Source: Candidatus Aenigmatarchaeota archaeon (GTDB lineage: Archaea; Aenigmatarchaeota; Aenigmatarchaeia; CG10238-14; SCSR01). Taken from it: DNA of 64,000 bases. Position numbers and translations under genes: made by a program. This document shows, one piece after another, positions 1 through 64,000 of the stretch; within the stretch, counting starts at the first letter, position 1; every line of letters starts with the position of its first letter. The notes below the pieces were generated by a model. It was not told the origin of the DNA. It did no database searches and worked only from the letters and a program-made list of their open reading frames with translations. The stretch lies in assembly GCA_039090665.1 (NCBI GenBank), contig JAWCSL010000002.1:12052-76051 (forward strand), read 5' to 3'.

Positions 1-879
1 TTTGACTTTTTTAGACTTGTTTATCTCTTTTTCAATTTTTTTCAAATCAATTTTTCTTTTAAGTGGTTTCACAATTTCAATCACAAAAGGCCTACCATCA
101 AGACATCTTGCATCTATATCTTCACGACCAGAAGCATGAAAAGCAGATTTTTTTGCTTTTGTAGCTTTGAGGAAAGGTTTTTCAATTATCTCTTGAATAG
201 AAGTGGGATAAAGCTTTCCGGTACCTTTACAATCCACACAGCCTTTACCTTTACACTTTGGGCAAGACCATTTCGATTGAGGTATGCCTCGAACAAGCTT
301 CTTATATTTTCCATAAACGAACAAGCTTCTTATCTCTTTTTTAATCTTACCAGTTTTTAAATTTACTATTATTGTTAGATCAGGATTCTCAGTCGAAAAA
401 ATTTTGCCAGTAAGTTTTTCAACTCTTTTACCTAATTCTCTATTTATTTCTGATTTAATTGGCTCTACGAAATCTATTCCAATCTTTTCATACAACTTTT
501 CCTCTTCATTCATCATTTCATCAGTCGGTATAGAGCCAATTAAGAATGTCTTGAACTCTATTCCTTTAATCTCTTTCACAATTCTCTTGGCAATTTCATC
601 TATTTCTTCAAGAAAAAAATTCTTGCAAATTTTACATTTTTCAGGTTCTTTTATCTCGAGTTTAACATTTCTGAATTTTATTCCATGAAAATTGCTTGTA
701 TCGACTTCAATTTTTTCTCCAGAGTCAATCAAGAAAGCAAGAAAAATCCTCAAGATTTTCCCTCTTTCTTTATTGGAGAAACCACTGAGCAATTCTGAGC
801 AAATTCTACCCAAGCAAGAATCGCAAATGTATCCTTCTTTAAGTGTTTCTGCTATCTTCTCTACAAGCTTCATGTTCAT
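1..879 (-). CDS. pus10: tRNA pseudouridine(54/55) synthase Pus10, 5' part (C-terminus runs off the window start)
   Basis: Manual reverse-complement translation from ATG at 879: MNMKLVEKIAETLKEGYICDSCLGRI..., a CxxC...CxxC zinc ribbon (CPKCKGKGCVDC) and the catalytic motif FHASGREDIDARCLDGRPFVIEI typical of Pus10. Missing from the ORF track because it is partial. Confidence 0.75.
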   Translation of the reverse strand, partial: MNMKLVEKIAETLKEGYICDSCLGRICSELLSGFSNKERGKILRIFLAFLIDSGEKIEVDTSNFHGIKFRNVKLEIKEPEKCKICKNFFLEEIDEIAKRIVKEIKGIEFKTFLIGSIPTDEMMNEEEKLYEKIGIDFVEPIKSEINRELGKRVEKLTGKIFSTENPDLTIIVNLKTGKIKKEIRSLFVYGKYKKLVRGIPQSKWSCPKCKGKGCVDCKGTGKLYPTSIQEIIEKPFLKATKAKKSAFHASGREDIDARCLDGRPFVIEIVKPLKRKIDLKKIEKEINKSKKVK

Positions 880-977
880 CCTCTTTTTCCAGAATTGAGA
901 TTTTTAATTAATAAACTTCTACTCCCAACAACACTCAGTTTTTCTCTTTAAAAAATTTTTCAATTTTTTAATCATAT

Positions 978-1496
978 TTATTCCTTACAACAATCCACGA
1001 TTTTTTGAACAATGGCACCAAGCTTGGAGAATACATTACCTTCTTTATCATGGACATTCAACTTTTTATCTTCAATTTCCTTTATTTCTCCAATCTTCAC
1101 TATATTCAAGTTAATTCCCCAGAAAAGTGAATAGAGCTGATAAGCTTTTGAAAAAAGATCTTCTGCCTCTTTTTTGTTTCCTTTGTTCAGCTCTTTTGTT
1201 CCCACTTCAATCAATCTCATGGAGGCAGCCAAAAGATGCTTTAAGATGCACCAGCTTTCACCTTCAGTTTTCTTCACTAGTCTTTTCATCAACTCTTTTC
1301 TCATCTCTCTTATTTCATTCAACAAGTCAAAATATTTTGTTTTTTTGGTTTTTGCACCAGTGAAGAAGAAATGTTCTTCCAAACTCAAAAGATTCATCAC
1401 AGCTACACTCAAATCTTCATCTGAAGATAAGTCAATCTTTCCTTCTTGAGTTACTTTTTTAACTTTTTCCAGCAATTTTTTTATTTTCTCTTCCAT
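978..1496 (-). CDS. hypothetical protein (172 aa)
   Basis: Intact ORF, Lys/Glu-rich, no motif recognised; abuts next gene. Confidence 0.5.
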   Translation of the reverse strand: MEEKIKKLLEKVKKVTQEGKIDLSSDEDLSVAVMNLLSLEEHFFFTGAKTKKTKYFDLLNEIREMRKELMKRLVKKTEGESWCILKHLLAASMRLIEVGTKELNKGNKKEAEDLFSKAYQLYSLFWGINLNIVKIGEIKEIEDKKLNVHDKEGNVFSKLGAIVQKIVDCCKE

Positions 1497-1497
1497 A

Positions 1498-2022
1498 TCA
1501 ACACCTTGTTATCAAATAAAAAATTAAGCTTGCTACCAACAAAAAAACCAAAGGTATTATAACTTTTTGGAATGGGAATAAAACTTTGCCTTTATTCATT
1601 TTCTTTATTTTTTCATTTACGATCAGGCTAAACTGGAATGCAATAGTACCTGCAATAATTCCGATCAAAAGCTTGTCTATTCCAAAGAGCTTGCTGCAAG
1701 AAGGATGGCCTATTGCTTTCATCCAATAAAGAGATAGAAATGAAGTAGAATAAACAATCAAGGTTATCAAAAGTTTTGTAAATTTGAGCTTGAAGTTCTT
1801 TTCTAGCCAATTTGCGAGCCAAAGAGAAGTTGAAAGCAATAAACCACCTATCCAGATTCCTGTTATAGTGTCATCTATACCTAGCAATCTTGAAAACTCA
1901 AGACCTCCAGCAACAGCTATAACACAAACGGGGCAAGTTGCCGTTGCTTCAGAAAAAACTATTGATAAAAAAATAATTGTGAAGAAGAGTAGTTTGAATT
2001 TCATACTTTCACCCCAGTACAA
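1498..2022 (-). CDS. polytopic membrane protein (174 aa); possibly an A24-type prepilin-peptidase-like protein (weak)
   Basis: About 5 hydrophobic segments; two Asp-containing motifs (GIDDT, FGIDKLLIG) loosely resemble FlaK/PibD catalytic Asp positions; short for that family. Confidence 0.4.
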   Translation of the reverse strand: MYWGESMKFKLLFFTIIFLSIVFSEATATCPVCVIAVAGGLEFSRLLGIDDTITGIWIGGLLLSTSLWLANWLEKNFKLKFTKLLITLIVYSTSFLSLYWMKAIGHPSCSKLFGIDKLLIGIIAGTIAFQFSLIVNEKIKKMNKGKVLFPFQKVIIPLVFLLVASLIFYLITRC

Positions 2023-2435
2023 TTCTCATAAAATTCTTTCAGCTCTTCTTCATTCATTTCACCTATATAAGTCTTGTTGTCTCTTAAACAAAGCTTCGCC
2101 GGCACAAGAAGGCCTGGTTTATTTCGAATATTAGAGTCTTTATGGTAAATGAGATAGTCAGAATATTGGTTTATGATGTCGCTACAAGCAACACTGCTAC
2201 CATCAACCATATAAAATTCTCCAGTAAGATTTAGGGCTTTGATTTTTGAAAGTTCCGACTTGCAATGCGGGCATGTAGGAGAATAAACAAAAAGCATACT
2301 GTATCCTTCCAAGCTTTTACCACAATCATTCCTATAAGCATCCCTTGGAATAAAAAATACATAACTAATAACAGCAATCACCACGATTAAGGCAGTTGGA
2401 ACTAAAATCCAAGGTTTAGTCTTCATTTTTATCAC
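2001..2435 (-). CDS. membrane-anchored thioredoxin-fold protein (CPHC active site)
   Basis: N-terminal TM (WILVPTALIVVIAVISYVFFI) then a thioredoxin-like CxxC motif SPTCPHCK. Confidence 0.6.
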   Translation of the reverse strand: MIKMKTKPWILVPTALIVVIAVISYVFFIPRDAYRNDCGKSLEGYSMLFVYSPTCPHCKSELSKIKALNLTGEFYMVDGSSVACSDIINQYSDYLIYHKDSNIRNKPGLLVPAKLCLRDNKTYIGEMNEEELKEFYENCTGVKV

Positions 2436-2466
2436 TAACTATTATTGATTTTTTTAAGAATTAAGA

Positions 2467-3060
2467 TTATAAACATTTTCTATCTAGCTCATTGTGGCAA
2501 ATTACTATAACATGAGATGCAAGGTAAGTTAGTTTTCCAACAGAAATCCTTTTAGCACCAATCCTATCCAGAAGCCTTTCTGTATTTTTTGGCAAGCCTT
2601 TGTGATCCCCTAACACAAAACAAACATTTTTTTCAAATTCAAATTCTCTTATGTCTATTCCTTTTGGATTAAGATAAATGAGCTGAGTTTCTTTAGCTTT
2701 TTCTTTTACCAATTCTTCAAAACTTTTTTTACTCACTTTTATCCCATCACCAACTATTCTTTCTTCATTTTTTTCTAAATCTAACCCCAAATTTACGGCT
2801 TTGTTTATCCATGCTCCTATATTTCTTTCATCCGGAGTAATGCGTTTAAGATTTTCTCCAAAAAAGCTTATGAGTTTTGGAGGTTTTGGAGGACCTTCCA
2901 AGACAGCATGAAAACGAACATCTTTTCTTATGGCTTCAGAAATGAAAAAAGCGTTGGATATACAGCGACAAACTAAATCAATTCTTCCAGAACCTGCTAA
3001 ATCGTTAAGGTTAAATGGTCTTGTAAATGCTTTAGAGGCCTTGAGAATGAACTCTCTCAT
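2467..3060 (-). CDS. trmY: SPOUT-family tRNA (pseudouridine54-N1)-methyltransferase TrmY-like (DUF358)
   Basis: MREFILKA...GSGRIDLVCRCISNAFFIS resembles the TrmY N-terminal signature as I recall it; 197 aa; overlaps srp54 by 4 nt. Confidence 0.55.
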   Translation of the reverse strand: MREFILKASKAFTRPFNLNDLAGSGRIDLVCRCISNAFFISEAIRKDVRFHAVLEGPPKPPKLISFFGENLKRITPDERNIGAWINKAVNLGLDLEKNEERIVGDGIKVSKKSFEELVKEKAKETQLIYLNPKGIDIREFEFEKNVCFVLGDHKGLPKNTERLLDRIGAKRISVGKLTYLASHVIVICHNELDRKCL

Positions 3061-4379
3061 ACCTTGAACCCAAATTGTTTCATGAGCTTGCTCAAAGCTC
3101 CTCTTTCAAGACCAGCCTTACCACCAAGCATTTTCATGAGTTTTTTCATTTGTTCATATTGTTGCAAAAGCTCTCTAACTTCACTTTCAGGTCTTCCGCT
3201 TCCTCTTGCAATTCTCCTTATCCTTGAGGCATTTATTATTTCAGGATTTTCCCTTTCCTCTTTTGTCATTGACTGAATTATATACTTGTAGTGCTTCATC
3301 TTTTCTTCTTGTTTTTCCAACACATCTTCAGGGATTTTCATTCCCAAACCAGGTATCATTCCAACAATTTTACCAAAGGGCCCCATTTTACTCATAGCTT
3401 CTATTTGTTCCATAAAATCTTGTAAAGTAAATTTACCTTCAATAATTTTTTCTACTTTTTCAGGTTTTATTTCAACTTCTTTGGCCTTTTCAATTAAAGT
3501 CTGTAAATCACCTAAACCAAGTAGTCTTGAAACAAATCTCTGAGGATCGTAAACTTCAAAATCTTCTATATGTTCACCTGTACCTAGAAACTTAACTTTT
3601 GCTTTTGTTGCCGAGCAAGCTGCTAGAGCACCACCTGCTTTTGCTGTTCCATCCATCTTGGTTATGAAAATTCCTGTTATCCCAATAAGCTTGTGAAATT
3701 CTTCTGATTGTTTTTTTGCAACTTTGCCCAAGTCAGCTGGTATTGTTAACAAAACTTCATCTGGTTTTATAATTTCTCCTAACCTCTTAAGCTCATCAGC
3801 AAGCTCTTTATCCAAAGCATTTCTTCCAGCAGTGTCGAAAATTATAACATCATATTTTTCAAATTTCTTCATCCCTTCTAAAGCAGCTTCATAAGGATTT
3901 TTATTAGGATGAATATAAACAGGAACTTTTATTTGATCACCAAGCTGTTTCAATTGCTCAGGTGCTGCTGGCCTATGATAATCTAGAGCAACTAAAGCTA
4001 CTCTTAAACCTTGTTTCTGGAAGTAGCGTGCAAGCTTAGCAACACTTGTAGTTTTACCTGAACCGAAGAGCCCCACAAACATTATTTTCTTCTTACCAAT
4101 CAAGCTAGCAGGTTTTTCACCAAGCAGCTTAACAAGCTCATCGTAAATTGTTTTCAAAACATGCTCACGCAAAGTCAAGCCAGCAGGAATTTTTTCTTCC
4201 AAGCATTTTTTCCTTATGTTTTTAACAAGCTCTTCAGTGAGCTCAATGCTAACATCGGCTTGCAATAAAGTTATTTTCATGTCTTTTAGAATTTCCTCTA
4301 CAACATTCTTATCAATTGTAGTTCCACTCACAAGCTTGTTTATAAGCTTAGACAATTTTTTTCCAAGTTCATCAAACAT
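3057..4379 (-). CDS. srp54: signal recognition particle protein SRP54
   Basis: P-loop GLFGSGKTT, DTAGR motif, and a Met-rich M-domain at the C-terminus (MKKLMKMLGG); 440 aa. Confidence 0.9.
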   Translation of the reverse strand: MFDELGKKLSKLINKLVSGTTIDKNVVEEILKDMKITLLQADVSIELTEELVKNIRKKCLEEKIPAGLTLREHVLKTIYDELVKLLGEKPASLIGKKKIMFVGLFGSGKTTSVAKLARYFQKQGLRVALVALDYHRPAAPEQLKQLGDQIKVPVYIHPNKNPYEAALEGMKKFEKYDVIIFDTAGRNALDKELADELKRLGEIIKPDEVLLTIPADLGKVAKKQSEEFHKLIGITGIFITKMDGTAKAGGALAACSATKAKVKFLGTGEHIEDFEVYDPQRFVSRLLGLGDLQTLIEKAKEVEIKPEKVEKIIEGKFTLQDFMEQIEAMSKMGPFGKIVGMIPGLGMKIPEDVLEKQEEKMKHYKYIIQSMTKEERENPEIINASRIRRIARGSGRPESEVRELLQQYEQMKKLMKMLGGKAGLERGALSKLMKQFGFKV

Positions 4380-4402
4380 AACTTAAAATAGGTTTATATA
4401 AT

Positions 4403-4879
4403 TTAAATCCTATATCTTACAGAAACATTTTTTGTTTCTTCTTCAAGTTTTTTCTCTTCCCAAGAATTAATAAGGCCTCTCTTAACAAGTTCAAAATTTA
4501 TAATCGGATTTTTCGCCAGAATTTCTTTTAAATCAATATTTTCTACTTCTCCAGAGTGTTCATAATAAACTTCTATTGTCTCAATTTGGTAAACGGTAAA
4601 TAAGTAACTTTTTTCACTATCAAAAACCATTTGTACAGGTTTATATTTTACAAGTAGGCCATGATTTTCATCATCTTTAAAAACATCAATTTGAAAATCA
4701 CCAATATTTAAAGTTGAAATATGATAAAATTTAAGCGCTTCAAATTCTTTATCGAGCTTATTAATGCAAATTAGTTTTCCTTCATTTACGGTAAAGAGTA
4801 ACCTTGAATATACTGAAATTAAGAATTCTAGTTCATCGGGATTTATTCCCAGATCTTCGACATCTATTTCTATATTCAT
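4403..4879 (-). CDS. hypothetical acidic protein (158 aa)
   Basis: Intact ORF between srp54 and ftsY on the same strand. Confidence 0.45.
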   Translation of the reverse strand: MNIEIDVEDLGINPDELEFLISVYSRLLFTVNEGKLICINKLDKEFEALKFYHISTLNIGDFQIDVFKDDENHGLLVKYKPVQMVFDSEKSYLFTVYQIETIEVYYEHSGEVENIDLKEILAKNPIINFELVKRGLINSWEEKKLEEETKNVSVRYRI

Positions 4880-4913
4880 TCATTTTTAAAAAGAGAATTA
4901 AACTATTTATTCT

Positions 4914-5900
4914 TTACGAAAAAAGAACATTCACAAATTTGTTAGCATCATATTTTTCAATTTCTTGATATTCTTGTCCGTGGCTCAAGAACAATATCGG
5001 TTTTTTAAGTTCATGAGTAACAGATAAAATTGCTCCTCCCTTTTCATTCACATCAACTTTTGTGAAAATCACAGCATCAATTCCAACTTCATTGAAAAGT
5101 CTTGCTTGAATAACAGCATCATTTCCTGTCAAAGAATCCACAACCAAAACTTTCAAATCAGGCTTTGCAACTTTTACAATTTTGTTCATCTGCTCCATTA
5201 AATTTTTGTTTGTGTGAGCTCTTCCTGCTGTATCAATCAAAACAAAATCTATACCATTGGCTTTAGCATGAGCAATTGCATCAAATGCAACAGCAGCAGG
5301 ATCTGCCCCATACTTATGCTTAATTACCCTTATTCCAAGCTTCTTAGCATGTTCTTCAAGTTGCTCAATAGAAGCAGCTCTGAAAGTGTCAGAAGCTGCG
5401 AACACACAAGTATAGCCACCATCAACAAGCCATTTACCAAGCTTTGCTAGTGAGCTTGTTTTTCCACTGCCATTAAAACCCAAAAATAAAATCACAAAAG
5501 GCTTTTTGTTTTCAACCATTTTCTTTAGGTCAATTTCTGGTACAGAGAGAATTTCAAGCAAGCTTTGCTTCAAAGCTTCAACAACAACTTCTTTTTCTTT
5601 TCCTCTTTTTATAGGCTTTCCGACAAGACTTTTCTTCAAATCTTCTTTTATTTTCTCAGCAACTTCATAAGCAACATCAGCTTCTATCAAATCTGTTGCA
5701 AGTTCATTCAAAATAGGCTCAACATCCTCTTCACTCAACTGTTTTTCTGCAATGGCTTTAACAACTTTTTCTTTAATCTTTTTGAAAATTTTTTCAGGCT
5801 TTTTTTCTTCAACTTCTTTCGGTTTTTCTTCCTTTTTTTCAATTTTTTCAGAAATAGACTTTATGGCTTTTTTCAGTTTATTCTTCAAAATTTCAAACAT
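4914..5900 (-). CDS. ftsY: SRP receptor FtsY
   Basis: Lys/Glu-rich N-terminus, NG domain with GFNGSGKTS, DTAGR, TKVD. Confidence 0.9.
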   Translation of the reverse strand: MFEILKNKLKKAIKSISEKIEKKEEKPKEVEEKKPEKIFKKIKEKVVKAIAEKQLSEEDVEPILNELATDLIEADVAYEVAEKIKEDLKKSLVGKPIKRGKEKEVVVEALKQSLLEILSVPEIDLKKMVENKKPFVILFLGFNGSGKTSSLAKLGKWLVDGGYTCVFAASDTFRAASIEQLEEHAKKLGIRVIKHKYGADPAAVAFDAIAHAKANGIDFVLIDTAGRAHTNKNLMEQMNKIVKVAKPDLKVLVVDSLTGNDAVIQARLFNEVGIDAVIFTKVDVNEKGGAILSVTHELKKPILFLSHGQEYQEIEKYDANKFVNVLFS

Positions 5901-6317
5901 TCAACCAGCCTTTCTTTCTTCCATCATTTTCCTTATTTCTTCTCTCAATTCTTTCAGTCCAGAAGAAAACTGGTTTATAACAGCTTCTATGTTTGCTATA
6001 GATTTCTCAACTTCCTCTTTCCTTTTTTGCAAAATTTGTTTTCCCTCTTCTAAACTTTTTTCAATTGCAACATCTGCCCCAACTTCAACTATAATCCTAT
6101 CCTTTTCAACTATTTTACATGGAATGTAAGTTTGTGAACCAAGCGAGAAAAGAACTTCATCATCTTTATCTTTCAATTCTTCTATCCCTTTTATGCTTCC
6201 TTCAATTTCCATTAAACTCTTGATTAAAACTTCTCTTTGCTTTAGTAAGCTTTCTATTCTAGCTTCTATTAGTCTATGAATTATTATCTTCTCTTGCAAT
6301 TCTTTTTCTTCATTCAT
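5901..6317 (-). CDS. pfdA: prefoldin alpha subunit
   Basis: Coiled-coil/beta-hairpin/coiled-coil architecture from MNEEKELQEKII...; the tracked ORF extends to 6437 but the upstream 40 codons are hydrophobic junk, so the start is probably the ATG at 6317. The ftsY-pfdA adjacency is common in archaea. Confidence 0.7.
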   Translation of the reverse strand: MNEEKELQEKIIIHRLIEARIESLLKQREVLIKSLMEIEGSIKGIEELKDKDDEVLFSLGSQTYIPCKIVEKDRIIVEVGADVAIEKSLEEGKQILQKRKEEVEKSIANIEAVINQFSSGLKELREEIRKMMEERKAG

Positions 6318-6357
6318 ACCATCACAATTAATTTGAAACATTAACTTAATAAATAAT

Positions 6358-6834
6358 ATGAAGGTAAAATTGCTAATCCTTTCATTGCTTTTCATTTTTT
6401 TATTGTTTGCCCTTTCAATAGCTTCAAATTCAGACACTGTAACGATTACACTAAATGCAACAAAAGTTTGGTGGAATGATAGTGTGAAAGCAAGTGGAAT
6501 TGCTAAATATTCGAACGGAACGGGAATAAGCGGTACTGTTAATTTAGTTGTTGATGGTGCTAACTATTCTTGCCCACCTACAGATGCTGATGGCAGTTGG
6601 AACTGTACATTCAATGCTCCTATGAAAATCGGCTCTTTTTTTGTTACGGTTATTATTACCAATGCCACAAACCATCAATTCCAGAATTCCACCTCTTTGG
6701 TAGTCTCTCCTCATTATGGTAAAACACCAATAGGCTCAATGACAAGAGTTGTTTACGAGTTACCTATGCTGATTCAAGACTTGAATGGTGAAATAAAAAC
6801 GGTTTTGGCAAGAATAATCGTTTGGAAAGGCTAA
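6358..6834 (+). CDS. secreted protein with signal peptide and several N-x-S/T sequons (158 aa)
   Basis: N-terminal MKVKLLILSLLFIFLLFALSIASN, then a beta-rich region. Confidence 0.5.
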   Translation: MKVKLLILSLLFIFLLFALSIASNSDTVTITLNATKVWWNDSVKASGIAKYSNGTGISGTVNLVVDGANYSCPPTDADGSWNCTFNAPMKIGSFFVTVIITNATNHQFQNSTSLVVSPHYGKTPIGSMTRVVYELPMLIQDLNGEIKTVLARIIVWKG

Positions 6835-6894
6835 TTTTTACTTGCTTAGTAAGTTCAAAATCTACATTAAAGCTCTTCTTTTAACTTCTAAAAG

Positions 6895-7629
6895 ATGCCA
6901 ATAATAACAGTTTTCACTTTTGAAAAATTACCAAGCATTAGGAAAATAGTTAAAATTCTAGACAAAAAGAAGAAGGGAAGTAGCTGGCTCACAGCAAAAG
7001 AAAGCAAATACAATAAGGGAGAAGTTTTCTTGCAGTATTGGTACTATGAAGATGTGGAAACAGCTTTAAAGCAAGCAATGGGAGAAGAAGATGTTTATGA
7101 AATAGTTTCTTTTTTAAAAAATAATGGGAAGCAAAAAGTTTTAAAAAGGACATACTGCTTCATAAACCTTTTGTTCAAAACTTTAGAAGTTTACAGAGGT
7201 CCTGATCAAAAAACTCAAGAAATAGTTTCTTTTCTTGAAAGCTTATTAAATGTTAAATTCAAACCAATAACTCTTAGTTCAAAGCAACTTCAAGAAATTT
7301 ATTTAAATCACGCAACGGAGCTTAAACAAGCTATGTTCAAGCATGTTGATGGCTTAGTTTATGAAATTCTTAAGGCAGAACGCTTGGAGAAGAATGAAAA
7401 ATATCTGGAATATTTAAAGAAACATCCGGAAAATTTGAGAGTTATATCTTTCAGGCCAAGAATAAAGTTCTTAAATGAGAACAATCGATACCAAGTTACG
7501 ATAAACGGAGATAAAGGAACTATAAAGCTTTCGAGTAATGAAGTTTTCAAGTGGAGACCAAGGTTTGAGATAAGACAATTAGTTCAGATCTTGGCAAACA
7601 ATAGAGGATTTAATAAGTTCTTAAGCTAA
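6895..7629 (+). CDS. hypothetical protein (244 aa)
   Basis: Intact ORF, no motif recognised. Confidence 0.45.
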   Translation: MPIITVFTFEKLPSIRKIVKILDKKKKGSSWLTAKESKYNKGEVFLQYWYYEDVETALKQAMGEEDVYEIVSFLKNNGKQKVLKRTYCFINLLFKTLEVYRGPDQKTQEIVSFLESLLNVKFKPITLSSKQLQEIYLNHATELKQAMFKHVDGLVYEILKAERLEKNEKYLEYLKKHPENLRVISFRPRIKFLNENNRYQVTINGDKGTIKLSSNEVFKWRPRFEIRQLVQILANNRGFNKFLS

Positions 7630-7647
7630 AACAATTTAATAGAGATT

Positions 7648-8442
7648 ATGAAAATTCTAGTCACTGGTGGGAAAGGATTTATAGGTAGCCATTTAGTAAA
7701 GGAATTAAGAAAAAGGCATAATGTTTTAATTTTCGATGTAAAGAACAAAAGAAATGAAGATGTGAGAAATTTGGAATATTTGTTAAAAGTTTCAAAAAAT
7801 GTTGATGTAATAGTTCATTTGGCAGCTCTTTCTGTTGATCCAGACTCTATAAAAAAACCATGGGAATATTTGACGACAAATATTTTGAGCACAATTAATG
7901 TTTTGGAGACAGGAAGAAGATTAGGAATAAAAAAAATAATTTTTACTTCTTCTGCTGCAACATCTTCAACAACGCCATATGGTATATCTAAGCTTCATGG
8001 TGAACAATTATGTGAAATTTATAGCAAGTTATATAAGATGAATGTGATAATTGTAAAAATTTACAATGTTTATGGTGAAGGTAATACCAAAGGTGTAATA
8101 AAGGAATTTTTAGAGAGAATAATTAAAAACAAACCGTTGATAGTTCATGGCAAAGGTGAATATGTCAGAGATTATATACATGTAAGAGATGTGGTAAAAA
8201 CTATAATAAAATTTATTGAGAAAAATTGCAAGTCTGGTGTTTATGAAGTTGGCACTGGCATAGGTACAAGTCTAAACGAGTTGATTGAAATTCTAAAAGA
8301 GGTTACAGATAAAAAAATAAAAGTGAAATATGAGAAGTGTTATTATGATAGAATAAAATACTCTGTTGCAACTAATACTTGTGTTAAAAATCCAACAAAA
8401 TTGATAGAAGGGTTAAGGGAATTATGGAGAAAAAGTTTATAA
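7648..8442 (+). CDS. NAD-dependent sugar epimerase/dehydratase (short-chain, 264 aa)
   Basis: Rossmann motif VTGGKGFIGSHL and the YxxxK region; first gene of a glycosylation cluster. Confidence 0.7.
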   Translation: MKILVTGGKGFIGSHLVKELRKRHNVLIFDVKNKRNEDVRNLEYLLKVSKNVDVIVHLAALSVDPDSIKKPWEYLTTNILSTINVLETGRRLGIKKIIFTSSAATSSTTPYGISKLHGEQLCEIYSKLYKMNVIIVKIYNVYGEGNTKGVIKEFLERIIKNKPLIVHGKGEYVRDYIHVRDVVKTIIKFIEKNCKSGVYEVGTGIGTSLNELIEILKEVTDKKIKVKYEKCYYDRIKYSVATNTCVKNPTKLIEGLRELWRKSL

Positions 8443-9890
8443 AGAAAAAAGTTCACTTCTTGCCTTATTTCATTCTTTTTTCTATGATGGTTTTTTACAC
8501 AACAGTTTTAAGCATAATATCAATAAACTATTACAACAGATTCTATTTTTCCGCATTTGATTTAGGAATATTTGATCAAGGCATATGGCTCTTGAGCAGA
8601 GGTGAAGATCCTTTTGTAACAGTCAGAGGTCTTCACTTGTTTGTAGATCATATTCAATTCACAACAATATTTTTTGCACCACTTTATTGGTTGTGGGATG
8701 ATGCTAGAGTGCTATTAATTGCTCAAAGTTTTGTTCTTTCTTTAGGTGCCATACCATTGTTTTTAATTGGTAAAGAAAAATTAAAAAACCAATTTTTACC
8801 CTTATTCTTTGTTCTCATTTATTTTTTGTATCCCGCTCTACATTATCTTAACTTAGAGAATTTTCATCCAGTTGTTTTAGCCGTGCCTTTTTTGTTTTTT
8901 GCTTTCTATTTTCTCACAAAAAGAAAGTTTCTATATTATTTTGCTTTTGTTTTTCTTCTTTTATTGACAAGAGAAGAGCTAGTATTATCCATACTTGCAC
9001 TCGGCTTATATGCTTTCTTTTTTTGTGATAAAAAAGTAGGTATTGTAACAATTGTCTTGGGTTTTGTTTGGTTGTTCATTATTTTTAATGTTATTTTTCC
9101 ATATTACTTGGGAAATTATCCACATCCGAATATTAAAAGAGGTGGAGATGTTTTAGAAAGAACTAAAAATTTTTTGTTAAACCCTATTGAAATTTTGACT
9201 CTTAACACAGAAGAAAATCGTCAATATATTTTTGAGCTACTTTTTCCTATCGGTTTTTTCCCAATTTTACATCCACAAACATCATTTCTTGCATTACCTG
9301 CAATTATGTTGAATCTGATAACCACTTGGCCTTATGCTCATTCAATTCGATATCATTACACTTATGCTATAATACCATTTATGTTCATCTCACTTGTTTA
9401 TTCTTTTTCTTTTCTCAAATATTTTTTGAAAAAGAAAAAGTTTTTATTTAATACTTTTCTCACAACTTTATTAATTTTTTCATTAATTGGAAACATTTGG
9501 ATTGGACCAGAAGTTACTTCAATAAAAAGCGGTGCAATAATTGAAATTATAAAGAGGTTTGGTGAGTTTAATGAACAGGAAAAAGCGAGATATATGGCAA
9601 TTTCAATTATACCAAAAAATGCGACCGTTTCAGCAACTTATTTATTTGTTCCTCACCTTTCTCATAGAAAAATCATTTATATGTTCCCAAATCCATTCAA
9701 GGAAGCTTATTGGGGTCTAGAATTTGGAAATTTCACGCCACCACCACTCAAAGATGTCGACTACATTTTACTCGACGATACACCAAATGAATTTGAGAAA
9801 AAAGAAATTATTAATAAGTTATTAGAAAATGGTACCTATTCTAAAATTTTCGAGAAAGAAAACATTTACATTTTAAAGAGAATGCAATAA
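8424..9890 (+). CDS. polytopic membrane protein, putative GT-C-type glycosyltransferase (DUF2079-like)
   Basis: About 12 TM segments over 488 aa; no soluble domain; lies in a glycosylation neighbourhood. Confidence 0.4.
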   Translation: MEKKFIKKKVHFLPYFILFSMMVFYTTVLSIISINYYNRFYFSAFDLGIFDQGIWLLSRGEDPFVTVRGLHLFVDHIQFTTIFFAPLYWLWDDARVLLIAQSFVLSLGAIPLFLIGKEKLKNQFLPLFFVLIYFLYPALHYLNLENFHPVVLAVPFLFFAFYFLTKRKFLYYFAFVFLLLLTREELVLSILALGLYAFFFCDKKVGIVTIVLGFVWLFIIFNVIFPYYLGNYPHPNIKRGGDVLERTKNFLLNPIEILTLNTEENRQYIFELLFPIGFFPILHPQTSFLALPAIMLNLITTWPYAHSIRYHYTYAIIPFMFISLVYSFSFLKYFLKKKKFLFNTFLTTLLIFSLIGNIWIGPEVTSIKSGAIIEIIKRFGEFNEQEKARYMAISIIPKNATVSATYLFVPHLSHRKIIYMFPNPFKEAYWGLEFGNFTPPPLKDVDYILLDDTPNEFEKKEIINKLLENGTYSKIFEKENIYILKRMQ

Positions 9891-9916
9891 AGTAAGCTTA
9901 GTTTGTTTACACCAAA

Positions 9917-11389
9917 TTATTTTGTGAGGATGAATATCGAGTATTTTCCCAATATTTTATGAGGGAAATTATTTGCCAAGTAATTTTTAAATTCTTGGTC
10001 TAGTGGTTCTTCATTTTTTTCAATAAAAAATTTAGTGTTCTCTTTTTCAGCTATTTTTTTGAAAGTTTCAATATCTCTGGCATAATAGACTTTTCTTCTT
10101 TGTAAATAAAATTTTAGTTGAAAATTTTGTGGATGTTCACTAAAAGATATTATTAAATCTCCATGATTTTGAGCTAAAAAACTTATTAATTCTGAGACAT
10201 TCGAATTACCTTCATATATCTTTTTGATTGTTGGATATGAGTAATACAAAAAAGAAAACATAAGAATAAACAAAATTAAATAGAAAGCTTTTCTTTTCAA
10301 ACATCTTTCCAGAGTTTCAAAAAAAGAGGCTGTGGCTAAGAAAACACCAGGAAGAATGAAAAGTATTAAAAAATCATGAATCCAATATAAGTTACTGAAA
10401 ACAAAAAGATAAGACAAAAATGAAGCGAGAACTAGAAGAAACAAACCATCCCAAATGTAAAATGTTTTTTTGATAATTGTTCTGGCAACAAATATGAGTA
10501 ATACTGCAAATACCATAGGAGTATAGAAATATGAAATATCTCTATAAAGATGATTCAAAAGTTCAGCTAGGTTTATATTGTATTTCCAAGAAGCTTCGTT
10601 CAAGTTTGTTCTGAAAAGAAATATGAAATACAAATCAGATAATCCTTTAATTCCACTAACAAGCCAAATATGTAGAATATTGAGTGAAAAAGTTATAAAA
10701 GATAGCAAAATTAATATCAGTAAACAACTCTTTCTTTTCTCTTTCTTCTTAGGTTTATAGAGAACAAAATAATGAATTAAAATCACAGGAACTATGAAGT
10801 GCATGCTCCATTCAACAAAAGCTCCCAGAGAAAATGTAATGAATAAGAGATAAAGATATAAATACTTCTTATCTTTAAGCCAAAGAATATAAAAATACAA
10901 AGTTGCGAAAATGAAAAAAATAATTAGAGCATCAGGAGATATAAGGTTTCTCATATAGAAAAACATAGGAGAAAATACCAAGAAAAAACAAGTTATGAGC
11001 GCAATCTTTCTATTGAATGTGTTTTTAATTATAAGGTATAAAAATAAGATAGAACCAAAATTTGCAACAACTTGAACTATTTTTGCTGACCACTCACTAA
11101 TTCCAAATACGCGGAAACTTAAAGATAATAAAAATGCAGTACCTATTGGTCGATGAACATACACTTCATATGTTTCTTTTCCTGTTTCTAAACTACCAGT
11201 ATTCCAGAGCTGAGCAAGCTTTGTTTTCAAATAACCAAATTTAATGTAATTAACAGCATATTCACTGTATTGCCCTGTTATAAAACCAGGATGAGTATCG
11301 CTTAGTGGACTACCAATATCGAATAAAGAATAAGCGAGAAAAACAAAAATTAGCATCGAGAAAAATATGAGATAAGTGTTATTTTCCAT
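9917..11389 (-). CDS. membrane glycosyltransferase, family 39 / ArnT-like (dolichyl-phosphate-mannose protein mannosyltransferase family)
   Basis: Multi-TM N-terminal half with the conserved early loop, plus a C-terminal soluble part (490 aa). Confidence 0.45.
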   Translation of the reverse strand: MENNTYLIFFSMLIFVFLAYSLFDIGSPLSDTHPGFITGQYSEYAVNYIKFGYLKTKLAQLWNTGSLETGKETYEVYVHRPIGTAFLLSLSFRVFGISEWSAKIVQVVANFGSILFLYLIIKNTFNRKIALITCFFLVFSPMFFYMRNLISPDALIIFFIFATLYFYILWLKDKKYLYLYLLFITFSLGAFVEWSMHFIVPVILIHYFVLYKPKKKEKRKSCLLILILLSFITFSLNILHIWLVSGIKGLSDLYFIFLFRTNLNEASWKYNINLAELLNHLYRDISYFYTPMVFAVLLIFVARTIIKKTFYIWDGLFLLVLASFLSYLFVFSNLYWIHDFLILFILPGVFLATASFFETLERCLKRKAFYLILFILMFSFLYYSYPTIKKIYEGNSNVSELISFLAQNHGDLIISFSEHPQNFQLKFYLQRRKVYYARDIETFKKIAEKENTKFFIEKNEEPLDQEFKNYLANNFPHKILGKYSIFILTK

Positions 11390-11459
11390 TATTCCTGGTT
11401 TAGTTTTTCTTAAAAATAATTTTTATCTTTGTAACGCTTTTTCTTAAATAAGAGGTTTT

Positions 11460-12185
11460 ATGAAAAAACAATTTTCAATAATGATTCCAGTATACAATGA
11501 GGAAAAAATAATAGTTAAAAACACGAAAAAATTAATAAAATTTCTTGATAACCTGAATAAGCCATATGAAATACTTATATGTGATAATGGCTCAACAGAC
11601 AAAACAAAAATCTTGGGAAAAAAACTAGAGCTCCAATTTCCCGATAAAGTAAAATTTTTAACTATACCTGAAAGCAAGAGTGTAGGATTTGCTTTCAAAA
11701 AAATGGTAACTACAGCATCTTCCGATAAGTTAATTTCTTTAGATATGGACTTAACCATAGACTTTGAGAATTTTATCTTAAGGTGTTTAAAGTTACTTGA
11801 AGATAATAGTATGGTTATAGGCTCAAAAATAGCTACACAAAAAAGACCCCTCATAAGGAAGATGTTGAGTATTGTTGGCGTATTTCTAATAAGAATACTT
11901 TTGGATTTGGAATTTTCTGACTATTCAATTGGGGCAAAAGGATATAGAAAAAAGTATCTAATGGATAAATTGGATGTTATTGATAGATCTACATTTTATG
12001 TAATTAAATTGGTATTTTTCTTCAAGCAACAAGGCTTGAAGATAGTTGAAATTCCAGTTAAAGTTCATGATGTAAGAAAAAGTAGGTTCAATTTTTTCCA
12101 AGATGCAGTATATCGTTTTATAAACCTTTTAAATTTTTGGTTTCGAGAAAGAATAATGAAACCTGTCGTCAATATTCCAAGATAG
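11460..12185 (+). CDS. family 2 glycosyltransferase (dolichol-phosphate sugar synthase-like)
   Basis: MIPVYNEE...ICDNGSTDKT and a DxD region typical of GT2. Confidence 0.75.
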   Translation: MKKQFSIMIPVYNEEKIIVKNTKKLIKFLDNLNKPYEILICDNGSTDKTKILGKKLELQFPDKVKFLTIPESKSVGFAFKKMVTTASSDKLISLDMDLTIDFENFILRCLKLLEDNSMVIGSKIATQKRPLIRKMLSIVGVFLIRILLDLEFSDYSIGAKGYRKKYLMDKLDVIDRSTFYVIKLVFFFKQQGLKIVEIPVKVHDVRKSRFNFFQDAVYRFINLLNFWFRERIMKPVVNIPR

Positions 12186-14224
12186 CTCGAAATTTTCCCC
12201 AACAAATCTATTAAACTTTCACCATAATAGAGCCTCACATCTTTTTTATTAGGAATAACGAGCATGAAAGACGGAGATACCAAATAAACTTTTCTTGCTC
12301 CTTCAACTTTCCAGTTAGGATAATAAGAAATGCTAATTATGTGAGGTTTGCCAACACAATCTGTACTAAACTTTATCTCTTCAATATCTATCTCTTCTCT
12401 TATATTACATGAATTATTCAGAGGAACTTTTGGTATTTCTAAAAGTGAATTTGAAGACAAAGAAAATTCTGATTTATCGTCTGTAAAAACTAAAGGCACA
12501 TCAAGTAATTCTTCTCTCTTAAACCATTCATAAGCCACAACTTTCCAGTTTTTTCTCTCAAAAACCACTGGTTGATACTTTGGTACTGTTACATATTTGT
12601 TTGGATTTATATTCAATTTATATATTTCATAAGGTTCAAAAGTTGCCACATGTGTATATAACTCATTATTCCTAAGATCATTTTTTACACTATCTGTCCT
12701 AGCTATAATATACTCAACATTGAACATAGCCAAATGTTTTGCCGCTTTCGTTGAATTATAGCTAGTACAAGGAGACCATTGAGGATATGGACACGGTGCA
12801 GTTTCTGATATTTCTGTTTGGAAATAAAATATAAAAGGTGAAGAAATACTTGATTGCATATACAATCCTTCGTACGTTGATCTTCCTGAGAAAAGAGGTA
12901 AAGACTCAAAGGCTCGTGGTGAACCAGCCAAATCATGGAGGTTAGAATGTTCAAAAATAACTCTTGGATCTTTGTAAGATCCTCTTAAATATTCATTGAT
13001 ATCTCTGAAAACATTCCAAAGAGGCTTATTTTCAAATCCCTCATAATTCCATTTTATCCAAAAGTGAATGTAAGTCACATTTTTGTTTACCCAAACTATA
13101 TTGATGAGTAAAATCACAATTGTAACAATTGATATCAACCAGACTGTCCTAAATTTTCTTATTATTTCTCCAATAGCATACCCAGCTATCAAGGTTATAA
13201 GAAGTTGAATGAAAGGTAGAAATCTTATGTCAACAACACCCATTGCTGGAGATAAAAAATAAAACACACATGAAATGGAAATTGAGAATAAAAAGAAAAG
13301 AATTCTTTTATCCTTTTTTTTGATACCAATTATTATTCCTACACACGCTAAGAAAGCGAAAGGTAAAAGTATGTCTGGAAATATTTCTTTTCTTATATCA
13401 AAATAAATCCATTGGAAATTATAAGGTGTGGTATACTCCAGATTAAGGACAAATGGAACTAACCAGAAACCTATTAAAAGAAAAGCTAGCGCATAGACTT
13501 TAAAAAGATAAAATAAATTTTTGAATATTTTCTTTATTTTTTTGTTGATTAAAAAGAAAGCAGAAGATGCAATGGCGAATAATGTTGTGTAAATATGCGT
13601 GAAAGTTATAATGGCAAAAACAATCAAGTTTTTTATCAAGTTTTTTTGTTTATCTATACTAGAATAAAGTAAACCGAAAAACAACACTGTTAATGACAAA
13701 CTAAAGCTATAAGAAAATTCTCCCGCTAATGTGCTTGGTATGTTTCCTCCCCACATTGAGTTGCCTTCATTGAATAGAAAAGCTAGTGTGAAAATAGCAG
13801 CAATTATTGGTGTTGGAAATTTGAAGCCCATTAATTTCAAAGAAAAAAATGTTGTTAAAGGTAATAGAAATGTACCAAGAACAGTAACCAACTTAAAACT
13901 GATCTCCAGTGGAATTAAGTAACTCATCAAAACACTTACAATAAAAAGAAAAGGGAAATAAAATTGGAATAGTGGAAATCCTGCATACCACCCTGGACAC
14001 CAGCCAACTACTTTCAATTTTGGTAATAGATAGTGTTTTAGGAAATAGGCTGGATAGTAATGTGATGCTGTGTCTCCACCAGCTACTATTGTTTTCAAGA
14101 ATAAATATTCTGGCTTGAAATAGCTAGTTAAAAATAAAAATATGGAAAAAAGTATGAAAAAATTGACCAAATTTTCTATATTTTTTATTAGAAAAGATTT
14201 CATAAATTTTGGACTAAATTCCAT
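12065..14224 (-). CDS. large membrane protein (719 aa), possible divergent AglB/STT3-like oligosaccharyltransferase
   Basis: About 13 TM segments over 390 aa then a 300-aa soluble domain; GGDTASHYY near TM1 and WIKWNYEGF just after the last TM vaguely mimic AglB loop-1 and WWDYG motifs. Its 3' end overlaps the convergent GT2 gene by 120 nt. Confidence 0.35.
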   Translation of the reverse strand: MEFSPKFMKSFLIKNIENLVNFFILFSIFLFLTSYFKPEYLFLKTIVAGGDTASHYYPAYFLKHYLLPKLKVVGWCPGWYAGFPLFQFYFPFLFIVSVLMSYLIPLEISFKLVTVLGTFLLPLTTFFSLKLMGFKFPTPIIAAIFTLAFLFNEGNSMWGGNIPSTLAGEFSYSFSLSLTVLFFGLLYSSIDKQKNLIKNLIVFAIITFTHIYTTLFAIASSAFFLINKKIKKIFKNLFYLFKVYALAFLLIGFWLVPFVLNLEYTTPYNFQWIYFDIRKEIFPDILLPFAFLACVGIIIGIKKKDKRILFFLFSISISCVFYFLSPAMGVVDIRFLPFIQLLITLIAGYAIGEIIRKFRTVWLISIVTIVILLINIVWVNKNVTYIHFWIKWNYEGFENKPLWNVFRDINEYLRGSYKDPRVIFEHSNLHDLAGSPRAFESLPLFSGRSTYEGLYMQSSISSPFIFYFQTEISETAPCPYPQWSPCTSYNSTKAAKHLAMFNVEYIIARTDSVKNDLRNNELYTHVATFEPYEIYKLNINPNKYVTVPKYQPVVFERKNWKVVAYEWFKREELLDVPLVFTDDKSEFSLSSNSLLEIPKVPLNNSCNIREEIDIEEIKFSTDCVGKPHIISISYYPNWKVEGARKVYLVSPSFMLVIPNKKDVRLYYGESLIDLLGKISSYLGILTTGFIILSRNQKFKRFIKRYTASWKKLNLLFLTS

Positions 14225-14263
14225 AAAAATAATTTTCTCTTTAAAAAATTTTGTTTTCTCAGT

Positions 14264-15328
14264 TTACTCTGTTGGTTTATATGTTTTTATCACAACCCTC
14301 TTTCTACCTCTTATACCTCTTTTTCTGGTTAAAATCTTTATGAGACCAATATCCGCTAAATGCTTCAAGAAATCTCTAAATCTCCTTTCTCCTACAGGAC
14401 ATTCTATTCTTTTAGAGTAAATTAAATATAACTCATCTGTGAAAATTCTTGTTTTTTCATCTACAATCTGCAGAATTATTTTTTCATCCAGATTTAGTTT
14501 TTCTTTCAAGATTTCGGGTTTAATTGGTTTCACAGTTGAGAGCACCATCTTCATATGCAAAACTTTAACTTTCTTTTCCCCTTCTTTTTCTGCAAATCTT
14601 CCAGCTCTAAGTAAGCATTCCAAACCAACTCTCACATCTCCACCATTTTGAACAGCGTGATTTGCTGCCAATAAAACAACACCACTTTCAAAAGAGAAAA
14701 ATGCAACCTTTGCTCTTTCTTCAAGTATATCTTTCATTTCCAGTAGTGAGTAAGGTTTAAATTCCATTTCTTCTATGTTTAAACTACTTCTAACTCTTGG
14801 GTCCACATTAACAAAAACAAAAGGGTTGTTAGAAATAAAAACTAGACCAACAGGAAGTTTCAAATACTGATTTAACCTTACTAAATCATATAGTGCCGAT
14901 TTATCATGAAAAACAAGCTGATCAACTTCATCCAAACAAATTATCAACCCTTTATCAAGTTTGTTGCAAACTTCTATTGCTCTTTCCAAAATTTCATCTT
15001 TGCTCATTCCTCTTCTTTGAACAAAACCACCAAGCTCCAAAGAAATCTTACTCAATATTGCAACAATTGTCTTATAATCCCAGCAATTTATATAAACTGT
15101 TTTTATTCCAGAATAATTTTCAAACTCACGAAAAACAAATTTTGCCGAAGCCGTCTTGCCTGTGCCCGGTGGTCCAAATATGAAAGTGTTTTGGGGAATT
15201 CTTTTATTTGCAGCAGGAAGTAAATTTTCAGCCAAATGCCTAACTTGCTCTTCTCTATGTGGTAAAGTCTCTGGTAAATACTCTGGCGATAAAACTTCTT
15301 CATTTTTAAAAACTTTAGACTCAATCAT
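14264..15328 (-). CDS. cdc6: Orc1/Cdc6 replication initiator
   Basis: AAA+ Walker A FIFGPPGTGKTASAKFV, Walker B CLDEVD, C-terminal winged helix. Confidence 0.9.
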   Translation of the reverse strand: MIESKVFKNEEVLSPEYLPETLPHREEQVRHLAENLLPAANKRIPQNTFIFGPPGTGKTASAKFVFREFENYSGIKTVYINCWDYKTIVAILSKISLELGGFVQRRGMSKDEILERAIEVCNKLDKGLIICLDEVDQLVFHDKSALYDLVRLNQYLKLPVGLVFISNNPFVFVNVDPRVRSSLNIEEMEFKPYSLLEMKDILEERAKVAFFSFESGVVLLAANHAVQNGGDVRVGLECLLRAGRFAEKEGEKKVKVLHMKMVLSTVKPIKPEILKEKLNLDEKIILQIVDEKTRIFTDELYLIYSKRIECPVGERRFRDFLKHLADIGLIKILTRKRGIRGRKRVVIKTYKPTE

Positions 15329-16032
15329 TCTACAATAATAGTTATCCTACGATTATTTTTACCTTTGTTTTCCCTCTTAACTATCTTAATCCTTCCAATT
15401 TCTTTTGTATTAGCAACATGAGTGCCCCCATCAAGTTGAGCATCTATATCACCAATTTCCACAACTCTCAAAATTTTAAACTGTTGATAATGTGATTTAT
15501 CTGCCAATCTCATGAGTCTTGGGTTAGATTCGAGCTCTTCTTTAGAAATTATTCTTGAGTTTATTGGTAAGCCAAGAGAAACAATTTCATTTGCTTTTTC
15601 TTCTATTTTTCTTGCAATTTCTTCATCAAGTTTTTCCAGGTTAAAATCCATTCTTGCTCTATCCGGATAAATTTGGCTTCCCGTGAAAAGAATATCACCA
15701 AAATTTTTCACCAAAGCTGCAGAAATGACATGAGCAGCAGAATGTAGCCTCATGATGTTATACCTTCTTTCCCAATCTATTTTTCCATGAACTATGTCAC
15801 CAACTTTAAAATCAGGCTCTTTCTCAAGCACATGAATTATATTTTCTTCCTCATCTTTTACCACATCAACAACTTTTATTCCATTTATTTCTCCCGTATC
15901 ATTTATTTGTCCTCCACTTGTTGCATAGAAGCAAGTTTGATCGAGAATAACTTTATTTCCATCTATAGCCAAAACTTTAGCATCAAATTCTTTTTGATAT
16001 GCATTTTCCCAAAAAAGCTTTCTTGTAGCCAT
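15325..16032 (-). CDS. alaX: alanyl-tRNA editing protein AlaX-M
   Basis: HSAAHVISAAL (HxxxH) and GGTHVANTKEIG (CxxxH-like zinc site) of the AlaRS editing domain; 235 aa. Confidence 0.8.
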   Translation of the reverse strand: MATRKLFWENAYQKEFDAKVLAIDGNKVILDQTCFYATSGGQINDTGEINGIKVVDVVKDEEENIIHVLEKEPDFKVGDIVHGKIDWERRYNIMRLHSAAHVISAALVKNFGDILFTGSQIYPDRARMDFNLEKLDEEIARKIEEKANEIVSLGLPINSRIISKEELESNPRLMRLADKSHYQQFKILRVVEIGDIDAQLDGGTHVANTKEIGRIKIVKRENKGKNNRRITIIVE

Positions 16033-16033
16033 T

Positions 16034-17629
16034 CTATCTTATAGCTTCTTTTAGTTTTTTCAATATTTCTTCTTTCCCCCTTTCAATAATGTAAAACCCA
16101 AGCTTTGGGCCACTTTCAGAGTTTAAAATTATCTTGTAAAGAAGCTTAAAGAAATTTGGTATTTTTATGTCAAACTTCCTTGCAATTTCAAAAATATTCT
16201 TTTGAATTTCTTCTCCACTTTCTTCCCTTTCAACAATCTTAATAAGTTCAGCAATCGCTGCTTTTTCTTTTTCCCCAATTTTAACTTCGACTTCTTCTTT
16301 TATCTTACCAAAATCTTCATACCATCTTTTAGCAAATTCTATTCTTTTAGCAACTTCTTCTTTTATTTTTCCATTTTCTTCTTTCAACCTTCTATATTCT
16401 TTCAACTTTCTCACAGCAAACTCAACTTGATCTTTTTCAGGCAAAATTTTCACTATTTCAACCATAACTTCAAATGGTACATAAACAGAAGAAGCCTCTT
16501 TTGGTTTAACAACCGCAAGTTCATAAGCTCTTTTGAAATTGTTATCTTTCCTCTCATTTCCAGAACTTTGTAGACCAAAATATATCCTTTCAGCTTTATC
16601 AAATTCATTCCAAATCGATGGAACCATTTGTTTTAAGTTTATGTCTTTTGCTATTGTTAACCTTCCTTGAAACATCCAGTACCTCAAATGCTCAGGCTTC
16701 ATATATTTCAACATATCAGGCACGGTTATAACATTCCCCAAGGATTTAGACATCTTTTGCCCATTCACAAGAAAATGTTCATAAACTAATGGATAAGGAG
16801 GCTTCCATCCTAGAATCTTTACGATTTCTTTTCCAGTATCCCAGCTTCCACCTGCAGCAGCATGCTCTTTTCCAAAAGGCTCACAAGTTGTTTTCAAAAT
16901 AACCCAACGGGCTGGCCACTCGACACGCCAAGTAAGCTTAGCTTTACCATTTAATATTGATGTTTTACCTTTATAGCCACATCCATTAACTTCATATTTT
17001 TTCTTTAGTAAAGTAGCTTCTTCCACACACTCATATTCAACACTAGCCTTCTTTTCTTCATATTTCAAAATTCTTGTGGTGCTTATTTTTCCACATTTTT
17101 CACATATTACATCTACCGGATACCAGTCTTCTGGTAGAGGAGTTGTCCTAAAATTGTTTAGAATTTTAACGATTTTTTCCCTTTTTTTCATAGCAAGTTT
17201 AATGAGATTGTTATACATCCCTTTTTTATACATCTCAATTCCTTTCAAAATCTTAGGTTCAATTAACAAAGTTTTCAATTGTTGAATGAACTTCTCTTCA
17301 AAATGTTCTGCAAAGTTTTTGTGACAACTCCAGAAATCTGGGATAAAACAAACAGGCACACCAAGATAATTTACAAGTTCTTTCGGCAAATCTTTGGGCA
17401 CAGACCTTAGAGGATCCATATCATCAGAAACCCAAACCAATTCAGCAGACACTTTCATTCTCTTAAGGGCAAGATAAACCGCATGTCCTCTCACAACATC
17501 ATTCGCACTGCCTATATGTGGCTCGCCAGACATGCTAGTACCAGTTGTTATAACTTGCTTCTTCACTTTCCATTTTTTTACAAGCTCTTTGGCCACTTGA
17601 TCTGGCCAGAACTCGTATTCTTTTTCCAT
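16034..17629 (-). CDS. lysK: class I lysyl-tRNA synthetase
   Basis: PHIGSANDV (HIGH-like) and KMSKSLGNV motifs; 531 aa. Confidence 0.85.
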   Translation of the reverse strand: MEKEYEFWPDQVAKELVKKWKVKKQVITTGTSMSGEPHIGSANDVVRGHAVYLALKRMKVSAELVWVSDDMDPLRSVPKDLPKELVNYLGVPVCFIPDFWSCHKNFAEHFEEKFIQQLKTLLIEPKILKGIEMYKKGMYNNLIKLAMKKREKIVKILNNFRTTPLPEDWYPVDVICEKCGKISTTRILKYEEKKASVEYECVEEATLLKKKYEVNGCGYKGKTSILNGKAKLTWRVEWPARWVILKTTCEPFGKEHAAAGGSWDTGKEIVKILGWKPPYPLVYEHFLVNGQKMSKSLGNVITVPDMLKYMKPEHLRYWMFQGRLTIAKDINLKQMVPSIWNEFDKAERIYFGLQSSGNERKDNNFKRAYELAVVKPKEASSVYVPFEVMVEIVKILPEKDQVEFAVRKLKEYRRLKEENGKIKEEVAKRIEFAKRWYEDFGKIKEEVEVKIGEKEKAAIAELIKIVEREESGEEIQKNIFEIARKFDIKIPNFFKLLYKIILNSESGPKLGFYIIERGKEEILKKLKEAIR

Positions 17630-17660
17630 ATTTTCAAATATTGGATTAAAGAAATAAAAA

Positions 17661-17780
17661 TGGGCCCGGAGGGATTTGAACCCTCGACCCTCCGCTTTCT
17701 TCTATTAGGAGCACTCCCATATAAGGCGGATGCTCCACCAGGCTAAGCTTCCCTCTACCAGTTAAGGCAGATACGGGCCC
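17661..17780 (-). tRNA. intron-containing tRNA, 120 nt; probably two introns; anticodon possibly UAU (Ile)
   Basis: Perfect acceptor pairing GGGCCCG/CGGGCCC+A, T-arm GAGGG-TTCAAAT-CCCTC, anticodon stem TCCGC/GCGGA enclosing 30 nt (CTTATA|23-nt intron|A), and about 23 extra nt between the acceptor and D-stem. Confidence 0.6.
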
Positions 17781-17856
17781 AGCCTAGATTTTCCGGGCCC
17801 ATTATCCATGTATATTTTAAATTTCATTTTCCTTCCTTTATATCTTAAACCTTAAA

Positions 17857-17926
17857 CATTATAAATAGCAAAAACCTTAAATACTTACAGATAATATAAA
17901 AATTAGTCCATTCTTTGTTTGAGGTG
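17857..17926 (+). promoter_or_regulatory. putative archaeal promoter (TATA-like ttataaat) and SD-like gaggtg upstream of the thermosome gene
   Basis: An AT-rich TATA-like box about 70 nt upstream of the ATG and gaggtg 7 nt before the ATG. Confidence 0.3.
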
Positions 17927-17932
17927 TTAAAT

Positions 17933-19579
17933 ATGACAAATGGAAAGGCTATACTTGGAAGTTTAGGCGGGCAGCCAATACTGATATTGCCAGAAGGAAC
18001 TATTCGTTCCACAGGAAAAGATGCCCAAAAGAACAATATAGCTGCAGCTAAAGCTGTTGCAGATGCAGTCAAAACTACTTTAGGTCCAAAAGGAATGGAT
18101 AAGATGCTCGTAGATTCAATAGGTGACATAGTGATTACAAATGATGGTGTAACAATCCTTGAAGAAATGGATGTGGAGCATCCAGCAGCTAAAATGATGG
18201 TAGAAGTTGCAAAAACTCAGAATGAAGAAGTTGGTGATGGTACAACAACTTCAGTGGTTATTGCAGGTGAGCTTTTGAAGAAAGCTGAAGAGCTTCTTGA
18301 TCAAGATATACATCCCACAATTATCACAAGAGGCTTCAAGATTGCAAAAGATGAAGCCTTAAAAATACTGGAAGAAATAGCAAAGCCAATAGACATAAAT
18401 GACACTGAAACTTTGATGAAAATAGCAATGACTTCAATGTCAGGAAAAAGTGTAGAAAAAGCTTCCCCGAAATTGGCTGAAATAGTTATAGAAGCGGTGA
18501 GAAAAGTAGCAAAGAAAGTCAACGGTAAAATTGAAATTGATACAGATGACATAAGCAGAGTTAAAAAACATGGGGGTTCAGCAGAAGAGACAGAACTAAT
18601 AGAAGGAATAATTATCGATAAAGAAGTTGTACACCCAGCAATGCCAAAGAGAGTTGAAAATGCGAGAATTGCTTTGCTAGATGTTGCTCTTGAAGTCAAA
18701 GAACCAGAAACAGATGCAGAAATAAGGATAACTTCTCCAGAACAGATGCAAGCTTTTCTAGAACAAGAGCAGAGAATGCTTAAAGCTATGGTAGATAAAA
18801 TAGTTAGAGTTAACGCAAATGTAGTGCTTTGTCAAAAAGGAATAGATGATGTTGCTCAGCATTACCTCGCTAAGAAAGGAATTCTTGCTTGCAGAAGAGT
18901 CAAACAGTCTGACATGGAAAAACTAGCAAAGGCGACTGGCGGTAAAATAATTTCAAATCTCGACGACTTAACACCAGAAGACTTAGGTTTTGCAAAATTG
19001 GTTGAAGAAAAGAAAATAGCAGGGGAAGCCATGACTTTTGTTAGGGGATGTAAAGATCCAAAAGCAGTGAGCATTTTGGTGAGGGGAAGCACAGAGCATG
19101 TAGTGGATGAAATTGATAGGAGCATAGAAGATGCTATAGGTGCAGTTGCTTCCGCTCTTGAAATTGGAAAAATTGTTGCAGGAGCAGGTTCGGCAGAAGC
19201 AGAAATTGCAAAGAGGCTGAGAAAATTTGCTGAGAAATTCTCAGGAAGAGAACAGTTAGCAATTCTTGCTTTTGCAGATGCTATGGAAGTAATTCCAAGA
19301 ACTTTGGCAGAGAATGGTGGTTTAGACCCAATTGACACTTTAGTTGAACTTAGGGCTGCTCATGAGCAAGGAAAAGTAAGCTATGGAATAAACTTATATG
19401 AAGGAAAAGTAGCAGATGCTTTCGAAATGGGAGTGATAGAACCATTGAAAGTTAAAACACAAGCAATAAAATCAGCAGCAGAAGCAGCAGAGATGATATT
19501 GAGAATAGATGATGTGATTGCAGCAAGTAAGCTAGAAAAAAGCACATCAACACCACCTTCTACTGAGAGTGAAGAGTAA
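17933..19579 (+). CDS. ths: thermosome (group II chaperonin) subunit
   Basis: [26 protein letters not shown] motifs; the tracked ORF starts at 17915 but MTNGK at 17933 is the likely start. Confidence 0.9.
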
Positions 19580-19613
19580 AAAGCTTTTATTTTCTCTTTT
19601 TTTAATTAATATT

Positions 19614-20093
19614 ATGTCAGACAAAGACCAAAAAGAAGAATATGAAGTAATACCTCTTTCTCCTTTGAGAAGATTAGAGAAAAGGATTGAGAAGCTTGAA
19701 GCTGTTTCACCAGCAGTTGATGTTAAAGAGATATTTAAAGAAGTGGTTGATGTTTTAAGAATGAATCAACAAATAGTTACTGAGATTTCAAAAGCTAATG
19801 ATGCTTTGCGTCTTGAAATTTCGAAATTAACTATTAGGTTAGAAGAAACAACTAACAAGCTCAACGAGCTTTTGTCCTTTGTAAAAGCAGCGGCAACTGA
19901 AGAAAGCTTTAGTTCTGAAGGAGAAATAGCGAAACGCTTGACTGAAAAAATAAATGAGCTCATAGAGACAAACAAAAAGATAGTACAAAACAATGAGACG
20001 ATGATTGCAATTTTGGAAGAAATAGAAAGAAAGTTAGGTAGACCGCCGGTTCCTTTACAAATTAAAAAACCTTTAATACCACCAAGAATGTGA
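19614..20093 (+). CDS. coiled-coil protein preceding pilus locus 1
   Basis: MSDKDQ... heptad-rich sequence; ends 4 nt before the first pilin gene. Confidence 0.45.
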   Translation: MSDKDQKEEYEVIPLSPLRRLEKRIEKLEAVSPAVDVKEIFKEVVDVLRMNQQIVTEISKANDALRLEISKLTIRLEETTNKLNELLSFVKAAATEESFSSEGEIAKRLTEKINELIETNKKIVQNNETMIAILEEIERKLGRPPVPLQIKKPLIPPRM

Positions 20094-20097
20094 TTCC

Positions 20098-20688
20098 ATG
20101 CAAAAAGCACAATCTGACATACTTTCAGCAGTTATAATAATTCTTATTGCCCTTGGTCTAACTTCTGCTGCACTCATGTGGGGCTTACCACTAATCCAAA
20201 AGAGGCAAGACGCTGCAATGGTAGCAAGAGTAAGTAATCTTTTTTCTCATGATTTGCCATCCAAAATAACACATGTAGCCAATGTTGGTGGTCATGATAG
20301 TTTTACTATAGATGCTAATGGTGTTTGGACTTTAGATGAAACTAAAAACATACTTTCATTCACATTTTTCAGTAAATCTTCTGATAAAGCTATTGGAATG
20401 TGGATAGGTGGTGGAGAATGTCAACCAGATGGATTTAACGGACAGCCTGGAATTTTGGGTATTGATGAGCCTTGTGTGGTTTGTGTTCGGGCCGATCAAC
20501 TAGAATCAGGCTATACCATAACTTATCAAATTGGTTGTAGAGAACTTAAGACAGAAACAAACTCTTACAAAATACAGTTTAAGTCAGCAGGAGTAACAAC
20601 ATCCAACTCAAAGACGATAAAAATTTCTAGGGGGGCTTTGGTAACTATGGATAATTTAATTATAACACAAATCGAAATTCTTTTATGA
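20098..20688 (+). CDS. type IV pilin-like protein (class III signal peptide)
   Basis: MQKAQSDILSAVIIILIALGLTSAA: short basic n-region, K-A-Q, then a hydrophobic stretch. Confidence 0.6.
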   Translation: MQKAQSDILSAVIIILIALGLTSAALMWGLPLIQKRQDAAMVARVSNLFSHDLPSKITHVANVGGHDSFTIDANGVWTLDETKNILSFTFFSKSSDKAIGMWIGGGECQPDGFNGQPGILGIDEPCVVCVRADQLESGYTITYQIGCRELKTETNSYKIQFKSAGVTTSNSKTIKISRGALVTMDNLIITQIEILL

Positions 20689-21110
20689 TGAACAAAGGTC
20701 AGAGTATAGTAATTCAGTTCTTGATATTTTTTCTAATAGGTTTTTCAATTTTCGTTTCCTTGGGTTCATTTTTCAACTATCAGTCTGAAATTTTTAGGCA
20801 AAACATATTATCTTCTGGAGTCAACTTGAGTAAAAGTTACATTTCTTCAGCTGTCATAGCTATGGTAGATTCTTGCAAAGAGTGTGATTTTGTAAAGTTA
20901 ACGATAAAAATACATAACACTTCTGCAGGCTATCCAATATTGGTTAGAGGAGAGAATTTGGCTCTAATAGTTTCTACCCCAGTTAGTTCAGTTTCAACCA
21001 CTATTCATAACCTATTGGGTGATGTTTTAAAAGTTACCGGTAGCTCACCATCCACCAAACCTATAGTTTTAACATTTAACAGAACAAATAATAATTTAGA
21101 GGTAAGGTGA
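20685..21110 (+). CDS. pilin-like protein
   Basis: MMNKGQSIVIQFLIFFLIGFSIF (KGQS-hydrophobic). Confidence 0.55.
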   Translation: MMNKGQSIVIQFLIFFLIGFSIFVSLGSFFNYQSEIFRQNILSSGVNLSKSYISSAVIAMVDSCKECDFVKLTIKIHNTSAGYPILVRGENLALIVSTPVSSVSTTIHNLLGDVLKVTGSSPSTKPIVLTFNRTNNNLEVR

Positions 21111-22949
21111 ATGAATCCATTAAAAAATTTTATTAGGGCTCTTGTAGAAGGATATAGAAATCTTTCAATCGAAGAAAGTACACAAAAATCAATTGTTCTT
21201 GATCAACCTCAAATCCAGCCACTCAAAATTCCGGTAGAAGCAGTTCAAAAAATTGTGGTGGAATCTCCTGAACAACCGATCAAAATTCCTATCCAACCTG
21301 TCATCCAACCCATAGTTGTCCCGATAAAAACTGAAGAAGAAAAAGAAGAAAAAGAATTGGTAAAGGAGACAGAAGGTATAGAAATACCAAAATTTTCGCC
21401 AGCACTAGTTAAAACAGGTGAAATAGAAGAAGAGGAAAGAGAAAAAATAACTTTAATTCAACCACTCATACCTAAAAAACCTCAGAAGGATGAACCGATT
21501 CTTGCCTATGCGAAAATTTATTGGGATGAAAAGGAAAACAGGCAAGTGTATCAAGTAGTCGAACCGCCTTTAACCAACAAGCTAAAAGAAATTCTGAGGA
21601 AAGTGAAGGAAATCATGGAGCAGAAACTTGATGTAGAATTTTCAAGACTGAAAGTTTTGGAAGCAAAAGAATATTTGAGAAAACAGATTTCGGATATAGT
21701 CGGATATTTTGGTTTCAAGCTTTCTGAAACTGAAAAGCAGATATTGCAGTACTATATAGAAAGAGATTTCATGGGTTTGGGTAAAATTGAGCCCTTGATG
21801 AATGATGATCAAATAGAAGATATAAGTTGTGATGGAGTTAAAATTCCTGTTTTTGTTTTTCACAGAAATCCAGCTTTAGGATCTTTGATAACAAATGTTG
21901 TTTTCGAAAACGAGGAAGAACTTGATTCTTTTGTGATGAGATTGGCTCAGTTGTGTGGAAAATCAATTTCAATTACAAATCCTTTGCTTTCAGGCTCTCT
22001 TCCAGATGGAAGTAGAGTTCAAGCAACTTTAGCAACAGACATAGCAAGAAGAGGTAGCAACTTCACTATTAGAAAATTCACAGAAAAACCTTTGACACCC
22101 GTTCATCTCCTAGGCTATAAAACAGTTGATATAAAAACTTTAGCATATTTGTGGTTTGTTGTTGATATGGGAAAAAGTGTTTTGGTTTCTGGAGGAACTG
22201 CTTCAGGAAAAACAAGCATGTTGAATGTGCTTTCACTTTTCATAAGACCGGAACAAAAGATAGTTTCAATAGAAGACACACCAGAACTCAAATTACCTCA
22301 TCCACACTGGGTTCCACATGTGGCTAGAACAGCAATTGGAACCGAATTTGGAAGAAAGCCAGGTGAAATAGATCTTTTTGATCTTTTGAAAGAAAGTTTG
22401 AGACAAAGACCAGATTATATAATAGTTGGTGAAGTTAGAGGAAAAGAAGCTTATGTACTTTTCCAAGAAATGGCCACAGGACATCCAAGCCTGGCTACAA
22501 TTCATGCAGAAAATATATCAAAGTTACTCGATAGATTAACCACACCACCCATAAGCTTGCCACCCAGCCTTATTGCAAGCGTTGATGTGATAGTTTTTAT
22601 GGTTTTAACAAGATATAGGAACAAACAAGTTAGAAGAGTTACCGAAATTTTAGAAGTTGTTGGTATAGACGAAAAAACAAAGACACCTATTTTCAACAAA
22701 CTTTTCAAATGGAATCCAGTTTCAGATAGTTTTGATGTTTGTGGTAAAAGCTTTTTGTTGAAAAAAATCTCGGAGAGTACTGGATTGAGTGAGAAAGAAA
22801 TCAAAGAAGAGTTGGAAAGAAGGATGCTAGTTTTGGATTGGCTACAAACAAACAATATTTTGGAATATGAAGATTTCTGTCAAATCATAAACTCTTATTA
22901 TAAGAATCCTTCCAGGCTTTTAGCTGCCATCAAGGGAGGACTTGGATGA
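21111..22949 (+). CDS. FlaI/TadA/GspE-family secretion ATPase with a Pro/Ile/Gln-rich N-terminal extension
   Basis: Walker A VSGGTASGKTSMLNV, Asp/His boxes and the GEVRG motif; residues about 30-140 are IPV/QP repeats. Confidence 0.85.
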   Translation: MNPLKNFIRALVEGYRNLSIEESTQKSIVLDQPQIQPLKIPVEAVQKIVVESPEQPIKIPIQPVIQPIVVPIKTEEEKEEKELVKETEGIEIPKFSPALVKTGEIEEEEREKITLIQPLIPKKPQKDEPILAYAKIYWDEKENRQVYQVVEPPLTNKLKEILRKVKEIMEQKLDVEFSRLKVLEAKEYLRKQISDIVGYFGFKLSETEKQILQYYIERDFMGLGKIEPLMNDDQIEDISCDGVKIPVFVFHRNPALGSLITNVVFENEEELDSFVMRLAQLCGKSISITNPLLSGSLPDGSRVQATLATDIARRGSNFTIRKFTEKPLTPVHLLGYKTVDIKTLAYLWFVVDMGKSVLVSGGTASGKTSMLNVLSLFIRPEQKIVSIEDTPELKLPHPHWVPHVARTAIGTEFGRKPGEIDLFDLLKESLRQRPDYIIVGEVRGKEAYVLFQEMATGHPSLATIHAENISKLLDRLTTPPISLPPSLIASVDVIVFMVLTRYRNKQVRRVTEILEVVGIDEKTKTPIFNKLFKWNPVSDSFDVCGKSFLLKKISESTGLSEKEIKEELERRMLVLDWLQTNNILEYEDFCQIINSYYKNPSRLLAAIKGGLG

Positions 22950-23815
22950 AATTTGGTAAGCTCTCTATGAGATTTTTTTATCCACTTACTGATATGATTT
23001 TACCTTATTTTTCAGAGTTAAAATCTGATTTAAAGAGGGCTGGTATAAAACTTTCAGTTCAAGAGTTCTTAAGCCAAGGAATCTTTTTAACGGTTTTAGT
23101 TTTCATTTTAGGATTACCAATTTTTTCAGTGATTTTTTCTTTTTTTCTTAAGAGTTTTTTATTCGGGTTTTTATCTTCAATTACAGCTTGCTTCTTCATT
23201 TTATCAATTTTCTTTATCGCTTATGTGAATTATCCCAAAATATTGATTGGCCAAAAGACAAAAAAGATTGATGATCAAATTTCTTTTGCTGCGCTTCATC
23301 TTTCCACTCTTGCAAGTGCAAAATTATCTCTAGATAAAATTTTGGAAATTTTTTCTGAATTTAGTGGCTATGGTGAAATTACAGAAGAAATTTCAAAGAT
23401 ACGAACAGATATGAAAATGTTTGGTCTTGATGTCAACACTGCACTTGAAAGAGCTGTGGAGAGATGTCCTTCAAAAAATTTAAAAGAAATTTTATGGGGA
23501 ATTCTTTCCACAAACCTAAGTGGTGGAGAGATTGATGTTTATCTTAGAGAAAAAGCCAGAAGTTTAATGTCAGAATACAGGATGAAGCTTCGTGATTTTT
23601 CTCACCAGCTTGGAATTTATTTGGAAATATACATAACGGCAGTAATCCTTGGAGCGGTTTTCTTCCTCATTTTAACTTCGATAGTTGCAGGTATAGCTGG
23701 AACAGGCGGACAAATACTTTTCCTTCAGTTCTTCCTGATCTTTATATTTTTACCAGCAATTTCTGCAATTTTCATTTATTTGATTAGAGTTGCAACCCCA
23801 GGGGGATTTAGTTGA
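22946..23815 (+). CDS. FlaJ/TadC-like pilus platform membrane protein (1 of 2)
   Basis: Polytopic, with a cytoplasmic helical domain between TM segments; 4-nt overlaps with neighbours. Confidence 0.65.
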   Translation: MKFGKLSMRFFYPLTDMILPYFSELKSDLKRAGIKLSVQEFLSQGIFLTVLVFILGLPIFSVIFSFFLKSFLFGFLSSITACFFILSIFFIAYVNYPKILIGQKTKKIDDQISFAALHLSTLASAKLSLDKILEIFSEFSGYGEITEEISKIRTDMKMFGLDVNTALERAVERCPSKNLKEILWGILSTNLSGGEIDVYLREKARSLMSEYRMKLRDFSHQLGIYLEIYITAVILGAVFFLILTSIVAGIAGTGGQILFLQFFLIFIFLPAISAIFIYLIRVATPGGFS

Positions 23816-24753
23816 AGTTCAAGCTTAGTATAGAACAGAGAATTGTTTTGATAGCAATTTCAATAACAGGTTTTTTGATACTGTTGGGAATTTTAAGTCC
23901 GGACGAAAAAACAAGGATAGGTGTGATTTCAAACGCTTTCATTCTCCTAGCTTTTATGCTAATTCTTCCCTTTGTTTTCATAAGATATCAAAGAGAAAAG
24001 GCTATAAGGGAAATGGAAGAAAAAATGCCACTTTTTTTGAGGGATTTGGTTGAGTCTATTAGTTCTGGAGTACCTTTTCACCAAGCAATAGTCATGAGTA
24101 GCAAACTAGATTATGGTGAGCTTTCAAGAGAAATAAAGAAAATGGCAAATCAAATCTCTTGGGGGATGCCTGTGAATAAAGTTTTAGATCAATTCATAGA
24201 AAGAGTTAAATCAAGCAAAAAACTTTTTATGGCTTTAAAAATTTTGAGAGAATCTTACTTGACAGGAGGTGAAATAATTTCCACTTTAAATTCAGTAGCA
24301 GACAATTTAACACAACTGAATGAAATTGAAAAAGAAAGGAAAAGTATATTGAATCAGTATGTGGTATTGATTTATGCCATAGTTTTTGTTTTTGTGGCAA
24401 TTCTCGTGGCAATCAATAAACTCATGTTACCAATATTTCAAGCAACACAAGCTCCAGGTGGCGAGATTTTAGGATTCAAGAGTCCTTGTGAAGACAATCC
24501 AACTTTCGTTTGTGTTGTTTTTTCTCTTCCAGCTCAATATATTTTTGGTGTTGCTAATCCCACTAGTATAGGAGGCTATTACATTTCAATATTTTTTTAC
24601 ATGAGTACAATAATTGCAATAGCTTGTGGTATGGTTATAGGGGAAATAACAGAAAGGTCAATTTTTTCAGGACTTAAACACAGCTTAATTTTAACGATAG
24701 CTGTTTGGGGAGTCTTGCTATTACTAAAAGTCTTGAATTTCATTGGTGTTTGA
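23812..24753 (+). CDS. FlaJ/TadC-like pilus platform membrane protein (2 of 2)
   Basis: Same architecture as the previous gene; a paired arrangement like EpdJ/EpdK. Confidence 0.65.
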   Translation: MKFKLSIEQRIVLIAISITGFLILLGILSPDEKTRIGVISNAFILLAFMLILPFVFIRYQREKAIREMEEKMPLFLRDLVESISSGVPFHQAIVMSSKLDYGELSREIKKMANQISWGMPVNKVLDQFIERVKSSKKLFMALKILRESYLTGGEIISTLNSVADNLTQLNEIEKERKSILNQYVVLIYAIVFVFVAILVAINKLMLPIFQATQAPGGEILGFKSPCEDNPTFVCVVFSLPAQYIFGVANPTSIGGYYISIFFYMSTIIAIACGMVIGEITERSIFSGLKHSLILTIAVWGVLLLLKVLNFIGV

Positions 24754-25266
24754 ATGAAAGCTCAAATCAGTTTCGTTGAGTTTTTAACTTCAATAACAAT
24801 TTTTCTTGGTTTTACTGTATATATCGCTTTCCAAATTTCAACATTCATACCAAATTATCTCAATGAAATTAAAGCAGAAAGAATGAGATGTGAAGCTTTT
24901 CAACTTTCAGAATTATTGATAAATGATCCCGGAGATCCGGTAAATTGGTATCTCACTAATTTTAACAATGTAAAAAGATTGGGTCTTTTGGATGAAACGA
25001 AAAACAGAACAAACTTTCTATCTGAAAATAAAATTTTGGCGTTTGAAGGAAATTGTTCTAAAAACTATCAAGAAGTTAAGAGAAAATTGGAGTTAGACTA
25101 TGATTTTTCCTTAATTCTAAAAGATGGAAAATCCGGAGAAATTAAGATTAATTGTTATCCAAGTGCTACAATCAAAAGATACACGAACACAACTATAAGG
25201 AGAATAGTTGCTTATGAAAAAAATGGTGAAATAAGTTATGGCGAAATGTTATTGCAAGTTTGGTAA
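24754..25266 (+). CDS. pilin-like protein
   Basis: MKAQISFVEFLTSITIFLGFTVYIAF. Confidence 0.6.
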   Translation: MKAQISFVEFLTSITIFLGFTVYIAFQISTFIPNYLNEIKAERMRCEAFQLSELLINDPGDPVNWYLTNFNNVKRLGLLDETKNRTNFLSENKILAFEGNCSKNYQEVKRKLELDYDFSLILKDGKSGEIKINCYPSATIKRYTNTTIRRIVAYEKNGEISYGEMLLQVW

Positions 25267-26542
25267 AAAATCTCAAATTAACATTGTAGAATTAGTATTC
25301 GCGCTAGTAGCTTTATTCATAGCTTTCGGTGTTTTATTTCCAAGCTTTGGTTATAAAAACAGATGGAAAGAGGCAAACATGATTTTAATTTCTAGAGATT
25401 TGATTTTGACTATGGATAGAATAGGGGAGTTGTACAATTATTCTTTTGACAAGAAAAAACTAGAAAATTTCTTAAATACAATAATTACTGAAAAAAACTT
25501 GATTCCTTGGTCTGAAGTTGAAGGCACGAGCCCAAATGTTTTTGTTATAGCTTGTAATTGCACAGAAGAGGAAATTAATAAAATGAATTATTGGTTCAAT
25601 CCCTTAACTTTAAATGGAAGAAGAATTTATTTGTTGTTTCAGAAATCGAATTTTGAAGAAATTCCAACTGAAGCTGATGTCCTTTTGATTAAAGGTTATA
25701 AAAATCTCACAGGATTTTCTCAAAAATTCAAAAGTTATATAGCAAGAGGAATAGGAATTGTTGAGATTATGGATTTCAATACTCCAGAAAAAGTAAACCA
25801 AGATGATACACAAACAAACATATTTGGATTATGGTGTACTGGAATTGAGACTGGACCTGCAGACTACATGATTTTTTCCAAACCAACTAGTGTAAAAAAT
25901 TTAACATATTTTCCCTTCAAATACTTTTACCATGTTCCTATCATCTTGAATGCCTCATCTTCTGAAGCTATAACTGGTTGCGGCTATCAGCCATCCGGAA
26001 AAGGTGTTTTTAATTTAGGAGGAAAAAACTATAATTTTTGGATTTGTGATGATAATTCTGTTTGGTTTGACATTGATGCGGATGGTACGAGAGATACATT
26101 AGTCAATTTGAGACAAAACTTTAAAATAAATGGGTTCAACTTCACTTTGAATTATATTAATGACAATGCTACAATATCAATTTCGTTCAAACCCGAGTAC
26201 ATCTTCCCAGATTATCTTTCTTATGAAGAAAATGGAAACAAATACCTTCCGAAAATTTTGCCAATAGAAAGATCACTAGTTAGAGCAATAAAAGGTAGCG
26301 AAGAATTTCCAGCAGTAATTTTGAATTCTCCAAAAGTTGCTTGGATGTATGATATTGGAGATAACCCTACAGACGAAGAAAAAACTCTTTTGCTTTCTCT
26401 CTTGCTCTGGGCTTCTAGAAAAAAGTCTAGCATCCTAACATCAACAATAAAAACAGGTTTTTCAACTTCTTATGTAAATGTTCAAAATATTGATATGTTT
26501 GAAGTTTATAAATTCAGTTTAGGTTTGGCTCATCCCTATTGA
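25238..26542 (+). CDS. large pilin-like / pilus-associated secreted protein (434 aa)
   Basis: GKKSQINIVELVFALVALFIAFG at the N-terminus, then a beta-rich extracellular domain with many sequons. Confidence 0.5.
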   Translation: MAKCYCKFGKKSQINIVELVFALVALFIAFGVLFPSFGYKNRWKEANMILISRDLILTMDRIGELYNYSFDKKKLENFLNTIITEKNLIPWSEVEGTSPNVFVIACNCTEEEINKMNYWFNPLTLNGRRIYLLFQKSNFEEIPTEADVLLIKGYKNLTGFSQKFKSYIARGIGIVEIMDFNTPEKVNQDDTQTNIFGLWCTGIETGPADYMIFSKPTSVKNLTYFPFKYFYHVPIILNASSSEAITGCGYQPSGKGVFNLGGKNYNFWICDDNSVWFDIDADGTRDTLVNLRQNFKINGFNFTLNYINDNATISISFKPEYIFPDYLSYEENGNKYLPKILPIERSLVRAIKGSEEFPAVILNSPKVAWMYDIGDNPTDEEKTLLLSLLLWASRKKSSILTSTIKTGFSTSYVNVQNIDMFEVYKFSLGLAHPY

Positions 26543-28411
26543 TTACTTCAACCTTAAGGTTTCCAGATTTCTTGGAACATTTGTTTCAATTCTGAAAAGT
26601 TTATGTATAGTTCGAGCAAGCTCTAAGGATTTTTGAGCCTCACCATGCCCAATTATAACTCTATCTGGTCTTGATGCAAGCTTATGGATGAAAGCAAGCA
26701 ATTGATTTTTGTCAGAGTGTCCACTTAAACCTTCTATGGTATGAACATTCATTTTCATTTCAATTGAAATGTTTTTTCCTTCTTCATTTTTCACAGGAAT
26801 TTCTCTCCACCCTTTTTGTATTCTTCTTCCAAGAGTTCCTTCACATTGATAACCAACAAAAATCAATGTATTCCTTGGATCTTCGGCCAAAGCTTTTAAG
26901 TGTTCTATTGCAGGACCACCTATTAACATTCCGCTTGTAGAAATTATGACACATGGTCTTTCTTCCCAAGCTTTTTCTCTATCACTAGGTGAGGCAATTC
27001 TTTTGAAAATTGGGTTTAAGAATGGATTTTCTCCTGAGAAGATTTTCTTTTGTATGTTTCTTGAAAGATACTCTGGATAAGCAGTGAAAATCCCATTTGC
27101 ATCCCAAATCATACCATCGATAAAAACAGGATATTGAAAATTCTTTTCAACTAAAATTGCCATAACTTCTTGAGCTCTTTCGACAGAAAAAGAAGGAATT
27201 AAACAAATTCCCTTATTTTCCATAGTAGAATTTATTACACTCATTAATTGTTTTTCAGTCTCTAGTCTTGATGGCATGATATCTTTTTCACCACCGTAAG
27301 TTGATTCAATTATTAGTGTTTCAACTCTTTGGAAATTTGTAAAAGCAGGTTCTAGCAGAAGAGTTCTTCCAAATTTCTGATCTAAAGCATAGACGATGTT
27401 GTGAAGACCATCACCAATATGCAAATGAATTAATGCTGAGCCAAGGATGTGGCCAGCATTTTGAAATGTTAATCTTACATCTGGCGCCACATCTGAAACT
27501 TCACCATATTCAAGAGAAATAGTGTGTTTAACAGCTTCTTTCACACCCTTTGCAGTGAAGAAAGGTGTCGTCATACTCTTTTGCATGACATCGATGTAGT
27601 CAAGCCAGAGCAAAGTTGCCAAATCAACAGTTGGGGTAGTCATGTAGATTGGGCCATCATATCCGCGCTCAACAAGAGCTGGAACAAAGCCACAATGATC
27701 TAAATGGGCATGTGAAATAATTATAGCATCAAGTTCATTGTAGTCAAATTCTTTTGTGTTGAATATAGGATATTGATTTGCGTTTGAAGCACCAACAGAA
27801 ACACCACAATCCAACAAAACTTTTGATTTTGGTGTTTCTACCAACAAACAACTTCTTCCAACTTCTCTAAAACCACCAAGCGCTATTACTCTGATCCAAT
27901 CTCTGTTTGTGCTTCTTTCACTAAAAATTTTCTCTCCTATTTCATTCAAATATTTTTTTCTAAATTTACTTTCTGTATGTAAAACTTTTCTTATGCCATT
28001 TATCACATCAGATTTTATTGGAGGAACTCTTTCTATCCTTGGAGTCCAGAGAGTTTCAGCTTTAATTCTTCTGAAAGTTTCACCACCTTTACCAATCACA
28101 AGACCTGGTTTTTCGGCTGCTATGATGACCAAACTTCTTTCAGGCTCAAAGTATATTTCTTTTATTTTTGCATCTTCAGGTACTATTTCTTTTATTTTTT
28201 CTTTTGCTGCTTCTTCTTCCAGACAAAGGTCTTTTTCAAGCCTGACTTCAATTCTTTTTTTAATTTCACTGACTATTTGTTTCACTATTTCTTCACTTGT
28301 TTTGAAAAATTCTCTGTCTTTTGTGTAAACTATAATTTCACATCCTTCAAGTTCTATTCTACTAGCTACACCTTTCGGTAAAAGACTCTCCACTCTTTTT
28401 AGAATTTCCAT
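26543..28411 (-). CDS. fttA: aCPSF1 / FttA, KH-domain beta-CASP ribonuclease
   Basis: N-terminal KH domains, metallo-beta-lactamase HAHLDHCG motif, beta-CASP and C-terminal motifs; 622 aa. Confidence 0.85.
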   Translation of the reverse strand: MEILKRVESLLPKGVASRIELEGCEIIVYTKDREFFKTSEEIVKQIVSEIKKRIEVRLEKDLCLEEEAAKEKIKEIVPEDAKIKEIYFEPERSLVIIAAEKPGLVIGKGGETFRRIKAETLWTPRIERVPPIKSDVINGIRKVLHTESKFRKKYLNEIGEKIFSERSTNRDWIRVIALGGFREVGRSCLLVETPKSKVLLDCGVSVGASNANQYPIFNTKEFDYNELDAIIISHAHLDHCGFVPALVERGYDGPIYMTTPTVDLATLLWLDYIDVMQKSMTTPFFTAKGVKEAVKHTISLEYGEVSDVAPDVRLTFQNAGHILGSALIHLHIGDGLHNIVYALDQKFGRTLLLEPAFTNFQRVETLIIESTYGGEKDIMPSRLETEKQLMSVINSTMENKGICLIPSFSVERAQEVMAILVEKNFQYPVFIDGMIWDANGIFTAYPEYLSRNIQKKIFSGENPFLNPIFKRIASPSDREKAWEERPCVIISTSGMLIGGPAIEHLKALAEDPRNTLIFVGYQCEGTLGRRIQKGWREIPVKNEEGKNISIEMKMNVHTIEGLSGHSDKNQLLAFIHKLASRPDRVIIGHGEAQKSLELARTIHKLFRIETNVPRNLETLRLK

Positions 28412-28425
28412 TTCAATCCCAAGTT

Positions 28426-29070
28426 TTACTTGTTTATATCTTCTAGAGATTCGTATCTTGTGATCTTAATTCCATCTTTTGTGATAACAGCAACATCAGC
28501 GCCTTTACCACCAGATGCTATATCACGCTCAACAGCAGCCTTTATTGCTCTCAAAGCAATTTTCTTTCCTTCTTCAACAGAGATGTTATCTCTATAACTA
28601 TCTTCCAACACACCTAGAGCCATAGGCGATCCTGAGCCCGTAGAAAAAAATCTTTTTTCTTCTTCCCAGCCACCAACAGCATCTAAGCTGAAAATTCTAG
28701 GCCCAGTATCATCATATCCTGCTAAAATGAGTTGAACATAGTAAGGGAAAAACTTGCTTCCTTGTAGAATGTTTGCAAGCAGAGTACAAGCTCCTTTTAC
28801 AGAAATTTTTCTCTGGTTTTGAATTTCAAAGAGCTTGAGCTCAGCTCTCATATATCTTGCTAAAGTTTGAGCATCTCCGCTTACACCAGCTATGGTCATT
28901 GCTATATGGTCAGCTATTGGTAAAATCTTTTCTGATTCTTTGCTTGCTATCAAGTAACCCATAGTTGATTTTTTCTCTGCAGCTAGCACTACACCATCCT
29001 TGCAAATCAAGCCCACTGTAGTAGTACCGGTTTTCATCACTTCAGGCTTTTCTTCATCTAATTTTGCCAA
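28426..29070 (-). CDS. psmB: proteasome beta subunit
   Basis: Propeptide followed by the catalytic TTTVGL; 214 aa. Confidence 0.85.
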   Translation of the reverse strand: MAKLDEEKPEVMKTGTTTVGLICKDGVVLAAEKKSTMGYLIASKESEKILPIADHIAMTIAGVSGDAQTLARYMRAELKLFEIQNQRKISVKGACTLLANILQGSKFFPYYVQLILAGYDDTGPRIFSLDAVGGWEEEKRFFSTGSGSPMALGVLEDSYRDNISVEEGKKIALRAIKAAVERDIASGGKGADVAVITKDGIKITRYESLEDINK

Positions 29071-29165
29071 GTTATCACCAAGAAATTGGATAATTTTAAT
29101 TATGCATTTAGTTTTAAATAGATTTCGGGTTAAAAAATAAATATTTACTTTAATAAATAATTTAT

Positions 29166-32100
29166 ATGAAAAAATGGCTTGTCTTTATATTTTTAACATT
29201 ATTTTTGCTACCTTCTGTAGGTTTTGCAGTTGATTGTGATTATGATTGTAGACATCGTGGTGGAATAGGAGAATGTACAGGTTGGGCATATTCTTCCTGT
29301 TCATCAGGTTATATAGAAGGAAAGGGAAGTTGTAAGGGTTGGTGGGTTTTTACACCAAAATGCTGTTGTCGACCTGTGATTACCGTATCACATTCACCGA
29401 CTCAAGTAACTAATAAAGATAAAGTTACATATACTGCTAAACTCTTGGTTAGTATGCCCATAACACAATTATCAATTATAGTAAAAAGTGACGCTGGAAG
29501 CAGTATGAATTCTTGCACGTCTTCCGAGTGCTCTTTAACAGCCGGGCCATATAAGGCAGGCACTACTGTTATTTACCAAGCTATTGTAAATCCTGTAATG
29601 GGAGGTTCAATCTTTACAGAGGAAAAATCTTTCACAGTAGGGGCAACGAAAGAATGTGATCGTAATAAGTGGAGTGAATGTGTTGTAGACTGTAAAAACA
29701 AATGTGGGATTTTAAAAGGAACAGAGAGAAATGAATGTGGTGAAGAAAGAGGATGTAGTAAAGACTGTGGAAGCTGCCCATCTGGTTATGAATGTAGAAA
29801 TAATAGATGTGAAAAGATTGGGGAAGAGGCTCCTATAACCACATGTGCTAGAAGCAATCCTAGTATTAGCGTTAACCCTTCCTCTTATACAGCAACTGCA
29901 GGTACTGAAAAAGAATACGAAGTGACAGTTAAAAATAATAATCAGAATTGTAAGGATAGTGTTTTTATCCTTGAAGCTTCTTGTCCACCAGGCTGGGATT
30001 GTTCTTGGTCTCCATCTTCACTTACAATATCTTCTGGATCGTCTGCAAAATCCACACTAAAGGTTAGATCTTCTGCAAAAGAATCCCCAGGATTATTTAG
30101 AATAAAAATTGTTGTTTCAGACAAAGAGTCATCTGTTTATAGAGCATCAACTTATGTAGACTATATGGTTTTTTCAGGACAACAACCTTCCTTAGGAAGA
30201 GAAGAAGGAGAAGCCCTCTCAGTGACTACCACAATCCCATCTTGCCCAATCTGTTCCCAACCATCTCAACTCCCCTGTCAATGTGGTAATAGTAGAGTTG
30301 ACTGTGCTTACGGCTATTGTTATTGTTCTGCCAAAGGCCAGGTTCATTACTCTATACAGGATTGTGAAAAGGCTAGCAATTATCTAACCCTCTCTTTAAG
30401 CCCGAGCAAATCAACTTATGCTCCAAATGAAGAAATAACAGTCAACGTTGAGGGTTATGCTTTTAACCAAATAGGTGGAATTTACATTTATGATGTTCAA
30501 GGATCTTCTACTTCGACAACCTATTGTGGAGAATTTCAAGCAGCAAATAGGCCGGTAAAATGTAGCCAAAAAATAAGCTTCCCTTCAGAAGCATCTAGGA
30601 TTTGTGTGAAGGCAAAGATGCATGTTTACTACTACAACTATGATGTATACTCGAATGAAGTTTGCTTCCAAGTCAAAACCCCCACCCCAGATACTACCCC
30701 ACCTTCTACCTATATCTCACCCAATGGCAATTCATGGACAAATAAAGATATTAGCTTCACTTTAAGTTGTAGCGACTCTAATTCAGGTTGCTCCGAAACA
30801 AGATATTCTATCATCGATTCAACTGACAATTGTCCTTACTATGAGAACTTAGCTAATAAAGGAATGCAAGGCACAATTGCTTGTCCATCATCTCAAGTTT
30901 GTAAAAAAGTAGTTTGTTATGCAAGCAAAGACAATGCGGGCAACATTGAAGTAATAAGAAGAAGCAATATTTTCTACATAGACAAAATACCGCCCACAAT
31001 TGACATAAAAATTTCAGAATCTTTACCAACAATCAATACTAGAGTTGCTTTCATTGCTACAGGAAGCGATGCAGATTCTGGAGTAGATTACATAGAAATA
31101 TTTGTAGATGATATTTCACGCTATAAATGTGCTTCTACTTCGTGTACTTATTTGGGTGAGCCTTATCCAGTGGGAACTCACACATATTTTGGGGCAATTA
31201 AAGATAAAGCAGGGAATTATGTTCAAACGTCTAAAAAGACTTTTACAGTTATGCAATCACCTCCTTGTACAGGCTCAATTTCCCTGAAATTATCACCAAA
31301 TCCTGCTCAAACAAGCTCAAAAGTGACAGCCACAGTCTCAGGATTAGTTTACTGTGATAATAGAGAAGTTAAAATTATTAAACCCGATAGAACAACACTT
31401 ACTTGTAAAGTTTCAGGTTCAGGTTGTTCAGTAAGTTTTGACGCTCCTAGCACTGAAGGAGAATATGTTTATTATGCTGGAGTTGATATTAACGGAGATA
31501 TGGATACTTCGGATGAAGGTGAGACTTCCTCTGCAGTTTTGAAGGTAAGTAAGCCAACTCAAATCCCATCTTGCCCAATCTGTTCCCAACCATCTCAACT
31601 CCCCTGTCAATGTGGTAATAGTAGAGTTGACTGTGCTTACGGCTATTGTTATTGTTCTGCCAAAGGCCAGGTTCATTACTCTATACAGGATTGTGAAAAG
31701 GCTAGCAATTATCTAACCCTCTCTTTAAGCCCGAGCAAATCAACTTATGCTCCAAATGAAGAAATAACAGTCAACGTTGAGGGTTATGCTTTTAACCAAA
31801 TAGGTGGAATTTACATTTATGATGTTCAAGGATCTTCTACTTCGACAACCTATTGTGGAGAATTTCAAGCAGCAAATAGGCCGGTAAAATGTAGCCAAAA
31901 AATAAGCTTCCCTTCAGAAGCATCTAGGATTTGTGTGAAGGCAAAGATGCATGTTTACTACTACAACTATGATGTATACTCGAATGAAGTTTGCTTCCAA
32001 GTCAAAACCCCCACCCCAGATACTACTCTTATTCAAACATCTCTTTCCCAATCAGTTTATCCGCCAAGCCCCCAACCCCAAGGCACCACAGTAATTTTTC

Positions 32101-32594
32101 TGTGTGACTATACTGCCAACAACCAAGATGTTACAGGGGCAACTTGTTATGTGAACATAGATGGAAAATCCTATTCAACAACTTATGGACAATATGTAAG
32201 TGGTGGCTATTATGCTTATGGTTATTCCACATCTTCCCTTTCAGCAGGCACTCACTCTTGGTATTGCAGCTGCTCTAAATCAGGCTACCAAAGCCAAGTA
32301 GGAAGCACACAAAGTTACACAATTACCTCAGTCTCTACAACCACCACAACCTCACCGCCTTACACACCTTGTCCTTCAGGCTATAGCTGCGTTCCAAGCT
32401 ACGGTGTTTCAAACTTTTGTCAAGGTTGTGGGTATAGTGGAATGAGGTGTGATTGTCAAGGTCAAACAAGAGCTTGCAATCAAAACGGTGACAACTACTG
32501 TTGCAGATGTGTCAGATATAGTTCTCAACCTGTGCCAGCCGGAATTTTAAGCAGCTTGTGGGACTTCATCAAAAGCATCTTTGGTATACAATAG
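29166..32594 (+). CDS. giant secreted cysteine-rich surface protein (1142 aa) with an internal tandem duplication
   Basis: Signal peptide MKKWLVFIFLTLFLLPSVGFA; many Cys clusters (CGSCPSGYECRNNRCEK, C-terminal CPSGYSCVP...CDCQGQTRAC); Thr-rich linkers. Confidence 0.75.
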   Translation: MKKWLVFIFLTLFLLPSVGFAVDCDYDCRHRGGIGECTGWAYSSCSSGYIEGKGSCKGWWVFTPKCCCRPVITVSHSPTQVTNKDKVTYTAKLLVSMPITQLSIIVKSDAGSSMNSCTSSECSLTAGPYKAGTTVIYQAIVNPVMGGSIFTEEKSFTVGATKECDRNKWSECVVDCKNKCGILKGTERNECGEERGCSKDCGSCPSGYECRNNRCEKIGEEAPITTCARSNPSISVNPSSYTATAGTEKEYEVTVKNNNQNCKDSVFILEASCPPGWDCSWSPSSLTISSGSSAKSTLKVRSSAKESPGLFRIKIVVSDKESSVYRASTYVDYMVFSGQQPSLGREEGEALSVTTTIPSCPICSQPSQLPCQCGNSRVDCAYGYCYCSAKGQVHYSIQDCEKASNYLTLSLSPSKSTYAPNEEITVNVEGYAFNQIGGIYIYDVQGSSTSTTYCGEFQAANRPVKCSQKISFPSEASRICVKAKMHVYYYNYDVYSNEVCFQVKTPTPDTTPPSTYISPNGNSWTNKDISFTLSCSDSNSGCSETRYSIIDSTDNCPYYENLANKGMQGTIACPSSQVCKKVVCYASKDNAGNIEVIRRSNIFYIDKIPPTIDIKISESLPTINTRVAFIATGSDADSGVDYIEIFVDDISRYKCASTSCTYLGEPYPVGTHTYFGAIKDKAGNYVQTSKKTFTVMQSPPCTGSISLKLSPNPAQTSSKVTATVSGLVYCDNREVKIIKPDRTTLTCKVSGSGCSVSFDAPSTEGEYVYYAGVDINGDMDTSDEGETSSAVLKVSKPTQIPSCPICSQPSQLPCQCGNSRVDCAYGYCYCSAKGQVHYSIQDCEKASNYLTLSLSPSKSTYAPNEEITVNVEGYAFNQIGGIYIYDVQGSSTSTTYCGEFQAANRPVKCSQKISFPSEASRICVKAKMHVYYYNYDVYSNEVCFQVKTPTPDTTLIQTSLSQSVYPPSPQPQGTTVIFLCDYTANNQDVTGATCYVNIDGKSYSTTYGQYVSGGYYAYGYSTSSLSAGTHSWYCSCSKSGYQSQVGSTQSYTITSVSTTTTTSPPYTPCPSGYSCVPSYGVSNFCQGCGYSGMRCDCQGQTRACNQNGDNYCCRCVRYSSQPVPAGILSSLWDFIKSIFGIQ
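30233..30697 (+). repeat. direct repeat copy 1 (465 bp, 100% identical to 31562..32026)
   Basis: Base-by-base comparison of the two segments; offset 1329 nt (443 codons, in frame). Confidence 0.95.
31562..32026 (+). repeat. direct repeat copy 2 (465 bp)
   Basis: Identical to 30233..30697. Confidence 0.95.
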
Positions 32595-32627
32595 AACTTT
32601 TTATTTAGCCTAAAAATAAATTCAATT

Positions 32628-33066
32628 ATGGTCAAAGATCAAAAATCTCCCATTATTCTATTAATTCTGTTATTCTCATTTCTCGCTATAACATTTCTTT
32701 AAAAAACCAGAAATCTCTACAAAAGAAACAAGCACAACAACTTTACCACAATGCAGATTTGATGAAGAAACACAAAAATGTGTAGGGTCTTGCGGTGAAG
32801 GCTTTGAGTGCAGAATTTCACCTCTGGCAGTTCTCCCACCTGTCTGTGAGTGCTTCCCAACTACTACCACAACAACACATGCTGAATTGCCTGCAAGCAA
32901 ATACAGCGGAACTAATTCTCGCGTTTGTAGCTATGGTTTCAAGTATGATTGTTTGATCTCCAAGTGTTGCTATTGGGATTCAAATCTCTCCAAATGCAAA
33001 CCTAGACCTCGCTCAGATATAGAAACAAATTATTGCATAAGCTGTGGTTGTATTTTATCTCAATAA
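32628..33066 (+). pseudogene. small secreted Cys-rich protein, frameshifted after the signal peptide; paralog of the C-terminal region of the giant protein
   Basis: MVKDQKSPIILLILLFSFLAITFL stops at 32700 (cttTAAaaaaacc); the +1 frame continues KKPEISTKETSTTTLPQCRFDEETQKCVGSCGEGFECR...TTTTTT...CCYWDSNLSKCKP to the stop at 33066. Confidence 0.45.
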
Positions 33067-34505
33067 GATTTGGCCAAATAAACAACTTCCTTTGCTTCTT
33101 TCCCACAATAAATACAATTAGAAAATATTTTTTCTTTTTTGAATGGAATTATTCTGATAGTTGCTCCAGTTTCTTCTTTTATTTTTTCTTCACAACTCTC
33201 TTCACCACACCAACACACTTTTAAAAAACCACCCTTTTCTTCCAGAATTTTTTTGAATTCTTCATAGTCTTTTGGAGTGAAAGTGTTTTTCCTTAAAAAC
33301 TCCTTTGCTTTCTTGAACAAGTTTTCTTGTATCTTTTCCATCAGCTCAAAGATTTTCTTAACAGTTTGCTTATCTTTCACAACAATTCTTTTAGACTCGT
33401 CTCTTCTGACAAGCGTCACTTGTTTTTTGCTCAAATCTTTTGGTCCAATCTCAACCCTTATAGGAACTCCTTTTAATTCCCATTCATTGAATTTCCAACC
33501 AGGAGTGTAAATTTCCCTATCATCTAGCAAAGCCGAAATACCAGCCTTTTTCAATTCCTCCAAAACTTCTTTAGCTTTTTTCAAAACTTTTCTTTTTTCC
33601 ACTTCTTTATAAAATATAGGCACGATCACAACTTGAATAGGTGCAATTTTGGGTGGCAAAATTAAACCTTTATCATCTCCATGTACCATAACTAAAGCTC
33701 CAATTAAACGAGTAGAGATGCCCCAGCTAGTTTGCCAAACATAATTTTCTTTACCATTCTTATCCATAAACTTTATTTTGAAAGCTTTTGAAAAATTTTG
33801 ACCCAAATTGTGAGAAGTACCCATCTGTAAAGCTTTACCATCTGGCATAAGTGCTTCTAGGGTTGTGGTGTAGAGAGCCCCAGCAAACTTTTCTTTTTCA
33901 CTCTTTTTTCCCACAAGCACGGGAATAGCTAAATATTTTTCCATGAGCTCTTGATAAAGTTTTAAAATCTTCATCACTTCTTCATCAGCTTCTTCTTTTG
34001 TTTTGTGAGCTGTATGACCTTCTTGCCATAAGAACTCACTTGTTCTTATAAAAGGTTTTGTTGATTTTATTTCGGCCCTTGTTATATTGCACCATTGATT
34101 CAAAAGAACAGGCAAATCTCTCCAGCTTCTTATCCATTTAGAATAAAAATGGTAAATTATTGTTTCCGAGGTTGGTCTTATTGCAAGCCTTTCACCAAGC
34201 TTGTTATCTCCAGAATGTGTCACCCAAAAAACTTCTGGGACAAATCCTTTAAAATGTTCAGCTTCTTTCTTCAAGAAGCTTTCTGGTATTAGTAAAGGGA
34301 AGTAAGCATTTTTGTGTCCAGAGTCTTTCAACATTTTGTCAAAAATTTGATGAATTTTTTCCCATATTTCAAATCCATATTCTCTTATAGCCATCGTGCC
34401 TTGAACTGGACCATAATCAGCTAAGCCAGATTTCAAAACCACTTGAGAATACCATTCTGAAAAGTTCTCTGATTTTTTTACAGTAATTCCTTCTTGCTCA
34501 CTCAT
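33060..34505 (-). CDS. proS: prolyl-tRNA synthetase (archaeal/eukaryotic type)
   Basis: Class II motifs; C-terminal zinc-binding CWCGEESCEEK...CIYCG; 481 aa. Confidence 0.85.
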   Translation of the reverse strand: MSEQEGITVKKSENFSEWYSQVVLKSGLADYGPVQGTMAIREYGFEIWEKIHQIFDKMLKDSGHKNAYFPLLIPESFLKKEAEHFKGFVPEVFWVTHSGDNKLGERLAIRPTSETIIYHFYSKWIRSWRDLPVLLNQWCNITRAEIKSTKPFIRTSEFLWQEGHTAHKTKEEADEEVMKILKLYQELMEKYLAIPVLVGKKSEKEKFAGALYTTTLEALMPDGKALQMGTSHNLGQNFSKAFKIKFMDKNGKENYVWQTSWGISTRLIGALVMVHGDDKGLILPPKIAPIQVVIVPIFYKEVEKRKVLKKAKEVLEELKKAGISALLDDREIYTPGWKFNEWELKGVPIRVEIGPKDLSKKQVTLVRRDESKRIVVKDKQTVKKIFELMEKIQENLFKKAKEFLRKNTFTPKDYEEFKKILEEKGGFLKVCWCGEESCEEKIKEETGATIRIIPFKKEKIFSNCIYCGKEAKEVVYLAKSY

Positions 34506-34545
34506 ACTTAAAATTATTCTAACTTTTATATAAAATAAAATTGAT

Positions 34546-35493
34546 ATGAGGTTTAGGTTTAGACCAAGCTATTTGAAGTTGATTGAATCAGGAAAGATGG
34601 AAGAAAGAATAGAAAAACTTTACAAGATTTTGGAGAAATGTGAGCTATGTCCAAGGAAATGTCATATAAACAGACTTGTTGGAGAAAAAGGAGTTTGTCG
34701 ATCTGGCTTGAAGCTAAAAATTTCTAGTTTTTTTCCACATTTTGGTGAGGAAGATGTTTTGGTTGGAACTCATGGTTCTGGTACAATTTTTTTATCCAAT
34801 TGTAGTTTGAGATGTGTGTATTGCCAAAATTACGAGATTTCTCATTTGGGGGAAGGAAAAGAGTTTTCAGAAGAAGAAGTTTCTGAGATGATGTTAAGCT
34901 TGCAAAAAATGGGTTGTCATAACATTAATCTTGTAACACCAACTCATTTTGCTCCCCAGCTCGTCAAAGCTATAAAAATTGCTGGTGAAAAAGGTTTAAG
35001 GTTACCAATAGTTTGGAATTGTGGTGGTTATGAGAATGTTAAAGTTATCAAACTACTTGACGGAATAGTTGATATTTATATGCCAGATATTAAATATGGA
35101 AGCAACGAAGGAGCTAAGAAATATTCTGACCCACCAGTCCAAGATTATTGGGACAGATGTAAAGAAGCGGTAAAAGAAATGTATCACCAAGTTGGAGATC
35201 TGAAAGTTGAAAATGGCTTGGCTATAAGAGGTTTGTTGATAAGACATTTAGTTTTACCCAACAACATAGCAGAAACTTTCAATGTTCTAAATTTCATAGC
35301 AAAAGAAATTTCCCCAAACAGCTATGTAAACATAATGTCTCAATACTATCCAGCAGGAAAAGTTTTGCTTAAACCAGAAAAGTATCCTGAACTCACGAAA
35401 AGTATAAGAGAGGATTATAAAAAGGCAATAGAGCTAGCTTTCAAGTTTAATTTGATAAGAGGTTTGGAAGAAAGACAGCTCAAAAGAATTTAA
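34546..35493 (+). CDS. radical SAM protein (PflA/AmrS-like)
   Basis: CSLRCVYCQN (CxxxCxxC) plus an upstream Cys cluster CELCPRKCH. Confidence 0.7.
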   Translation: MRFRFRPSYLKLIESGKMEERIEKLYKILEKCELCPRKCHINRLVGEKGVCRSGLKLKISSFFPHFGEEDVLVGTHGSGTIFLSNCSLRCVYCQNYEISHLGEGKEFSEEEVSEMMLSLQKMGCHNINLVTPTHFAPQLVKAIKIAGEKGLRLPIVWNCGGYENVKVIKLLDGIVDIYMPDIKYGSNEGAKKYSDPPVQDYWDRCKEAVKEMYHQVGDLKVENGLAIRGLLIRHLVLPNNIAETFNVLNFIAKEISPNSYVNIMSQYYPAGKVLLKPEKYPELTKSIREDYKKAIELAFKFNLIRGLEERQLKRI

Positions 35494-35526
35494 ATAACTT
35501 CGGTTTCATACTTTAAGTAGGGTGTC

Positions 35527-36804
35527 ATGAAGATAGCAGTTCTTTCAGACTTTCATTTTGGCTTTTCTTTTAGCCCAGAGCTAGAAGATGATAGTTTTGA
35601 AAATGCGGAAGAAGCTATAGAAAAAGCTTTGGAAGCAGATTTGATTTTAATTCTGGGCGACATTTTTGATTCCAGAGTACCAAAAACACAGACATGGGCA
35701 AAAGCTATGAAAGTTTTAGTCAAACCTTTACTTGAAGAAAATAAGGAAGTAAAGTTGATAAGCTCTTCAAAAGAATTGAAAAAAGCCTCTACAAGAACTC
35801 TAAACCATTTACCTGTAGTAGCAATTCATGGTACACATGAAAGAAAGGGAAGGGGTGAGTTGAATGCAGTTGAAGTTCTGGAGAATGCGGGTTTATTGAT
35901 TCATTTACATTGTCAAACAATTGTTTTTGAAAAAAATGGGATTAAAGTTGCAATTCATGGGATGTCTGGCGTGCCGGAAAGATTTGCAAAAGATGTCCTT
36001 CAACAATGGAATCCCCAGCCAATAAAAGATAGCTACAACATCTTGCTACTCCACCAAAGTATTGACCCTTACATTTATTCGCCTCTCGAACCACCAACAA
36101 TATCTGTTTCTAACTTACCAAAAGGATTTGATTTGATAATAGATGGACACATTCACCAACACGGAGAATATAAGATTAACGGAACAACTTTGTTATTTCC
36201 AGGTAGTACAATAGTAACACAGTTTGAAAAAACTGAAAGTGAGATTGAGAAAGGATTTTATTTTGTTGAGTTAACTGATAAAATAAAAATTGAGTTTATA
36301 CCTCTTGAAAAAGACAGGAAATTTTTCTATGAGGAAATTCAGCTAACAGAAAATTCCCCAAAAGAACAAATAGAAATTAAGATAGAAGAAATCTTGAAAA
36401 ACAATTTCCTTAAACCACCAATAATAAGATTAAAACTTCAGGGCAAAGGTATAGAAATTCTGGACCAGGATTTAAAAATTTTGGAAAGAAAGTACGCGGG
36501 AAAAGCTTTTATAATTTTTGCTAAAGAGTTCGAATCCCCAGAGATTCAGAGAAAAACTGAGTTCTTAAGAGCTTTGAGAGAACAAAGGCTTTCAGTTGAA
36601 GATATAGGTATGGAAATTTTTAGGAAAAATTTGGAAGAGCTGAACTTTTCTTCATCTTTTGATTTTGATCATGTTTTCAGATTGTTGAGTGAGGGTGAAG
36701 TAGAAAAAACTTTTAATATTCTTATGGGAGACCAAAAAACATTAGAAGGAATTTTGAAGAAATCTCTGAAAGATTTTGGTGTTGGTGATGATAACAAAAG
36801 TTGA
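35527..36804 (+). CDS. mre11: DNA double-strand-break repair nuclease Mre11
   Basis: Calcineurin-like phosphoesterase motifs DFHFG, GDIFD, GTHE, GHIH; 425 aa; overlaps rad50. Confidence 0.8.
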   Translation: MKIAVLSDFHFGFSFSPELEDDSFENAEEAIEKALEADLILILGDIFDSRVPKTQTWAKAMKVLVKPLLEENKEVKLISSSKELKKASTRTLNHLPVVAIHGTHERKGRGELNAVEVLENAGLLIHLHCQTIVFEKNGIKVAIHGMSGVPERFAKDVLQQWNPQPIKDSYNILLLHQSIDPYIYSPLEPPTISVSNLPKGFDLIIDGHIHQHGEYKINGTTLLFPGSTIVTQFEKTESEIEKGFYFVELTDKIKIEFIPLEKDRKFFYEEIQLTENSPKEQIEIKIEEILKNNFLKPPIIRLKLQGKGIEILDQDLKILERKYAGKAFIIFAKEFESPEIQRKTEFLRALREQRLSVEDIGMEIFRKNLEELNFSSSFDFDHVFRLLSEGEVEKTFNILMGDQKTLEGILKKSLKDFGVGDDNKS

Positions 36805-39151
36805 ACTTAAGAACTGGCGTTCACATTTGGAATCCAAATTTGATTTTTCTCCAGGCACAAACATATTACTAGGAAGCATAGGCTCTGGAAAATCTTCTGT
36901 TCTTGATGCTATTTGTTTTGCCTTTTTTGGGACTTTCCCTACTCTTCAATCGAAAAAGATAAAGTTAGATGATGTTATCATGAAAAAGCCAGTAGAAAAA
37001 AATAGAGCAGAAGTTGAAGTCCATTTCCAATCAAATGGAAAGAATTATGTGGTCAAAAGAATTATAGAAAAGGGTAAAGGCACAACTTATTCTGAGATAA
37101 GAGAAGAAGGAAAATTACTTGAAGCTCCAAATACACAAAGGGTTACAGAAAAAGTGGAAGAAATTTTAAAAATTGATTATGAACTTTTCAGTAAAGCGAT
37201 TTATTCTGAGCAAAATGCTTTAGATTATTTCTTGACAATACCAAAAGGTCAAAGAATGAAAAAAATAGACGAACTTCTAGCCATAGATAGATTTGAAAAA
37301 GCTAGGGCAGCAGCAGTAACTTTAATCAATAGAATTGCTGATAGAAAATTTGGATTAGAAAGTATAATAACACAGATTGATGAAGAGGAACTAAGAAAAA
37401 GCATTTTTGAGTTGGAAAATATGATAAAAAAGCTTATTTTAGAAAAAGAAAGTTTGAAAAAAGATTTAGAAAAAATAAGTGAAGAAAGGGCAAATCTTGA
37501 GAAAGAGCTACGAGAATTAAAGAAAATGAAAGAAACATTGGAAAATTTGAAGAGAGAAGAAAGAGGAAAGGAAACGGTTCTAGAAGAGACTTCGAGAGCA
37601 ATAAAATCAATTGAAGATGCAGTAAAAGGATTTTCAAAAGAGGAAATTCAAAAAACTCTTAAAGAGCTAGAAGAATTTGAAAAAAGGCTGGATGAAGAAA
37701 AAAAGCAAAAGAAAGAAGCTTATGAAAAGCAATTTTCCGAAATTTCTCAAGCTAATAGCAAGAAATTTTTCTATGAAGAAAAAATCTCAGAACTCAGACC
37801 AAGGCTTGCTGAAAAAATCGAACTAAAGAAAAAAATTGATCAATTGCTAAGCATGACAGGAGAAAATATAGAAGAACAATTAGAAAAAACAAAAACAGAA
37901 ATAGATAAAATAAACTTTGAAATTTCTTCCACAACTACAATGATAAATGATTTGAATTCTTTCATCCAACATCTTTCATCTCCAATTAACAAATGTCCTG
38001 TTTGTGATTCAACATTGACTCAAGAAAGGAAGGATTTTTTGATAAAACAAAAACAAGATCAGTTGAAGAAACTGGAAGATAAGCTTGAAAATCTAATGGT
38101 TAGCAAGCAAAATATGGGTGAAACTTTGAAAAGGCTTGAAGATTCTGCTAAGAAAATAAGCGAGATGCATATCCAAACAAAAGATATACCAGAGATTCAA
38201 AGAGAGCTTGAAAATTTGGAAAATAATTTAGTTCAAATCATTTCTTTCTTATCTCAAAATGAGAAAATCTTAGAGAATTTTAAAAGCGATCTGGAACAAA
38301 TAGATAAGCAGATAAAAGAAAATGAAAACAAGAAGAAAAAGTATGAAATACTATTGATACAACTTGAAGATTTAGAAGAAAAGAAGAAAAGAAGTGAAGT
38401 GTTAAAGAAGGAAATAGAAGAAATCAGGTTAAGGATGAAAGAAATAGAAGTAAAACTTGAGGGCAAGGATTTAACAAGAATTGAAGAATTTCTCAAGTCA
38501 ATTATAAGTAAAGAAAGTGAGATAAAGACAAGGATTGAGTCTTATGATTCTTTTATTCAAGAAAAAGAGTTGAGGAAAAAAGAATTTGAAGAAAAACTGA
38601 AAAATTTGGAAAAACAGAAGAAAGAAATCAAAAGATTAGAGAAGCTTATAAGAGACCTAGAAATTTTCACTCTTGCTCTTCAACAAACACAAATTGAGCT
38701 GAGGAGCAATTTCGTGGAAGCGGTAAATTATACTATGGATAAGCTTTGGGGAACTCTTTATCCGTATCATGACTTTATTTCCGTTAGATTGAATGCAGAA
38801 GAAGGAGACTATGTTTTACAATTGCAAGGAAGAGACGGAAATTGGATGAATGTTGAAGGCATAGCTTCTGGTGGTGAAAGAAGCATAGCTTGTCTTGCTT
38901 TGAGAATAGCTTTTGCTCTTGTGCTTGCGCCAACCATGAGAATGATCTTTCTAGATGAACCAAGTCACAATTTGGATCAAGTTTCGTTAAAAGTTTTTGC
39001 TACAACTTTGAAAGAAAAAATAAACGAATTTATTGATCAAGTTTTCTTGATAACACATCAGTCTGAACTAGAAGATGCATTGACAGGCAACGGTTATTTG
39101 CTGGAAAGAGATAAAGAAAAGGATGGTGTGACAAGGGTAGTTGCTTTATAA
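36788..39151 (+). CDS. rad50: DNA repair ATPase Rad50
   Basis: Walker A GSIGSGKSS, long coiled coil with a CPVCDS zinc hook, signature SGGE, Walker B FLDEPSHNLD. Confidence 0.85.
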   Translation: MITKVELKNWRSHLESKFDFSPGTNILLGSIGSGKSSVLDAICFAFFGTFPTLQSKKIKLDDVIMKKPVEKNRAEVEVHFQSNGKNYVVKRIIEKGKGTTYSEIREEGKLLEAPNTQRVTEKVEEILKIDYELFSKAIYSEQNALDYFLTIPKGQRMKKIDELLAIDRFEKARAAAVTLINRIADRKFGLESIITQIDEEELRKSIFELENMIKKLILEKESLKKDLEKISEERANLEKELRELKKMKETLENLKREERGKETVLEETSRAIKSIEDAVKGFSKEEIQKTLKELEEFEKRLDEEKKQKKEAYEKQFSEISQANSKKFFYEEKISELRPRLAEKIELKKKIDQLLSMTGENIEEQLEKTKTEIDKINFEISSTTTMINDLNSFIQHLSSPINKCPVCDSTLTQERKDFLIKQKQDQLKKLEDKLENLMVSKQNMGETLKRLEDSAKKISEMHIQTKDIPEIQRELENLENNLVQIISFLSQNEKILENFKSDLEQIDKQIKENENKKKKYEILLIQLEDLEEKKKRSEVLKKEIEEIRLRMKEIEVKLEGKDLTRIEEFLKSIISKESEIKTRIESYDSFIQEKELRKKEFEEKLKNLEKQKKEIKRLEKLIRDLEIFTLALQQTQIELRSNFVEAVNYTMDKLWGTLYPYHDFISVRLNAEEGDYVLQLQGRDGNWMNVEGIASGGERSIACLALRIAFALVLAPTMRMIFLDEPSHNLDQVSLKVFATTLKEKINEFIDQVFLITHQSELEDALTGNGYLLERDKEKDGVTRVVAL

Positions 39152-39152
39152 C

Positions 39153-39851
39153 TCATCTGAACAATTTTTCTGTTGGATAAACAATTATTCCTTTGCCAGA
39201 CTTTATTTCAAATGGATGCGAGTCTGTGTCATGGTCTGTTGCTCTCATTTTTCTTATTGTTATTCCTCGAGGAGAGCCTGAAGAGTAAGATAACAATATT
39301 ATGCCATCTGAAGTGAACTCCTCTATTCCGAAAGATGAAATAGAATTAGAACCTTCTGGAATTTCGCAAGTGAGTAAAGCAGTGCAATTCAATTTCTTGA
39401 GTAGTTTATCTAACTCAAGCAAACTCCTTCTAATCTCTAATGGTCTTTCGAAGAAAAGGCTTATAACTGTTATGGGATCAATAACTACCCTTTCTGCACC
39501 TATTTTTTCAACACTGTTTTCTATCAAATTCTTGAATTTTTCAAAATCATAAATATCTGATTTAACAAAAAGCAGCTTTCCCTCTTTTTCCAATTTTTCC
39601 AAAGGCCAACCAAAAGTTAAGTTCATATACTTTTTTATTCTATCGACACTTTCTTCTAAAGATATGTACACGCCTTTTTCATTTTTTTCCAAAGCACCAT
39701 TCACCAAGAACTGTAAAGATAATATTGTCTTACCAGATCCAGGGGTACCTGAAACAAGAACAGTAGAGCCTTTTGGAAAACCTCCTTTGAGCAAGATATC
39801 CAAACCTTTTATACCTGAAGAAGTTCTTTCTATACCGTCAACTTCTTTCAT
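39153..39851 (-). CDS. KaiC/RadA-like RecA-superfamily ATPase (possibly FlaH/ArlH-like)
   Basis: Walker A SGTPGSGKTILSLQF and a Walker-B-like VVIDPIT; 232 aa, single domain. Confidence 0.6.
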   Translation of the reverse strand: MKEVDGIERTSSGIKGLDILLKGGFPKGSTVLVSGTPGSGKTILSLQFLVNGALEKNEKGVYISLEESVDRIKKYMNLTFGWPLEKLEKEGKLLFVKSDIYDFEKFKNLIENSVEKIGAERVVIDPITVISLFFERPLEIRRSLLELDKLLKKLNCTALLTCEIPEGSNSISSFGIEEFTSDGIILLSYSSGSPRGITIRKMRATDHDTDSHPFEIKSGKGIIVYPTEKLFR

Positions 39852-39886
39852 AATTTAATTTATTCCCCTAAGGTATAAGAATTAAT

Positions 39887-40474
39887 ATGGAGAAGTCGAT
39901 AGAGACCATAAAAGGTGAGAAAAATCTTAAAAAATTTGTCAAAAAACTTGAACCAAAAACTGTGGTTTTGTTCATCATTGATGCAAAAAAATATCATAAG
40001 ATACACCCAAAGCTCCTCCAAACTATAATAAAAGAAAAGTGTTTTGCTGGAATTTACATAACAATAAACAAACCTTACAGTACTTTGATAAAATACCTTA
40101 AAGAAAATAAAATAAACACAGACAATATTTTCTTTATTGATGCTATATCAAAGAGTGTTGGTGGAGAAATGAAGATGACAAAAGACTGTTTATTTATTCC
40201 ATCTCCTTCTCAACTAACTGATTTGGCAATAGCTCTAACACAAGCTCTAGAAAGTATGGAACATAAGGAAAACAAATTTATTTTTTTAGATTCTCTTTCA
40301 ACTTTGTTGATTTATAACTCTTTTGAAGTTGCGGCCAAGTTTGTTCATTTCGTAATCTCTAGGCTTAGATTGTTTGGGCTTGTTGGAATGATAATCTCAA
40401 TAGAAAAGCAAATAGACGAGAGAATGTTAAATATTTTAATAGAGATGTGTGATAAGGTGGTGGAAGTTAAATGA
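39887..40474 (+). CDS. degenerate KaiC/RecA-fold protein lacking a P-loop
   Basis: Retains the RecA-family FLDSLSTLL (Walker-B-like) but has no GxxxxGK[ST]; 195 aa; 4-nt overlap with the next gene. Confidence 0.4.
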   Translation: MEKSIETIKGEKNLKKFVKKLEPKTVVLFIIDAKKYHKIHPKLLQTIIKEKCFAGIYITINKPYSTLIKYLKENKINTDNIFFIDAISKSVGGEMKMTKDCLFIPSPSQLTDLAIALTQALESMEHKENKFIFLDSLSTLLIYNSFEVAAKFVHFVISRLRLFGLVGMIISIEKQIDERMLNILIEMCDKVVEVK

Positions 40475-40821
40475 TTGAAATCTTCTTTCAGATCTTGAGC
40501 TTGCTCAACTCCATTTTAGCTTTCATAACAGTCATTATTTTTGCTCGTTCTAACATTAAATTCACGAAGGGTGAGCTACAAGAAATAATCAATTATTTTG
40601 TTTGGGGAACAATATTCATGTTTGGTGGAATGATAGCTCAACTTGAAGTCGAGTTTTTAAATTTAGCTGGCACACCGATAGACATGATAAAATATTTCCT
40701 GTTTTTAGGAGGTTTCTCATACTACTTGCTTGCTTCCTTTAAGATTCATAAGATGTCAAAAGTTTTAGGCTTCGCTTCAGGAGAAATGCCTAAGAAACTT
40801 AAAAAAATCCTTAAATCTTAA
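40471..40821 (+). CDS. small membrane protein (3 TM, 116 aa)
   Basis: Hydrophobic segments only. Confidence 0.45.
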   Translation: MIEIFFQILSLLNSILAFITVIIFARSNIKFTKGELQEIINYFVWGTIFMFGGMIAQLEVEFLNLAGTPIDMIKYFLFLGGFSYYLLASFKIHKMSKVLGFASGEMPKKLKKILKS

Positions 40822-40846
40822 TTTCAAGGAACAGTTAATTTAGATT

Positions 40847-41257
40847 ATGAAAGCTCAAGTTGCACTTGAATATTTGATGATAATTTCTTTTGCTTTAATG
40901 GTTTTGTTACCTTATGCTCTTCATCTTCAAACAGTTTCTCAAAATTTGAGAGAAGATAACAATTTAGCTATAGCTTCAAATTCTCTACAAAAAATAGGTC
41001 AGGCAGCAGATTGGGTATTTTCTCAAGGCGAACCTGCAAAAATTACAATTTTAGTCCAAATTCCTGCTAATGTTGAAGAGATTTCTTTTGCCGGAAAAAT
41101 GATGAAATGGAAAGTTAGAACTAGTGCTGGTTTATCAGAAATTTACTACATTTCTTCAGCCAACTTGACGGGAAGTTTGCCTACCACTCCAGGCTACTAT
41201 AATTTATTGATTCAAGCTATGGGGAATGGGGTGAAAATAAGTGTCAGCCCAAGTTAG
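40847..41257 (+). CDS. pilin-like protein (class III signal peptide)
   Basis: MKAQVALEYLMIISFALMVLL. Confidence 0.6.
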   Translation: MKAQVALEYLMIISFALMVLLPYALHLQTVSQNLREDNNLAIASNSLQKIGQAADWVFSQGEPAKITILVQIPANVEEISFAGKMMKWKVRTSAGLSEIYYISSANLTGSLPTTPGYYNLLIQAMGNGVKISVSPS

Positions 41258-41630
41258 CCTAGAATTCATTTCTTTACTTTCACTTCTTTTCATCTTTTTA
41301 TTTCTCACAATCTATCACAGCTCCAATCTTTATATTCAAACAAACAGAGCAAAAGTATTAAAAGAAGCTCAAACAATAAGCGATCAAATTGCTTCTGAAA
41401 TAAACTTGGCTCTTAAAGCAGGGAGTGGCTATTCAAGAATTTTCACTATCCCCCAAAAAATTTCTAATGCAATAGATTACAACATAACAGTAAAGGATTA
41501 TCTTGTGATTTTGAGTTGGAATAATGGTTTTGTCCAATCCACAATTTTGACAAGAAACATAAGTGGCGAAATCTTGAAAGGTGAGAACTTGATAAGAAAT
41601 TTAAATGGTGTAGTTTATGTTAACCAATAA
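41241..41630 (+). CDS. pilin-like protein
   Basis: MSAQVSLEFISLLSLLFIFLFL. Confidence 0.55.
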   Translation: MSAQVSLEFISLLSLLFIFLFLTIYHSSNLYIQTNRAKVLKEAQTISDQIASEINLALKAGSGYSRIFTIPQKISNAIDYNITVKDYLVILSWNNGFVQSTILTRNISGEILKGENLIRNLNGVVYVNQ

Positions 41631-42099
41631 AGCTCAAGTTGTCACTTATGATTTTTTCATAGCTTTAGCTATTTTCTTTTTAGTTATGGGTCTGGTGATG
41701 AGTATTTGGTATTATACAGTGATTCAAGCGGAAGAAAGTATGGAAAAGAGATTGGCTTATAATAACTTGCTTTCTGCATCTCAAGTTTGGTTCAAAGAGG
41801 GATTCCCAAAATATTGGGATGCTGAGAATGTAGTTGAGCTAGGCTTGTCGAATGATGGAAAAATAAATGAGACAAAAATAGAAATGCTTAAAAATTCTGT
41901 TGGGTATTCTAAAGCAAGCCTTCTGCTTAATCTTGGTAATTTTAACTTTTGTTATGAAGTTTATGACAAATCCGGAAATTTAATTTTTCGCTTTCCTCAA
42001 AATTTAGATCTTAGTTCAGCAAGAAACATATACAAGATAGAAAGAATTGGAATACTGAATGAGCAACCTGTGAAAGTGAGGACTTTGATATGGAATTGA
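41617..42099 (+). CDS. pilin-like protein
   Basis: MLTNKAQVVTYDFFIALAIFFLVMGLV. Confidence 0.55.
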   Translation: MLTNKAQVVTYDFFIALAIFFLVMGLVMSIWYYTVIQAEESMEKRLAYNNLLSASQVWFKEGFPKYWDAENVVELGLSNDGKINETKIEMLKNSVGYSKASLLLNLGNFNFCYEVYDKSGNLIFRFPQNLDLSSARNIYKIERIGILNEQPVKVRTLIWN

Positions 42100-44024
42100 A
42101 AGGTTTAGCTTTTACAACAGACATTTTAATAGGCTTAACTTTAGTTATATCTTTAATCCCTCTCTTTTATTTTGTAATTGAGTCAAATTATCCAGAAACT
42201 TCTTTTCAGTCTTTGACCTACCAGGCAAATGATTTGATTGAAATACTAGCAAATTTGAAAGCAAGCTCTTTTTCAAACACATCTACAATTTCCATGCTCT
42301 TATCAAATAAAATAATTTCAGAAACTGATTTAAACAAAACTTTGTTAGATTTAATAGGAACATTCTGGTATTCTGGAAACAAAAGCATCGCTTCAAATAT
42401 AACAAAAGAAGTCCTGGAAGGTTTGACTGAAAAATGCTTCAGCCTCCAAACTCACAACGAAACAATCTATTCATCTTGCTCATCTAATCCAAAAACAGTT
42501 TCTGTTGCTTACAGGTTGGAATCTGGCTATGAAATCGGAAAGCCGGTTTCTGGTTATGTAGCAAGGGCATGGGCAACAAAAGTGAGAAAAAACACCACTC
42601 AAATAATTATTTTCTATCCAGAAGGCTCAGGTTGGACTGCTCAAAGGTTGGAAATCACGAAAAACTTTGCTTTACCAACAAACATAACAATCTACAATGC
42701 AACTTTGTATGTTTCAATCCATTTCGGAACTTCCAAATCCCAAGCCCAATTCGAGCAACTTAAAATCAATGATGTTCAAAAGAAAAATGATATAAAATGG
42801 CTTTACATGCAAGAAGAAGCTTTTGGGTGGGAAATTACTACAGCAGCTTACGGTGTTGTTGATGTTACAAATGAAATTCAACCGGGAAACAATTCAATTT
42901 ACTTGGTAATAGGAACACCAAACTACCATTCTCACATTCATCCAGGCATGAGACTTATAGTAACTTATAGCTTAAGCCAAGAACTTTCAACAGGTAACAA
43001 AAGTTTCAAGAAGAGATATTATTTCGATAATGTGGTAGGAAGGACAGGTGCTTGGTCGATGGTCTCTTTCTACATTCCAGAAAATGCAAAAAACGCGAAA
43101 GCTCAACTTCATCTCAAAACTTTAGAGGTTGATGATACTGTAGATTTGTTTGGAAGAAATTCTAGCGATGTGATAATTTACTTCAATTCAGGTCACATCT
43201 TTTATAAAGATGGATATTGTTCTTCTCAAAATTGTTATCCTTCATGCAGCATCTCAGGCCTTTATTACAGGAATTGTCGAAAAGTTGGTGTTATGAATCC
43301 TGAACTCTTCTTGAATCTCACAAACAACTTGACGATAGGAACAAACGTGATTTCAGTGTATTTGAACAATTATGGTGATGTTCATTGGGGAGATCAAAAG
43401 GCAATAATTTATTCAGATCCCCTGAATGATCCTGAAGGATCTTCTTATGTTGAAGTCTATTATGAAATGGAAGAACCAACTTTCAATTATGGTGAGATTG
43501 ATATAACTAGAGAAATGTTGTTTGGAGGCTCTGCTAGCAACCCAAAAACTTTCAATTTCACTCTAAACCAGAGCCAGAATAAAGTGATAGAGGCTTTTGT
43601 TCATATAGCCCAAGGTTTCAGTAGTATGGTTAACGCTTCAATAAACAATTTCTGGATCTTCACTTCACCTTCTATTCGTGTGGTTCCTGAAAATGTGTAT
43701 GTTTATCCCAACAAATTAAGTGTTGGAAAAAATTCAATAAGGCTTGTGGACTTTCAAGAAGGTGGCTCTATTTCAGGAACAAACTACATCTTACCATGGT
43801 CTTCTTTTGAATATACATACCTTGTTAAAGGTTTAGTTGGTTATGGAAATGTTTTCAATTCTTCTCAACTTGCAATAGAAGATGCTAAGCAAAGGCTTAT
43901 TTCTCAAATGGGTGAAGAGGGAATAAAACCGGAAGGGATTCAAGTTGATTCTCAATCCGTTCAGGGTTTGAGATGGCTTTGGGGTCCAAGCTTGTTCAAA
44001 ATCTTGGTATGGGAGAGAGAATGA
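42090..44024 (+). CDS. large pilus-associated extracellular protein (644 aa) with a pilin-like N-terminus
   Basis: MELKGLAFTTDILIGLTLVISLI then a sequon-rich, beta-rich domain. Confidence 0.5.
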   Translation: MELKGLAFTTDILIGLTLVISLIPLFYFVIESNYPETSFQSLTYQANDLIEILANLKASSFSNTSTISMLLSNKIISETDLNKTLLDLIGTFWYSGNKSIASNITKEVLEGLTEKCFSLQTHNETIYSSCSSNPKTVSVAYRLESGYEIGKPVSGYVARAWATKVRKNTTQIIIFYPEGSGWTAQRLEITKNFALPTNITIYNATLYVSIHFGTSKSQAQFEQLKINDVQKKNDIKWLYMQEEAFGWEITTAAYGVVDVTNEIQPGNNSIYLVIGTPNYHSHIHPGMRLIVTYSLSQELSTGNKSFKKRYYFDNVVGRTGAWSMVSFYIPENAKNAKAQLHLKTLEVDDTVDLFGRNSSDVIIYFNSGHIFYKDGYCSSQNCYPSCSISGLYYRNCRKVGVMNPELFLNLTNNLTIGTNVISVYLNNYGDVHWGDQKAIIYSDPLNDPEGSSYVEVYYEMEEPTFNYGEIDITREMLFGGSASNPKTFNFTLNQSQNKVIEAFVHIAQGFSSMVNASINNFWIFTSPSIRVVPENVYVYPNKLSVGKNSIRLVDFQEGGSISGTNYILPWSSFEYTYLVKGLVGYGNVFNSSQLAIEDAKQRLISQMGEEGIKPEGIQVDSQSVQGLRWLWGPSLFKILVWERE

Positions 44025-44986
44025 AAGGAATATTTTTCAGTTCGATGATAATTTTCTTAATAACTTGCTTATTCATATTTTTTTCTATTCAGAGATCTAT
44101 GCTATCTTTTTATTCCTCTCAAAGGGCAATTGAAAACAGGGTAGAAGCCATGATCAAATTTTATGAAAGTGTAGTTTATGATTCAAGAAAATCTATGGAA
44201 ATTACAGCACAAAGGGCAACTTGCTCTGCAATAAATTATGTAGTCACAACAGGTTCTCCTTTACAATCTTCAAATGAAACTATAGCAGAGCTCATACTTC
44301 AAGGTACAATTAATTCTGAGCCTCAAGGGCTAATGGAAGCATCTACCGTGAAAGATTGGGAAGATAGTATAGAATACTTGGGAACTCTTCAAGGGTTTAG
44401 GACTAGTGTTGATATAAGAGATTTGTTGATAGAGCCTGAAGATAGTTATCATCTCTCCATTTCTTACACTATTTTTGTAGAGCTTTATGATGATAACATC
44501 AAAACAAACCTTACAAAAAACTCAAGAGAAAAAATAATTATGAGCATAGAAAATATGGAAGATCCTCTTTATCCACTGAACACTTTAGGCAGAATAGTAA
44601 ATATAATAAGACCAAGTCCACATTGGCTCAACTACTCTAGTGAAGACACTTCAAATTTGAAGGACGATTTAGAAAATTCTTACTATCATCCTAGCTTATA
44701 TGGAGCAAGTTTTCTGGATAGGCTTGAAGGCAAGTTCTTCGTTCAAGAAAAATACTTCAAACCAAACCCAATCGGACTGGAAAGTTTTGTCAATAAAGAC
44801 AAAATCCTCAGTGCAGGCTTGCCGATAGACGCTTACGCTACAAATATAGATTATCTTTACTTCTCAAAGAGTGGTGTAGATGCTTATTCTATTTCAGGAA
44901 TGCCTTCTAATTTTAGATTAGATAATGAGACGAGTCTAGAAGGGAAGACCCACCTTCAAATATACAATGTCACGGTGATTGAATGA
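44021..44986 (+). CDS. pilus-associated protein with pilin-like N-terminus (about 321 aa)
   Basis: Likely start MKGIFFSSMIIFLITCLFIFF at 44021 (4-nt overlap, atga); the tracked ORF 43973 start is less plausible. Confidence 0.5.
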   Translation: MKGIFFSSMIIFLITCLFIFFSIQRSMLSFYSSQRAIENRVEAMIKFYESVVYDSRKSMEITAQRATCSAINYVVTTGSPLQSSNETIAELILQGTINSEPQGLMEASTVKDWEDSIEYLGTLQGFRTSVDIRDLLIEPEDSYHLSISYTIFVELYDDNIKTNLTKNSREKIIMSIENMEDPLYPLNTLGRIVNIIRPSPHWLNYSSEDTSNLKDDLENSYYHPSLYGASFLDRLEGKFFVQEKYFKPNPIGLESFVNKDKILSAGLPIDAYATNIDYLYFSKSGVDAYSISGMPSNFRLDNETSLEGKTHLQIYNVTVIE

Positions 44987-45720
44987 AATTAAAATATAAA
45001 ATTTCACTCATAGCCTTGATGTTAATAATATTGAGTTCCCTAATCTTGGGTCCAAAAGAGTTTAAACAAGCTTTTTTTCAATATTTTGAGAGAGACAAGG
45101 GAGAAGAAAGCACTTCAACTCAAAATTTAACTCAAAGTCAAACTGGCCAAACGAGCGAGACTAATTACTCCACAAGTCCACCCCAAGAAGGTGAAGGAGG
45201 TGCTGGGGAAACAAGCAAAGAAGAAGAACAAGCAGCAAAAGCAATAACCCTTGAAATCACAGACATTTGTTCAGGAAAGCTTGATCTATTCACTATTTCA
45301 GAAGGTGCTACCAAATGCTTGAACAAAAAATATCCATATCAAATAATCCTTGAAAAAAATTCAACTCATTTGACAACAAGTTTTTATGGTTTAAGCGGGT
45401 TTGAAGAAAGCTATGAGCTGAACGAAACTATTCTAATCTTCTTCATCTTTGCTGAGGATGTAGCGAGCGTGAGCCATGAGATTCAATCTTTCAGTTTGGA
45501 AGGGGGTCAAGACTTCAGTTTGGGTCAATATTATCTCCACACAATCTGGGAAAGAGATGCTGTTGGAAATTTAGTGATCTCAAAGATGATAGCAATTTTG
45601 CCTTTGCAAGTAAACGGCAATATTATGAGCAGTGATTGGAAAGAGCTTAAATTCTATCTAAATATACCTAACAAAACTTATTATTTGGGCAACCTTTGGG
45701 TCTTAGTGAAAGAAAAATAA
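44983..45720 (+). CDS. secreted protein with an N-terminal TM/signal and an acidic S/T/Q-rich linker (245 aa)
   Basis: MKLKYKISLIALMLIILSSLILG, then ...STSTQNLTQSQTGQTSETNYSTSPPQEGEGG.... Confidence 0.5.
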   Translation: MKLKYKISLIALMLIILSSLILGPKEFKQAFFQYFERDKGEESTSTQNLTQSQTGQTSETNYSTSPPQEGEGGAGETSKEEEQAAKAITLEITDICSGKLDLFTISEGATKCLNKKYPYQIILEKNSTHLTTSFYGLSGFEESYELNETILIFFIFAEDVASVSHEIQSFSLEGGQDFSLGQYYLHTIWERDAVGNLVISKMIAILPLQVNGNIMSSDWKELKFYLNIPNKTYYLGNLWVLVKEK

Positions 45721-45730
45721 AAGAAAAAAG

Positions 45731-46141
45731 CTAAGACGCTCCATGTAAAGTTGCATTAACACTGCTCTCTATACCGCTAGCAACATCTATGAAGGTTATT
45801 TTCACTTCTACATCTCCAGCAAAGCAACCACTGCAAGGTATGGAAAGTCTTGATTGTGGTTTTCCATTTATGGGTATTTCAAAGATGTTTGAACCTTTTG
45901 AAGTATCAACTCGTGTAACATTTATTTCTCTTGGTCCTACAATCACCGAAAGGGTATTAGCACCATGATAGTCATAGGTAATTGCTGCGCCAGGCGGGAA
46001 ACATGGACTACAAGGTCCACCAACACCACCGCCAGGCAATTTGAAAATACCCATTGCATATAAAGCTGCAACCACTGCAATTACTATCAAGATTGCCCAT
46101 CCATATGTCATCAAAAACTCAAGGGCTGCTTGTGCTTTCAT
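45731..46141 (-). CDS. archaeal type IV pilin (candidate major pilin)
   Basis: Canonical MKAQAALEFLMTYGWAILIVIAVVAALYAMGIF class III signal; 136 aa with Gly-rich and Cys-containing regions. Confidence 0.7.
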   Translation of the reverse strand: MKAQAALEFLMTYGWAILIVIAVVAALYAMGIFKLPGGGVGGPCSPCFPPGAAITYDYHGANTLSVIVGPREINVTRVDTSKGSNIFEIPINGKPQSRLSIPCSGCFAGDVEVKITFIDVASGIESSVNATLHGAS

Positions 46142-46172
46142 AAATTATATTTAATTTTTCCGCCTTTTAAAG

Positions 46173-47168
46173 CTATAGAGTTGCTGCTGGGACAAGGAAG
46201 CCTATGAGGCTTGAGAGAACAAGTCTTGCTATGAAATAGATTGTTAGGTTGATTGTCAAGAGTAAGGGAATGTATTTCAAACCAGCTTTTTCCTTCCCCT
46301 CTTGCAACAAACCTATGAGCAAGCTGCCAAAAATCGATGAAAAAATTAAAGTTAACAAACAATAAGCTCTGATGAAATCTGAAGAAACTTTAACTACACC
46401 AAGCTTCAAGCTTCCTATGGTGGTGTAGCTTGCAGCTTCCTCTATTCTCAGCTTGCTTCCTATTGTGCTCATGGTCTCAACCAAATAGGAAGAAAATGCA
46501 AATAGGACAGGAGAAGCAAAACCCACGGCTATGAAGATGAAAATGGCATACATTCCAACTTGTGCTGCTATCTCTTTTTTCAAGAGCTTAAGCTCTCTTA
46601 TGTCTTCAGCCGTTTGCTCGAGTAAGCTTGCTATTTCTCCCCCCTTTCTCATACCTTCAACTATCAAGTTGAAAGTCCTGTTTATTATTTTAGACTTAAT
46701 TTTCTTTCCCAAAGAAAGCAAAGCATCTTCCAAAGCTTCACCAGCTATTGCTTTTGTGGCAGCCATCTTAATCTCTTTTTCCAAAACGCCAAACTCTGGT
46801 CTGGCAGAATAAAGTAAGGCCTTGTCTGGGGTTAAACCAGAGCGAATGTTTGCCGCCATTAGTTGCAGAGCATCGGGAAGAACAGATTCTGCAAAGCTTC
46901 CCCTCTTATCACCTATCAATATTATAATGAGATCAATTATCAATTGAATTCCAATGAAAGTTAAAGGAATCAACAGCAACACAAACCATCCAAAAACAAA
47001 GATAAAAGGAAGCAACAAGAATGAAAATGCAAGAGAGTAAAGAAAAGATAAGGACAAGAACTTTTCTATTTTCATCTCAATTCCAGCATACTCTAAATTC
47101 TGCTCTAACCATTTCACATACTTCTTGGGATAAATCCACCTTATTCTTCTATAAGCTCTTTCTATCAT
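46173..47168 (-). CDS. FlaJ/TadC-like platform membrane protein
   Basis: Polytopic with a cytoplasmic helical domain; 4-nt overlap with the upstream paralog. Confidence 0.65.
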   Translation of the reverse strand: MIERAYRRIRWIYPKKYVKWLEQNLEYAGIEMKIEKFLSLSFLYSLAFSFLLLPFIFVFGWFVLLLIPLTFIGIQLIIDLIIILIGDKRGSFAESVLPDALQLMAANIRSGLTPDKALLYSARPEFGVLEKEIKMAATKAIAGEALEDALLSLGKKIKSKIINRTFNLIVEGMRKGGEIASLLEQTAEDIRELKLLKKEIAAQVGMYAIFIFIAVGFASPVLFAFSSYLVETMSTIGSKLRIEEAASYTTIGSLKLGVVKVSSDFIRAYCLLTLIFSSIFGSLLIGLLQEGKEKAGLKYIPLLLTINLTIYFIARLVLSSLIGFLVPAATL

Positions 47169-48043
47169 ACTTCCACACTTGGTCTTCTACTTTTAACCAT
47201 TCCTATGAGCATAACTTGAAAAACAGCAACAACAAACAAAATCAAAAAGAATATCGTCTCTGGAACTTGTATGCCAGCAAAAGTAGAGAAAATTATGAGA
47301 AAAGTTATTCCAAGAGTAGGTAAAATTACTGTCAGCATCAAGTACATTAGAGCTAGTGGGCTGAGTTGAGAGCCATACTTCCTTATCTTCACTTTCTGCT
47401 CTTCTGAAAGATTTTGGGCTATGATGTTGAGTGTATTTCCCAAATCACTTCCTGCTCTTAAGCTGTTGACTATTTGCCAAATAACCCTCTTGAAACCGAC
47501 ATTCGGAACTCTAAAAGCAAGTTCTTCTAAAGCTTGGGTTTCTTCCTTTCCTGTTGCTATTTCTTTAACACATTTTTCAAATTCTTCCGAAACAGAGCCA
47601 TAATTTCCTTTCGAAACAGAAACCAAAGAATCAAAAATTGAAACTCCTGACTTGATTTGAATGAACAAATGCCTTATAGCAAACAAAAGATTTTTTTCTA
47701 TGTCTCTGTCTTTTCTTGAAAGCAAGAGGCTTGGATAAAAGCTGATGTAATTGAAGACAACCACAGATATCAAAAGAGAGAAGACGAGCGAAAGTAAGAG
47801 TAGATTTTTCCCAGCTACCAATCCGAGAATTAGGAAGATTGAAAAAACCAAGAAAAACCAAAAGACAGAAGAAAAAATGGCTATTGCCAAATACTCTCTG
47901 TCTTTCAAGTTTATTTCAGCTTGAATCAACTTCTGGGCAAGGAAAGGATTCAGTTTGACAAGTCTGCTCGATAGAAATAAAAACGGTCTTGAAAGTTTCA
48001 AAACCTTTTGAACTGGAAACGGAACAAATGGTATTCTTTTCAT
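47165..48043 (-). CDS. FlaJ/TadC-like platform membrane protein
   Basis: Paralogous architecture; 4-nt overlap with the ATPase gene. Confidence 0.65.
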   Translation of the reverse strand: MKRIPFVPFPVQKVLKLSRPFLFLSSRLVKLNPFLAQKLIQAEINLKDREYLAIAIFSSVFWFFLVFSIFLILGLVAGKNLLLLSLVFSLLISVVVFNYISFYPSLLLSRKDRDIEKNLLFAIRHLFIQIKSGVSIFDSLVSVSKGNYGSVSEEFEKCVKEIATGKEETQALEELAFRVPNVGFKRVIWQIVNSLRAGSDLGNTLNIIAQNLSEEQKVKIRKYGSQLSPLALMYLMLTVILPTLGITFLIIFSTFAGIQVPETIFFLILFVVAVFQVMLIGMVKSRRPSVEV

Positions 48044-49551
48044 TCAAACCAACTTTTTATCACTTTCTCCACACTTTCTTTATTTTCAACAGCTTTAACC
48101 AATTTCTCAGGTGAAGAATAATAAATTGCTATGAGCCTTCCAAGCTTGTTCAAATCTTTAACTTGATTTTCAACAAACCATTTCAATATCCTTACTTTTT
48201 CCTCCACATTTTTTTTGATTTCTTGTTCAGTCATACCTGTGTGCATGCCGATCTCTTCCACAATTCTCAAACTATCATTCTCTCTTTCAATTTCATCTTT
48301 CACAGGCTTCCATCTGTAGAGAGTGTTCAATTGCGGGCCCTGTTTTTCGTTTCCTGGCAAAATTTCACTCAGTTGAAACATCCTTCTTATTCCTAACCTT
48401 CTATCCCTGAAAGCAACTGCAATTAAGTGCAAAGCCTCTATCACACTTTCCGGCACATTTATTGGTGGGTTTATTAATCTTTTCAAGGCTTGCTCTGCTG
48501 TATCAGCATGCAAAGTAGCATAAACTGAATGGCCTGTGTGCATGGCTTCAAAAAGGACTTCTGCTTCTCTAGCTCTTCTTATTTCACCAACTATTATCCT
48601 ATCAGGCCTCATTCTCAAACTGTTTACAAGCAGGCTGAGCATGCTGACTTCTCCCAAACCTTCGGGATTTGGTTCTCTTGTTGTCAAAGGTACCCAATGT
48701 AAAAAATCAGCCAATTGTAACTCGCGCGTGTCTTCAATAGAAACTACCCTTTGATTTGGTGGGATAAAACTCATGAAAACATTCAGCAAAGAAGTTTTTC
48801 CGCTTGCTGTACCACCAGCTACAATCATATTCATCTCATACTGGATAGCAAGCCAAATTAAAGCAGCCACTTCATAATTCAAAGTTTTGTTCTCTATGAA
48901 ATCCACTATTGTCCATGGTGATCTTCTGAATTTTCTTATTGTTATTGTATTTCCATGAGTTGAAATAGGGAACAAAGTTGCATTGACTCTATCTCCAGTC
49001 GGTAAGTGAGCATCCATGAGCGGGTTGAGAAGCGTGATTTGTCTTCCAACTTTTCTCCCTATATTATTAGCATAATTCAATATCTCGCTTTCTTGCTCGA
49101 TTCTTATATTAGTTTTAAGCCAACCATACTTCTTATGATAAACCCACACGGGCTCTTTAGAGCTGTTAATTACAACTTCTTCCAAGTTTGGGTCTGCAAG
49201 CAAGAACTCAATCTTTCCCAAACCAAACATTTCTTGTATAAGAGATCCAATCAAATACTTTTGAGTGCCCTCATCAACAAAAGGCATCTCTTTCTTGAAA
49301 ATTTCCATTCCTTTTTCAAAAAATTTTCTCTTCAAGTTTTCTATTGAAGTTACATCCATGAGTTCAGCTGGCTTGATTGGAATTTCGGTCAAGAGCATTG
49401 TCCTGATTTTTTCCAGAAGGACAGAAGTGCCTGCAGCTATTTCTGGAAGCTTAAGCTCATAGATGAGAACGAAATCAGAAGTTTTTTTTATTGTGACAGA
49501 AGCTTCTATTCCTTCCGAGCTAACTTTGTAGCTCTCAAACTTTTCACTCAT
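48040..49551 (-). CDS. FlaI/TadA/GspE-family secretion ATPase
   Basis: Walker A VAGGTASGKTSLLNV, GEIRR motif, His box; 503 aa. Confidence 0.85.
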   Translation of the reverse strand: MSEKFESYKVSSEGIEASVTIKKTSDFVLIYELKLPEIAAGTSVLLEKIRTMLLTEIPIKPAELMDVTSIENLKRKFFEKGMEIFKKEMPFVDEGTQKYLIGSLIQEMFGLGKIEFLLADPNLEEVVINSSKEPVWVYHKKYGWLKTNIRIEQESEILNYANNIGRKVGRQITLLNPLMDAHLPTGDRVNATLFPISTHGNTITIRKFRRSPWTIVDFIENKTLNYEVAALIWLAIQYEMNMIVAGGTASGKTSLLNVFMSFIPPNQRVVSIEDTRELQLADFLHWVPLTTREPNPEGLGEVSMLSLLVNSLRMRPDRIIVGEIRRAREAEVLFEAMHTGHSVYATLHADTAEQALKRLINPPINVPESVIEALHLIAVAFRDRRLGIRRMFQLSEILPGNEKQGPQLNTLYRWKPVKDEIERENDSLRIVEEIGMHTGMTEQEIKKNVEEKVRILKWFVENQVKDLNKLGRLIAIYYSSPEKLVKAVENKESVEKVIKSWFE

Positions 49552-49579
49552 AAAATAAATTTTCTCTTTCGTATAAATA

Positions 49580-50323
49580 TCATTCTTGTTTTTTCATTTT
49601 CACAACAGGGCTTCCAATAGCAGGATAGTTTATCTCGACTATATCATGCTCTTCAAGAATTTTTGCCCAATTTTCAACCAAATTCTCTGGAGTGCTTAGT
49701 AGCTTGGAAAGTTTCTGGAGCTCGATTGGTCCTTCTTCCAGGATTTTTAACATTTCATCAATTTTTGTTGAGATAGTTTCCTTTATCTCTTGTTTTGGAG
49801 CCCATTTCAGCAAATCAGTTCTTGTTATTATTCCAACAAGTCTGCCTTTTTTATCAAGAACAAGAAGCCTTTTGATGTTGTATTTTTCCATTTTCTTCTT
49901 TGCTTCTTCCACGCTTTTATCTTCACGAATGCAAATTGGTTTTTTCATAACATCAGCAACTATTATTTTTTTGAGAACTTCTCTATCTTTATCTTCTATC
50001 TCTTCCAAGCTTCCTTTATTGATAATTTTCAAAATGTCAGTTTTGCTAATCTCACCTATAAAAAACCCTTTATCGAGGACAGGAGCACCTGAAATTTTCT
50101 TTTCTTTGAAAATTTCGAGAACTTCACACAAACTCATGTAAGGGCTAACAGAAATTATGTTTTTTGTCATGAGTTCTGAGACTATTATTTTTTTCTTCCC
50201 GGGTTTTAACTTTCTTTTGATTTTCACAATTCTTCTAATTTTTTTAACTTTCTTTTTACCTGCTTTTATTTTCTTCTTTTTCATTTTTTTCTTGAAAATT
50301 TTTAGGAACAAGTCAAGCACCAT
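49580..50323 (-). CDS. CBS-pair protein with a poly-Lys N-terminal tail and a C-terminal wHTH-like region
   Basis: KKKMKKKKIKAGKKKVKKIRRIVKIKRKLKPGKKK, then two CBS motifs, then a helical C-terminus. Confidence 0.6.
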   Translation of the reverse strand: MVLDLFLKIFKKKMKKKKIKAGKKKVKKIRRIVKIKRKLKPGKKKIIVSELMTKNIISVSPYMSLCEVLEIFKEKKISGAPVLDKGFFIGEISKTDILKIINKGSLEEIEDKDREVLKKIIVADVMKKPICIREDKSVEEAKKKMEKYNIKRLLVLDKKGRLVGIITRTDLLKWAPKQEIKETISTKIDEMLKILEEGPIELQKLSKLLSTPENLVENWAKILEEHDIVEINYPAIGSPVVKMKKQE

Positions 50324-50358
50324 AATTATTATCTAAAAAATCAAACATAAATTTTCAT

Positions 50359-51864
50359 TTACTTGAAAGTTTCCAGATCTTCAAACTTCCTTTTTTCATT
50401 TTCCATAAAACTGACAATTTCTTCTTCCAGTTTTTTACCTTTTTCTGATTTTTTGCTTTTTCTTTCCCTAACTTTAACTAGCAGAGGATAGTTTACGGCT
50501 TCACCAACAATTAAAGCTTCCCCAACTTTCAATCCTGGTAACATGTCCAAAACATCTTTTGTCACACCTTCGGAACTTTCTCCTATGTGTTTAATATCGT
50601 AAGGGTTGTTTATTCTCATGATTATATGAGTGTTGCATTGACTCAAGGCTGTAGTAGCAAGTCTTATAGGCCTTTGAGTTATTAAAACTAGACAAGCCCC
50701 AAATTTCCTTCCTTCTCTTGCTATTTGTTCTATCACATTTCTTGAAATTGCAGAAGCAGCTTCCTCTCCTTCCGGGCAGAATTGATGGCTTTCTTCAACA
50801 AAAAGAATAAAAGGTGGAATTTTTCTTTGTCTCCTTAAATCAAAAAGCTTTCTCGCAAAATAGGTTAAGATGATTTGTCTTTCTTTCAGATGAACAAAAT
50901 CAGAGAGATCAAAAACTGTAAGTTGACCAAGTTTTGCAACTTCTTCCAAGGAAGGTGAATCTATTTTACTGAACAATCCGGTTGAAGCCAACTCATAAAG
51001 CCAAGAGCTCAGAGCAGCTTTTGTTTTCGGGTTTATTTCACTTTTTTCTACAGCTTCAATTAGCTCGTCAAGATCATAAACTTTCTTTTCTTCTTGTAAT
51101 TTTTTGATTATTGGTGAAAGCTCTCTTCTTTGGACCAATGACATTTGTGGTATGAGCTCATTCATTAAACTTGGTGAAATTTTGTTAGCAGCTATAGAGA
51201 TTTTATCTTTTCCGTAAACTTTTGTTTTAGTTATATAGTTTTCATCTTCAGCAAACCCAATGTACTCACCGTGAGGATCGAAAACTATTATTGCAGGTTT
51301 TGCCTCATCTTTTCTATCTAGAATTTCTTCTATTAAAACAGAAGCCAAATAACTCTTACCAGCACCACTTATGGCCAAGATTGCTAAATGTTTTTGAAAA
51401 ACTCTTGTTAAATTCAATTTTACTTCAATTTCGTGTGCTTCCATTTTTCCAATATACAAGCCATTTTCATCTAATCCCAAAAATTCGGAAAGCAGTTTTT
51501 CATCAGCTTTGTAAACTTTTTCTCCAGGTGAAGGAGGAAAAGAAACTCTAAGTTGTTTACCATTTTCAAAAACCCCCAAAGGTATGGCTGAAGCTACAAG
51601 AAATTCCCATCTATCAGCTGGAAAAATTTCTTTGAGTCCTTTTCCACTTCTTTCATATTCTTTTACAGATTCTGCTCTCATGAAGTATCTGTTCATCCTG
51701 AAAATTTCAGCAACTCTTGCTATCAGTAAACCTTGTTCTGTTTTTAGCTGGACATACTCATTCTTCTTCACAGGAATTTTTTCTTCACTTTCATTTATTA
51801 CAAAAGAAAATTCACTGCTGTTCGGATCTTGCATGGTTGAGATTACAGTTCCAATTTCTTTCAT
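50359..51864 (-). CDS. herA: HerA-like DUF87 ATPase (FtsK/HerA-superfamily DNA translocase)
   Basis: N-terminal HAS-barrel-like region, Walker A AISGAGKSYLASV, Walker B ILFVEESHQF, LVLITQRP motif; 501 aa. Confidence 0.75.
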   Translation of the reverse strand: MKEIGTVISTMQDPNSSEFSFVINESEEKIPVKKNEYVQLKTEQGLLIARVAEIFRMNRYFMRAESVKEYERSGKGLKEIFPADRWEFLVASAIPLGVFENGKQLRVSFPPSPGEKVYKADEKLLSEFLGLDENGLYIGKMEAHEIEVKLNLTRVFQKHLAILAISGAGKSYLASVLIEEILDRKDEAKPAIIVFDPHGEYIGFAEDENYITKTKVYGKDKISIAANKISPSLMNELIPQMSLVQRRELSPIIKKLQEEKKVYDLDELIEAVEKSEINPKTKAALSSWLYELASTGLFSKIDSPSLEEVAKLGQLTVFDLSDFVHLKERQIILTYFARKLFDLRRQRKIPPFILFVEESHQFCPEGEEAASAISRNVIEQIAREGRKFGACLVLITQRPIRLATTALSQCNTHIIMRINNPYDIKHIGESSEGVTKDVLDMLPGLKVGEALIVGEAVNYPLLVKVRERKSKKSEKGKKLEEEIVSFMENEKRKFEDLETFK

Positions 51865-52219
51865 AGATTTTAAATTGATTGCTTAGAATATAAAAACTTA
51901 GAACTCAACAAGTGAATAAATCATTTTTATTCAATGATGGCAATTTTTCATACTATTTTTAGAGTTTCTTTCCAAAATTAGGCCGTGTTTTTTACAAGTT
52001 TCAAAAACATTACCCACTACAAGCTTTCGGATTATAAACTATTTTTGAATTGAGGAATTTCAGCAGCTATTTTTTACAAATTTCTTTTAATTGTTTGTCT
52101 ACTTTCTTTTGCCAGAATGGATTGGATAGGTAACTTGCACTAGCTTCCACTCCTATAATCTAAAACAACTTTATCCAATTTTAAAAGCAGTATATTTTTT
52201 CTTCCCTATAGATAAAAAT

Positions 52220-52975
52220 ATGGCAACAATAAAGTTTATAACCAATCAACCAGCAGCTTTCATACAAGAAGAAAAGGCCTTGGTTATTGCAGAGCTTCAT
52301 TTAGGCTTGGAGCATGATCTCTTCAAGAAAGGAATTACAATTCCACCACAAAGAGAAAAATTTCAAGAAAGATTGAATGAAATTTCCAAGATCACAAGAG
52401 CAAAAACTCTAATAATTTTAGGTGATATAAAACACAAAGTTCCAGGTATGAGTAAAATAGAAGAAAAAGAGCTTTCAAAATTTTTGGATTGGTTGAAAGA
52501 AAATTTCAAAGTTATTCTTGTAAAAGGAAATCATGATGATGAAATTGAAGAAGTAATACCGAGAGAAATTAAAGTTTATGGAAGCAGAGGGTTTAAACTT
52601 GGAAAATATGGTTTCTTTCATGGCCATGCTTGGCCTTCTAAAAAACTTTTGAAGTGTACTTACCTTTTTCTAGCTCACTTACATCCATCCATCGAGTTTA
52701 AAGACAAGTTTGGTTTTAGAAATTTAGAGCAAGTTTGGATTAAAGGAAAAATTGATTTGAATAGAGTAAAAGAAAAATACAAGGTAAAAAAATTAGGAAA
52801 AATAAATCTCATAGTTATGCCAACCTTCAATCAACTTCTTGGAAGTGTGAACATTCGCAAGTTAGTGGAAACTGAAGAACCAGGAGTAATAGGTAAATTA
52901 ATTGATGTAGAAAATTCTAAGATTTACCTTTTGGATGGAACTTTCCTTGGTTACTTGAAAGATTTGAAAATTTAG
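52220..52975 (+). CDS. calcineurin-like metallophosphoesterase, SbcD/Mre11-related small archaeal family
   Basis: GDIKHK, GNHDDE, FHGHAWP motifs; 251 aa; divergent from herA. Confidence 0.65.
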   Translation: MATIKFITNQPAAFIQEEKALVIAELHLGLEHDLFKKGITIPPQREKFQERLNEISKITRAKTLIILGDIKHKVPGMSKIEEKELSKFLDWLKENFKVILVKGNHDDEIEEVIPREIKVYGSRGFKLGKYGFFHGHAWPSKKLLKCTYLFLAHLHPSIEFKDKFGFRNLEQVWIKGKIDLNRVKEKYKVKKLGKINLIVMPTFNQLLGSVNIRKLVETEEPGVIGKLIDVENSKIYLLDGTFLGYLKDLKI

Positions 52976-53868
52976 CCTTTCTTCCTAATTTCAGCTTCTA
53001 CTCTTTCTCTTATTTTTGCTTGAACCGCTTCAGTGATGTTATTGAACTCTTCACCAAATCTTTCTCTCCATTCTGTTCTATTTCTGAGTTGCCACTTTGC
53101 TCCACAAGCACACAAACCATTTAAACAAATCGCTGTATCATTTCCCAGGATCATTGGACAAATCAAGCTCCTGCACTCAGAATCGTCAGTACAATTCATC
53201 CTTGTTCTGTTCCATGCTGGTAAACACATACAAATTCCTATTGTCTTGTTTGGTGGGATGAAACACCTTAAATTCCTACCAAATTTCAAAGGACACCAAA
53301 CACCTAACTTTTCACAATCTTCGTCGCTACTGCAACTTCTTTTGCTCAAAGTCTCATTTATTCTCTTCAAAACTTCCTCTACTCTTTCTAAACATCTTTC
53401 ATGTGCTTTTATTGATGCATTAATCGCTCTCTCCAACCCAGGTCTTGCAGTCTCTGGTGCTTTACTTAATACTCTTTCAAGAACTGCTATATGTTTATAA
53501 GTTACATTGCAAACATGCTCAAGCAAGGCAGTCACATTCTTTCCAACACCAAATACTTTGTTTGTTTCTTCATCAGCCTCTTCCAATTCCTTTTCATATT
53601 CGTATCTCAATCTTTCTACATACCGCCACTTACCTTGTGCTAGAGTAGCATTGAGCTCTGCTAACCTCTGCTCAGCAAGAAATGCATGGAATCTTGCTCT
53701 TGCTTCTGAGTCAAAAGTCAACCAGAGTCTTACTTTTTCAAGAAAGGTTTTTAATGGATAGAATGGATGGTCTGGTAAGATCCCTGGGTTTGGCAAATCT
53801 TTTGCTGTTGCTATAGTAGTTAGTAAAACACTTGAAATTAACAATGAAATCAAAAGTTTGTTCTTCAA
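52972..53868 (-). CDS. secreted Cys-rich, Ala/Arg/Glu-rich protein (298 aa)
   Basis: Signal peptide MKNKLLISLLISSVLLTTIATA; C-terminal Cys cluster; many sequons; local GC about 40-47% versus about 30% in flanks. Confidence 0.55.
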   Translation of the reverse strand: MKNKLLISLLISSVLLTTIATAKDLPNPGILPDHPFYPLKTFLEKVRLWLTFDSEARARFHAFLAEQRLAELNATLAQGKWRYVERLRYEYEKELEEADEETNKVFGVGKNVTALLEHVCNVTYKHIAVLERVLSKAPETARPGLERAINASIKAHERCLERVEEVLKRINETLSKRSCSSDEDCEKLGVWCPLKFGRNLRCFIPPNKTIGICMCLPAWNRTRMNCTDDSECRSLICPMILGNDTAICLNGLCACGAKWQLRNRTEWRERFGEEFNNITEAVQAKIRERVEAEIRKKG

Positions 53869-53902
53869 ACTCCCACCCTCTAATAAAATTTATTCTTCAG
53901 TT

Positions 53903-55633
53903 TTAAAAACTTATCATCTCCCTTTCATCTTCACTTAATCTTTCCCATACTTCTTTCAAAATCTTCATATCATCTTCACTTATGACAGAAACCAAAACAT
54001 CACCTTCATTTATATGCCTTCCAATTGTTGGTTCTTCCATGCTGACTGCAACCTTATCACCTTTCTTAGCCTCTTGTATACTCTGTCCTTCTCTTTGAAT
54101 CTCCTTTATTTTACCGACAATCTTACCATCTTTCCTTTTCATCAAAGTTCCGGGTTTTAACAGACCTTTTTTGACTTCAATACCAAAAATAGCAGGATTA
54201 CAGCTTCTGAAAACACATCCTTCCAATATTACAACTTCACATGGTCTTGTAACTTTACTGAGCTTCTCTTCAATTTCTCTTTCTTTAGCCTTCAAAACCC
54301 ATTGCTTGTAATCTTCTATTAACCTGTAGATGATATTGTTTTGAAAAATTTCTATTTTTAAGTCTCTGGCCAAATTCTTTGCTTCTTCCAGAGCTTCAAC
54401 ATTAAACGCTAATATTACTCTTCTCAATTTTTCTCCAACATTTTCAGCTTCTATTACATCTTGTTTTGTAACTCGACCAACTTCAGCTTTTCTTATGGGA
54501 ATTCCTTCTTCACTTAAAAGCTTTATCATGGCTTCTAAACTGCCTAAAGTATCAGCTTTTATTACCACACCGTCTACCTGCTTTACAAATTGAACTTCTT
54601 CAACTTCAGTTTGTACGCTTCTTTTTGCTTCTTCAATATCTTTTTCATCTTTCACCACAATTATCGGAGAGCCAGCTATCACATTTTCCAGATTGGGTGC
54701 AGCAATTTTAATTCCGGCAGCAGCGCTAACTTCTTCCACGCTTTCAAATTGTTTCTCAACCCTAAGTTCTTGTAAGGGTCGAGGTCTGAGTAAAGCTCTT
54801 ATTTTTGTGACTATTGGTTCTTTTCCACCAATTACAAGGTAGTCCCCTCTTGCAATTTTTCCGTCATAAAGTATAACATCGATAGTAGTTCCAAAACCAA
54901 CTGTCTCTTTAACCTCTAGAACTGTACCTTTAGCAATCTCAGATAACTTTAATCTTTCTTTTAAAAATTGTTGTGAAAGGCCAGTTAAAATAACCAAGAG
55001 CTCAGGTATTCCTTCTCCAGTTATACCTGAGCAAGGGACTATTGCAACTTGCTTTCTAAAATCTTCTACCCTATCAAATCTTTCAGAGTTGAAACCCCTT
55101 TCAGCTAATTGCGAAACAAGCCTATAAACATTTTTTTCCAATTCTTCTTTTACATAATCTGCTTGCATTTTAAAACTCTCAGAAAAACAAGAATTTGGAT
55201 AAGGACGCCAGCCTTGAATTTTATCAATTTTCGTGGCAGCAACAACAAAAGGAGTTTTGAATTCTTTTAAGATGGTCAAACTTTCATCTGTTTGCTCTTG
55301 AAATCCTTCTGTAATGTCAATAACTAAAATAGCAAGATCAGAAACAGCCCCTCCTCTTTTCCTTAAAGTTATGAACGCAGCATGACCAGGTGTATCGAGT
55401 AAAAGCAAGCCTGGAATTTGAACATCTATCCTTAAATTTTGAATTAAAGTACCACATATTTTTTTGATTGTTTCTATTGGTATGTAGCTTGCACCAACAT
55501 GTTGACTTATCATTCCTGGCTCAAGTTTAGTAACAGCAGTACCTCTAATTTTGTCTAACAAAGTTGTTTTACCATGGTCTATATGACCAACTGTTACTAT
55601 TATAGGTGATCTTATCATCTTCACCTTAATCAA
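53903..55633 (-). CDS. infB: translation initiation factor aIF5B (IF2 homolog)
   Basis: G-domain VGHIDHGKTTLLD, DTPGH, NKID-like ATKID; 576 aa. Confidence 0.85.
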   Translation of the reverse strand: MIKVKMIRSPIIVTVGHIDHGKTTLLDKIRGTAVTKLEPGMISQHVGASYIPIETIKKICGTLIQNLRIDVQIPGLLLLDTPGHAAFITLRKRGGAVSDLAILVIDITEGFQEQTDESLTILKEFKTPFVVAATKIDKIQGWRPYPNSCFSESFKMQADYVKEELEKNVYRLVSQLAERGFNSERFDRVEDFRKQVAIVPCSGITGEGIPELLVILTGLSQQFLKERLKLSEIAKGTVLEVKETVGFGTTIDVILYDGKIARGDYLVIGGKEPIVTKIRALLRPRPLQELRVEKQFESVEEVSAAAGIKIAAPNLENVIAGSPIIVVKDEKDIEEAKRSVQTEVEEVQFVKQVDGVVIKADTLGSLEAMIKLLSEEGIPIRKAEVGRVTKQDVIEAENVGEKLRRVILAFNVEALEEAKNLARDLKIEIFQNNIIYRLIEDYKQWVLKAKEREIEEKLSKVTRPCEVVILEGCVFRSCNPAIFGIEVKKGLLKPGTLMKRKDGKIVGKIKEIQREGQSIQEAKKGDKVAVSMEEPTIGRHINEGDVLVSVISEDDMKILKEVWERLSEDEREMISF

Positions 55634-55665
55634 TTTTTAAATACATTTAAATAATTAGGATAAGT

Positions 55666-56097
55666 ATGGTTTTAACCATTAGCGATTTAATGCCAATAAG
55701 TTTGTGTATAGCAACTCAAGAGCTTCTAGATGTAAAGCGCTTCAGGAACAATTTCTGTGATTTTGTTCTCTTCAAGTACAAGAACTTTAATTTTATTAAC
55801 AAAATAATTGAAACAAAAAGACAACTCAACTCCTCTTCTCTTGAAAAAAATTTTTTCGAAGGACACAAGACAGCTATTGTGAGTAATATTGATAAAATAA
55901 TCTCACTTGTGATTTCAAGATATATGAACTTAGATGCAAGAGTTGTAGAGAAAATCGTGGAAAGTGCAAAAGAGATTATGGAAAAAGTTGTAACTGCTGA
56001 GAATTTTAATCAACTAGCCTCGCTAGAACCAGAGTTCAGAAGCAAAGTAACTTTAAAAGTATACGAGCTCTTCACGACTTCTTCAAGACCGAGGTAA
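55666..56097 (+). CDS. hypothetical protein (143 aa)
   Basis: Intact ORF. Confidence 0.4.
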   Translation: MVLTISDLMPISLCIATQELLDVKRFRNNFCDFVLFKYKNFNFINKIIETKRQLNSSSLEKNFFEGHKTAIVSNIDKIISLVISRYMNLDARVVEKIVESAKEIMEKVVTAENFNQLASLEPEFRSKVTLKVYELFTTSSRPR

Positions 56098-56102
56098 ATA
56101 GC

Positions 56103-56273
56103 ATGATTGGAGATTTAGAAGGAGAAATAGAAAGACTTAAGGCTAAGAGATCAGAGATAAGTAGCAAGATAGCTTCAACTAGAAATTTTGAAAAGAAAGA
56201 AAAGTTGAAAGAAGAGCTTGCAAGGATTGAATCACAAATAAAGATCTTGGAAAATATGAAAAGAAAACTATAA
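56103..56273 (+). CDS. small coiled-coil protein (56 aa), not in the ORF track
   Basis: MIGDLEGEIERLKAKRSEISSKIASTRNFEKKEKLKEELARIESQIKILENMKRKL; starts 5 nt after the upstream stop. Confidence 0.35.
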   Translation: MIGDLEGEIERLKAKRSEISSKIASTRNFEKKEKLKEELARIESQIKILENMKRKL

Positions 56274-56274
56274 A

Positions 56275-59157
56275 TTACTTACCTTTCTTTTTTTCTAACT
56301 CTTCCCACTTTTTCTTTACTTCATCCCAAACCTTTTTGATTTCATCATCTTCTTTTTTGTTTTGAATTATTGGTTTTTCTTCTTCAACTGGCCAGAACAA
56401 GAAAACTAGAATTCCTCCCACAATTCCCCCAACGATTACCCAAATTATCCAGATTGGAAAGCCTTTCTTCCAATTACCAGCTATGGCAAAAAGAGAAAGA
56501 CCAGGAGATATTGCTCTGAATTGATAATATTCCGAAGTTTCATTAATTTTTATTGTCTGAAGTTTTCTCCAAGTGTTGTTCGAAAGCCTGTAAAGAGCTA
56601 TTGTGTTAACATCAATATTATTTTCACTTATCCAAGACTTTTCGACTTGAAAGTCTATGCTTACGCTTGTTACATCACTCTCGTTCATGTTTGTTGTCAC
56701 AATTTCTAGATATTTGAGGATAAGACCCTCTTCTGTTCTCACAGCTGCAGGAATGTTTTCTGGTTTTACCCCTTCTTTTACAATCAATGTAGCATTGCTT
56801 ACATTCTTGCTAACAAAGATTGTTATTTTCACAATTTTTAGTATATTGGCATTAGGAATTTCAACTACAGCAGGAGATTCTGGAGTGATCGATTGAATTT
56901 GAAAGCTTGCGTTTATTGGCATGATTAGTGGTGGAAGTGTAGTTGTTGTGGTTGTAGTGGTTATTGTAGTTGTGGTGGAAGTAGTTGTAGTAGTTATATT
57001 TGGTACTGGTGGAAGTGTAGTTGTTGTGGTTTCTGGAGTAGTAATTGTTGTGTCAAAAGATATGTTCCTGAACCAAGTACCAGAAGTTTTATTTATCCAT
57101 GATGTGCAGCTCCCTTCAGCATCACCAGCAACTACTCTCCAAGCGATATAGCAACCAGTATAATTGTAAGCTGAAATGTTGAAGAATACTTCTTCTCCAG
57201 GGTTTGGATATTTCAAGCAATTACTTGAGTAGAAATAAACAGCAGACAAACAAGAACCTTTGTTTAATTTAATCGAACTGTTTACAGCATCAATAGGACC
57301 AAAATTTTTTATGGTGACATTCACATAGCCGGTTGAATTTTTATTCAGACTTGAAGGATAGCTTACCAAGCTCATGCTAAGTCCGGTATCATTGATTGTG
57401 AGCAACTTATTTATTGAATAATCTAGACTTTCTCCCTGATAAATATCTGAATCGAGTCTGATGTGAACATAATACTTTCCGCCAGGAGTTTTTTGCGGGA
57501 CTGTTATATTTATTTTTCGATGGGTTTCATTCGAAACATTTGTAAAAGTCAGGGTTCCAGTAGAATAGGAAGCATTTGGCTCATATAGCCACACGCTCAT
57601 GTTTTGAGTGAAATTGAATGGAAAATCTAAAGGAATAGAAACACCATCAACATAAGATATATCAAAAACAACACTCACATAGCCTTGCTGAGAGCTAACA
57701 TTAACACTTTCATTTTCCAATTCCACTATTGTTATGTTAAGGAAATTGGTTAAATTGAGTTTGATTGGGACTTTAAGTTGACCACCATTCTCACCCAGAT
57801 AAATCAAATTTCCTTCATATCTTCCACTAATGGCATCTGCAGGTATGGTTAAATTAATTTCTATAGTTTTTGTTGAATTTTCACTTCCCACAACATCGAA
57901 AGTTTTGTTTTCGTAGCTTGAAAAGTTTGTGATGATCCATTTGCTTGAGTTGACGAAAGCTTGTATAAGAAGCCTATATTCTGAAAAATTGACAGTTGTG
58001 TTTTTCACTTCAACTCTCCACCACCCAGCTTTTCCTGCATTATCAACTTCTACAAACTCTTCTTTTTCCAAGTTGCTCATGTTGGCGTTAAAATATTTAC
58101 CAGAAGAGCTATTTACAAATTCTCCAGAAGGATTAAACAGTGAAATGTTATAAGCCCCGATACCAGACCAAATCAATCTGACTTTTATCCTTTCAAAAAC
58201 AGAAGAATTTGGCAAAAAGAAAGTGAAATTTTTTGAACCACTGTCTATGAACTCTTTCAAATAATAAAGCTCAGATTCTTCACTCACACTCTGAATTGAA
58301 ACATTGCCTTTGTTTGTTAAGTTGAAAATTTTTGTGATATTGGTTATATTCTGTAAACCGAAATCAATTTCTTCTGGGCTTGAGCTCAAAGCAAAAAGAA
58401 TAACACTTCCATTATAAGAAATTTCAGAGCTATGATTACCGTAAATTCTTATCTCATAAGTTGAATTAGGGTTGATGAAACTATAGCTAAGTCTTTCTTC
58501 TTTTCCATCTTTATTTATTGATTTTGCTTTCAGTTCATTATTAGCTAGTAAGAATAGGTCTACATCTCCAGCATCAAAACTGATGTTCACAGTTATGCTT
58601 GTAGCATTTGGCAGGGTAGAGCAATTGAAATAGAAAGAATGGTATTCTACTGCATTTACAGGAAGAGTACCGTTGAACTTTCCAATTCCTGTAGAGCTAT
58701 TTATCTCTATAGGCAAATCAACTATTACTTTAATGCTAACATTTTCGCTTGAGTTTGTGATATTCTCAACAAAGAAATTTCCTTTGTATTTTCCAGGCAT
58801 TCTATCTTGAATAGAAGCAATTATCGTGAAGTTTGAAAAGTTTGATTCTGAAGTGTTAATTGTGGTGATATTGCTTAAGTTGCCGGTATGATTCATTAAA
58901 ATTAATTCAATTCCCTCTCCTTGGGAATAGTTTGCGACAACAGTGGTACTGTTATTGAAAATTAAGATGATGTTAAAAGTGGAATTGATAGTTAAATTTG
59001 TTTTATAGCTATTAGTCCAGTTCAAGTAAATCGTTTCTGGTTGCAGACTGAATTCTCCACTGGTGCTAGAGACTAAAGCTTTAACAAAAGAGAAAATTGC
59101 AAGAGAAAAAATAGTCAAGAGAAGTAAAGTGAAGGACCAATTTTTCATGTTTCTCAT
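56275..59157 (-). CDS. S-layer-like surface glycoprotein candidate (960 aa) with a C-terminal TM anchor
   Basis: Signal peptide; an extreme density of N-x-S/T sequons; Thr-rich stalk TTTTLPPVPNITTTTTSTTTTITTTTTTTTLPP; C-terminal TM IWIIWVIVGGIVGGILVFLFW and a Lys/Glu tail. Confidence 0.6.
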   Translation of the reverse strand: MRNMKNWSFTLLLLTIFSLAIFSFVKALVSSTSGEFSLQPETIYLNWTNSYKTNLTINSTFNIILIFNNSTTVVANYSQGEGIELILMNHTGNLSNITTINTSESNFSNFTIIASIQDRMPGKYKGNFFVENITNSSENVSIKVIVDLPIEINSSTGIGKFNGTLPVNAVEYHSFYFNCSTLPNATSITVNISFDAGDVDLFLLANNELKAKSINKDGKEERLSYSFINPNSTYEIRIYGNHSSEISYNGSVILFALSSSPEEIDFGLQNITNITKIFNLTNKGNVSIQSVSEESELYYLKEFIDSGSKNFTFFLPNSSVFERIKVRLIWSGIGAYNISLFNPSGEFVNSSSGKYFNANMSNLEKEEFVEVDNAGKAGWWRVEVKNTTVNFSEYRLLIQAFVNSSKWIITNFSSYENKTFDVVGSENSTKTIEINLTIPADAISGRYEGNLIYLGENGGQLKVPIKLNLTNFLNITIVELENESVNVSSQQGYVSVVFDISYVDGVSIPLDFPFNFTQNMSVWLYEPNASYSTGTLTFTNVSNETHRKINITVPQKTPGGKYYVHIRLDSDIYQGESLDYSINKLLTINDTGLSMSLVSYPSSLNKNSTGYVNVTIKNFGPIDAVNSSIKLNKGSCLSAVYFYSSNCLKYPNPGEEVFFNISAYNYTGCYIAWRVVAGDAEGSCTSWINKTSGTWFRNISFDTTITTPETTTTTLPPVPNITTTTTSTTTTITTTTTTTTLPPLIMPINASFQIQSITPESPAVVEIPNANILKIVKITIFVSKNVSNATLIVKEGVKPENIPAAVRTEEGLILKYLEIVTTNMNESDVTSVSIDFQVEKSWISENNIDVNTIALYRLSNNTWRKLQTIKINETSEYYQFRAISPGLSLFAIAGNWKKGFPIWIIWVIVGGIVGGILVFLFWPVEEEKPIIQNKKEDDEIKKVWDEVKKKWEELEKKKGK

Positions 59158-59228
59158 TAAAATAATTTCTATTTCTTAGATAAAAAATCTAACCAAAAAA
59201 GATTTATTCAAGCTCTTTCTTTTTTAAA

Positions 59229-59828
59229 TTGATGAGATTAGCTTGGTTATTTGTTTTGGTAGCAATAATTTTAATTGCTGGGTGTGTGGAGAAAGAGAGC
59301 ATGCCAAATTTAGAAGGGAAAAAAGTTTTGATGATAGTAGCGCCTAACAATTTCAGGGATGAAGAATTGCTTAAGCCAAAAGAGATTTTGGAAAAAGCTA
59401 AAGCAGAAGTTAAAATAGCTTCAAAAAGCGTTGCCACAGCAAGAGGAATGCTTGGTGCAAGCGTAAGCGTTGATCTTGATTTGAGTGAAGTTGAGGTCAA
59501 GAGCTATGATGCAGTGATTTTTGTTGGTGGGACAGGGGCTCAAGTTTACTTTGATGATCCAACAGCTTTGAAAATAGCAAAAGAAGCTTATGAACAAAGA
59601 AAAATTGTTGGGGCGATTTGCATAGCTCCTTCCATTCTAGCTAATGCGGGAATTCTTGAAGGTAAGAGAGCTACAGCTTGGCCAAGCGAAGTGAGCAATT
59701 TAGAAGCTAGAGGAGCTAAATATACAGGAGAACTTGTTACTGTAGATGGAAATATAATAACGGCTAAAGGGCCAGAAGCTGCAAGTCAATTTGGTAGAGC
59801 TATAGCTGAAGCTTTGAAATTAAATTAA
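59229..59828 (+). CDS. DJ-1/PfpI-family protein with a lipobox-like signal
   Basis: LIAGC lipobox-like N-terminus; nucleophile elbow AICIAPS; 199 aa. Confidence 0.7.
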   Translation: MMRLAWLFVLVAIILIAGCVEKESMPNLEGKKVLMIVAPNNFRDEELLKPKEILEKAKAEVKIASKSVATARGMLGASVSVDLDLSEVEVKSYDAVIFVGGTGAQVYFDDPTALKIAKEAYEQRKIVGAICIAPSILANAGILEGKRATAWPSEVSNLEARGAKYTGELVTVDGNIITAKGPEAASQFGRAIAEALKLN

Positions 59829-59844
59829 GGGAGATATTTTAACT

Positions 59845-60066
59845 ATGAGAAAGAAACCTGAAGAATTTAAGAAATTAACAAATGAAAAAAGAGAAAAACT
59901 CAGACAATATATTCTGGCTACTATGGCATGGATTATGGCATGGATAATCGCAGTTTGGCAAGTTTTACTTTCTAAAATAAATGCTGATACAAATATATTA
60001 ATACTGACATTGGTTTTAACCACAATAATCTTCTTTTCTTTGATTTTTTTCTATTGGAAAGCTTGA
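59845..60066 (+). CDS. small membrane protein (73 aa)
   Basis: Two hydrophobic helices; contains an in-frame 12-nt tandem (MAWIMAWII); may be spurious. Confidence 0.3.
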   Translation: MRKKPEEFKKLTNEKREKLRQYILATMAWIMAWIIAVWQVLLSKINADTNILILTLVLTTIIFFSLIFFYWKA

Positions 60067-60071
60067 AACTG

Positions 60072-60146
60072 TGCCCCCGAGGGGATTTGAACCCCCAACC
60101 AACGGCTTAGGAAGCCGCTGCTCTATCCAAGTTGAGCTACGAGGGC
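60072..60146 (-). tRNA. tRNA-Arg (anticodon CCU), 75 nt, no intron, CCA not encoded
   Basis: Manual cloverleaf: acceptor GCCCTCG/CGGGGGC, D-arm GCTC...GAGC, anticodon stem GCGGC/GCCGT with loop TTCCTAA, T-arm GGGGG-TTCAAAT-CCCCT, discriminator A. Confidence 0.8.
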
Positions 60147-60180
60147 CTCTAAATTTATAAGAGCCATATTAATTTATATT

Positions 60181-61287
60181 ATGCTTTCTGAAAAAGAAAT
60201 GCAAAAAATTGCTAGAAATGTGATAAGAACAAACTTGGCAGTTAAAGAAAAAGATGTTACTTTGATTTCTTGTGGCCCCAAATCTTTGAAATTTGCTGAA
60301 GCTTTGGCTTTTGAAGCAGCAAAAATTGGAGCCCAACCAACAATAACTTATGGAAGCGATGAGCTAAGCTTAAAAATTTACAAAACCATTAAAGTAAAGT
60401 TTTTAAAACAATGGCCAAAGCTTGCTGATGTTCTTTCCAAGCTTGTTGATGTTAAAATTGTCATAGACGATACAAATCCTTTTGTTGCAAGAGAACTTCC
60501 TCAATGGAAAGTTGAGATAAGGAGAAAAACTGTTAAGCCGATAAGGGAAAGAGAAGAAGAGAGACAGAGAAAAAAAGAAATGAAAGCTGCTTTAATCGGC
60601 TTCCCAACAGAAGAAGAAGCAAAAGCTTTAGGTATACCTTTTCAAAAACTAGACAAGATATTCTGGAAGGCTATGAAAGTTGATTATGAGAAGCTTTACC
60701 AATACAACCAAAAGCTCATTCAAAAGTTGAAAAATTCAGATAAAGTTAGAATAATAGGCGAGAGAACTGACTTGAAATTTTCAGTTAAAGGAAGAAAGTT
60801 CATCAATGCTTGTGGCCTCGTGACAAAAAAAGGTGAGATTGGCTATTTGAATTTGCCTGATGGCGAAGTTTTCTGTCCTCCGGTTGAGGATTCGGTTGAA
60901 GGAGAAATTTATTTTGATTTGCCTTGCATGTGGCATTATGGAAAACAAGTTGAAGGAGTTTGGTTCAAGTTTGAAAAAGGAAGGCTTGTAGATTACAAGA
61001 TAGAAAAAGGAAGAGAGAATTTTGAAGATGTTTTTAAGCACGCTTCTGGTGATAAAGATAGAATAGGGGAATTTGCTATTGGCACAAATCCAAAAGCAAA
61101 ACCAACAGGAGGAATGATAATTGTAGATGAAAAAGTTAGAGGAACAATTCATTTTGCTTTGGGACACAACAAACACTTCGGTGGAAAAAACAATTCAACT
61201 CTCCATTGGGATTTCTTCAAAGACATGAAGCAAGGAGAAATTTATGTCGATGGTGAGCTTTTGATGAAAAATGGAAAGATAGTGTAG
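60181..61287 (+). CDS. aminopeptidase, M29 (AmpS/aminopeptidase T)-like
   Basis: N-terminal layout and length (368 aa) resemble M29; assignment is from memory of family features. Confidence 0.45.
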   Translation: MLSEKEMQKIARNVIRTNLAVKEKDVTLISCGPKSLKFAEALAFEAAKIGAQPTITYGSDELSLKIYKTIKVKFLKQWPKLADVLSKLVDVKIVIDDTNPFVARELPQWKVEIRRKTVKPIREREEERQRKKEMKAALIGFPTEEEAKALGIPFQKLDKIFWKAMKVDYEKLYQYNQKLIQKLKNSDKVRIIGERTDLKFSVKGRKFINACGLVTKKGEIGYLNLPDGEVFCPPVEDSVEGEIYFDLPCMWHYGKQVEGVWFKFEKGRLVDYKIEKGRENFEDVFKHASGDKDRIGEFAIGTNPKAKPTGGMIIVDEKVRGTIHFALGHNKHFGGKNNSTLHWDFFKDMKQGEIYVDGELLMKNGKIV

Positions 61288-61290
61288 CTC

Positions 61291-62025
61291 ATGGGGATGA
61301 TTAAAACTAAAAAAGAAATCAAACTTTTAAAAAAATCTGCTGAAATTACAAATTCTTGTATTCAACTGATTGAAAGCTTGTTAAAAAAAGAAAAAATTAC
61401 AGAGAAAGAAATAGCTTCAGCTATCAGAAGAAAAATTTATTCTGAAGGAGCAAAACTTGCTTTTAGGACAATTGTTGCTTGTGGAAAAAGAGCTGCAAGA
61501 ATCCATGCAAAGCCAAGAGCAACCAACAAAATAATCTCTGGGTTGGGATATGTAGATTTTGGAACTTCTTATAAGGGCTACAAAACAGATGTCACTGTAC
61601 CATTCATAAAGGGAAAAATAAGTAAGAAAGAAGAAAAAATAGTCGAGGCAGTTATTCAAGCTTATAGCTTAGCTTTTAAATCTTTGAAAGTTGGTCTTCC
61701 TTGTTTTCAACTTTTTCAAAAAGTTGATAATTTTTTGAGAAAACAGGGCTTTAGAATGCAACATTCTCTTGGCCACGGTGTTGGCTTAAAAATTCATGAA
61801 TTGCCTACCATTGGAATACCGAAAGAAAAATTGGAAAAACTGAATAAAAAGAAGAAAAAGAAATTGGAGAAATTGAAGAAAATAAGATTTCAAGAAGGTA
61901 TGGTCTTCACAATCGAGCCAGCAGTGTATGTTAAAGGTTTAGGTGGTTGTAGATTTGAGAATACAATTCTCTTAACAAAAAACGGACCAATAAGTTTAAC
62001 ACTCTCCAAGCTGATAAGGGTTTGA
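61291..62025 (+). CDS. M24-family metallopeptidase catalytic domain (MetAP/prolidase-like), minimal 244-aa form
   Basis: Five pita-bread metal ligands in order: D (GYVDFG), D (KTDVTV), H (HGVGLKIHE), E (FTIEPA), E (RFENT); a poly-Lys insertion. Confidence 0.6.
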   Translation: MGMIKTKKEIKLLKKSAEITNSCIQLIESLLKKEKITEKEIASAIRRKIYSEGAKLAFRTIVACGKRAARIHAKPRATNKIISGLGYVDFGTSYKGYKTDVTVPFIKGKISKKEEKIVEAVIQAYSLAFKSLKVGLPCFQLFQKVDNFLRKQGFRMQHSLGHGVGLKIHELPTIGIPKEKLEKLNKKKKKKLEKLKKIRFQEGMVFTIEPAVYVKGLGGCRFENTILLTKNGPISLTLSKLIRV

Positions 62026-62865
62026 ACTTTTCATGTAATTCTCTATTATCTTTAAAACCTCTTTTCCTTTTTTTGCTTCTCTTATTTGAGCAGTGCTGTG
62101 TGGAGTAGCTATAACTCTTGTATGTTTTGCTAAACTATTGCTAATTTCATTTCCAAAATGAGGTTGGGAAGTAAACATCTAAGTATGCACTTTTTACTTT
62201 TCCATCTTCAAGAGATTTTAGAAAAAGCTTCTTCATCAATAATTCCACTCTAGACGTGTTGATTATATAAACACCATTTTTCATTATTTCAAATTCTTCA
62301 TAACTTATCATGCCTTTTGTCTCTTCTGTTAAAGGCACGTGAATTGTGATGAGATCCGAATTTTCTAAAAGTTTTTTAAGTGAAGCAAATTCAACCCCTC
62401 TATATTTTCTTTCATACTCCTTATTCTTCCGTATCCTATCACTTCCAAAATTTTATCAGAAATTCTGTATCCAACCAAATCTTTCTTTTTCCACCCTCTT
62501 TTTTCATTAATCTATCAGCTTCAACCAATTTGTGGCAAAAACAAGAACATATGTCATAACACCTTGAGCAACATCATAAGATTGTAATGGTGTATTGTAG
62601 AGCTTTATACCCTTTTCTTTCAAGTATTCTTTATCTATATGATTAGTACCGTGAGTGGTGATTCTCATAAGCTTCTATTTTGGCATTTTATTTATGAGTT
62701 CTTTGTTTACATTTATATTGCTGCTGATTATAACAACATCAACATCCTATATCCTTTCATTTGTTTTTCCACTTTTTCATTTTTATAACTTTTGTAATTT
62801 CTTCAAGTTTTCTAAAAATCTTCAGTAAAAATGTCAGCAACAAGAACCTTTAAATTTTTCCTCAT
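61996..62865 (-). pseudogene. D-isomer-specific 2-hydroxyacid dehydrogenase pseudogene (multiple frameshifts/stops)
   Basis: Minus-strand translations in three frames give the consecutive fragments: (1) MRKNLKVLVADIFTEDF.., (2) DVDVVIISSNINVNKELINKMPK, (3) MRITTHGTNHIDKEYLKEKGIKLYNTPLQSYDVAQGVMTYVLVFATN, (4) DLVGYRISDKILEVIGYGRI (NAD-binding GxGxxG), (5) LENSDLITIHVPLTEETKGMISYEEFEIMKNGVYIINTSRVELL, (6) DGKVKSAYLDV, (7) HTRVIATPHSTAQ. Confidence 0.7.
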
Positions 62866-62939
62866 TTTATCCCAAACAATAATAAAGATAAATTAAACTT
62901 GAATAATTTTACTTCCTCATTTAAACATTCATCAGAATT

Positions 62940-63980
62940 TTAAATAAGAACCTTAATTTTTTTCTTACTTATTAGGGCTCTAAGTACTTCTTTTCCAATT
63001 TCTGATGCTTTATTGAGTTTTATGTTTGCTTTTTTGCCTATGGTAGCAGAGAATAAAAACTCATCCTCAACATAGAAATTTGCGACTTTTCCAACAAACT
63101 TTTTATTGAATTTAAACTCTATACTATTTCCAGTTTCAGTGATTTCGAATTCAACTTCTTTTCCTATTGCAGGCACTTTAGGTTCAACTTCTATTCGTAA
63201 ACCAAGTTTTTTCTCTATTGCTGAGATGGTGTTACCCTCTTTTCCAATCAGCCTTGCAATCACATTATTATCAACTCTTACTACAGCTTTATTGTCAGAA
63301 ACAAGCTCAACCTCTGCTCTTGGATCAAATCTTTCTATTTCTTGTTTTATTCTTTCAACAGCCAATTTTTTAATTGGTGAAACTGTAGGTTCAGTAACAG
63401 GAACAATAATATTTTCTTCACCAAAAGTATAAATTTCATACTCAAGCTTTCCTGTCTCAAAATCTCTTACTTCGACCAGAGGTCTTGCTAAATCTGCTTC
63501 TGTCATTCCCGTAGGTACTCTTACAGTCAGATTTAACTCGTAAACCTTTTTTACTTCCCCTTCCTTTATGAAAATCACAGTATCGATGATGTGAGGAATC
63601 ATACCAAGTTCTGTCCTCATTATAAATCTTTGAATTGCATCTATTGCATCACTTGCATGAACTACACCTATCATTCCAACTCCAGCCAAACGCATATCAG
63701 AAAAGATCTCAAAATCTTTTGTCTTTCTAACTTCATCATAAATTGAATAATCTGGTCTAACCAAAAGCAATATATCAGCAGTCTTTTCAAAATCTCCTTC
63801 CAAGGGTCCATATTGAGTGATTTCAGGACCAACCTGTAAGTCTTTTGGACTTTCTAAAGTCTTAACAATTTTGCCTTGTTCTTTGTAAAATTCTGCAATC
63901 GAAGAAGCAAAAGTTGTTTTTCCACTTCCTGGAGGCCCAGCAATTAAAATTCCTTCTGCTTTTTCTTTCAACCTTTTCAT
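62940..63980 (-). CDS. PhoH/PilT-like P-loop ATPase with a C-terminal KH domain
   Basis: Walker A IAGPPGSGKTTFASS; C-terminal KH-like VIARLIGKEGNTISAIEKKLGLRIEV; 346 aa. Confidence 0.6.
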   Translation of the reverse strand: MKRLKEKAEGILIAGPPGSGKTTFASSIAEFYKEQGKIVKTLESPKDLQVGPEITQYGPLEGDFEKTADILLLVRPDYSIYDEVRKTKDFEIFSDMRLAGVGMIGVVHASDAIDAIQRFIMRTELGMIPHIIDTVIFIKEGEVKKVYELNLTVRVPTGMTEADLARPLVEVRDFETGKLEYEIYTFGEENIIVPVTEPTVSPIKKLAVERIKQEIERFDPRAEVELVSDNKAVVRVDNNVIARLIGKEGNTISAIEKKLGLRIEVEPKVPAIGKEVEFEITETGNSIEFKFNKKFVGKVANFYVEDEFLFSATIGKKANIKLNKASEIGKEVLRALISKKKIKVLI

Positions 63981-64000
63981 AAGTTTTTCAGAAAGCTTAT

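What the first reader, a model, noticed from the sequence alone, without database searches (positions are those of the whole stretch)
17661..17780. 120-nt tRNA gene with about 46 extra nucleotides: likely two introns and a UAU anticodon
The acceptor (GGGCCCG/CGGGCCC) and T-arm are textbook. The anticodon stem TCCGC/GCGGA encloses CTTATA|TGGGAGTGCTCCTAATAGAAGAA|A, a canonical 37/38 intron of 23 nt leaving the loop CUUAUAA with anticodon UAU. A further 23 nt or so sits between the acceptor and the D-stem GCTT...GAGC, a non-canonical intron position. This inserted segment, CCTTAACTGGTAGAG, resembles the real D-loop GCTTAGCCTGGTGGAGC, hinting at an origin by local duplication. A tRNA-Ile(UAU) is the agmatidine-independent solution for AUA decoding reported in a few archaeal lineages.
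Basis: partly seen in the sequence, partly recalled or inferred. Interest (0 to 1): 0.6.

Follow-up and report, generated by a model that had tools for sequence, protein, structure and literature searches.

The report
Twice-interrupted tRNA-Ile(UAU) with newborn intron
This is a real archaeal isoleucine tRNA gene (anticodon UAU) interrupted twice, and its second, unusually placed intron looks recently gained: it appears to be copied from the tRNA's own spliced anticodon arm, giving a rare snapshot of how such introns arise.

Summary

- **Intron and orthologue evidence.** Thirteen syntenic orthologues all keep the CTTATA loop and a 20-23 nt insertion at 37/38, giving anticodon UAU. Only two non-sister lineages (the window type and the L011 type) also carry the D-proximal insertion. 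Removing 17771..17749 (23 nt, position 9/10) restores exactly the orthologues' GGGCCCGUA-GCUU.
- **Splice motif.** The junctions form a 3-4-3 bulge-helix-bulge, cut at UA|U and AA|G.
The feature extends upstream to 17800. A second copy of the acceptor 5' strand (GGGCCCGG) and a leader segment (CUAGGCU) are present only in the insertion-bearing alleles. The leader segment supplies 7 of the 10 bp of the BHB outer helix.
- **Origin of the new intron.** It is not D-loop-like. It is a diverged copy of the tRNA's own spliced anticodon arm plus variable loop (0 of 10000 shuffles reach the alignment score).
- **Already known.** tRNA-Ile(UAU) in DPANN and multi-intron archaeal tRNAs are both described.
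- **New and unproven.** The intron position, its self-derived origin and the leader module are not in the sources I could read. Splicing, 5'-end choice and TiaS absence remain untested.

The parts
17793..17800 (-). Copy 1: upstream duplicate of the acceptor 5' strand (GGGCCCGG). It is followed by GA rather than UA. It is perfectly complementary to the 3' acceptor strand plus C65.
   Evidence: It is present only in the insertion-bearing alleles (window and L011 types) and absent from 11 insertion-free orthologues. In the partition-function model it occupies the 3' acceptor strand (P about 1.0) and frees copy 2 for the BHB.
17781..17792 (-). Leader spacer (AAAAU, variable between lineages) plus leader arm CUAGGCU. 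The AGGCU part is conserved. The arm pairs with D-arm nucleotides 17744..17738 as the distal part of the BHB outer helix.
   Evidence: The outer helix is 10 bp in the window and 8 bp in L011; the spacer has diverged while AGGCU is identical.
17772..17780 (-). Exon 1: tRNA positions 1-9, GGGCCCGUA (copy 2 of the acceptor strand plus U8 and A9).
   Evidence: It is identical to the 5' end of insertion-free orthologues (GGGCCYGTA|GCTTAG). U8 and A9 are invariant in alignment A1.
17749..17771 (-). Intron 1: non-canonical, position 9/10 (8/9 is equally compatible with the sequence), 23 nt, UCUGCCUUAACUGGUAGAGGGAA. Its hairpin CUGCC/GGUAG is the inner BHB helix. AGGG is the 3' strand of the central helix. 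The bulges are UA|U and AA|G.
   Evidence: It is the best 3-4-3 motif in the precursor, and 7 of 2000 shuffles reach its score. It is absent from 11 orthologues. The homologous 22-nt intron in L011 has a changed hairpin (G:U to G:C, different loop). It resembles spliced tRNA positions 27-48.
17720..17748 (-). Exon 2: positions 10-37 (D-arm GCUU-AGCCUGGUG-GAGC, A26, anticodon stem 5' strand UCCGC, loop CUUAUA). The anticodon U34 A35 U36 lies at 17723..17721.
17697..17719 (-). Intron 2: canonical 37/38, 23 nt, UGGGAGUGCUCCUAAUAGAAGAA. The BHB is relaxed: the 3' bulge AA|A abuts the anticodon stem, and the central helix is CUU/AAG plus an A.G mismatch.
   Evidence: A homologous 20-23 nt intron is present in all 13 orthologues, and the hBHBh' motif is strict in L004 and L021.
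17661..17696 (-). Exon 3: positions 38-73 (A38, GCGGA, variable loop GGGUC, T-arm GAGGG-UUCAAAU-CCCUC, acceptor 3' strand CGGGCCC, discriminator A). No CCA is encoded.
   Evidence: The T-stem differs from L011 by a compensatory G:C to A:U change.
17656..17660 (-). T5 run immediately after A73: a likely archaeal transcription stop (inferred). The LysRS start codon follows at 17629.
   Evidence: Sequence and ORF list. The terminator role is an inference from general knowledge of archaeal oligo-T termination.

Best explanation
A functional single-locus gene for tRNA-Ile(UAU), the AUA decoder, in a thermophilic Aenigmatarchaeote. It is interrupted by two endonuclease-type (bulge-helix-bulge) introns.

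- **Intron 2 (17719..17697)** is the ancestral 37/38 intron shared by the whole clade.
- **Intron 1 (17771..17749, position 9/10)** is a later acquisition. It is a diverged copy of the tRNA's own spliced anticodon arm plus variable loop (positions 27-48), inserted between A9 and G10.

Proposed splice motif for intron 1:
- C4-C6 of the acceptor strand pair with the intron's GGG. A G7.A mismatch makes up the fourth position of the central helix.
- U8-A9|U and A-A|G form the two 3-nt bulges.
- The copied anticodon stem is the inner helix.
- G1-G3 plus the upstream leader CUAGGCU pair with the D-arm (CUUAGCCUGG) as the outer helix.

Cleavage and ligation give GGGCCCGUA-GCUU, identical to intron-free orthologues. 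RNase P (or an equivalent activity) then removes a leader of 20 nt or more.

That leader contains a second copy of the acceptor strand. This copy is either the relic of the original 5' end or, more speculatively, a surrogate partner that holds the 3' acceptor strand so that the real 5' strand can adopt the BHB fold at high temperature.

**Shown:** gene anatomy, orthology, restoration of the orthologous sequence, BHB-compatible geometry, sequence origin of the intron, and patchy phylogenetic distribution.

**Inferred:** actual splicing, the order of processing, the transcription start, the role of copy 1, and the route of origin (RNA intermediate or mobile element).
For: **Orthology**
- The same thermosome | tRNA | LysRS synteny is found in 13 distinct relatives. 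All have CTTATA plus a 20-23 nt insertion at 37/38.
- Eleven of them lack the 5' insertions and read GGGCCYGTA|GCTTAG.

**BHB for intron 1**
- It is the top-ranked 3-4-3 motif: outer helix 10 bp, central helix 3 Watson-Crick pairs plus G.A, inner helix 5 bp, cut at UA|U and AA|G.
- Its score is 18, against a shuffle mean of 11.3 (sd 1.6); 7 of 2000 shuffles reach it.
- The same geometry is present in L011, with an altered inner hairpin.

**Anticodon**
- In 10 precursors the 3-nt bulge abuts the anticodon stem and the 4-position helix fixes the 5' cut after A37.
- The BHB is strict in L004 and L021.
- ARAGORN calls tRNA-Ile(tat) after both removals.

**Function**
- The cloverleaf is 100% paired, with 7 pairs changed on both sides.
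- The window and L011 exons differ only by one compensatory T-stem pair, while the introns, spacer and trailer have diverged.
- AUA makes up 361 of 802 Ile codons in 15 window ORFs.
- The only match to the tRNA body in the L012 MAG is the interrupted copy.

**Origin of intron 1**
- L011 intron 1 is 16/20 identical (19/24 with flanks) to spliced positions 26-49 and has the same 22-nt length. No shuffle reaches its score (0/5000 and 0/10000).
- For the window intron, P = 0.026.
- Derived changes are shared by both lineages, including a compensatory C29:G41 to U:A.

**Copy 2 is the exon**
- It keeps the invariant U8 and A9, whereas copy 1 is followed by GA in both lineages.

**Leader role (in silico)**
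- At 70 C the outer-helix probability is 0.9 (window) and 0.7 (L011) with copy 1.
- Without copy 1 it is 0.03 and 0.05.

**Capacity for non-canonical splicing in the phylum**
- L006 tRNA-Met carries a strict BHB intron at 59/60.
- DPANN endonucleases with broadened specificity are described in PMC5829648 and PMC3239211.
Against: - No RNA data exist. Splicing, the transcription start and the 5' end are all inferred.
- The central helix has only three Watson-Crick pairs plus a G.A mismatch. Its pairs have low probability in the nearest-neighbour model (0.04-0.23).
- After in-silico splicing, the model still prefers copy 1 paired with the 3' strand plus a leader:D-arm hairpin over the cloverleaf (-54.2 versus -32.9 kcal/mol at 37 C). 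Leader removal at copy 2 would therefore need refolding.
- The A/T-rich upstream sequence does not allow the transcription start to be placed, so copy 1 may not be transcribed in the window lineage.
- L019 shows that a U6.G67 acceptor pair occurs naturally. Pairing quality therefore does not exclude copy 1 as the acceptor strand.
- Only two sequence variants of the interrupted allele exist, so covariation support for the BHB helices is thin.
- The host endonuclease, RNase P, TiaS and tRNA-Ile(CAU) could not be examined; none is in the window.
Confidence: 0.75

Rival explanations
1. Copy 1 (17800..17794) is the true acceptor 5' strand. Everything from about 17791 to 17749 is then removed, either as one 43-nt intron at 9/10 or as two introns flanking a UA micro-exon. 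The mature tRNA would begin at 17800. In the one-intron version it would carry G8.
For: - The minimum-free-energy fold of the long precursor pairs copy 1, not copy 2, with the 3' strand (12 bp).
- The upstream context of copy 1 in L011 (TTAATA|GGGCCTG) matches the tRNA start of its sister L010, so copy 1 sits where the ancestral 5' end was.
- ARAGORN accepts the copy1-GA-G10 construct as a tRNA.
- A U6.G67 pair occurs naturally in L019.
Against: - A mature G8 would break the invariant U8 seen in all orthologues.
- The 3' bulge AA|G has its symmetric BHB partner at UA|U next to copy 2. With copy 1 the motif has an outer helix of only 3-4 bp and no stacked inner helix (analysis).
- The three-piece version needs a 2-nt exon. 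Its GGCC/GGCC core has no flanking helices in the window, and the small inner helix seen in L011 is not conserved.
Confidence: 0.1
2. The 5' module is the scar of a mobile-element integration of the kind proposed for Caldiarchaeum tRNA-Thr. An element's attP carried a tRNA-Ile 5' segment with an extra intron and recombined with the host gene. This left the host's own 5' end (copy 1) as an inert direct repeat, and the element was later deleted down to a 12-13 nt remnant. Copy 1 has no function. This rival concerns the origin and the role of copy 1; it is compatible with the two-intron reading.
For: - The layout matches the published model: a 5' tRNA fragment, an intervening sequence, then a reconstituted tRNA with a new intron (PMC3293823).
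- The interrupted allele occurs in two non-sister lineages whose nearest relatives lack it.
- Both lineages are present in the same metagenome, ERZ27245628.
- L011's copy 1 is host-type (GGGCCTG), while its copy 2 and 3' strand are GGGCCCG/CGGGCCC.
Against: - No integrase or element lies between or near the repeats (12-13 nt spacer; Pfam of 58 window ORFs).
- No donor was found in IMG/VR, phage or plasmid collections.
- The repeat is only 7-9 nt, against 27 nt in Caldiarchaeum.
- The model does not explain why the intron is a copy of the spliced anticodon arm.
Confidence: 0.3
3. The gene is a decaying pseudogene, disabled by 5' insertions. AUA would then be read by another tRNA elsewhere in the genome.
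For: - The Rfam score drops from 57-65 bits to 31-32 bits in the interrupted alleles.
- ARAGORN finds no gene in the genomic form.
- The rest of the genome is not available to check for a second copy.
Against: - The exons of two lineages that diverged long ago are identical except for one compensatory T-stem pair, while neighbouring non-exon sequence has diverged.
- Removing the insertion restores the orthologous sequence to the nucleotide.
- The syntenic position is unchanged.
- AUA is the commonest Ile codon.
- No second body copy exists in the L012 MAG.
Confidence: 0.05
4. The anticodon-loop intron sits at 34/35, so the tRNA reads UGA-anticodon (Ser) rather than UAU. This is ARAGORN's solution.
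For: ARAGORN with -i reports 'tRNA-Ser (tga) i(37,23)' once the 5' insertion is removed.
Against: - The 3-nt bulge abutting the anticodon stem fixes the 3' cut before A38 in all 10 precursors.
- L004 and L021 have a strict 4-bp central helix with cuts at UA|U and AC|A.
- The 34/35 placement gives C37 in L004 and L021.
- The variable loop is 5 nt, not Ser-like.
- Rfam places the insertion after CUUAUA.
Confidence: 0.02

Closest known systems
Multi-intron archaeal pre-tRNAs with non-canonical BHB introns (Thermoproteales, Nanoarchaeum, ARMAN-2; Marck & Grosjean 2003 and Sugahara 2007-2009 as reviewed in PMC4090602 and PMC4033280; ARMAN-2 in PMC3239211)
   Same: Both have a canonical 37/38 intron plus a second intron elsewhere in the body. 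Each is bounded by a 3-4-3 or relaxed bulge-helix-bulge, and removal restores a standard cloverleaf. Both occur in thermophilic or DPANN hosts, and standard tRNA finders miss them.
   Different: - Position 9/10 (or 8/9) is not among the positions listed in the review I could read (3/4, 20/21, 22/23, 25/26, 29/30, 30/31, 45/46, 53/54, 56/57, 59/60 'etc.'). I could not check the primary tables.
- The outer BHB helix is built largely from 5' leader sequence.
- An extra copy of the acceptor strand lies upstream.
tRNA-Ile(UAU) of TiaS-less archaea (Nanoarchaeum equitans, Korarchaeum cryptofilum, ARMAN lineages; PMC6000648, PMC3239211)
   Same: Both have a genomically encoded UAU anticodon and a canonical 37/38 intron; ARMAN-2 pre-tRNA-Ile(UAU) has a 25-nt one. 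Both are DPANN hosts, and AUA decoding presumably does not use agmatidine.
   Different: Absence of tiaS and of tRNA-Ile(CAU) could not be tested for this genome. This gene also carries a second intron and the leader module.
Caldiarchaeum subterraneum tRNA-Thr(GGU) locus heterogeneity (tRNA-Thr-I, -II, -F; PMC3293823)
   Same: Closely related genomes differ by one extra non-canonical intron. [quoted passage not shown] Both have been interpreted as a snapshot of intron gain.
   Different: - In Caldiarchaeum a 1.8-kb element with a recombinase separates the repeats, and the repeat is 27 nt. Here 12-13 nt separate 7-9 nt repeats, and no element or donor was found.
- The self-derived (spliced anticodon arm) sequence of the intron has no counterpart in that study.
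Intron transposition among tRNAs in Thermoproteales (Fujishima et al. 2010, as summarised in PMC4033280 and PMC4390854)
   Same: Both concern non-canonical introns regarded as late, mobile additions, with related intron sequences in different places.
   Different: Here the source sequence is exonic: the mature anticodon arm plus variable loop of the same tRNA, not another intron.
Split and permuted tRNAs (N. equitans, C. maquilingensis, T. pendens; PMC3218864)
   Same: In both, leader sequences outside the mature tRNA supply one strand of the helix that flanks the BHB.
   Different: Here all exons are colinear on one transcript unit. No trans-splicing or circular intermediate is required.

Membership tests
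Archaeal BHB (EndA-spliced) tRNA intron, canonical 37/38 | The insertion lies between positions 37 and 38, and its removal leaves a 7-nt anticodon loop with U33 and a purine at 37. | tested here: met
   CUUAUA|23 nt|A gives CUUAUAA. The same holds in all 10 distinct precursors.
Archaeal BHB (EndA-spliced) tRNA intron, canonical 37/38 | Two 3-nt bulges separated by a 4-bp helix carry the splice sites (strict hBHBh'), or a relaxed hBH/HBh' form does. | tested here: met
   The window has the relaxed form: the 3' bulge AA|A abuts the stem, the central helix has 3 bp plus A.G, and there is no directly stacked inner helix. L004 and L021 have the strict form.
Archaeal non-canonical BHB tRNA intron | Removal restores a canonical cloverleaf. 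| tested here: met
   Removing 17771..17749 gives GGGCCCGUA-GCUU, the same as 11 insertion-free syntenic orthologues. ARAGORN then recognises the gene. The cloverleaf is 100% paired.
Archaeal non-canonical BHB tRNA intron | A BHB or relaxed BHB is present at the exon-intron junctions. | tested here: met
   Bulges UA|U and AA|G; central helix CCC/GGG plus G.A; outer helix 10 bp; inner helix 5 bp. 7 of 2000 shuffles reach the score. The motif is conserved in L011. The central helix is not fully Watson-Crick.
Archaeal non-canonical BHB tRNA intron | The host has a splicing endonuclease able to cut outside the anticodon loop or at relaxed motifs. | not testable with these tools
Indirect support comes from a strict BHB intron at 59/60 in an Aenigmatarchaeota tRNA-Met (L006) and from DPANN EndAs with the L3 loop (PMC5829648).
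Archaeal non-canonical BHB tRNA intron | The spliced RNA is observed. | not testable with these tools
   No transcriptome data are available.
tRNA-Ile(UAU), agmatidine-independent AUA decoder | The anticodon is UAU in the mature sequence. | tested here: met
   U34 A35 U36 lie at 17723..17721 and are conserved in 13 orthologues.
tRNA-Ile(UAU), agmatidine-independent AUA decoder | The genome lacks tiaS and tRNA-Ile(CAU). | not testable with these tools
   Only a 64-kb window and short loci are held. No TiaS-type domain was found among 58 window ORFs, but that says nothing about the rest of the genome.
tRNA-Ile(UAU), agmatidine-independent AUA decoder | The tRNA is charged with isoleucine (IleRS identity set). 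| tested here: inconclusive
   It is a class I tRNA with a 5-nt variable loop, A73 and A37, which is consistent with Ile. No identity-element test was possible.
Split or permuted tRNA | The exons are encoded in separate loci or in permuted order. | tested here: not met
   All three exons are colinear within 120 nt.
Mobile-element integration scar (Caldiarchaeum tRNA-Thr type) | [quoted passage not shown] | tested here: met
   GGGCCCG occurs at 17800 and at 17780; L011 has GGGCCTG and GGGCCCG. The repeat is only 7-9 nt.
Mobile-element integration scar (Caldiarchaeum tRNA-Thr type) | An integrase or mobile element lies between or next to the repeats, or a donor element carries the attP. | tested here: not met
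   The spacer is 12-13 nt. No integrase domain is present in the window. No donor was found in the viral, phage or plasmid collections.

The most novel reading that the evidence does not exclude
A non-canonical tRNA intron was created when a copy of the tRNA's own spliced anticodon arm plus variable loop was inserted at position 9/10. This implies an RNA or cDNA intermediate.

The insertion became spliceable because the acceptor CCC and the copied variable-loop GGG happen to form a BHB core. A leader-encoded second acceptor strand then acts as a cis chaperone: it sequesters the 3' acceptor strand so that the BHB can form at 70-85 C.

The whole module has since moved laterally between co-resident DPANN lineages.
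Probability: 0.2. Interest if true: 0.8.

Novelty: new variant of a known kind. Interest (0 to 1): 0.6.

Why it matters
How archaeal tRNA genes acquire non-canonical introns is an open question. [quoted passage not shown]

This locus offers a second snapshot, and a cleaner one:
- Eleven intron-free and two intron-bearing orthologues sit in identical synteny.
- The intron's source sequence is identifiable: the spliced anticodon arm of the same tRNA.
- It shows how a BHB can arise from pre-existing complementarity.

It also suggests a testable idea: leader sequence, including a decoy acceptor strand, may be needed to fold a splice site that competes with the acceptor stem.

Practically, it shows that an essential AUA decoder is invisible to ARAGORN and barely passes Rfam in these DPANN genomes. 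tRNA-complement and 'missing tRNA' statements for such MAGs can therefore be wrong.

Tried and rejected
The local alignment scores 8, with P = 0.08, and the similarity is not seen in L011. Rejected in favour of an anticodon-arm origin.
2. **Similarity of the leader spacers to any part of the tRNA.** I considered the idea that copy 1 + spacer + copy 2 is a degenerate acceptor/T-arm minihelix. The similarity is not significant (P = 0.43 and 0.97), so I dropped it.
3. **A third intron between the two GGGCCCG copies, using the palindromic GGCC/GGCC as central helix.** It has no flanking helices in the window, and the small inner helix in L011 is not conserved.
4. **BHB-like motifs that would cut exactly at the mature 5' end (17781|17780).** Their partners lie inside intron 1 or intron 2. 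They are either not conserved in L011 or would excise exon 1. I treat them as chance.
5. **Donor element.**
   - Two IMG/VR hits to junction 18-19-mers are chance matches (46-52% GC, no tRNA).
   - The tRNA body pattern has no viral hit.
   - The phage and plasmid collections gave no match.
6. **Promoter and transcription-start inference from upstream A/T boxes.** The boxes sit at inconsistent distances across 16 tRNA upstream regions, so I drew no conclusion.
7. **MAFFT alignment of the two interrupted precursors.** It mis-registers copy 1 by one position, so I tabulated the helices directly.
8. **Sub-threshold Rfam hit HPnc0260 on the plus strand (17567..17694).** It scores 38 bits against a gathering score of 59. 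It only mirrors the antisense of the T-arm and acceptor, so I ignored it.
9. **Sugahara 2007 primary paper (PMC1852824).** It is not held. I therefore could not verify whether position 9/10 has been reported before.
Full report
**What is at the coordinates**

Read on the minus strand, 17780..17661 is:

GGGCCCG UA | UCUGCCUUAACUGGUAGAGGGAA | GCUU AGCCUGGUG GAGC A UCCGC CUUAUA | UGGGAGUGCUCCUAAUAGAAGAA | A GCGGA GGGUC GAGGG UUCAAAU CCCUC CGGGCCC A

A T5 run follows.

- Rfam's tRNA model matches only 17753..17661, at 32.3 bits (gathering 29). It leaves the 5' acceptor strand out and skips a 24-nt insertion after CUUAUA.
- ARAGORN finds nothing.
- The window is archaeal, at about 33% G+C. The neighbours are class I LysRS (16034..17629, minus strand), a thermosome subunit (17915..19579, plus strand), an AlaX-like protein and Cdc6/Orc1.
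- The LysRS is 100% identical to a protein of Candidatus Aenigmatarchaeota MAGs.
- Three independent assemblies carry an identical 303-nt thermosome-LysRS spacer (L007-L009), so the structure is not an assembly artefact.

**Comparative evidence**

I used the flanking LysRS gene, one scan of species-representative genomes and one metagenome scan. Together they recovered the syntenic orthologue of this tRNA in 13 distinct relatives.

- All keep CTTATA followed by a 20-23 nt insertion and A-GCGGA (or GCGAT).
- Eleven read GGGCCYGTA|GCTTAG, with nothing between A9 and G10 and no G+C-rich element upstream.
- Only the window type and the L011 type have the D-proximal insertion. The L011 type (= L012, L017, L018) has LysRS 80% identical to the window.
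- Removing 17771..17749 from the window therefore regenerates the orthologous 5' sequence exactly, with the invariant U8 and A9 (alignment A1). Placement at 8/9 is equally compatible with the sequence.
- The spliced sequences of 8 distinct orthologues fit the cloverleaf with 100% of cells paired. Seven pairs change on both sides, and the covariation score is 0.33 against 0.10 in shuffles.
- Insertion-free orthologues score 57-65 bits with Rfam, and the interrupted ones 31-32 bits.

**Splice motifs**

I scanned the precursor for every arrangement in which each strand carries a 4-nt helix strand followed by a 3-nt bulge cut after its second nucleotide. The D-proximal insertion ranked first.

| Element | Intron 1 motif in the window |
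|---|---|
| 5' strand of central helix | CCCG (17777..17774) |
| 5' bulge | UA\|U (cut 17772\|17771) |
| 3' strand of central helix | AGGG |
| 3' bulge | AA\|G (cut 17749\|17748) |
| Inner helix | CUGCC/GGUAG |
| Outer helix | 10 bp, 17787..17778 with 17747..17738 |

- The central helix has three Watson-Crick pairs and a G.A mismatch.
- The motif score is 18, against 11.3 +/- 1.6 in shuffles; 7 of 2000 shuffles reach it.
- L011 has the same core and bulges, an 8-bp outer helix and a different inner hairpin (G:U becomes G:C, and the loop differs).

For the anticodon-loop intron, all 10 distinct precursors share the same layout:
- a 3-nt bulge (AA|A or AC|A) directly abutting the anticodon stem;
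- C32-U34 paired to the intron;
- the 5' cut at UA|U.

This gives the loop CUUAUAA. L004 and L021 have the strict 4-bp form, and the others a relaxed form.

ARAGORN's own intron heuristic places this intron at 34/35 and calls Ser(tga). That placement contradicts the bulge positions. It also gives C37 in L004 and L021, and would mean a Ser tRNA with a 5-nt variable loop. I reject it. With both introns removed, ARAGORN calls tRNA-Ile(tat).

Twenty nucleotides upstream of the acceptor lies a second GGGCCCGG (17800..17793). It is followed by a variable spacer and then CUAGGCU.

- L011 has the same layout (GGGCCUGG, a different spacer, AGGCU), and no insertion-free orthologue has it.
- The leader arm supplies 7 of the 10 bp of the BHB outer helix.
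- Copy 1 is perfectly complementary to the 3' acceptor strand, and the MFE fold of the long precursor pairs them.

Partition-function calculations at 70 C gave these outer-helix probabilities:

| Precursor | With copy 1 | Copy 1 removed |
|---|---|---|
| Window | about 0.9 | 0.03 |
| L011 | about 0.7 | 0.05 |

Without copy 1, the real 5' strand pairs with the 3' strand instead. Copy 1 could therefore act as a surrogate acceptor strand that lets the splice site fold at high temperature. This is an inference only, for four reasons:
- The transcription start cannot be placed from sequence.
- The BHB could also form co-transcriptionally, before the 3' strand is made.
- Copy 1 may simply be the relic of the original 5' end.
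- The same model predicts that the spliced RNA remains trapped in the copy 1 fold.

That copy 2 is the exon rests on two observations. It retains U8 and A9, whereas copy 1 is followed by GA in both lineages. The BHB partner bulge also lies next to copy 2.

**Origin of the new intron**

Instead, the L011 intron (UCUGC-UUUAAAA-GCAGA-GGGAA, 22 nt) aligns with the tRNA's own spliced anticodon arm plus variable loop (UCCGC-CUUAUAA-GCGGA-GGGUC, 22 nt).
- The match is 16/20, or 19/24 with the flanking A and G.
- No shuffle reaches the score (0/5000 and 0/10000).
- The window intron matches at its 5' end (UCUGCCUUA, 8/9) and its 3' end (GAGGG), with P = 0.026.
- Both introns share derived changes: a compensatory C29:G41 to U:A, U36 to A, and UC to AA. 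They therefore descend from one ancestral insertion.

Every orthologue has the 37/38 intron, so the template lacked an intron that the gene has. This points to a spliced RNA (a cDNA-type intermediate) or to an unseen intron-free paralogue. I could not distinguish between these.

The BHB core then arises from complementarity between acceptor C4-C6 and the copied G44-G46.

**Distribution**

Trees of LysRS and of the thermosome agree. The window groups with the insertion-free L001, L013 and L002. L011 groups with the insertion-free L010.

A single-origin module in two non-sister lineages means either lateral spread or several precise losses. Lateral spread is plausible because both lineages occur in metagenome ERZ27245628.

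The layout recalls the Caldiarchaeum tRNA-Thr model of intron gain through an integrating element: a 5' tRNA fragment as a direct repeat upstream of a copy that has gained an intron (PMC3293823). However, no element, integrase or donor was found here.

**Is it functional?**

- The exons of the two interrupted alleles differ only by one compensatory T-stem pair, whereas the introns, spacer and trailer have diverged.
- AUA is the commonest Ile codon in the window (361 of 802).
- The only match to the tRNA body in the L012 MAG is the interrupted copy.
- Non-canonical splicing occurs in this phylum. L006 carries an initiator-like tRNA-Met with a strict BHB intron at 59/60, which both finders also miss.

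**Relation to what is known**

- tRNA-Ile(UAU) with a 37/38 intron, in genomes lacking TiaS and tRNA-Ile(CAU), is described for ARMAN/DPANN, Nanoarchaeum and Korarchaeum (PMC3239211, PMC6000648).
- Multi-intron tRNAs, relaxed BHBs and broadened DPANN endonucleases are also described (PMC4090602, PMC5829648).
- The gene is therefore a member of known kinds.
- Three things are not in the sources I could read: an intron at 9/10, a BHB whose outer helix is mostly leader accompanied by a duplicate acceptor strand, and an intron demonstrably derived from the tRNA's own mature anticodon arm.
- TiaS, tRNA-Ile(CAU), EndA and RNase P could not be examined, because none is in the window.

**Verdict**

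- The D-loop origin is rejected.
- The feature extends to 17800.
- Confidence in the two-intron tRNA-Ile(UAU) reading is about 0.75.
- I rate the self-copy origin as likely.
- The decoy role of copy 1 and an RNA intermediate are speculative.

Noticed in passing
L006 7097-7192 (+): An initiator-like tRNA-Met(CAU) (A1:U72, acceptor AGCGGGG/CCCCGCU) is interrupted at 59/60 in the T-loop by a 21-nt intron, UGGAGAUUAAGCUCCUGAAAU. The motif is a strict 3-4-3 BHB: central helix UUCA/UGAA, bulges AA|U and AU|U. Rfam and ARAGORN both miss it until it is spliced in silico.
   Followed up: yes
window 17781-17800 (-) and L011 2830-2849 (+): A second copy of the acceptor 5' strand plus the AGGCU leader arm is present only in the alleles that carry the 9/10 intron. 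The palindromic GGGCCC also allows a copy 1:copy 2 hairpin of 8 bp.
   Followed up: yes
L011/L012/L017/L018 versus window; L001, L013, L002, L010: The intron-bearing allele occurs in two non-sister lineages, and each lineage's closest relatives lack it. Both lineages are in metagenome ERZ27245628. L011's 37/38 intron and acceptor resemble L015/L016 more than its sister L010, which suggests recombination at this tRNA locus.
   Followed up: partly
L019 1150-1395 (+): An insertion-free orthologue has a natural U6.G67 wobble in the acceptor stem (GGGCCTG / CGGGCCC) and the window-type T-stem GAGGG/CCCTC.
   Followed up: no
L006 1479-1586 and 7208-7294 (+); window 60071-60146 (-): The two other tRNAs in L006 carry anticodon-loop insertions of about 33 and 15 nt. 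The window's tRNA-Arg(CCU) has none (65.6 bits). Introns at 37/38 seem common in this clade.
   Followed up: partly
window 17567-17694 (+): A sub-threshold Rfam hit to HPnc0260 (38 bits, gathering 59) only reflects the antisense of the tRNA T-arm and acceptor. It is not a real feature.
   Followed up: yes
window 21111-24753 (+), 46173-49551 (-), 62940-63980 (-): There are three separate loci with T2SSE-type ATPases, two of them with paired T2SSF-type membrane proteins (type IV pilus or archaellum-like systems). That is a notable number for 64 kb of a small DPANN genome.
   Followed up: no
window 29166-32594 (+), 56275-59157 (-), 40471-46141: Two very large ORFs (1142 and 960 aa) have essentially no Pfam match. 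A run of about eight consecutive ORFs (40471-46141) also has no Pfam hit. These may be lineage-specific surface or host-interaction proteins.
   Followed up: no
window 17629-17661 (-): The tRNA is co-oriented with LysRS and ends 31 nt upstream of its start codon. Only a T5 run lies between them, so read-through co-transcription of tRNA-Ile and lysS is conceivable.
   Followed up: no

What the first reader, a model, noticed from the sequence alone, without database searches (positions are those of the whole stretch)
29166..32594. Giant secreted Cys-rich protein containing a perfect 465-bp in-frame direct repeat
Segments 30233..30697 and 31562..32026 are identical base-for-base, offset by 1329 nt (443 codons). 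Each encodes IPSCPICSQPSQLPCQCGNSRVDCAYGYCYC...VCFQVKTPTPDTT. Perfect identity in an AT-rich genome implies a very recent duplication or ongoing gene conversion. It also creates a substrate for recombinational deletion or expansion, giving possible size or phase variation of a surface protein. The flanks of the two copies have diverged (TTTIPSCP versus PTQIPSCP), so the unit is embedded in otherwise non-identical sequence. The alternative is an assembly artefact.
Basis: seen in the sequence. Interest (0 to 1): 0.6.

Follow-up and report, generated by a model that had tools for sequence, protein, structure and literature searches.

The report
Duplicated module in archaeal surface protein
A large, cysteine-rich secreted protein of an uncultivated DPANN archaeon (Candidatus Aenigmatarchaeota) carries two base-for-base identical copies of one 155-residue module; this is most likely a recent internal duplication in a fast-evolving, probably host-contact surface protein, which is an interesting but familiar kind of gene.

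Summary
Window 30233-30697 and 31562-32026 are identical over exactly 465 bp, 1329 nt (443 codons) apart, with unrelated flanks, inside one 1142-aa ORF (29166-32594).

The ORF has a signal peptide, 74 Cys and a chain of Ig-like beta-sandwich modules. It is identical to NCBI MEM7822036.1 from a Ca. Aenigmatarchaeota MAG.

The repeat is exactly one module, cut in the inter-domain linkers. It consists of a Cys-rich head plus an Ig-like sandwich. Its only detectable relative is a single copy in the positional ortholog of a distant relative.

More than 20 contigs from other assemblies of the same population all stop inside this gene. Three stop exactly k-1 or k bases into the repeat (k=31 and k=141). 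So the repeat's 5' edge is a real graph junction in other assemblies too, not a quirk of this one.

The gene is hypervariable. Its middle is replaced in an 87%-identical sister genome. Mismatches between near-identical strains are 55-fold enriched in it. Five other assemblies show a tandem array of its C-terminal Cys-knot module where the window has one copy.

Best reading: a real, recent module duplication in a modular surface protein. In-frame size variation is plausible; on/off phase variation is not. The interior path rests on one assembly, so copy number is unverified.

The parts
29166..32594 (+). ORF of 1142 aa: a secreted, Cys-rich, modular surface protein. It is identical to NCBI MEM7822036.1 ('NEW3 domain-containing protein', Ca. 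Aenigmatarchaeota MAG, 100,808-bp contig).
29166..29228 (+). Signal peptide (aa 1-21, MKKWLVFIFLTLFLLPSVGFA). It holds the only strongly hydrophobic segment of the protein.
   Evidence: Sequence inspection and hydropathy scan; AF2 helix at aa 2-13.
29166..30209 (+). Conserved N-terminal part 'A' (aa 1-348): Cys-rich head, Big_7-like Ig domain, Cys-rich spacer and NEW3/NPCBM_assoc domain (aa 243-318). It is colinear with the sister-genome ortholog at about 87% nucleotide and 88% amino-acid identity.
30210..31265 (+). Block present in the window lineage but absent from the sister-genome ortholog. The sister joins ...GGEG directly to CTGSISL... The block comprises a linker, repeat copy 1, an OmpL47-type domain and a Big_7 domain.
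30233..30697 (+). Repeat copy 1 (R1, aa 357-511). It has a Cys-rich head (8 Cys, about 50 aa, not modelled) and an Ig-like beta-sandwich (about 100 aa, 4 Cys). It is probably the derived copy.
30698..31561 (+). Unique 864-bp spacer 'B' (aa 512-799). It holds an OmpL47/chitobiase-C-type domain (about aa 509-610, pLDDT above 90), a Big_7 Ig domain (about aa 609-700) and the 'CTGSISL' Ig-like module (about aa 701-798, starting at nt 31266).
31562..32026 (+). Repeat copy 2 (R2, aa 800-954). It sits after the CTGSISL module, as the single copy does in the distant positional ortholog P0003, so this is probably the ancestral position.
32027..32336 (+). Module with no detectable homologs (aa 955-1057; low-confidence beta structure), ending in a poly-Thr linker.
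32337..32513 (+). C-terminal Cys-knot module (one copy in the window). In five other assemblies it is preceded by further near-identical copies with a 192-nt (64-aa) period, and those contigs end inside that array.
32538..32591 (+). Conserved C-terminal amphipathic tail PAGILSSLWDFIKSIFGIQ. It is shared by family members P0001, P0003, P0010 and P0013. It is not a transmembrane segment and matches no known sorting-signal model.

Best explanation
The repeat is a real, evolutionarily recent duplication of one complete protein module inside a modular, fast-evolving, secreted surface protein of a Ca. Aenigmatarchaeota (DPANN) archaeon. The module is a Cys-rich head plus an Ig-like beta-sandwich, bounded by Thr/Pro linkers.

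Copy 2 probably sits at the ancestral position, after the CTGSISL module. Copy 1 was probably copied in between the conserved N-terminal part and an OmpL47-type/Big_7 block, by illegitimate or template-switch recombination at linker sequences.

The resulting R-B-R arrangement behaves like 1.35 copies of a 1329-bp tandem unit. Homologous recombination between the copies would remove or add exactly 443 codons in frame. That would change the length and module content of the protein without switching it off.

Shown: the repeat, its sharp edges and frame, its match to module boundaries, the independent graph junction at its 5' edge, the hypervariability of the gene, and recurrent module duplication in the family.

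Inferred: the surface or host-contact role, the direction of the copying, the mechanism, and that recombinational size variants actually occur at R.
For: 1. The exact 465-bp repeat is in frame and has random-level flanks.

2. The edges fall in inter-domain linkers (SVTTT|IPSCP and TPTPDTT|PPST). The AF2 full-length model places beta-sandwich domains at 407-503 and 850-946, with low-confidence linkers at the edges. The unit folds as an Ig-like sandwich.

3. An exhaustive HMMER search of 1.84 billion representatives finds one true relative of the unit, P0003 (E=9e-35). It has a single copy between poly-Thr linkers. P0003 is the positional ortholog, next to ProRS, radical SAM, Mre11 and Rad50, and is colinear with window aa 627-947.

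4. Other assemblies of the same population (99.9-100% identical) end exactly 30 nt into R (two Logan contigs; k=31 is from my own knowledge) and exactly 141 nt into R (contig named k141_). This is what a convergent de Bruijn junction at nt 30233 predicts. Two of these contigs carry distinguishing SNPs, so the junction appears to be shared by more than one strain.

5. Module duplication recurs in this gene. The sister genome has an older duplicated CTGSISL module with patches of 83-85% nucleotide identity. Five assemblies carry a tandem Cys-knot array whose copies differ by 3 aa.

6. The gene is a diversity hot spot: 21 mismatches in 8.2 kb inside it against 6 in 130 kb outside, a 55-fold excess with p=4e-21. 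Its middle, 30210-32540, is replaced relative to the sister genome.

7. It has a signal peptide and no transmembrane segment. Relatives in other Aenigmarchaeota end in a transmembrane anchor (P0017 and P0019).

8. Nanoarchaeota show elevated non-synonymous SNP density in predicted cell-surface proteins (PMC6142677).
Against: - Only one assembly (the window's source MAG) traverses nt 30633-32336. No other contig shows the R->B, B->R or R->C junction.
- That assembly differs from five others just upstream of 32337: one Cys-knot copy against a tandem array. So its path through this gene may be simplified, and the true number of R-B units could exceed one.
- No read data were available, so the copy number per genome is unverified.
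- The function is inferred from architecture alone. Most modules have no Pfam family and no solved relative.
Confidence: 0.7

Rival explanations
1. Assembly artefact or mis-resolved graph path. The MAG contig threads a tangled de Bruijn graph built from several co-existing alleles of a hypervariable gene. The A-R-B-R-C order, or the number of R copies, then does not exist in any single genome. One example would be a mixture of alleles that carry R in different contexts.
For: - Every other assembly breaks in this gene: more than 20 contigs from NCBI, JGI, ENA and Logan.
- The interior is seen in one assembly only.
- That assembly disagrees with five others at 32337.
- Strain-level SNPs cluster in the gene, so several alleles co-exist.
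Against: - Contigs run through A and k-1 or k bases into R without branching at the end of A. So A is always followed by R, and a second left context joins exactly at 30233.
- B is bounded by R on both sides in the assembled path. If all four junctions are real k-mers, the simplest linear molecule is A-R-B-R-C, possibly with more R-B units.
- All four junctions keep the reading frame and fall in linkers.
- Typical assembler artefacts are inverted or terminal duplications, not an internal direct repeat with an 864-bp unique spacer (own knowledge).
Confidence: 0.15
2. The duplication is old and is kept identical by gene conversion. Two paralogous modules that had diverged were homogenised by intragenic conversion, so perfect identity reflects ongoing concerted evolution rather than a recent copy event.
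For: - The junction at R's 5' edge appears in assemblies that carry different SNPs, so the duplication is not brand new.
- One strain (L015) has two adjacent non-synonymous changes inside R1, which shows that R can change while the window's copies stay identical.
- The sister genome's duplicated CTGSISL modules contain 33-40-nt exact patches within otherwise diverged copies. These look like small conversion tracts.
Against: - Similarity drops to random level within one base of both edges. Conversion between diverged paralogs normally leaves graded or patchy similarity and residual homology in the flanks.
- Other modules duplicated within family members are only about 40-50% identical, too low to start conversion.
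- Zero differences are also expected without conversion if the copy is about as old as the strain radiation. The expected number is roughly 0.04-1.2 differences at the observed rates.
Confidence: 0.12
3. The repeat is the target or template pair of a diversity-generating retroelement, or some other mobile cassette, rather than a plain duplication.
For: DGRs are common in DPANN archaea (own knowledge). The gene is a surface protein with clustered SNPs.
Against: - The copies have no mismatches at all, whereas a template/variable repeat pair differs at adenines.
- The SNP clusters are not adenine-specific.
- No reverse transcriptase is called among the genes within about 10 kb on either side (gene tables).
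- There are no terminal inverted repeats or target-site duplications at R's edges, and the unit is in-frame coding sequence.
Confidence: 0.02

Closest known systems
Alpha C / Rib family surface proteins of group B Streptococcus, and similar repeat adhesins such as Staphylococcus Aap/SasG and Bap (from own knowledge)
   Same: They are secreted modular surface proteins with Ig-like repeat modules that are identical at the nucleotide level. Recombination between repeats gives in-frame size variants, and the genes are hard to assemble.
   Different: Those repeats are head-to-tail tandem arrays of many copies in bacteria with LPXTG anchors. Here there are two copies separated by an 864-bp unique three-domain spacer, in an archaeon, with a different C-terminal tail and no sequence relationship. 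A true tandem array is seen only for the C-terminal Cys-knot module, and only in other assemblies.
Rapidly diversifying predicted cell-surface proteins of Nanoarchaeota (PMC6142677)
   Same: The organism is a DPANN archaeon. A hypothetical exported protein shows much higher (mostly non-synonymous) SNP density than the rest of the genome, and this was interpreted as host recognition or attachment.
   Different: That study reports SNP density. It does not report module duplication or perfect intragenic repeats. The phylum is different, and no homology was tested here.
Leptospira OmpL47 and other proteins with OmpL47-type / chitobiase C-terminal-like beta-barrel domains (NCBIfam NF047441, NF047446)
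   Same: Window aa 505-702 resembles the OmpL47 multi-barrel region (E=4e-8). The same domain occurs at 50-53% identity in many DPANN surface proteins.
   Different: Scores are far below the curated cut-offs (33 against 250 bits, and 22 against 40 bits). Only one or two modules match, and the duplicated unit itself is not this domain.
NEW3 / NPCBM-associated domain proteins (Pfam PF10633), which is the name under which NCBI files this protein
   Same: aa 243-318 pass the Pfam gathering score.
   Different: This is one beta-sandwich module out of about ten. It says nothing about function and does not cover the repeat.

Membership tests
NEW3 / NPCBM_assoc domain-containing protein (PF10633) | Match to the Pfam model above its gathering score of 24.4 bits | tested here: met
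   26.8 bits on the whole protein and 31.3 bits on the excised module, aa 243-318.
OmpL47 (NCBIfam NF047441 equivalog; NF047446 barrel domain) | Score at or above the curated cut-off (250 bits for the equivalog, 40 bits for the domain) | tested here: not met
   33.3 bits and 21.9 bits. This is a domain-level resemblance only.
Big_7 bacterial Ig domain (PF17957) | Score at or above the gathering score of 24.1 bits | tested here: not met
   17.7 bits for aa 606-702. Homologs P0002, P0016 and P0023 carry precomputed PF17957 hits, so the relationship is likely but sub-threshold here.
Reeler domain (PF02014), considered for the repeated unit | Score at or above the gathering score of 21 bits | tested here: not met
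   15.4 bits, E=0.027. Foldseek lists the F-spondin reeler domain only among many generic Ig-like hits.
Tandem identical-repeat adhesins (alpha C/Rib-like behaviour) | Head-to-tail array of nucleotide-identical repeat units | tested here: not met
   The two R copies are 1329 nt apart with an 864-bp unique spacer. A 192-nt tandem array exists only for the Cys-knot module, and only in other assemblies.
Tandem identical-repeat adhesins (alpha C/Rib-like behaviour) | Observed repeat-number (size) polymorphism between isolates | tested here: inconclusive
   There is a copy-number difference at the Cys-knot module between the window and five assemblies, but it could be assembler collapse. No data exist for R itself.
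Diversity-generating retroelement target | Template/variable repeat pair differing at adenines, plus a nearby reverse transcriptase | tested here: not met
   There are 0 mismatches between the copies. The strain SNPs are not adenine-specific. No reverse transcriptase is called in the neighbouring genes.
Archaeosortase-sorted proteins (PGF-CTERM and related) | C-terminal signature motif, then a transmembrane helix, then a basic tail, matched by an NCBIfam CTERM model | tested here: not met
   No CTERM model hit at E<=1. The tail is 17 aa, amphipathic (muH 0.39) and has no hydrophobic 19-aa window.
Aenigmatarchaeota family defined here (conserved signal peptide and N-terminal architecture plus the ...GI(L/F)xxLW(D/N)FIKS(I/L)(F/L)GI(Q/K) tail, at the ProRS-adjacent locus) | Shared C-terminal tail and conserved genomic position | tested here: met
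   The tail is present in P0001, P0003, P0010, P0013 and the window protein. Synteny with ProRS, radical SAM, Mre11 and Rad50 holds in L001 and L021.

The most novel reading that the evidence does not exclude
The identical modules are substrates of frequent, selected recombination. Together with the Cys-knot tandem array and wholesale replacement of the gene's middle, this would make the locus a cassette-shuffling 'contingency' gene. It would vary the length and module content of a host-attachment protein within a DPANN population, an archaeal analogue of antigenic or size variation in bacterial adhesins. The protein would be anchored through a previously undescribed amphipathic C-terminal signal.
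Probability: 0.15. Interest if true: 0.6.

Novelty: new member of a known kind. Interest (0 to 1): 0.35.

Why it matters
DPANN archaea are thought to live attached to host cells, and the proteins that mediate contact are mostly unknown. This locus is a well-marked candidate. It is secreted and Ig-domain rich. It is the single most variable gene in more than 130 kb of compared sequence between near-identical strains. It is rebuilt module by module between close relatives.

There is also a practical point. It is a systematic breakpoint for short-read assemblies of this species, so its true structure and any size variation are invisible in current MAGs and need long reads.

As a phenomenon, identical repeats in a modular surface protein are not new in kind.

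Tried and rejected
- Scans of genome contigs and metagenome contigs with the unit and with the N-terminal part found only the sister MAG.
- I guessed the exact partial proteins that k=31, k=127 and k=141 contigs covering B or C would encode. This is uninformative, because truncated products are mostly not stored.
- The full-length homology search missed the identical 489-aa partial protein that later searches found. That tool's word filter is therefore not exhaustive.
- A DGR, mobile element or intein reading was rejected (see rival explanations).
- A tandem-repeat reading of R was rejected: TRF finds nothing.
- The promoter and terminator scan gave nothing above the shuffled expectation.
- Hits P0004-P0008 from the exhaustive search are unrelated repetitive Ig/cadherin-like proteins that match only a low-complexity strand region.
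- A fragment-based MSA for AF2 was partly mis-registered. The full-length model is used only as a domain map.
- Two literature searches for Cys-rich DPANN surface proteins returned nothing relevant.
Full report
OBSERVATION

Window 30233-30697 and 31562-32026 are identical base for base. The maximal exact run is exactly 465 nt, and the offset is 1329 nt, which is 443 codons. At the same offset, identity in 50-nt blocks falls to 14-40% immediately outside both edges. The repeat therefore has sharp edges and unrelated flanks. It is the only repeat longer than 50 nt in the 64-kb window, and Tandem Repeats Finder reports nothing there.

Both copies lie in one ORF, 29166-32594 (+), of 1142 aa with 74 Cys. 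At protein level the identical stretch is aa 357-511 and 800-954. The N-terminus is a typical Sec signal peptide and holds the only strongly hydrophobic segment.

SOURCE AND CONTEXT

The protein is identical to NCBI MEM7822036.1, 'MAG: NEW3 domain-containing protein [Candidatus Aenigmatarchaeota archaeon]', on a 100,808-bp contig. Aenigmatarchaeota belong to the DPANN archaea.

The neighbouring genes are housekeeping genes:
- aCPSF1-type beta-CASP nuclease and proteasome beta subunit upstream
- ProRS, a radical SAM protein, Mre11 and Rad50 downstream
- a type IV pilus-like cluster (T2SSE and T2SSF genes plus small genes without a Pfam hit, possibly pilin-like) further upstream

No reverse transcriptase, transposase or integrase is called within about 10 kb on either side.

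WHAT THE PROTEIN IS

Pfam recognises only a NEW3/NPCBM_assoc domain at aa 243-318, above threshold. NCBIfam gives sub-threshold similarity of aa 505-702 to Leptospira OmpL47 barrel domains. No solved structure is related by sequence.

I combined BLAST against family members with an AF2 model used only as a domain map (mean pLDDT 57.5). The architecture is:

- aa 1-21: signal peptide
- to about aa 70: Cys-rich head
- aa 72-157: Big_7-like sandwich
- aa 160-222: Cys-rich spacer
- aa 233-334: NEW3 sandwich
- linker
- aa 357-511: R1
- aa 514-606: OmpL47-type domain (pLDDT above 90)
- aa 611-696: Big_7 (pLDDT about 90)
- aa 706-794: 'CTGSISL' Ig-like module
- aa 800-954: R2
- about aa 955-1057: module with no detectable homologs
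- about aa 1058-1116: Cys-knot
- aa 1125-1142: amphipathic helix

More distant Aenigmarchaeota relatives with the same OmpL47-type modules end in a classical transmembrane anchor (P0017 and P0019). This supports a cell-surface location.

THE REPEATED UNIT

Folded alone, the unit gives an unmodelled Cys-rich first 50 residues (8 Cys) and a beta-sandwich over residues about 51-150 with pLDDT about 70-89. Foldseek against the PDB returns generic Ig-like folds such as antibody V domains, NPC2, LAIR-1 and the reeler domain. Pfam gives only a sub-threshold Reeler hit.

An exhaustive HMMER search of 1.84 billion representative proteins found one genuine relative, P0003 (E=9e-35). It contains the unit once, between poly-Thr linkers. 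P0003 lies at the same locus in a more distant genome, followed by ProRS, radical SAM, Mre11 and Rad50. It has the same C-terminal tail and is colinear with window aa 627-947, in the order Big_7, CTGSISL module, R.

So R is a real, rare domain. The repeat's edges are the module's edges. R2 occupies the position seen in the distant ortholog, and R1 is probably the newer copy.

IS THE DUPLICATION REAL OR AN ASSEMBLY PRODUCT?

Reads were not available. Other assemblies of the same population were; some may have been made from the same read sets.

Exact-protein look-ups of the two flanking genes returned 13 contigs on the ProRS side and 11 on the proteasome side. They come from four other NCBI MAGs, JGI, ENA and Logan, and those retrieved are 99.9-100% identical to the window. 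Every one of those retrieved ends inside this gene, and none crosses it.

On the 5' side:
- Two Logan contigs end at 30262, exactly 30 nt into R.
- An ENA contig named k141_ ends at 30373, exactly 141 nt into R.
- Two MAG contigs end 372 and 400 nt into R.

Logan assemblies use k=31, and the MEGAHIT prefix k141 means k=141 (own knowledge). These end points are exactly what a convergent junction at nt 30233 predicts in a de Bruijn graph. A is always followed by R, and a second left context joins R at precisely the nucleotide where B|R2 joins in the window.

Two of these contigs carry their own SNPs, so the junction appears to be shared by distinguishable strains. This argues strongly that R has two contexts in the underlying reads.

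It does not prove that both contexts lie on one molecule, and it does not fix the copy number. The interior, 30633-32336, is seen in a single assembly. My attempts to find contigs from other assemblies carrying B or C failed, for reasons that are uninformative.

A WARNING ABOUT THE 3' END

Five other assemblies (L004-L008) match the window down to 32337 and then continue differently. Instead of ...TITSVSTTTTT they carry one or two further copies of the 64-aa Cys-knot module (period 192 nt), and they end within that array. In L004 and L006 the last copy differs from the previous one by 3 aa, so the array is not an assembler loop.

Either the window's strain has one copy, which would be real length polymorphism, or its assembler collapsed the array. 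Either way the window's gene model is one path through a difficult region.

THE GENE IS HYPERVARIABLE

Against the syntenic sister MAG (L001, about 87% nucleotide identity), colinearity runs through 30209 and resumes at 32541. Inside that span only 31266-31357 and 32333-32390 align. The sister protein shares aa 1-357 (88% identity) and the tail, has a different set of middle modules, and lacks R. The sister joins ...GGEG directly to CTGSISL..., so block 30210-31265 is specific to the window lineage.

Among the near-identical assemblies there are 21 mismatches in 8,227 compared nt inside the gene, against 6 in 130,450 nt outside. That is a 55-fold excess (binomial p=4e-21). The mismatches are clustered at 29848-29873, at 30553/30555 (inside R1 of one MAG) and at 32353-32403, and most are non-synonymous. 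They are not adenine-specific.

Module duplication recurs. The sister gene carries an older duplicated CTGSISL module with 83-85% identical patches. Other family members (P0011 and P0014) contain diverged internal module repeats.

AGE AND MECHANISM

Zero differences in 465 sites bounds the pairwise divergence at 0.64% with 95% confidence. The divergence from the sister genome, which lacks the unit, is 13%. At the in-gene strain-level rate, about one difference would be expected if the copy were as old as the strain radiation. The data therefore fit a duplication of roughly that age or younger, without needing homogenisation.

Gene conversion of an old paralog is disfavoured, because there is no residual similarity beyond the edges. 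The edges show no inverted repeats or target-site duplications. I infer illegitimate or template-switch copying at the linkers, but this is not demonstrated.

CONSEQUENCES

R-B-R is equivalent to 1.35 copies of a 1329-bp unit. Recombination between the copies would delete R+B, leaving a 699-aa protein without the OmpL47-type, Big_7 and CTGSISL modules, or it would add further R-B units. Both outcomes are in frame. Size and composition variation is therefore mechanistically available, and on/off phase variation is not. Whether such variants exist is untested.

COMPARISON AND NOVELTY

Functionally this resembles bacterial repeat adhesins whose nucleotide-identical Ig-like repeats recombine to give size variants, such as alpha C/Rib and Aap/SasG (own knowledge). 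It also resembles the high non-synonymous SNP density reported for predicted surface proteins of Nanoarchaeota (PMC6142677).

It is not a member of any of those families. It fails the curated cut-offs for OmpL47, Big_7 and Reeler. It has no archaeosortase-type signal and no DGR features.

The family itself is uncharacterised: a conserved N-terminal part, a shuffled middle, the ...LWDFIKS..GIQ tail, and a locus next to ProRS. The phenomenon is of a known kind. I rate it a new member of a known kind, with interest about 0.35.

Noticed in passing
window 32337-32513; L004-L008 contig ends: Five other assemblies of the same population carry a tandem array of the C-terminal Cys-knot module where the window has one copy. 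The period is 192 nt (64 aa), with at least 2.3 copies in L004, and the copies differ by 3 aa in L004 and L006. This is either real copy-number polymorphism or a collapsed array in the window's assembly.
   Followed up: partly
window 32538-32591: The 17-18-aa amphipathic C-terminal tail (PAGILSSLWDFIKSIFGIQ) is conserved in family members from several metagenomes (P0001, P0003, P0010, P0013). It is not a transmembrane segment, matches no NCBIfam CTERM sorting model, and occurs nowhere else in the window. It may be a lineage-specific anchoring or docking signal.
   Followed up: partly
window 29848-29873: One Logan assembly (L018) differs from the window at 7 positions within 26 nt (aa 228-236, mostly non-synonymous), while the remaining 7.8 kb shows one difference. 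This looks like a small recombination or conversion tract, or a multi-nucleotide change.
   Followed up: partly
window 32628-33066 (+): The small gene downstream is interrupted by a stop after 24 codons, with the rest readable in another frame (32887-33066). In the sister MAG the same gene is an intact 146-aa secreted, Cys-rich protein with a poly-Thr linker (L001 9054-9494). It is probably a recent pseudogene.
   Followed up: partly
window ~19600-26500 (+) and ~38000-44500: A type IV pilus-like cluster lies upstream, with a T2SSE ATPase, two T2SSF membrane proteins and small genes that have no Pfam hit. Several more ORFs with pilin-like hydrophobic N-termini (seen by eye in the retrieved locus sequence) lie downstream. 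The surface-protein gene therefore sits between pilus-related loci, separated from them by housekeeping genes.
   Followed up: no
window 56275-59157 (-): This is a second large ORF (960 aa) with a signal-peptide-like hydrophobic N-terminus and Thr-rich linkers encoded by imperfect short tandem repeats (56926-57052). It is not Cys-rich and has no Pfam hit above threshold.
   Followed up: partly
window 22395-22442 and 48574-48621: A 48-nt inverted match (77%) links two ORFs on opposite strands: the T2SSE-type ATPase gene in the pilus-like cluster and a second ORF at 48040-49551 (-). It probably marks a conserved motif of a paralogous ATPase rather than a structural repeat.
   Followed up: no
L021 (JGI 3300043541) 1-2247; L001: The contig carrying the ortholog in a third, more distant genome also begins inside this gene. 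The sister genome's ortholog contains an older internal duplication of the CTGSISL module, with 33-40-nt exact patches.
   Followed up: partly

What the first reader, a model, noticed from the sequence alone, without database searches (positions are those of the whole stretch)
39153..45720. Plus-strand minor-pilin module led by a P-loop-less RecA-fold protein, divergent from a KaiC/FlaH-like ATPase across only 35 bp
A KaiC/RecA-like ATPase with an intact Walker A lies at 39153..39851 on the minus strand. Its divergent neighbour at 39887..40474 is a RecA-fold protein that keeps the DSLS Walker-B region but has lost the P-loop. That gene heads an eight-gene plus-strand string: a small membrane protein, three roughly 130-160-aa class-III-signal proteins, and three large proteins of 644, about 321 and 245 aa with pilin-like N-termini. 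The string converges on the herA-pilus operon across a 10-bp gap. Such a pairing of an active and a degenerate KaiC-like protein recalls FlaH/ArlH in archaella. No FlaF/G/X/CDE or single-chain FlaJ is recognisable here. The 35-bp divergent intergenic region at 39852..39886 is too short for two independent archaeal promoters.
Basis: partly seen in the sequence, partly recalled or inferred. Interest (0 to 1): 0.7.

Follow-up and report, generated by a model that had tools for sequence, protein, structure and literature searches.

The report
Pilus locus with KaiC/dead-KaiC module
This is one arm of a type IV pilus gene cluster of a tiny DPANN archaeon (Aenigmatarchaeota). An active KaiC ATPase, an ATPase-dead KaiC relative and a small membrane protein form an accessory module beside the pilus motor genes; each part is of a known kind, but I found no description of the three-part module or of its tie to one pilus type across DPANN.

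Summary
A single-domain KaiC ATPase (39153-39851, minus) diverges across 35 bp from an eight-gene plus-strand operon. That operon starts with a P-loop-less KaiC-fold protein (39887-40474), then a 3-TM protein, then six proteins with pilin-like N-termini. It converges on a pilin/T2SSF/T2SSF/T2SSE/CBS operon.

The P-loop-less protein belongs to Pfam DUF7504, a kind already named "iKaiC". Its predicted structure matches KaiC-family RecA folds. The KaiC is not ArlH/FlaH.

Comparison with 82 related loci, mostly from DPANN phyla, shows three things:
- iKaiC is almost always followed by one family of small membrane proteins that has no Pfam family.
- KaiC genes cluster within two genes of iKaiC.
- The nearby pilus ATPases belong to one conserved clade.

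Seven of seven KaiC homologues picked without regard to context also sit in pilus loci.

The 35-bp spacer is ordinary for this compact genome. The 644-aa protein is a pilin-anchored multi-beta-sandwich protein whose middle is replaced by a VWA domain in relatives, so it is probably an adhesin.

Best reading: a conserved KaiC/iKaiC/membrane-anchor regulatory module of a DPANN-type adhesion pilus. It is a new variant of a known kind, and the mechanism is inferred.

The parts
39153..39851 (-). Single-domain KaiC-family ATPase (232 aa), predicted active; monocistronic. Its stop lies 1 bp from the rad50 stop (convergent).
   Evidence: PF06745 at 1.5e-64. PDB KaiC 4.6e-65, PH0186 4.8e-44, FlaH only 1.2e-4. 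NCBIfam ArlH 46.9 bits against a cut-off of 215. Homologues lie in T4P loci in 7 of 7 cases.
39852..39886 (.). 35-bp divergent spacer, AATTTAATTTATTCCCCTAAGGTATAAGAATTAAT. It holds two TATA-like elements: 39854-39864 for the + operon and 39874-39881 (reverse complement) for KaiC. Each is centred about 26-27 nt from its start codon.
   Evidence: Sequence. In relatives with 58-141-bp spacers, a TATAAAAA element lies near the KaiC side and a TTTATAT element near the iKaiC side; in L050 (hand count) and L010 the KaiC-side element starts at offset 23-24 from the KaiC start, as here. Spacers of similar length occur elsewhere in the window. Promoter function is inferred, not shown.
39887..40474 (+). 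iKaiC: P-loop-less KaiC-fold pseudo-ATPase (195 aa), DUF7504 family; first gene of the operon.
   Evidence: PF24336 at 39.5 bits (cut-off 27); DUF835 at 30.4 bits; KaiC at 6.4e-4. No Walker A in any of 31 aligned family members. AF2 pLDDT 85, pTM 0.83. Foldseek top hits are PH0284, KaiC, PH0321, SSO2452 and FlaH.
40471..40821 (+). Small 3-TM membrane protein (116 aa), the conserved partner of iKaiC. Predicted cytoplasmic 'LSxG-like' loop, invariant G100-F101 after TM3, and a Lys-rich tail.
   Evidence: ATGA overlap with the iKaiC stop. 68 of 78 immediate downstream neighbours of iKaiC join one HMM family. Alignment A3. No Pfam family and no PDB relative.
40847..41257 (+). Pilin-like protein, 136 aa (MKA|QVALEYL...): candidate minor pilin.
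   Evidence: N-terminal motif and a single hydrophobic segment. N-terminus resembles the 136-aa pilin at 45731 (48% over 21 aa). Orthologues in L010, L011 and L043.
41241..41630 (+). Pilin-like protein, 129 aa (MSA|QVSLEF..., GTG start): candidate minor pilin.
   Evidence: Conserved in L010, L011 and L043. Some gene callers skip it.
41617..42099 (+). Pilin-like protein, 160 aa (MLTNKA|QVV...): candidate minor pilin.
   Evidence: Weak ComGE minor-pilin hit, E 0.0019, below cut-off.
42090..44024 (+). 644-aa pilin-anchored, beta-sandwich-rich protein (MELKG|LAF...): candidate pilus adhesin.
44021..44986 (+). 321-aa protein with a pilin-like N-terminus (MKG|IFF...). The start at 44021 is preferred over 43973.
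   Evidence: ATGA overlap with the 644 stop. Homologues follow the 644-type protein (L010, L011, L043) or, in Micrarchaeota T4P locus L008, the VWA-type large protein; L088 has a homologue upstream of its T2SSE operon.
44983..45720 (+). 245-aa protein with an N-terminal hydrophobic anchor and an acidic low-complexity linker. No clear class III cleavage motif.
   Evidence: Homologues only in close relatives.
45731..46141 (-). 136-aa pilin (MKA|QAALEFL...), last gene of the motor operon: candidate major pilin.
   Evidence: A T6 run on the minus strand follows directly after its stop.
46173..48043 (-). Two T2SSF platform genes (331 and 292 aa), i.e. a split TadB/TadC-like platform.
   Evidence: PF00482 at 4.8e-15 and 1.7e-19. 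They align to the C and N halves of ArlJ, far below cut-off.
48040..49551 (-). T2SSE-family pilus assembly ATPase (503 aa), of the clade that travels with iKaiC/KaiC.
   Evidence: PF00437 at 1.9e-34. FlaI model 302 bits against a cut-off of 550. 26 of 30 ATPases near iKaiC in other genomes score above 500 bits to it: 25 at 51-55% identity and the close relative L010 at 96%. They are about 35% identical to the window's other pilus ATPase.
49580..50323 (-). CBS-pair protein (247 aa) just upstream of the ATPase; a conserved accessory gene of this pilus type.
   Evidence: PF00571 at 8.3e-32. A CBS gene adjoins the ATPase in 20 of 30 related loci.
50359..51864 (-). HerA-like ATPase (501 aa). Adjacent, but probably not part of the pilus system.
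   Evidence: DUF87 and HAS-barrel. HerA models 173 bits, below cut-off. Not found beside the pilus operon in other lineages. mre11-rad50 lie on the other flank.

Best explanation
**What it is.** The region is the accessory arm of a DPANN-type archaeal type IV (adhesion) pilus locus.

**Shown**
- The motor operon (CBS protein, T2SSE ATPase, two T2SSF platform proteins, a pilin) faces an operon of three small pilin-like proteins and three larger pilin-anchored proteins.
- That second operon is headed by a two-gene cassette: a P-loop-less KaiC-fold protein (iKaiC, DUF7504) and a 3-TM membrane protein.
- An intact single-domain KaiC ATPase is transcribed divergently.
- The iKaiC/membrane-protein pair, its proximity to one or two KaiC genes, and its proximity to one specific clade of pilus ATPase are conserved across several DPANN phyla.

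**Inferred mechanism**
1. The membrane protein holds iKaiC at the cytoplasmic face through its conserved cytoplasmic loop and its FGF tail.
2. iKaiC cannot bind nucleotide and acts as an adaptor or pseudo-subunit for the KaiC hexamer.
3. KaiC's ATP-binding or autophosphorylation state sets whether the complex engages the pilus ATPase/platform, and so gates pilus assembly. This is functionally like ArlH acting on ArlI in the archaellum, without being ArlH.

**The rest of the operon.** The small pilin-like proteins would prime the fibre. The 644-aa beta-sandwich protein (VWA-bearing in relatives) would be displayed on the fibre as an adhesin, plausibly for attachment to a host cell or surface.
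For: - **Gene map and domains:**
- **iKaiC fold and loss of the P-loop:**
- **iKaiC/membrane-protein pairing:**
  - ATGA overlap in the window.
  - 62 of 82 loci have a small protein with two or more TMs directly downstream.
  - 68 of 78 downstream neighbours belong to one family.
  - The conserved motifs lie on the predicted cytoplasmic side.
  - Relatives exist with an N-terminal hydrophobic (apparently 2-TM, by reading of the sequences) domain fused to iKaiC.
- **KaiC linkage:**
  - KaiC makes up 14-18% of genes at distance 1-2 from iKaiC, against 1% or less at distance 5 or more.
  - Synteny persists from 93% down to about 31% identity.
- **Pilus linkage:**
  - T2SSE/F lie within 10 kb in 35 of 82 loci, many of them truncated.
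  - 29 of 30 nearby ATPases are closer to this locus's ATPase than to the window's second pilus ATPase.
  - 7 of 7 blind-sampled KaiC homologues sit in T2SSE/T2SSF loci. One (L096) lies between T2SSE and T2SSF in a single operon; another (L094) forms a co-directional KaiC-iKaiC-KaiC row, with the first two genes overlapping.
- **Precedents:**
  - KaiC-family ATPases are strongly associated with archaeal T4P loci (PMC4858521, section 16).
  - ArlH is a KaiC-like protein that acts on ArlI (PMC8978795).
- **Adhesin inference:**
Against: - No interaction, localisation, expression or phenotype data exist. Every mechanistic step is inference from gene order and folds.
- 20 of 98 iKaiC/membrane pairs have neither KaiC nor T2SSE/F within 10 kb. 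Iainarchaeota-type loci, for example, have housekeeping neighbours. The pair is therefore not strictly a pilus part.
- iKaiC domains occur fused to KaiB-like/V4R and WD40 domains elsewhere. That fits a general signalling adaptor as well as a motor part.
- The one KaiC-like protein beside archaellum genes with genetics, CirA, acts on transcription (PMC10983859).
- Neighbourhood counts rest on my own ORF calling and on phmmer with window proteins, and many contigs are short.
- No class III signal predictor could be run, and no prepilin peptidase gene lies in the window.
Confidence: 0.55

Rival explanations
1. Signalling hub rather than motor part. KaiC, iKaiC and the membrane protein form a membrane-linked sensor/transducer that sets expression of the pilus genes, or of broader surface and behaviour programmes, as CirA does for arl genes in Haloferax. 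There would be no physical contact with the pilus ATPase.
For: - CirA is a single-domain KaiC-like protein encoded divergently beside arl genes, and it lowers their transcription (PMC10983859).
- iKaiC domains are found as output or partner domains of response regulators (PMC5847659). They also occur fused to KaiB-like/V4R or WD40 domains.
- Some iKaiC/TM pairs occur without pilus genes nearby.
- The fully overlapping divergent promoters would allow reciprocal control (inference).
Against: - No DNA-binding domain is present in KaiC, iKaiC or the membrane protein.
- In some relatives KaiC sits inside the motor operon, between T2SSE and T2SSF (L096). That is more typical of a machine subunit.
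- The module tracks one ATPase clade closely.
Confidence: 0.3
2. The iKaiC/membrane-protein pair is an independent membrane module unrelated to pili. It sits at the head of the pilin operon only because this genome is very compact.
For: - 20 of 98 pairs lack KaiC and T2SSE/F within 10 kb.
- Iainarchaeota-type loci have housekeeping neighbours.
- Gene spacing is tight everywhere in the window.
Against: - T2SSE/F genes are enriched to 13-15% of genes at distance 2-4 from iKaiC, against 1-6% farther away.
- The nearby ATPases are one orthologous clade.
- The same layout recurs in Aenigmatarchaeota, Micrarchaeota, Woesearchaeota and Nanoarchaeota.
- Only a 25-bp gap separates the pair from the pilin genes here.
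Confidence: 0.1
3. The KaiC belongs with the DNA-repair genes. It would be an aRadC/RadB-like RecA paralogue working with the adjacent Mre11-Rad50 (and HerA), and its position next to the pilus genes would be coincidental.
For: - Its stop codon lies 1 bp from the rad50 stop, and herA lies on the far side of the locus.
- It matches SSO2452, a solved Sulfolobus KaiC-family structure, at 8.6e-25. From my own knowledge, members of this group have been called aRadC.
Against: - Rad50 adjacency is seen only in this organism's close relatives (L010). In other Aenigmatarchaeota the upstream neighbour is an 8-TM protein (L012, L024) or unannotated ORFs (L011), whereas iKaiC adjacency is kept.
- 7 of 7 homologues sit in pilus loci.
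- RadA/RadB models score far lower than KaiC models.
Confidence: 0.05

Closest known systems
ArlH/FlaH of the archaellum (KaiC-like ATP-binding protein that acts on the motor ATPase ArlI)
   Same: A single-domain KaiC/RecA-fold protein encoded with a FlaI-type ATPase and a FlaJ-type platform. Foldseek lists FlaH structures 4yds and 4wia among the hits for iKaiC. In L096 the KaiC sits directly after the ATPase gene and before the platform genes in one operon.
   Different: Not an orthologue: ArlH model 46.9 bits against a cut-off of 215, and FlaH 1.2e-4 against KaiC 4.6e-65. There are no ArlF/G/X/CDE proteins and no archaellins; the platform is split and the ATPase falls below the FlaI cut-off. 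Here the system has two proteins (active plus dead) and a membrane partner.
KaiC-family ATPases linked to archaeal type IV pili (arCOG01171/01174/01175; Makarova, Koonin and Albers 2016, PMC4858521) and the KaiC gene in the Pyrobaculum calidifontis flagellar-like pilus locus (PMC10334743)
   Same: A KaiC ATPase encoded in or beside T2SSE/TadC operons and proposed as a regulator. The present KaiC clade shows the same link in 7 of 7 sampled homologues.
   Different: The passages of those papers that I read do not mention an ATPase-dead KaiC paralogue with a small membrane partner, nor a CBS protein, as fixed companions. The term DPANN does not occur in the 2016 survey; it covered only a few nanoarchaeal genomes. 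arCOG membership could not be tested here.
[quoted passage not shown] 2018, PMC5847659)
   Same: The 195-aa protein passes the DUF7504 threshold, nearly passes DUF835, lacks Walker A and has the KaiC fold.
   Different: In that paper iKaiC appears as a domain fused to receiver or other signalling domains. Here it is a stand-alone protein translationally coupled to a dedicated 3-TM protein and tied to a pilus locus.
CirA of Haloferax volcanii (PMC10983859)
   Same: A single-domain KaiC-like ATPase with an intact Walker A, transcribed divergently from filament-machinery genes.
   Different: CirA flanks archaellum genes and acts on transcription. No iKaiC or membrane partner is described with it. 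Orthology was not tested.
TadG / PilY1-type VWA adhesins and minor-pilin priming complexes of bacterial Tad and type IVa pili
   Same: A set of small pilin-like proteins plus a large protein with a pilin-like N-terminus. Relatives of the 644-aa protein carry VWA domains in the same position. PMC4858521 notes that VWA proteins such as TadG are pilus components.
   Different: The window's copy has beta-sandwich domains instead of VWA. No whole-chain structural match exists (TM-score normalised to the query at most 0.17). A tip or adhesin role is inferred only.

Membership tests
ArlH/FlaH (archaellum) | Scores above the curated cut-off of the ArlH equivalog model (NF052589, 215 bits) | tested here: not met
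   KaiC scores 46.9 bits; iKaiC has no hit. Against the PDB, FlaH 4yds scores 1.2e-4 while KaiC scores 4.6e-65.
ArlH/FlaH (archaellum) | Encoded in an arl cluster with ArlI, single-chain ArlJ, ArlF/ArlG and archaellins | tested here: not met
   The ATPase scores 302 bits against a FlaI cut-off of 550. There are two separate T2SSF genes. None of the ten neighbours scanned hits an archaellin or ArlF/G/X/CDE model.
KaiC superfamily ATPase (PF06745) | Pfam gathering score; Walker A, catalytic Glu pair and Walker B | tested here: met
   The 232-aa protein scores 217.9 bits against 26.6. GTPGSGKT, E66-E67 and D125 are present (sequence; alignment).
Bona fide circadian KaiC | Two tandem KaiC domains (about 500 aa); equivalog cut-offs NF006799 (408 bits) and TIGR02655 (546 bits) | tested here: not met
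   A single domain of 232 aa, scoring 171.9 and 120.7 bits.
iKaiC / DUF7504 (PF24336) | Passes the Pfam gathering score | tested here: met
   39.5 bits against 27. Precomputed PF24336 annotation on nearly all of the 120 listed homologues.
iKaiC / DUF7504 (PF24336) | KaiC/RecA fold without the nucleotide-binding P-loop | tested here: met
   AF2 pLDDT 85. Foldseek matches PH0284 (E 4.9e-7, TMq 0.68), PH0321 (TMq 0.72), KaiC and FlaH. No Walker A in 31 aligned members, and the catalytic Glu pair is replaced by N61-K62.
iKaiC / DUF7504 (PF24336) | Actually unable to bind or hydrolyse ATP | not testable with these tools
   Needs biochemistry.
Archaeal type IV pilus system | T2SSE-family assembly ATPase plus T2SSF/TadC-type platform | tested here: met
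   PF00437 at 1.9e-34; PF00482 twice.
Archaeal type IV pilus system | Pilins with class III signal peptides: a short basic n-region, G/A at -1, then a hydrophobic helix | tested here: inconclusive
   By eye and a simple script, four of seven proteins fit K-[GA]|[QL] followed by a hydrophobic stretch. Two are near fits (MSA|Q, MKG|IFF) and the 245-aa protein does not fit. No class III-aware predictor was available, and no Pfam or NCBIfam pilin model was passed.
Archaeal type IV pilus system | Prepilin peptidase (PibD/FlaK/EppA type) | tested here: inconclusive
   None among the window proteins scanned. The rest of the genome is not available. Such genes are often encoded elsewhere (PMC8978795).
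aRadC/RadB-type repair paralogue | Conserved association with recombination/repair genes; passes RadB/RadA models | tested here: not met
   RadB models score 28-32 bits against cut-offs of 172-278. Rad50 adjacency is not conserved.

The most novel reading that the evidence does not exclude
KaiC, the ATPase-dead iKaiC and the 3-TM protein would together form a previously unrecognised membrane-anchored cytoplasmic ring of a DPANN-wide type IV pilus machine. It would be a non-archaellar counterpart of the ArlH (plus ArlX-like anchor) layer. That would make this pilus type a living intermediate on the path from adhesion pili to the archaellum motor, with the pseudo-ATPase as a fixed structural subunit rather than a signalling adaptor.
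Probability: 0.15. Interest if true: 0.7.

Novelty: new variant of a known kind. Interest (0 to 1): 0.42.

Why it matters
DPANN archaea are thought to depend mostly on physical contact with hosts (PMC12710345, PMC11104419), and pili are leading candidates for making that contact.

A pilus type with a conserved KaiC / dead-KaiC / membrane-anchor module across Aenigmatarchaeota, Micrarchaeota, Woesearchaeota and Nanoarchaeota offers three things:
- A concrete handle on how these cells might switch attachment on and off.
- A first functional context for a large family of uncharacterised proteins: DUF7504, with 3648 cluster representatives, and its partner membrane-protein family, which has no Pfam entry.
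- A test case for how KaiC-like proteins came to be attached to type IV filament motors, a question raised for the origin of the archaellum (PMC10334743).

It is not a new kind of system. KaiC-pilus linkage and iKaiC domains are both in the literature.

Tried and rejected
1. **Direct similarity between the two KaiC-like proteins.** BLASTP found nothing significant. The relationship shows only through profiles and structure.
3. **Pfam/NCBIfam on the pilin-like and large proteins.** No hits passed cut-off.
4. **Pfam and PDB searches for the membrane-partner family.** Nothing found.
5. **Local promoter consensus and preferred TATA-to-ATG distance from all 26 spaced genes of the window.** No clear peak emerged in this AT-rich sequence. 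The promoter reading of the 35-bp spacer therefore stays an inference.
6. **The sigma-70/terminator scan** is not applicable to archaea and was ignored.
7. **The key paper on KaiC hubs and inactivated KaiC** (Makarova, Galperin, Koonin, mBio 2017) is not held in the library. I cannot exclude that it already mentions this gene pair.
8. **Neighbours of iKaiC/TM pairs that lack pilus genes** (Iainarchaeota-type loci) were read for clues. By reading of the sequences they look like housekeeping genes (e.g. a HAD-type hydrolase); no family search was run on them.
9. **The repair-gene reading of KaiC** was considered and rejected on synteny.

Full report
**1. What is in the sequence**

The window is a low-GC (about 33%) archaeal contig. 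The same locus occurs in GCA_039000055.1, and the proteins are named 'Candidatus Aenigmatarchaeota archaeon' by NCBI.

The ORF map matches the finding exactly:
- mre11 (35527-36804) and rad50 (36776-39151) on the plus strand.
- A 232-aa gene at 39153-39851 on the minus strand.
- A 35-bp spacer.
- Eight tightly packed plus-strand genes: 39887-40474, 40471-40821, 40847-41257, 41241-41630, 41617-42099, 42090-44024, 44021-44986 and 44983-45720.
- A 10-bp gap.
- A minus-strand row: a 136-aa pilin, two T2SSF genes, a T2SSE ATPase, a CBS-pair protein and a HerA-like ATPase.

Three junctions in the plus operon are ATGA start/stop overlaps.

**2. The two KaiC-like proteins**

*The minus-strand protein* is a clear KaiC-family ATPase:
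- PF06745 at 1.5e-64.
- Walker A (GTPGSGKT), the catalytic Glu pair and Walker B are all present.
- It is single-domain, so it is not a circadian KaiC.
- It is not ArlH/FlaH. The ArlH model gives 46.9 bits against a cut-off of 215. Solved FlaH matches at 1.2e-4, whereas KaiC matches at 4.6e-65 and the single-domain PH0186 at 4.8e-44.

*The plus-strand 195-aa protein* is an ATPase-dead relative:
- It passes Pfam DUF7504 (39.5 bits against 27), nearly passes DUF835, and hits KaiC weakly.
- In an alignment of 31 family members down to 27% identity, none has a Walker A. The KaiC 'EE' position is N-K-P-Y, while the Walker-B-like FLDSLSTLLIYN is nearly invariant.
- A profile of the family finds only KaiC, FlaH and PH0284 in the PDB, all weakly.
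- The AF2 model is confident (pLDDT 85, pTM 0.83). Its first core strand runs directly into the following helix, with no P-loop.
- Foldseek returns KaiC-family RecA folds: PH0284, KaiC, PH0321, SSO2452 and FlaH, at E 5e-7 to 1e-5 and TM up to 0.72.

It is, however, a member of a kind already named iKaiC (PMC5847659), and the family is large: 3648 representatives at E <= 1e-3 among 1.84 billion proteins.

**3. The conserved neighbourhood**

A pattern scan of one genome per species with the family alignment returned 80 loci. They come from:
- DPANN lineages: Aenigmatarchaeota, Micrarchaeota, Iainarchaeota/Diapherotrites, Woesearchaeota, Nanoarchaeota, Altiarchaeales and Undinarchaeota.
- Methanosarcinales, Methanocellales, ANME-2 and Methanoperedens.

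I called ORFs in these loci and labelled them by phmmer with the window's proteins. Four results stand out.

(a) *iKaiC has a fixed membrane partner.*
- In 62 of 82 loci, iKaiC is followed on the same strand, within 120 bp, by a small protein with at least two TM segments.
- 68 of 78 such immediate neighbours converge to a single HMM family.
- The family has three conserved TM segments, a conserved positively charged 'LSxG' loop, an invariant Gly-Phe just after TM3 and a Lys-rich tail. By the positive-inside rule, both conserved motifs face the cytoplasm (inference).
- The family has no Pfam entry and no solved relative.

(b) *KaiC genes cluster next to iKaiC.*
- KaiC makes up 14-18% of genes at distance 1-2 from iKaiC, against 1% or less at distance 5 or more.
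- The usual layout is one or two KaiC genes divergent from iKaiC.
- The window's KaiC has adjacent counterparts from 93% down to about 31% identity.

(c) *Pilus motor genes lie close by.*
- T2SSE/T2SSF genes lie within 10 kb in 35 of 82 loci, many of which are truncated.
- The recurrent pattern is <KaiC <KaiC iKaiC> TM> <T2SSF <T2SSF <T2SSE <CBS <pilins.

(d) *The nearby ATPases form one clade.*
- 26 of 30 score above 500 bits to the ATPase at 48040-49551. Of these, 25 are 51-55% identical and the close relative L010 is 96% identical.
- They are only about 35% identical to the second pilus ATPase of the same window at 21111-22949, which has no KaiC, iKaiC or CBS neighbour.
- A CBS gene adjoins the ATPase in 20 of the 30.

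**4. A test from the KaiC side**

To test this:
- I took seven homologues of the KaiC at 43-57% identity. They were chosen only for contig length and spread of identity.
- All seven lie beside T2SSE and/or T2SSF genes (L090-L096).
- Three of them also have a DUF7504 gene adjacent.
- In L096 the KaiC sits between T2SSE and T2SSF in one operon. In L094 the order is KaiC-iKaiC-KaiC, co-directional, with the first two genes overlapping.
- By contrast, the Rad50 adjacency seen in the window is not kept in other Aenigmatarchaeota. That argues against a repair role.

**5. The pilin-like proteins**

- All seven candidates have a single N-terminal hydrophobic segment and no later one. The seven are the six in the plus operon and the 136-aa pilin ending the motor operon.
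- Four fit the K-[G/A]|[Q/L] pattern I recall for archaeal class III signals. Two are near fits, and the 245-aa protein does not fit.
- No curated pilin model is passed, as is usual for fast-evolving archaeal pilins (PMC6393860).
- The 644-aa protein has 120 homologues, mostly in Aenigmatarchaeota and Woesearchaeota.
- Its model is confident (pLDDT 91). It shows an N-terminal TM helix, a helical region up to about residue 109, and then beta-sandwich domains.
- Its N-terminal (1-195) and C-terminal (546-644) modules are conserved in relatives whose middle part is a VWA domain instead.
- In the Micrarchaeota pilus locus L008 a VWA protein occupies the same position, upstream of a homologue of the 321-aa protein.
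- A constant pilin-like anchor with a swappable binding middle is what an adhesin displayed on a pilus would look like. This is inference.

**6. The 35-bp spacer**

- The spacer holds two TATA-like elements: TTTAATTTATT at 39854-39864 on the plus strand, and TATAAGAA at 39874-39881, read on the minus strand as TTCTTATA. Each is centred 26-27 nt from the start codon it would serve.
- In Woesearchaeota-type relatives with 58-141-bp spacers, a TATAAAAA element lies near the KaiC side and a TTTATAT element near the iKaiC side. In L050 (hand count) and L010 the KaiC-side element starts at offset 23-24 from the KaiC start, as here.
- So each gene probably has its own promoter and a leaderless or near-leaderless message. 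In this organism the two promoters occupy the same 35 bp, so they could not be loaded at the same time (inference; no transcript data).
- The short spacer is not a peculiarity of this locus. Divergent pairs of unrelated genes in the window have spacers of 40 bp (34506-34545) and 32 bp (55634-55665).
- A window-wide search for a preferred TATA-to-ATG distance gave no clear signal.

**7. How it most likely works**

*Shown:* a pilus motor operon, a pilin/adhesin operon, and a KaiC / iKaiC / membrane-protein trio whose mutual proximity and tie to one ATPase clade are conserved across phyla.

*Inferred:*
- The 3-TM protein anchors iKaiC at the membrane. Supporting points are translational coupling, the conserved cytoplasmic motifs, and relatives with an N-terminal hydrophobic (apparently 2-TM, by reading of the sequences) domain fused to iKaiC.
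- iKaiC serves as a nucleotide-free partner for the KaiC hexamer.
- KaiC's nucleotide or phosphorylation state then controls the pilus ATPase, as ArlH does for ArlI (PMC8978795).

*Main rival:* the trio acts upstream on expression, as CirA does for arl genes (PMC10983859). iKaiC fusions to KaiB-like/V4R and WD40 domains, and iKaiC/TM pairs without pilus neighbours, keep that option open.

**8. Comparison with what is known, and novelty**

Already published:
- KaiC-family ATPases as frequent companions of archaeal type IV pilus loci (PMC4858521).
- A KaiC gene in the Pyrobaculum calidifontis pilus locus, noted as unusual (PMC10334743).
- iKaiC domains (PMC5847659).

What I did not find described:
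- The stand-alone DUF7504 iKaiC with its dedicated small membrane partner.
- The fixed association of that pair with KaiC, a CBS protein and one ATPase clade across DPANN.

The paper most likely to mention it (Makarova et al., mBio 2017) could not be read. I therefore rate this as a new variant of a known kind, of moderate interest.

Noticed in passing
window 20098-26542 (+): A second, separate type IV pilus locus: pilin-like 196 aa and 141 aa, a T2SSE ATPase of 612 aa (21111-22949), T2SSF of 289 and 313 aa, and pilin-like 170 aa and 434 aa. It has no KaiC, iKaiC or CBS neighbour. Its ATPase is only 38% identical to the one at 48040-49551.
   Followed up: partly
L091 4120-11604 (JGI 3300037598, Ga0314843_0001711): A pilus locus of a relative holds, besides KaiC and a DUF7504 iKaiC, two Roadblock/LC7 proteins and a 373-aa fusion of a KaiC domain with a small Ras/Arf-like GTPase. 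This recalls the MglA/MglB polarity module that steers bacterial type IV pili.
   Followed up: no
window 35527-39151 and 50359-51864: mre11-rad50 and a HerA-like ATPase are separated by the whole 11-kb pilus locus, and no NurA gene was seen beside them. The HerA-like protein also hits the CedD DNA-translocating ATPase model (104 bits, far below cut-off). I could not decide whether it serves repair or works with the pilus.
   Followed up: partly
window 30233-30697 and 31562-32026: An exact 465-bp direct duplication inside the gene for a 1142-aa Cys-rich secreted protein (29166-32594). It is either a very recent in-gene duplication or an assembly artefact.
   Followed up: partly
window 34506-34545 and 55634-55665: Two more very short divergent spacers (40 and 32 bp) between unrelated genes. 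The first has a single near-palindromic TTTTATATAAAA that could serve both directions.
   Followed up: partly
L095 6108-8722 (GCA_043797285.1) and L044 3334: Pilus ATPases of about 1000 aa in relatives. In L095 the T2SSE gene is interrupted by an intein with a LAGLIDADG endonuclease domain. The 1017-aa L044 ATPase was not examined for an intein.
   Followed up: no
proteins P0372, P0410, P0477, P0492, P0466 (other organisms): Fusions of the DUF7504 iKaiC domain: KaiB-like + V4R + iKaiC; iKaiC + WD40 propeller; and an N-terminal hydrophobic (apparently 2-TM, by reading of the sequences) domain + iKaiC.
   Followed up: partly
window 56275-59157 (-): A 960-aa protein with a signal sequence, dozens of N-x-S/T sequons, a Thr-rich linker and a C-terminal TM anchor. 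It looks like an S-layer or surface glycoprotein.
   Followed up: no
PDB 3bs4 (PH0321), found with model mc9f1b76d6c97: The best TM-score match of iKaiC (0.72) is an uncharacterised Pyrococcus protein crystallised 'in complex with an unknown peptide'. This hints that such KaiC-like folds can hold a peptide, which would fit docking on the conserved tail of the membrane partner.
   Followed up: no
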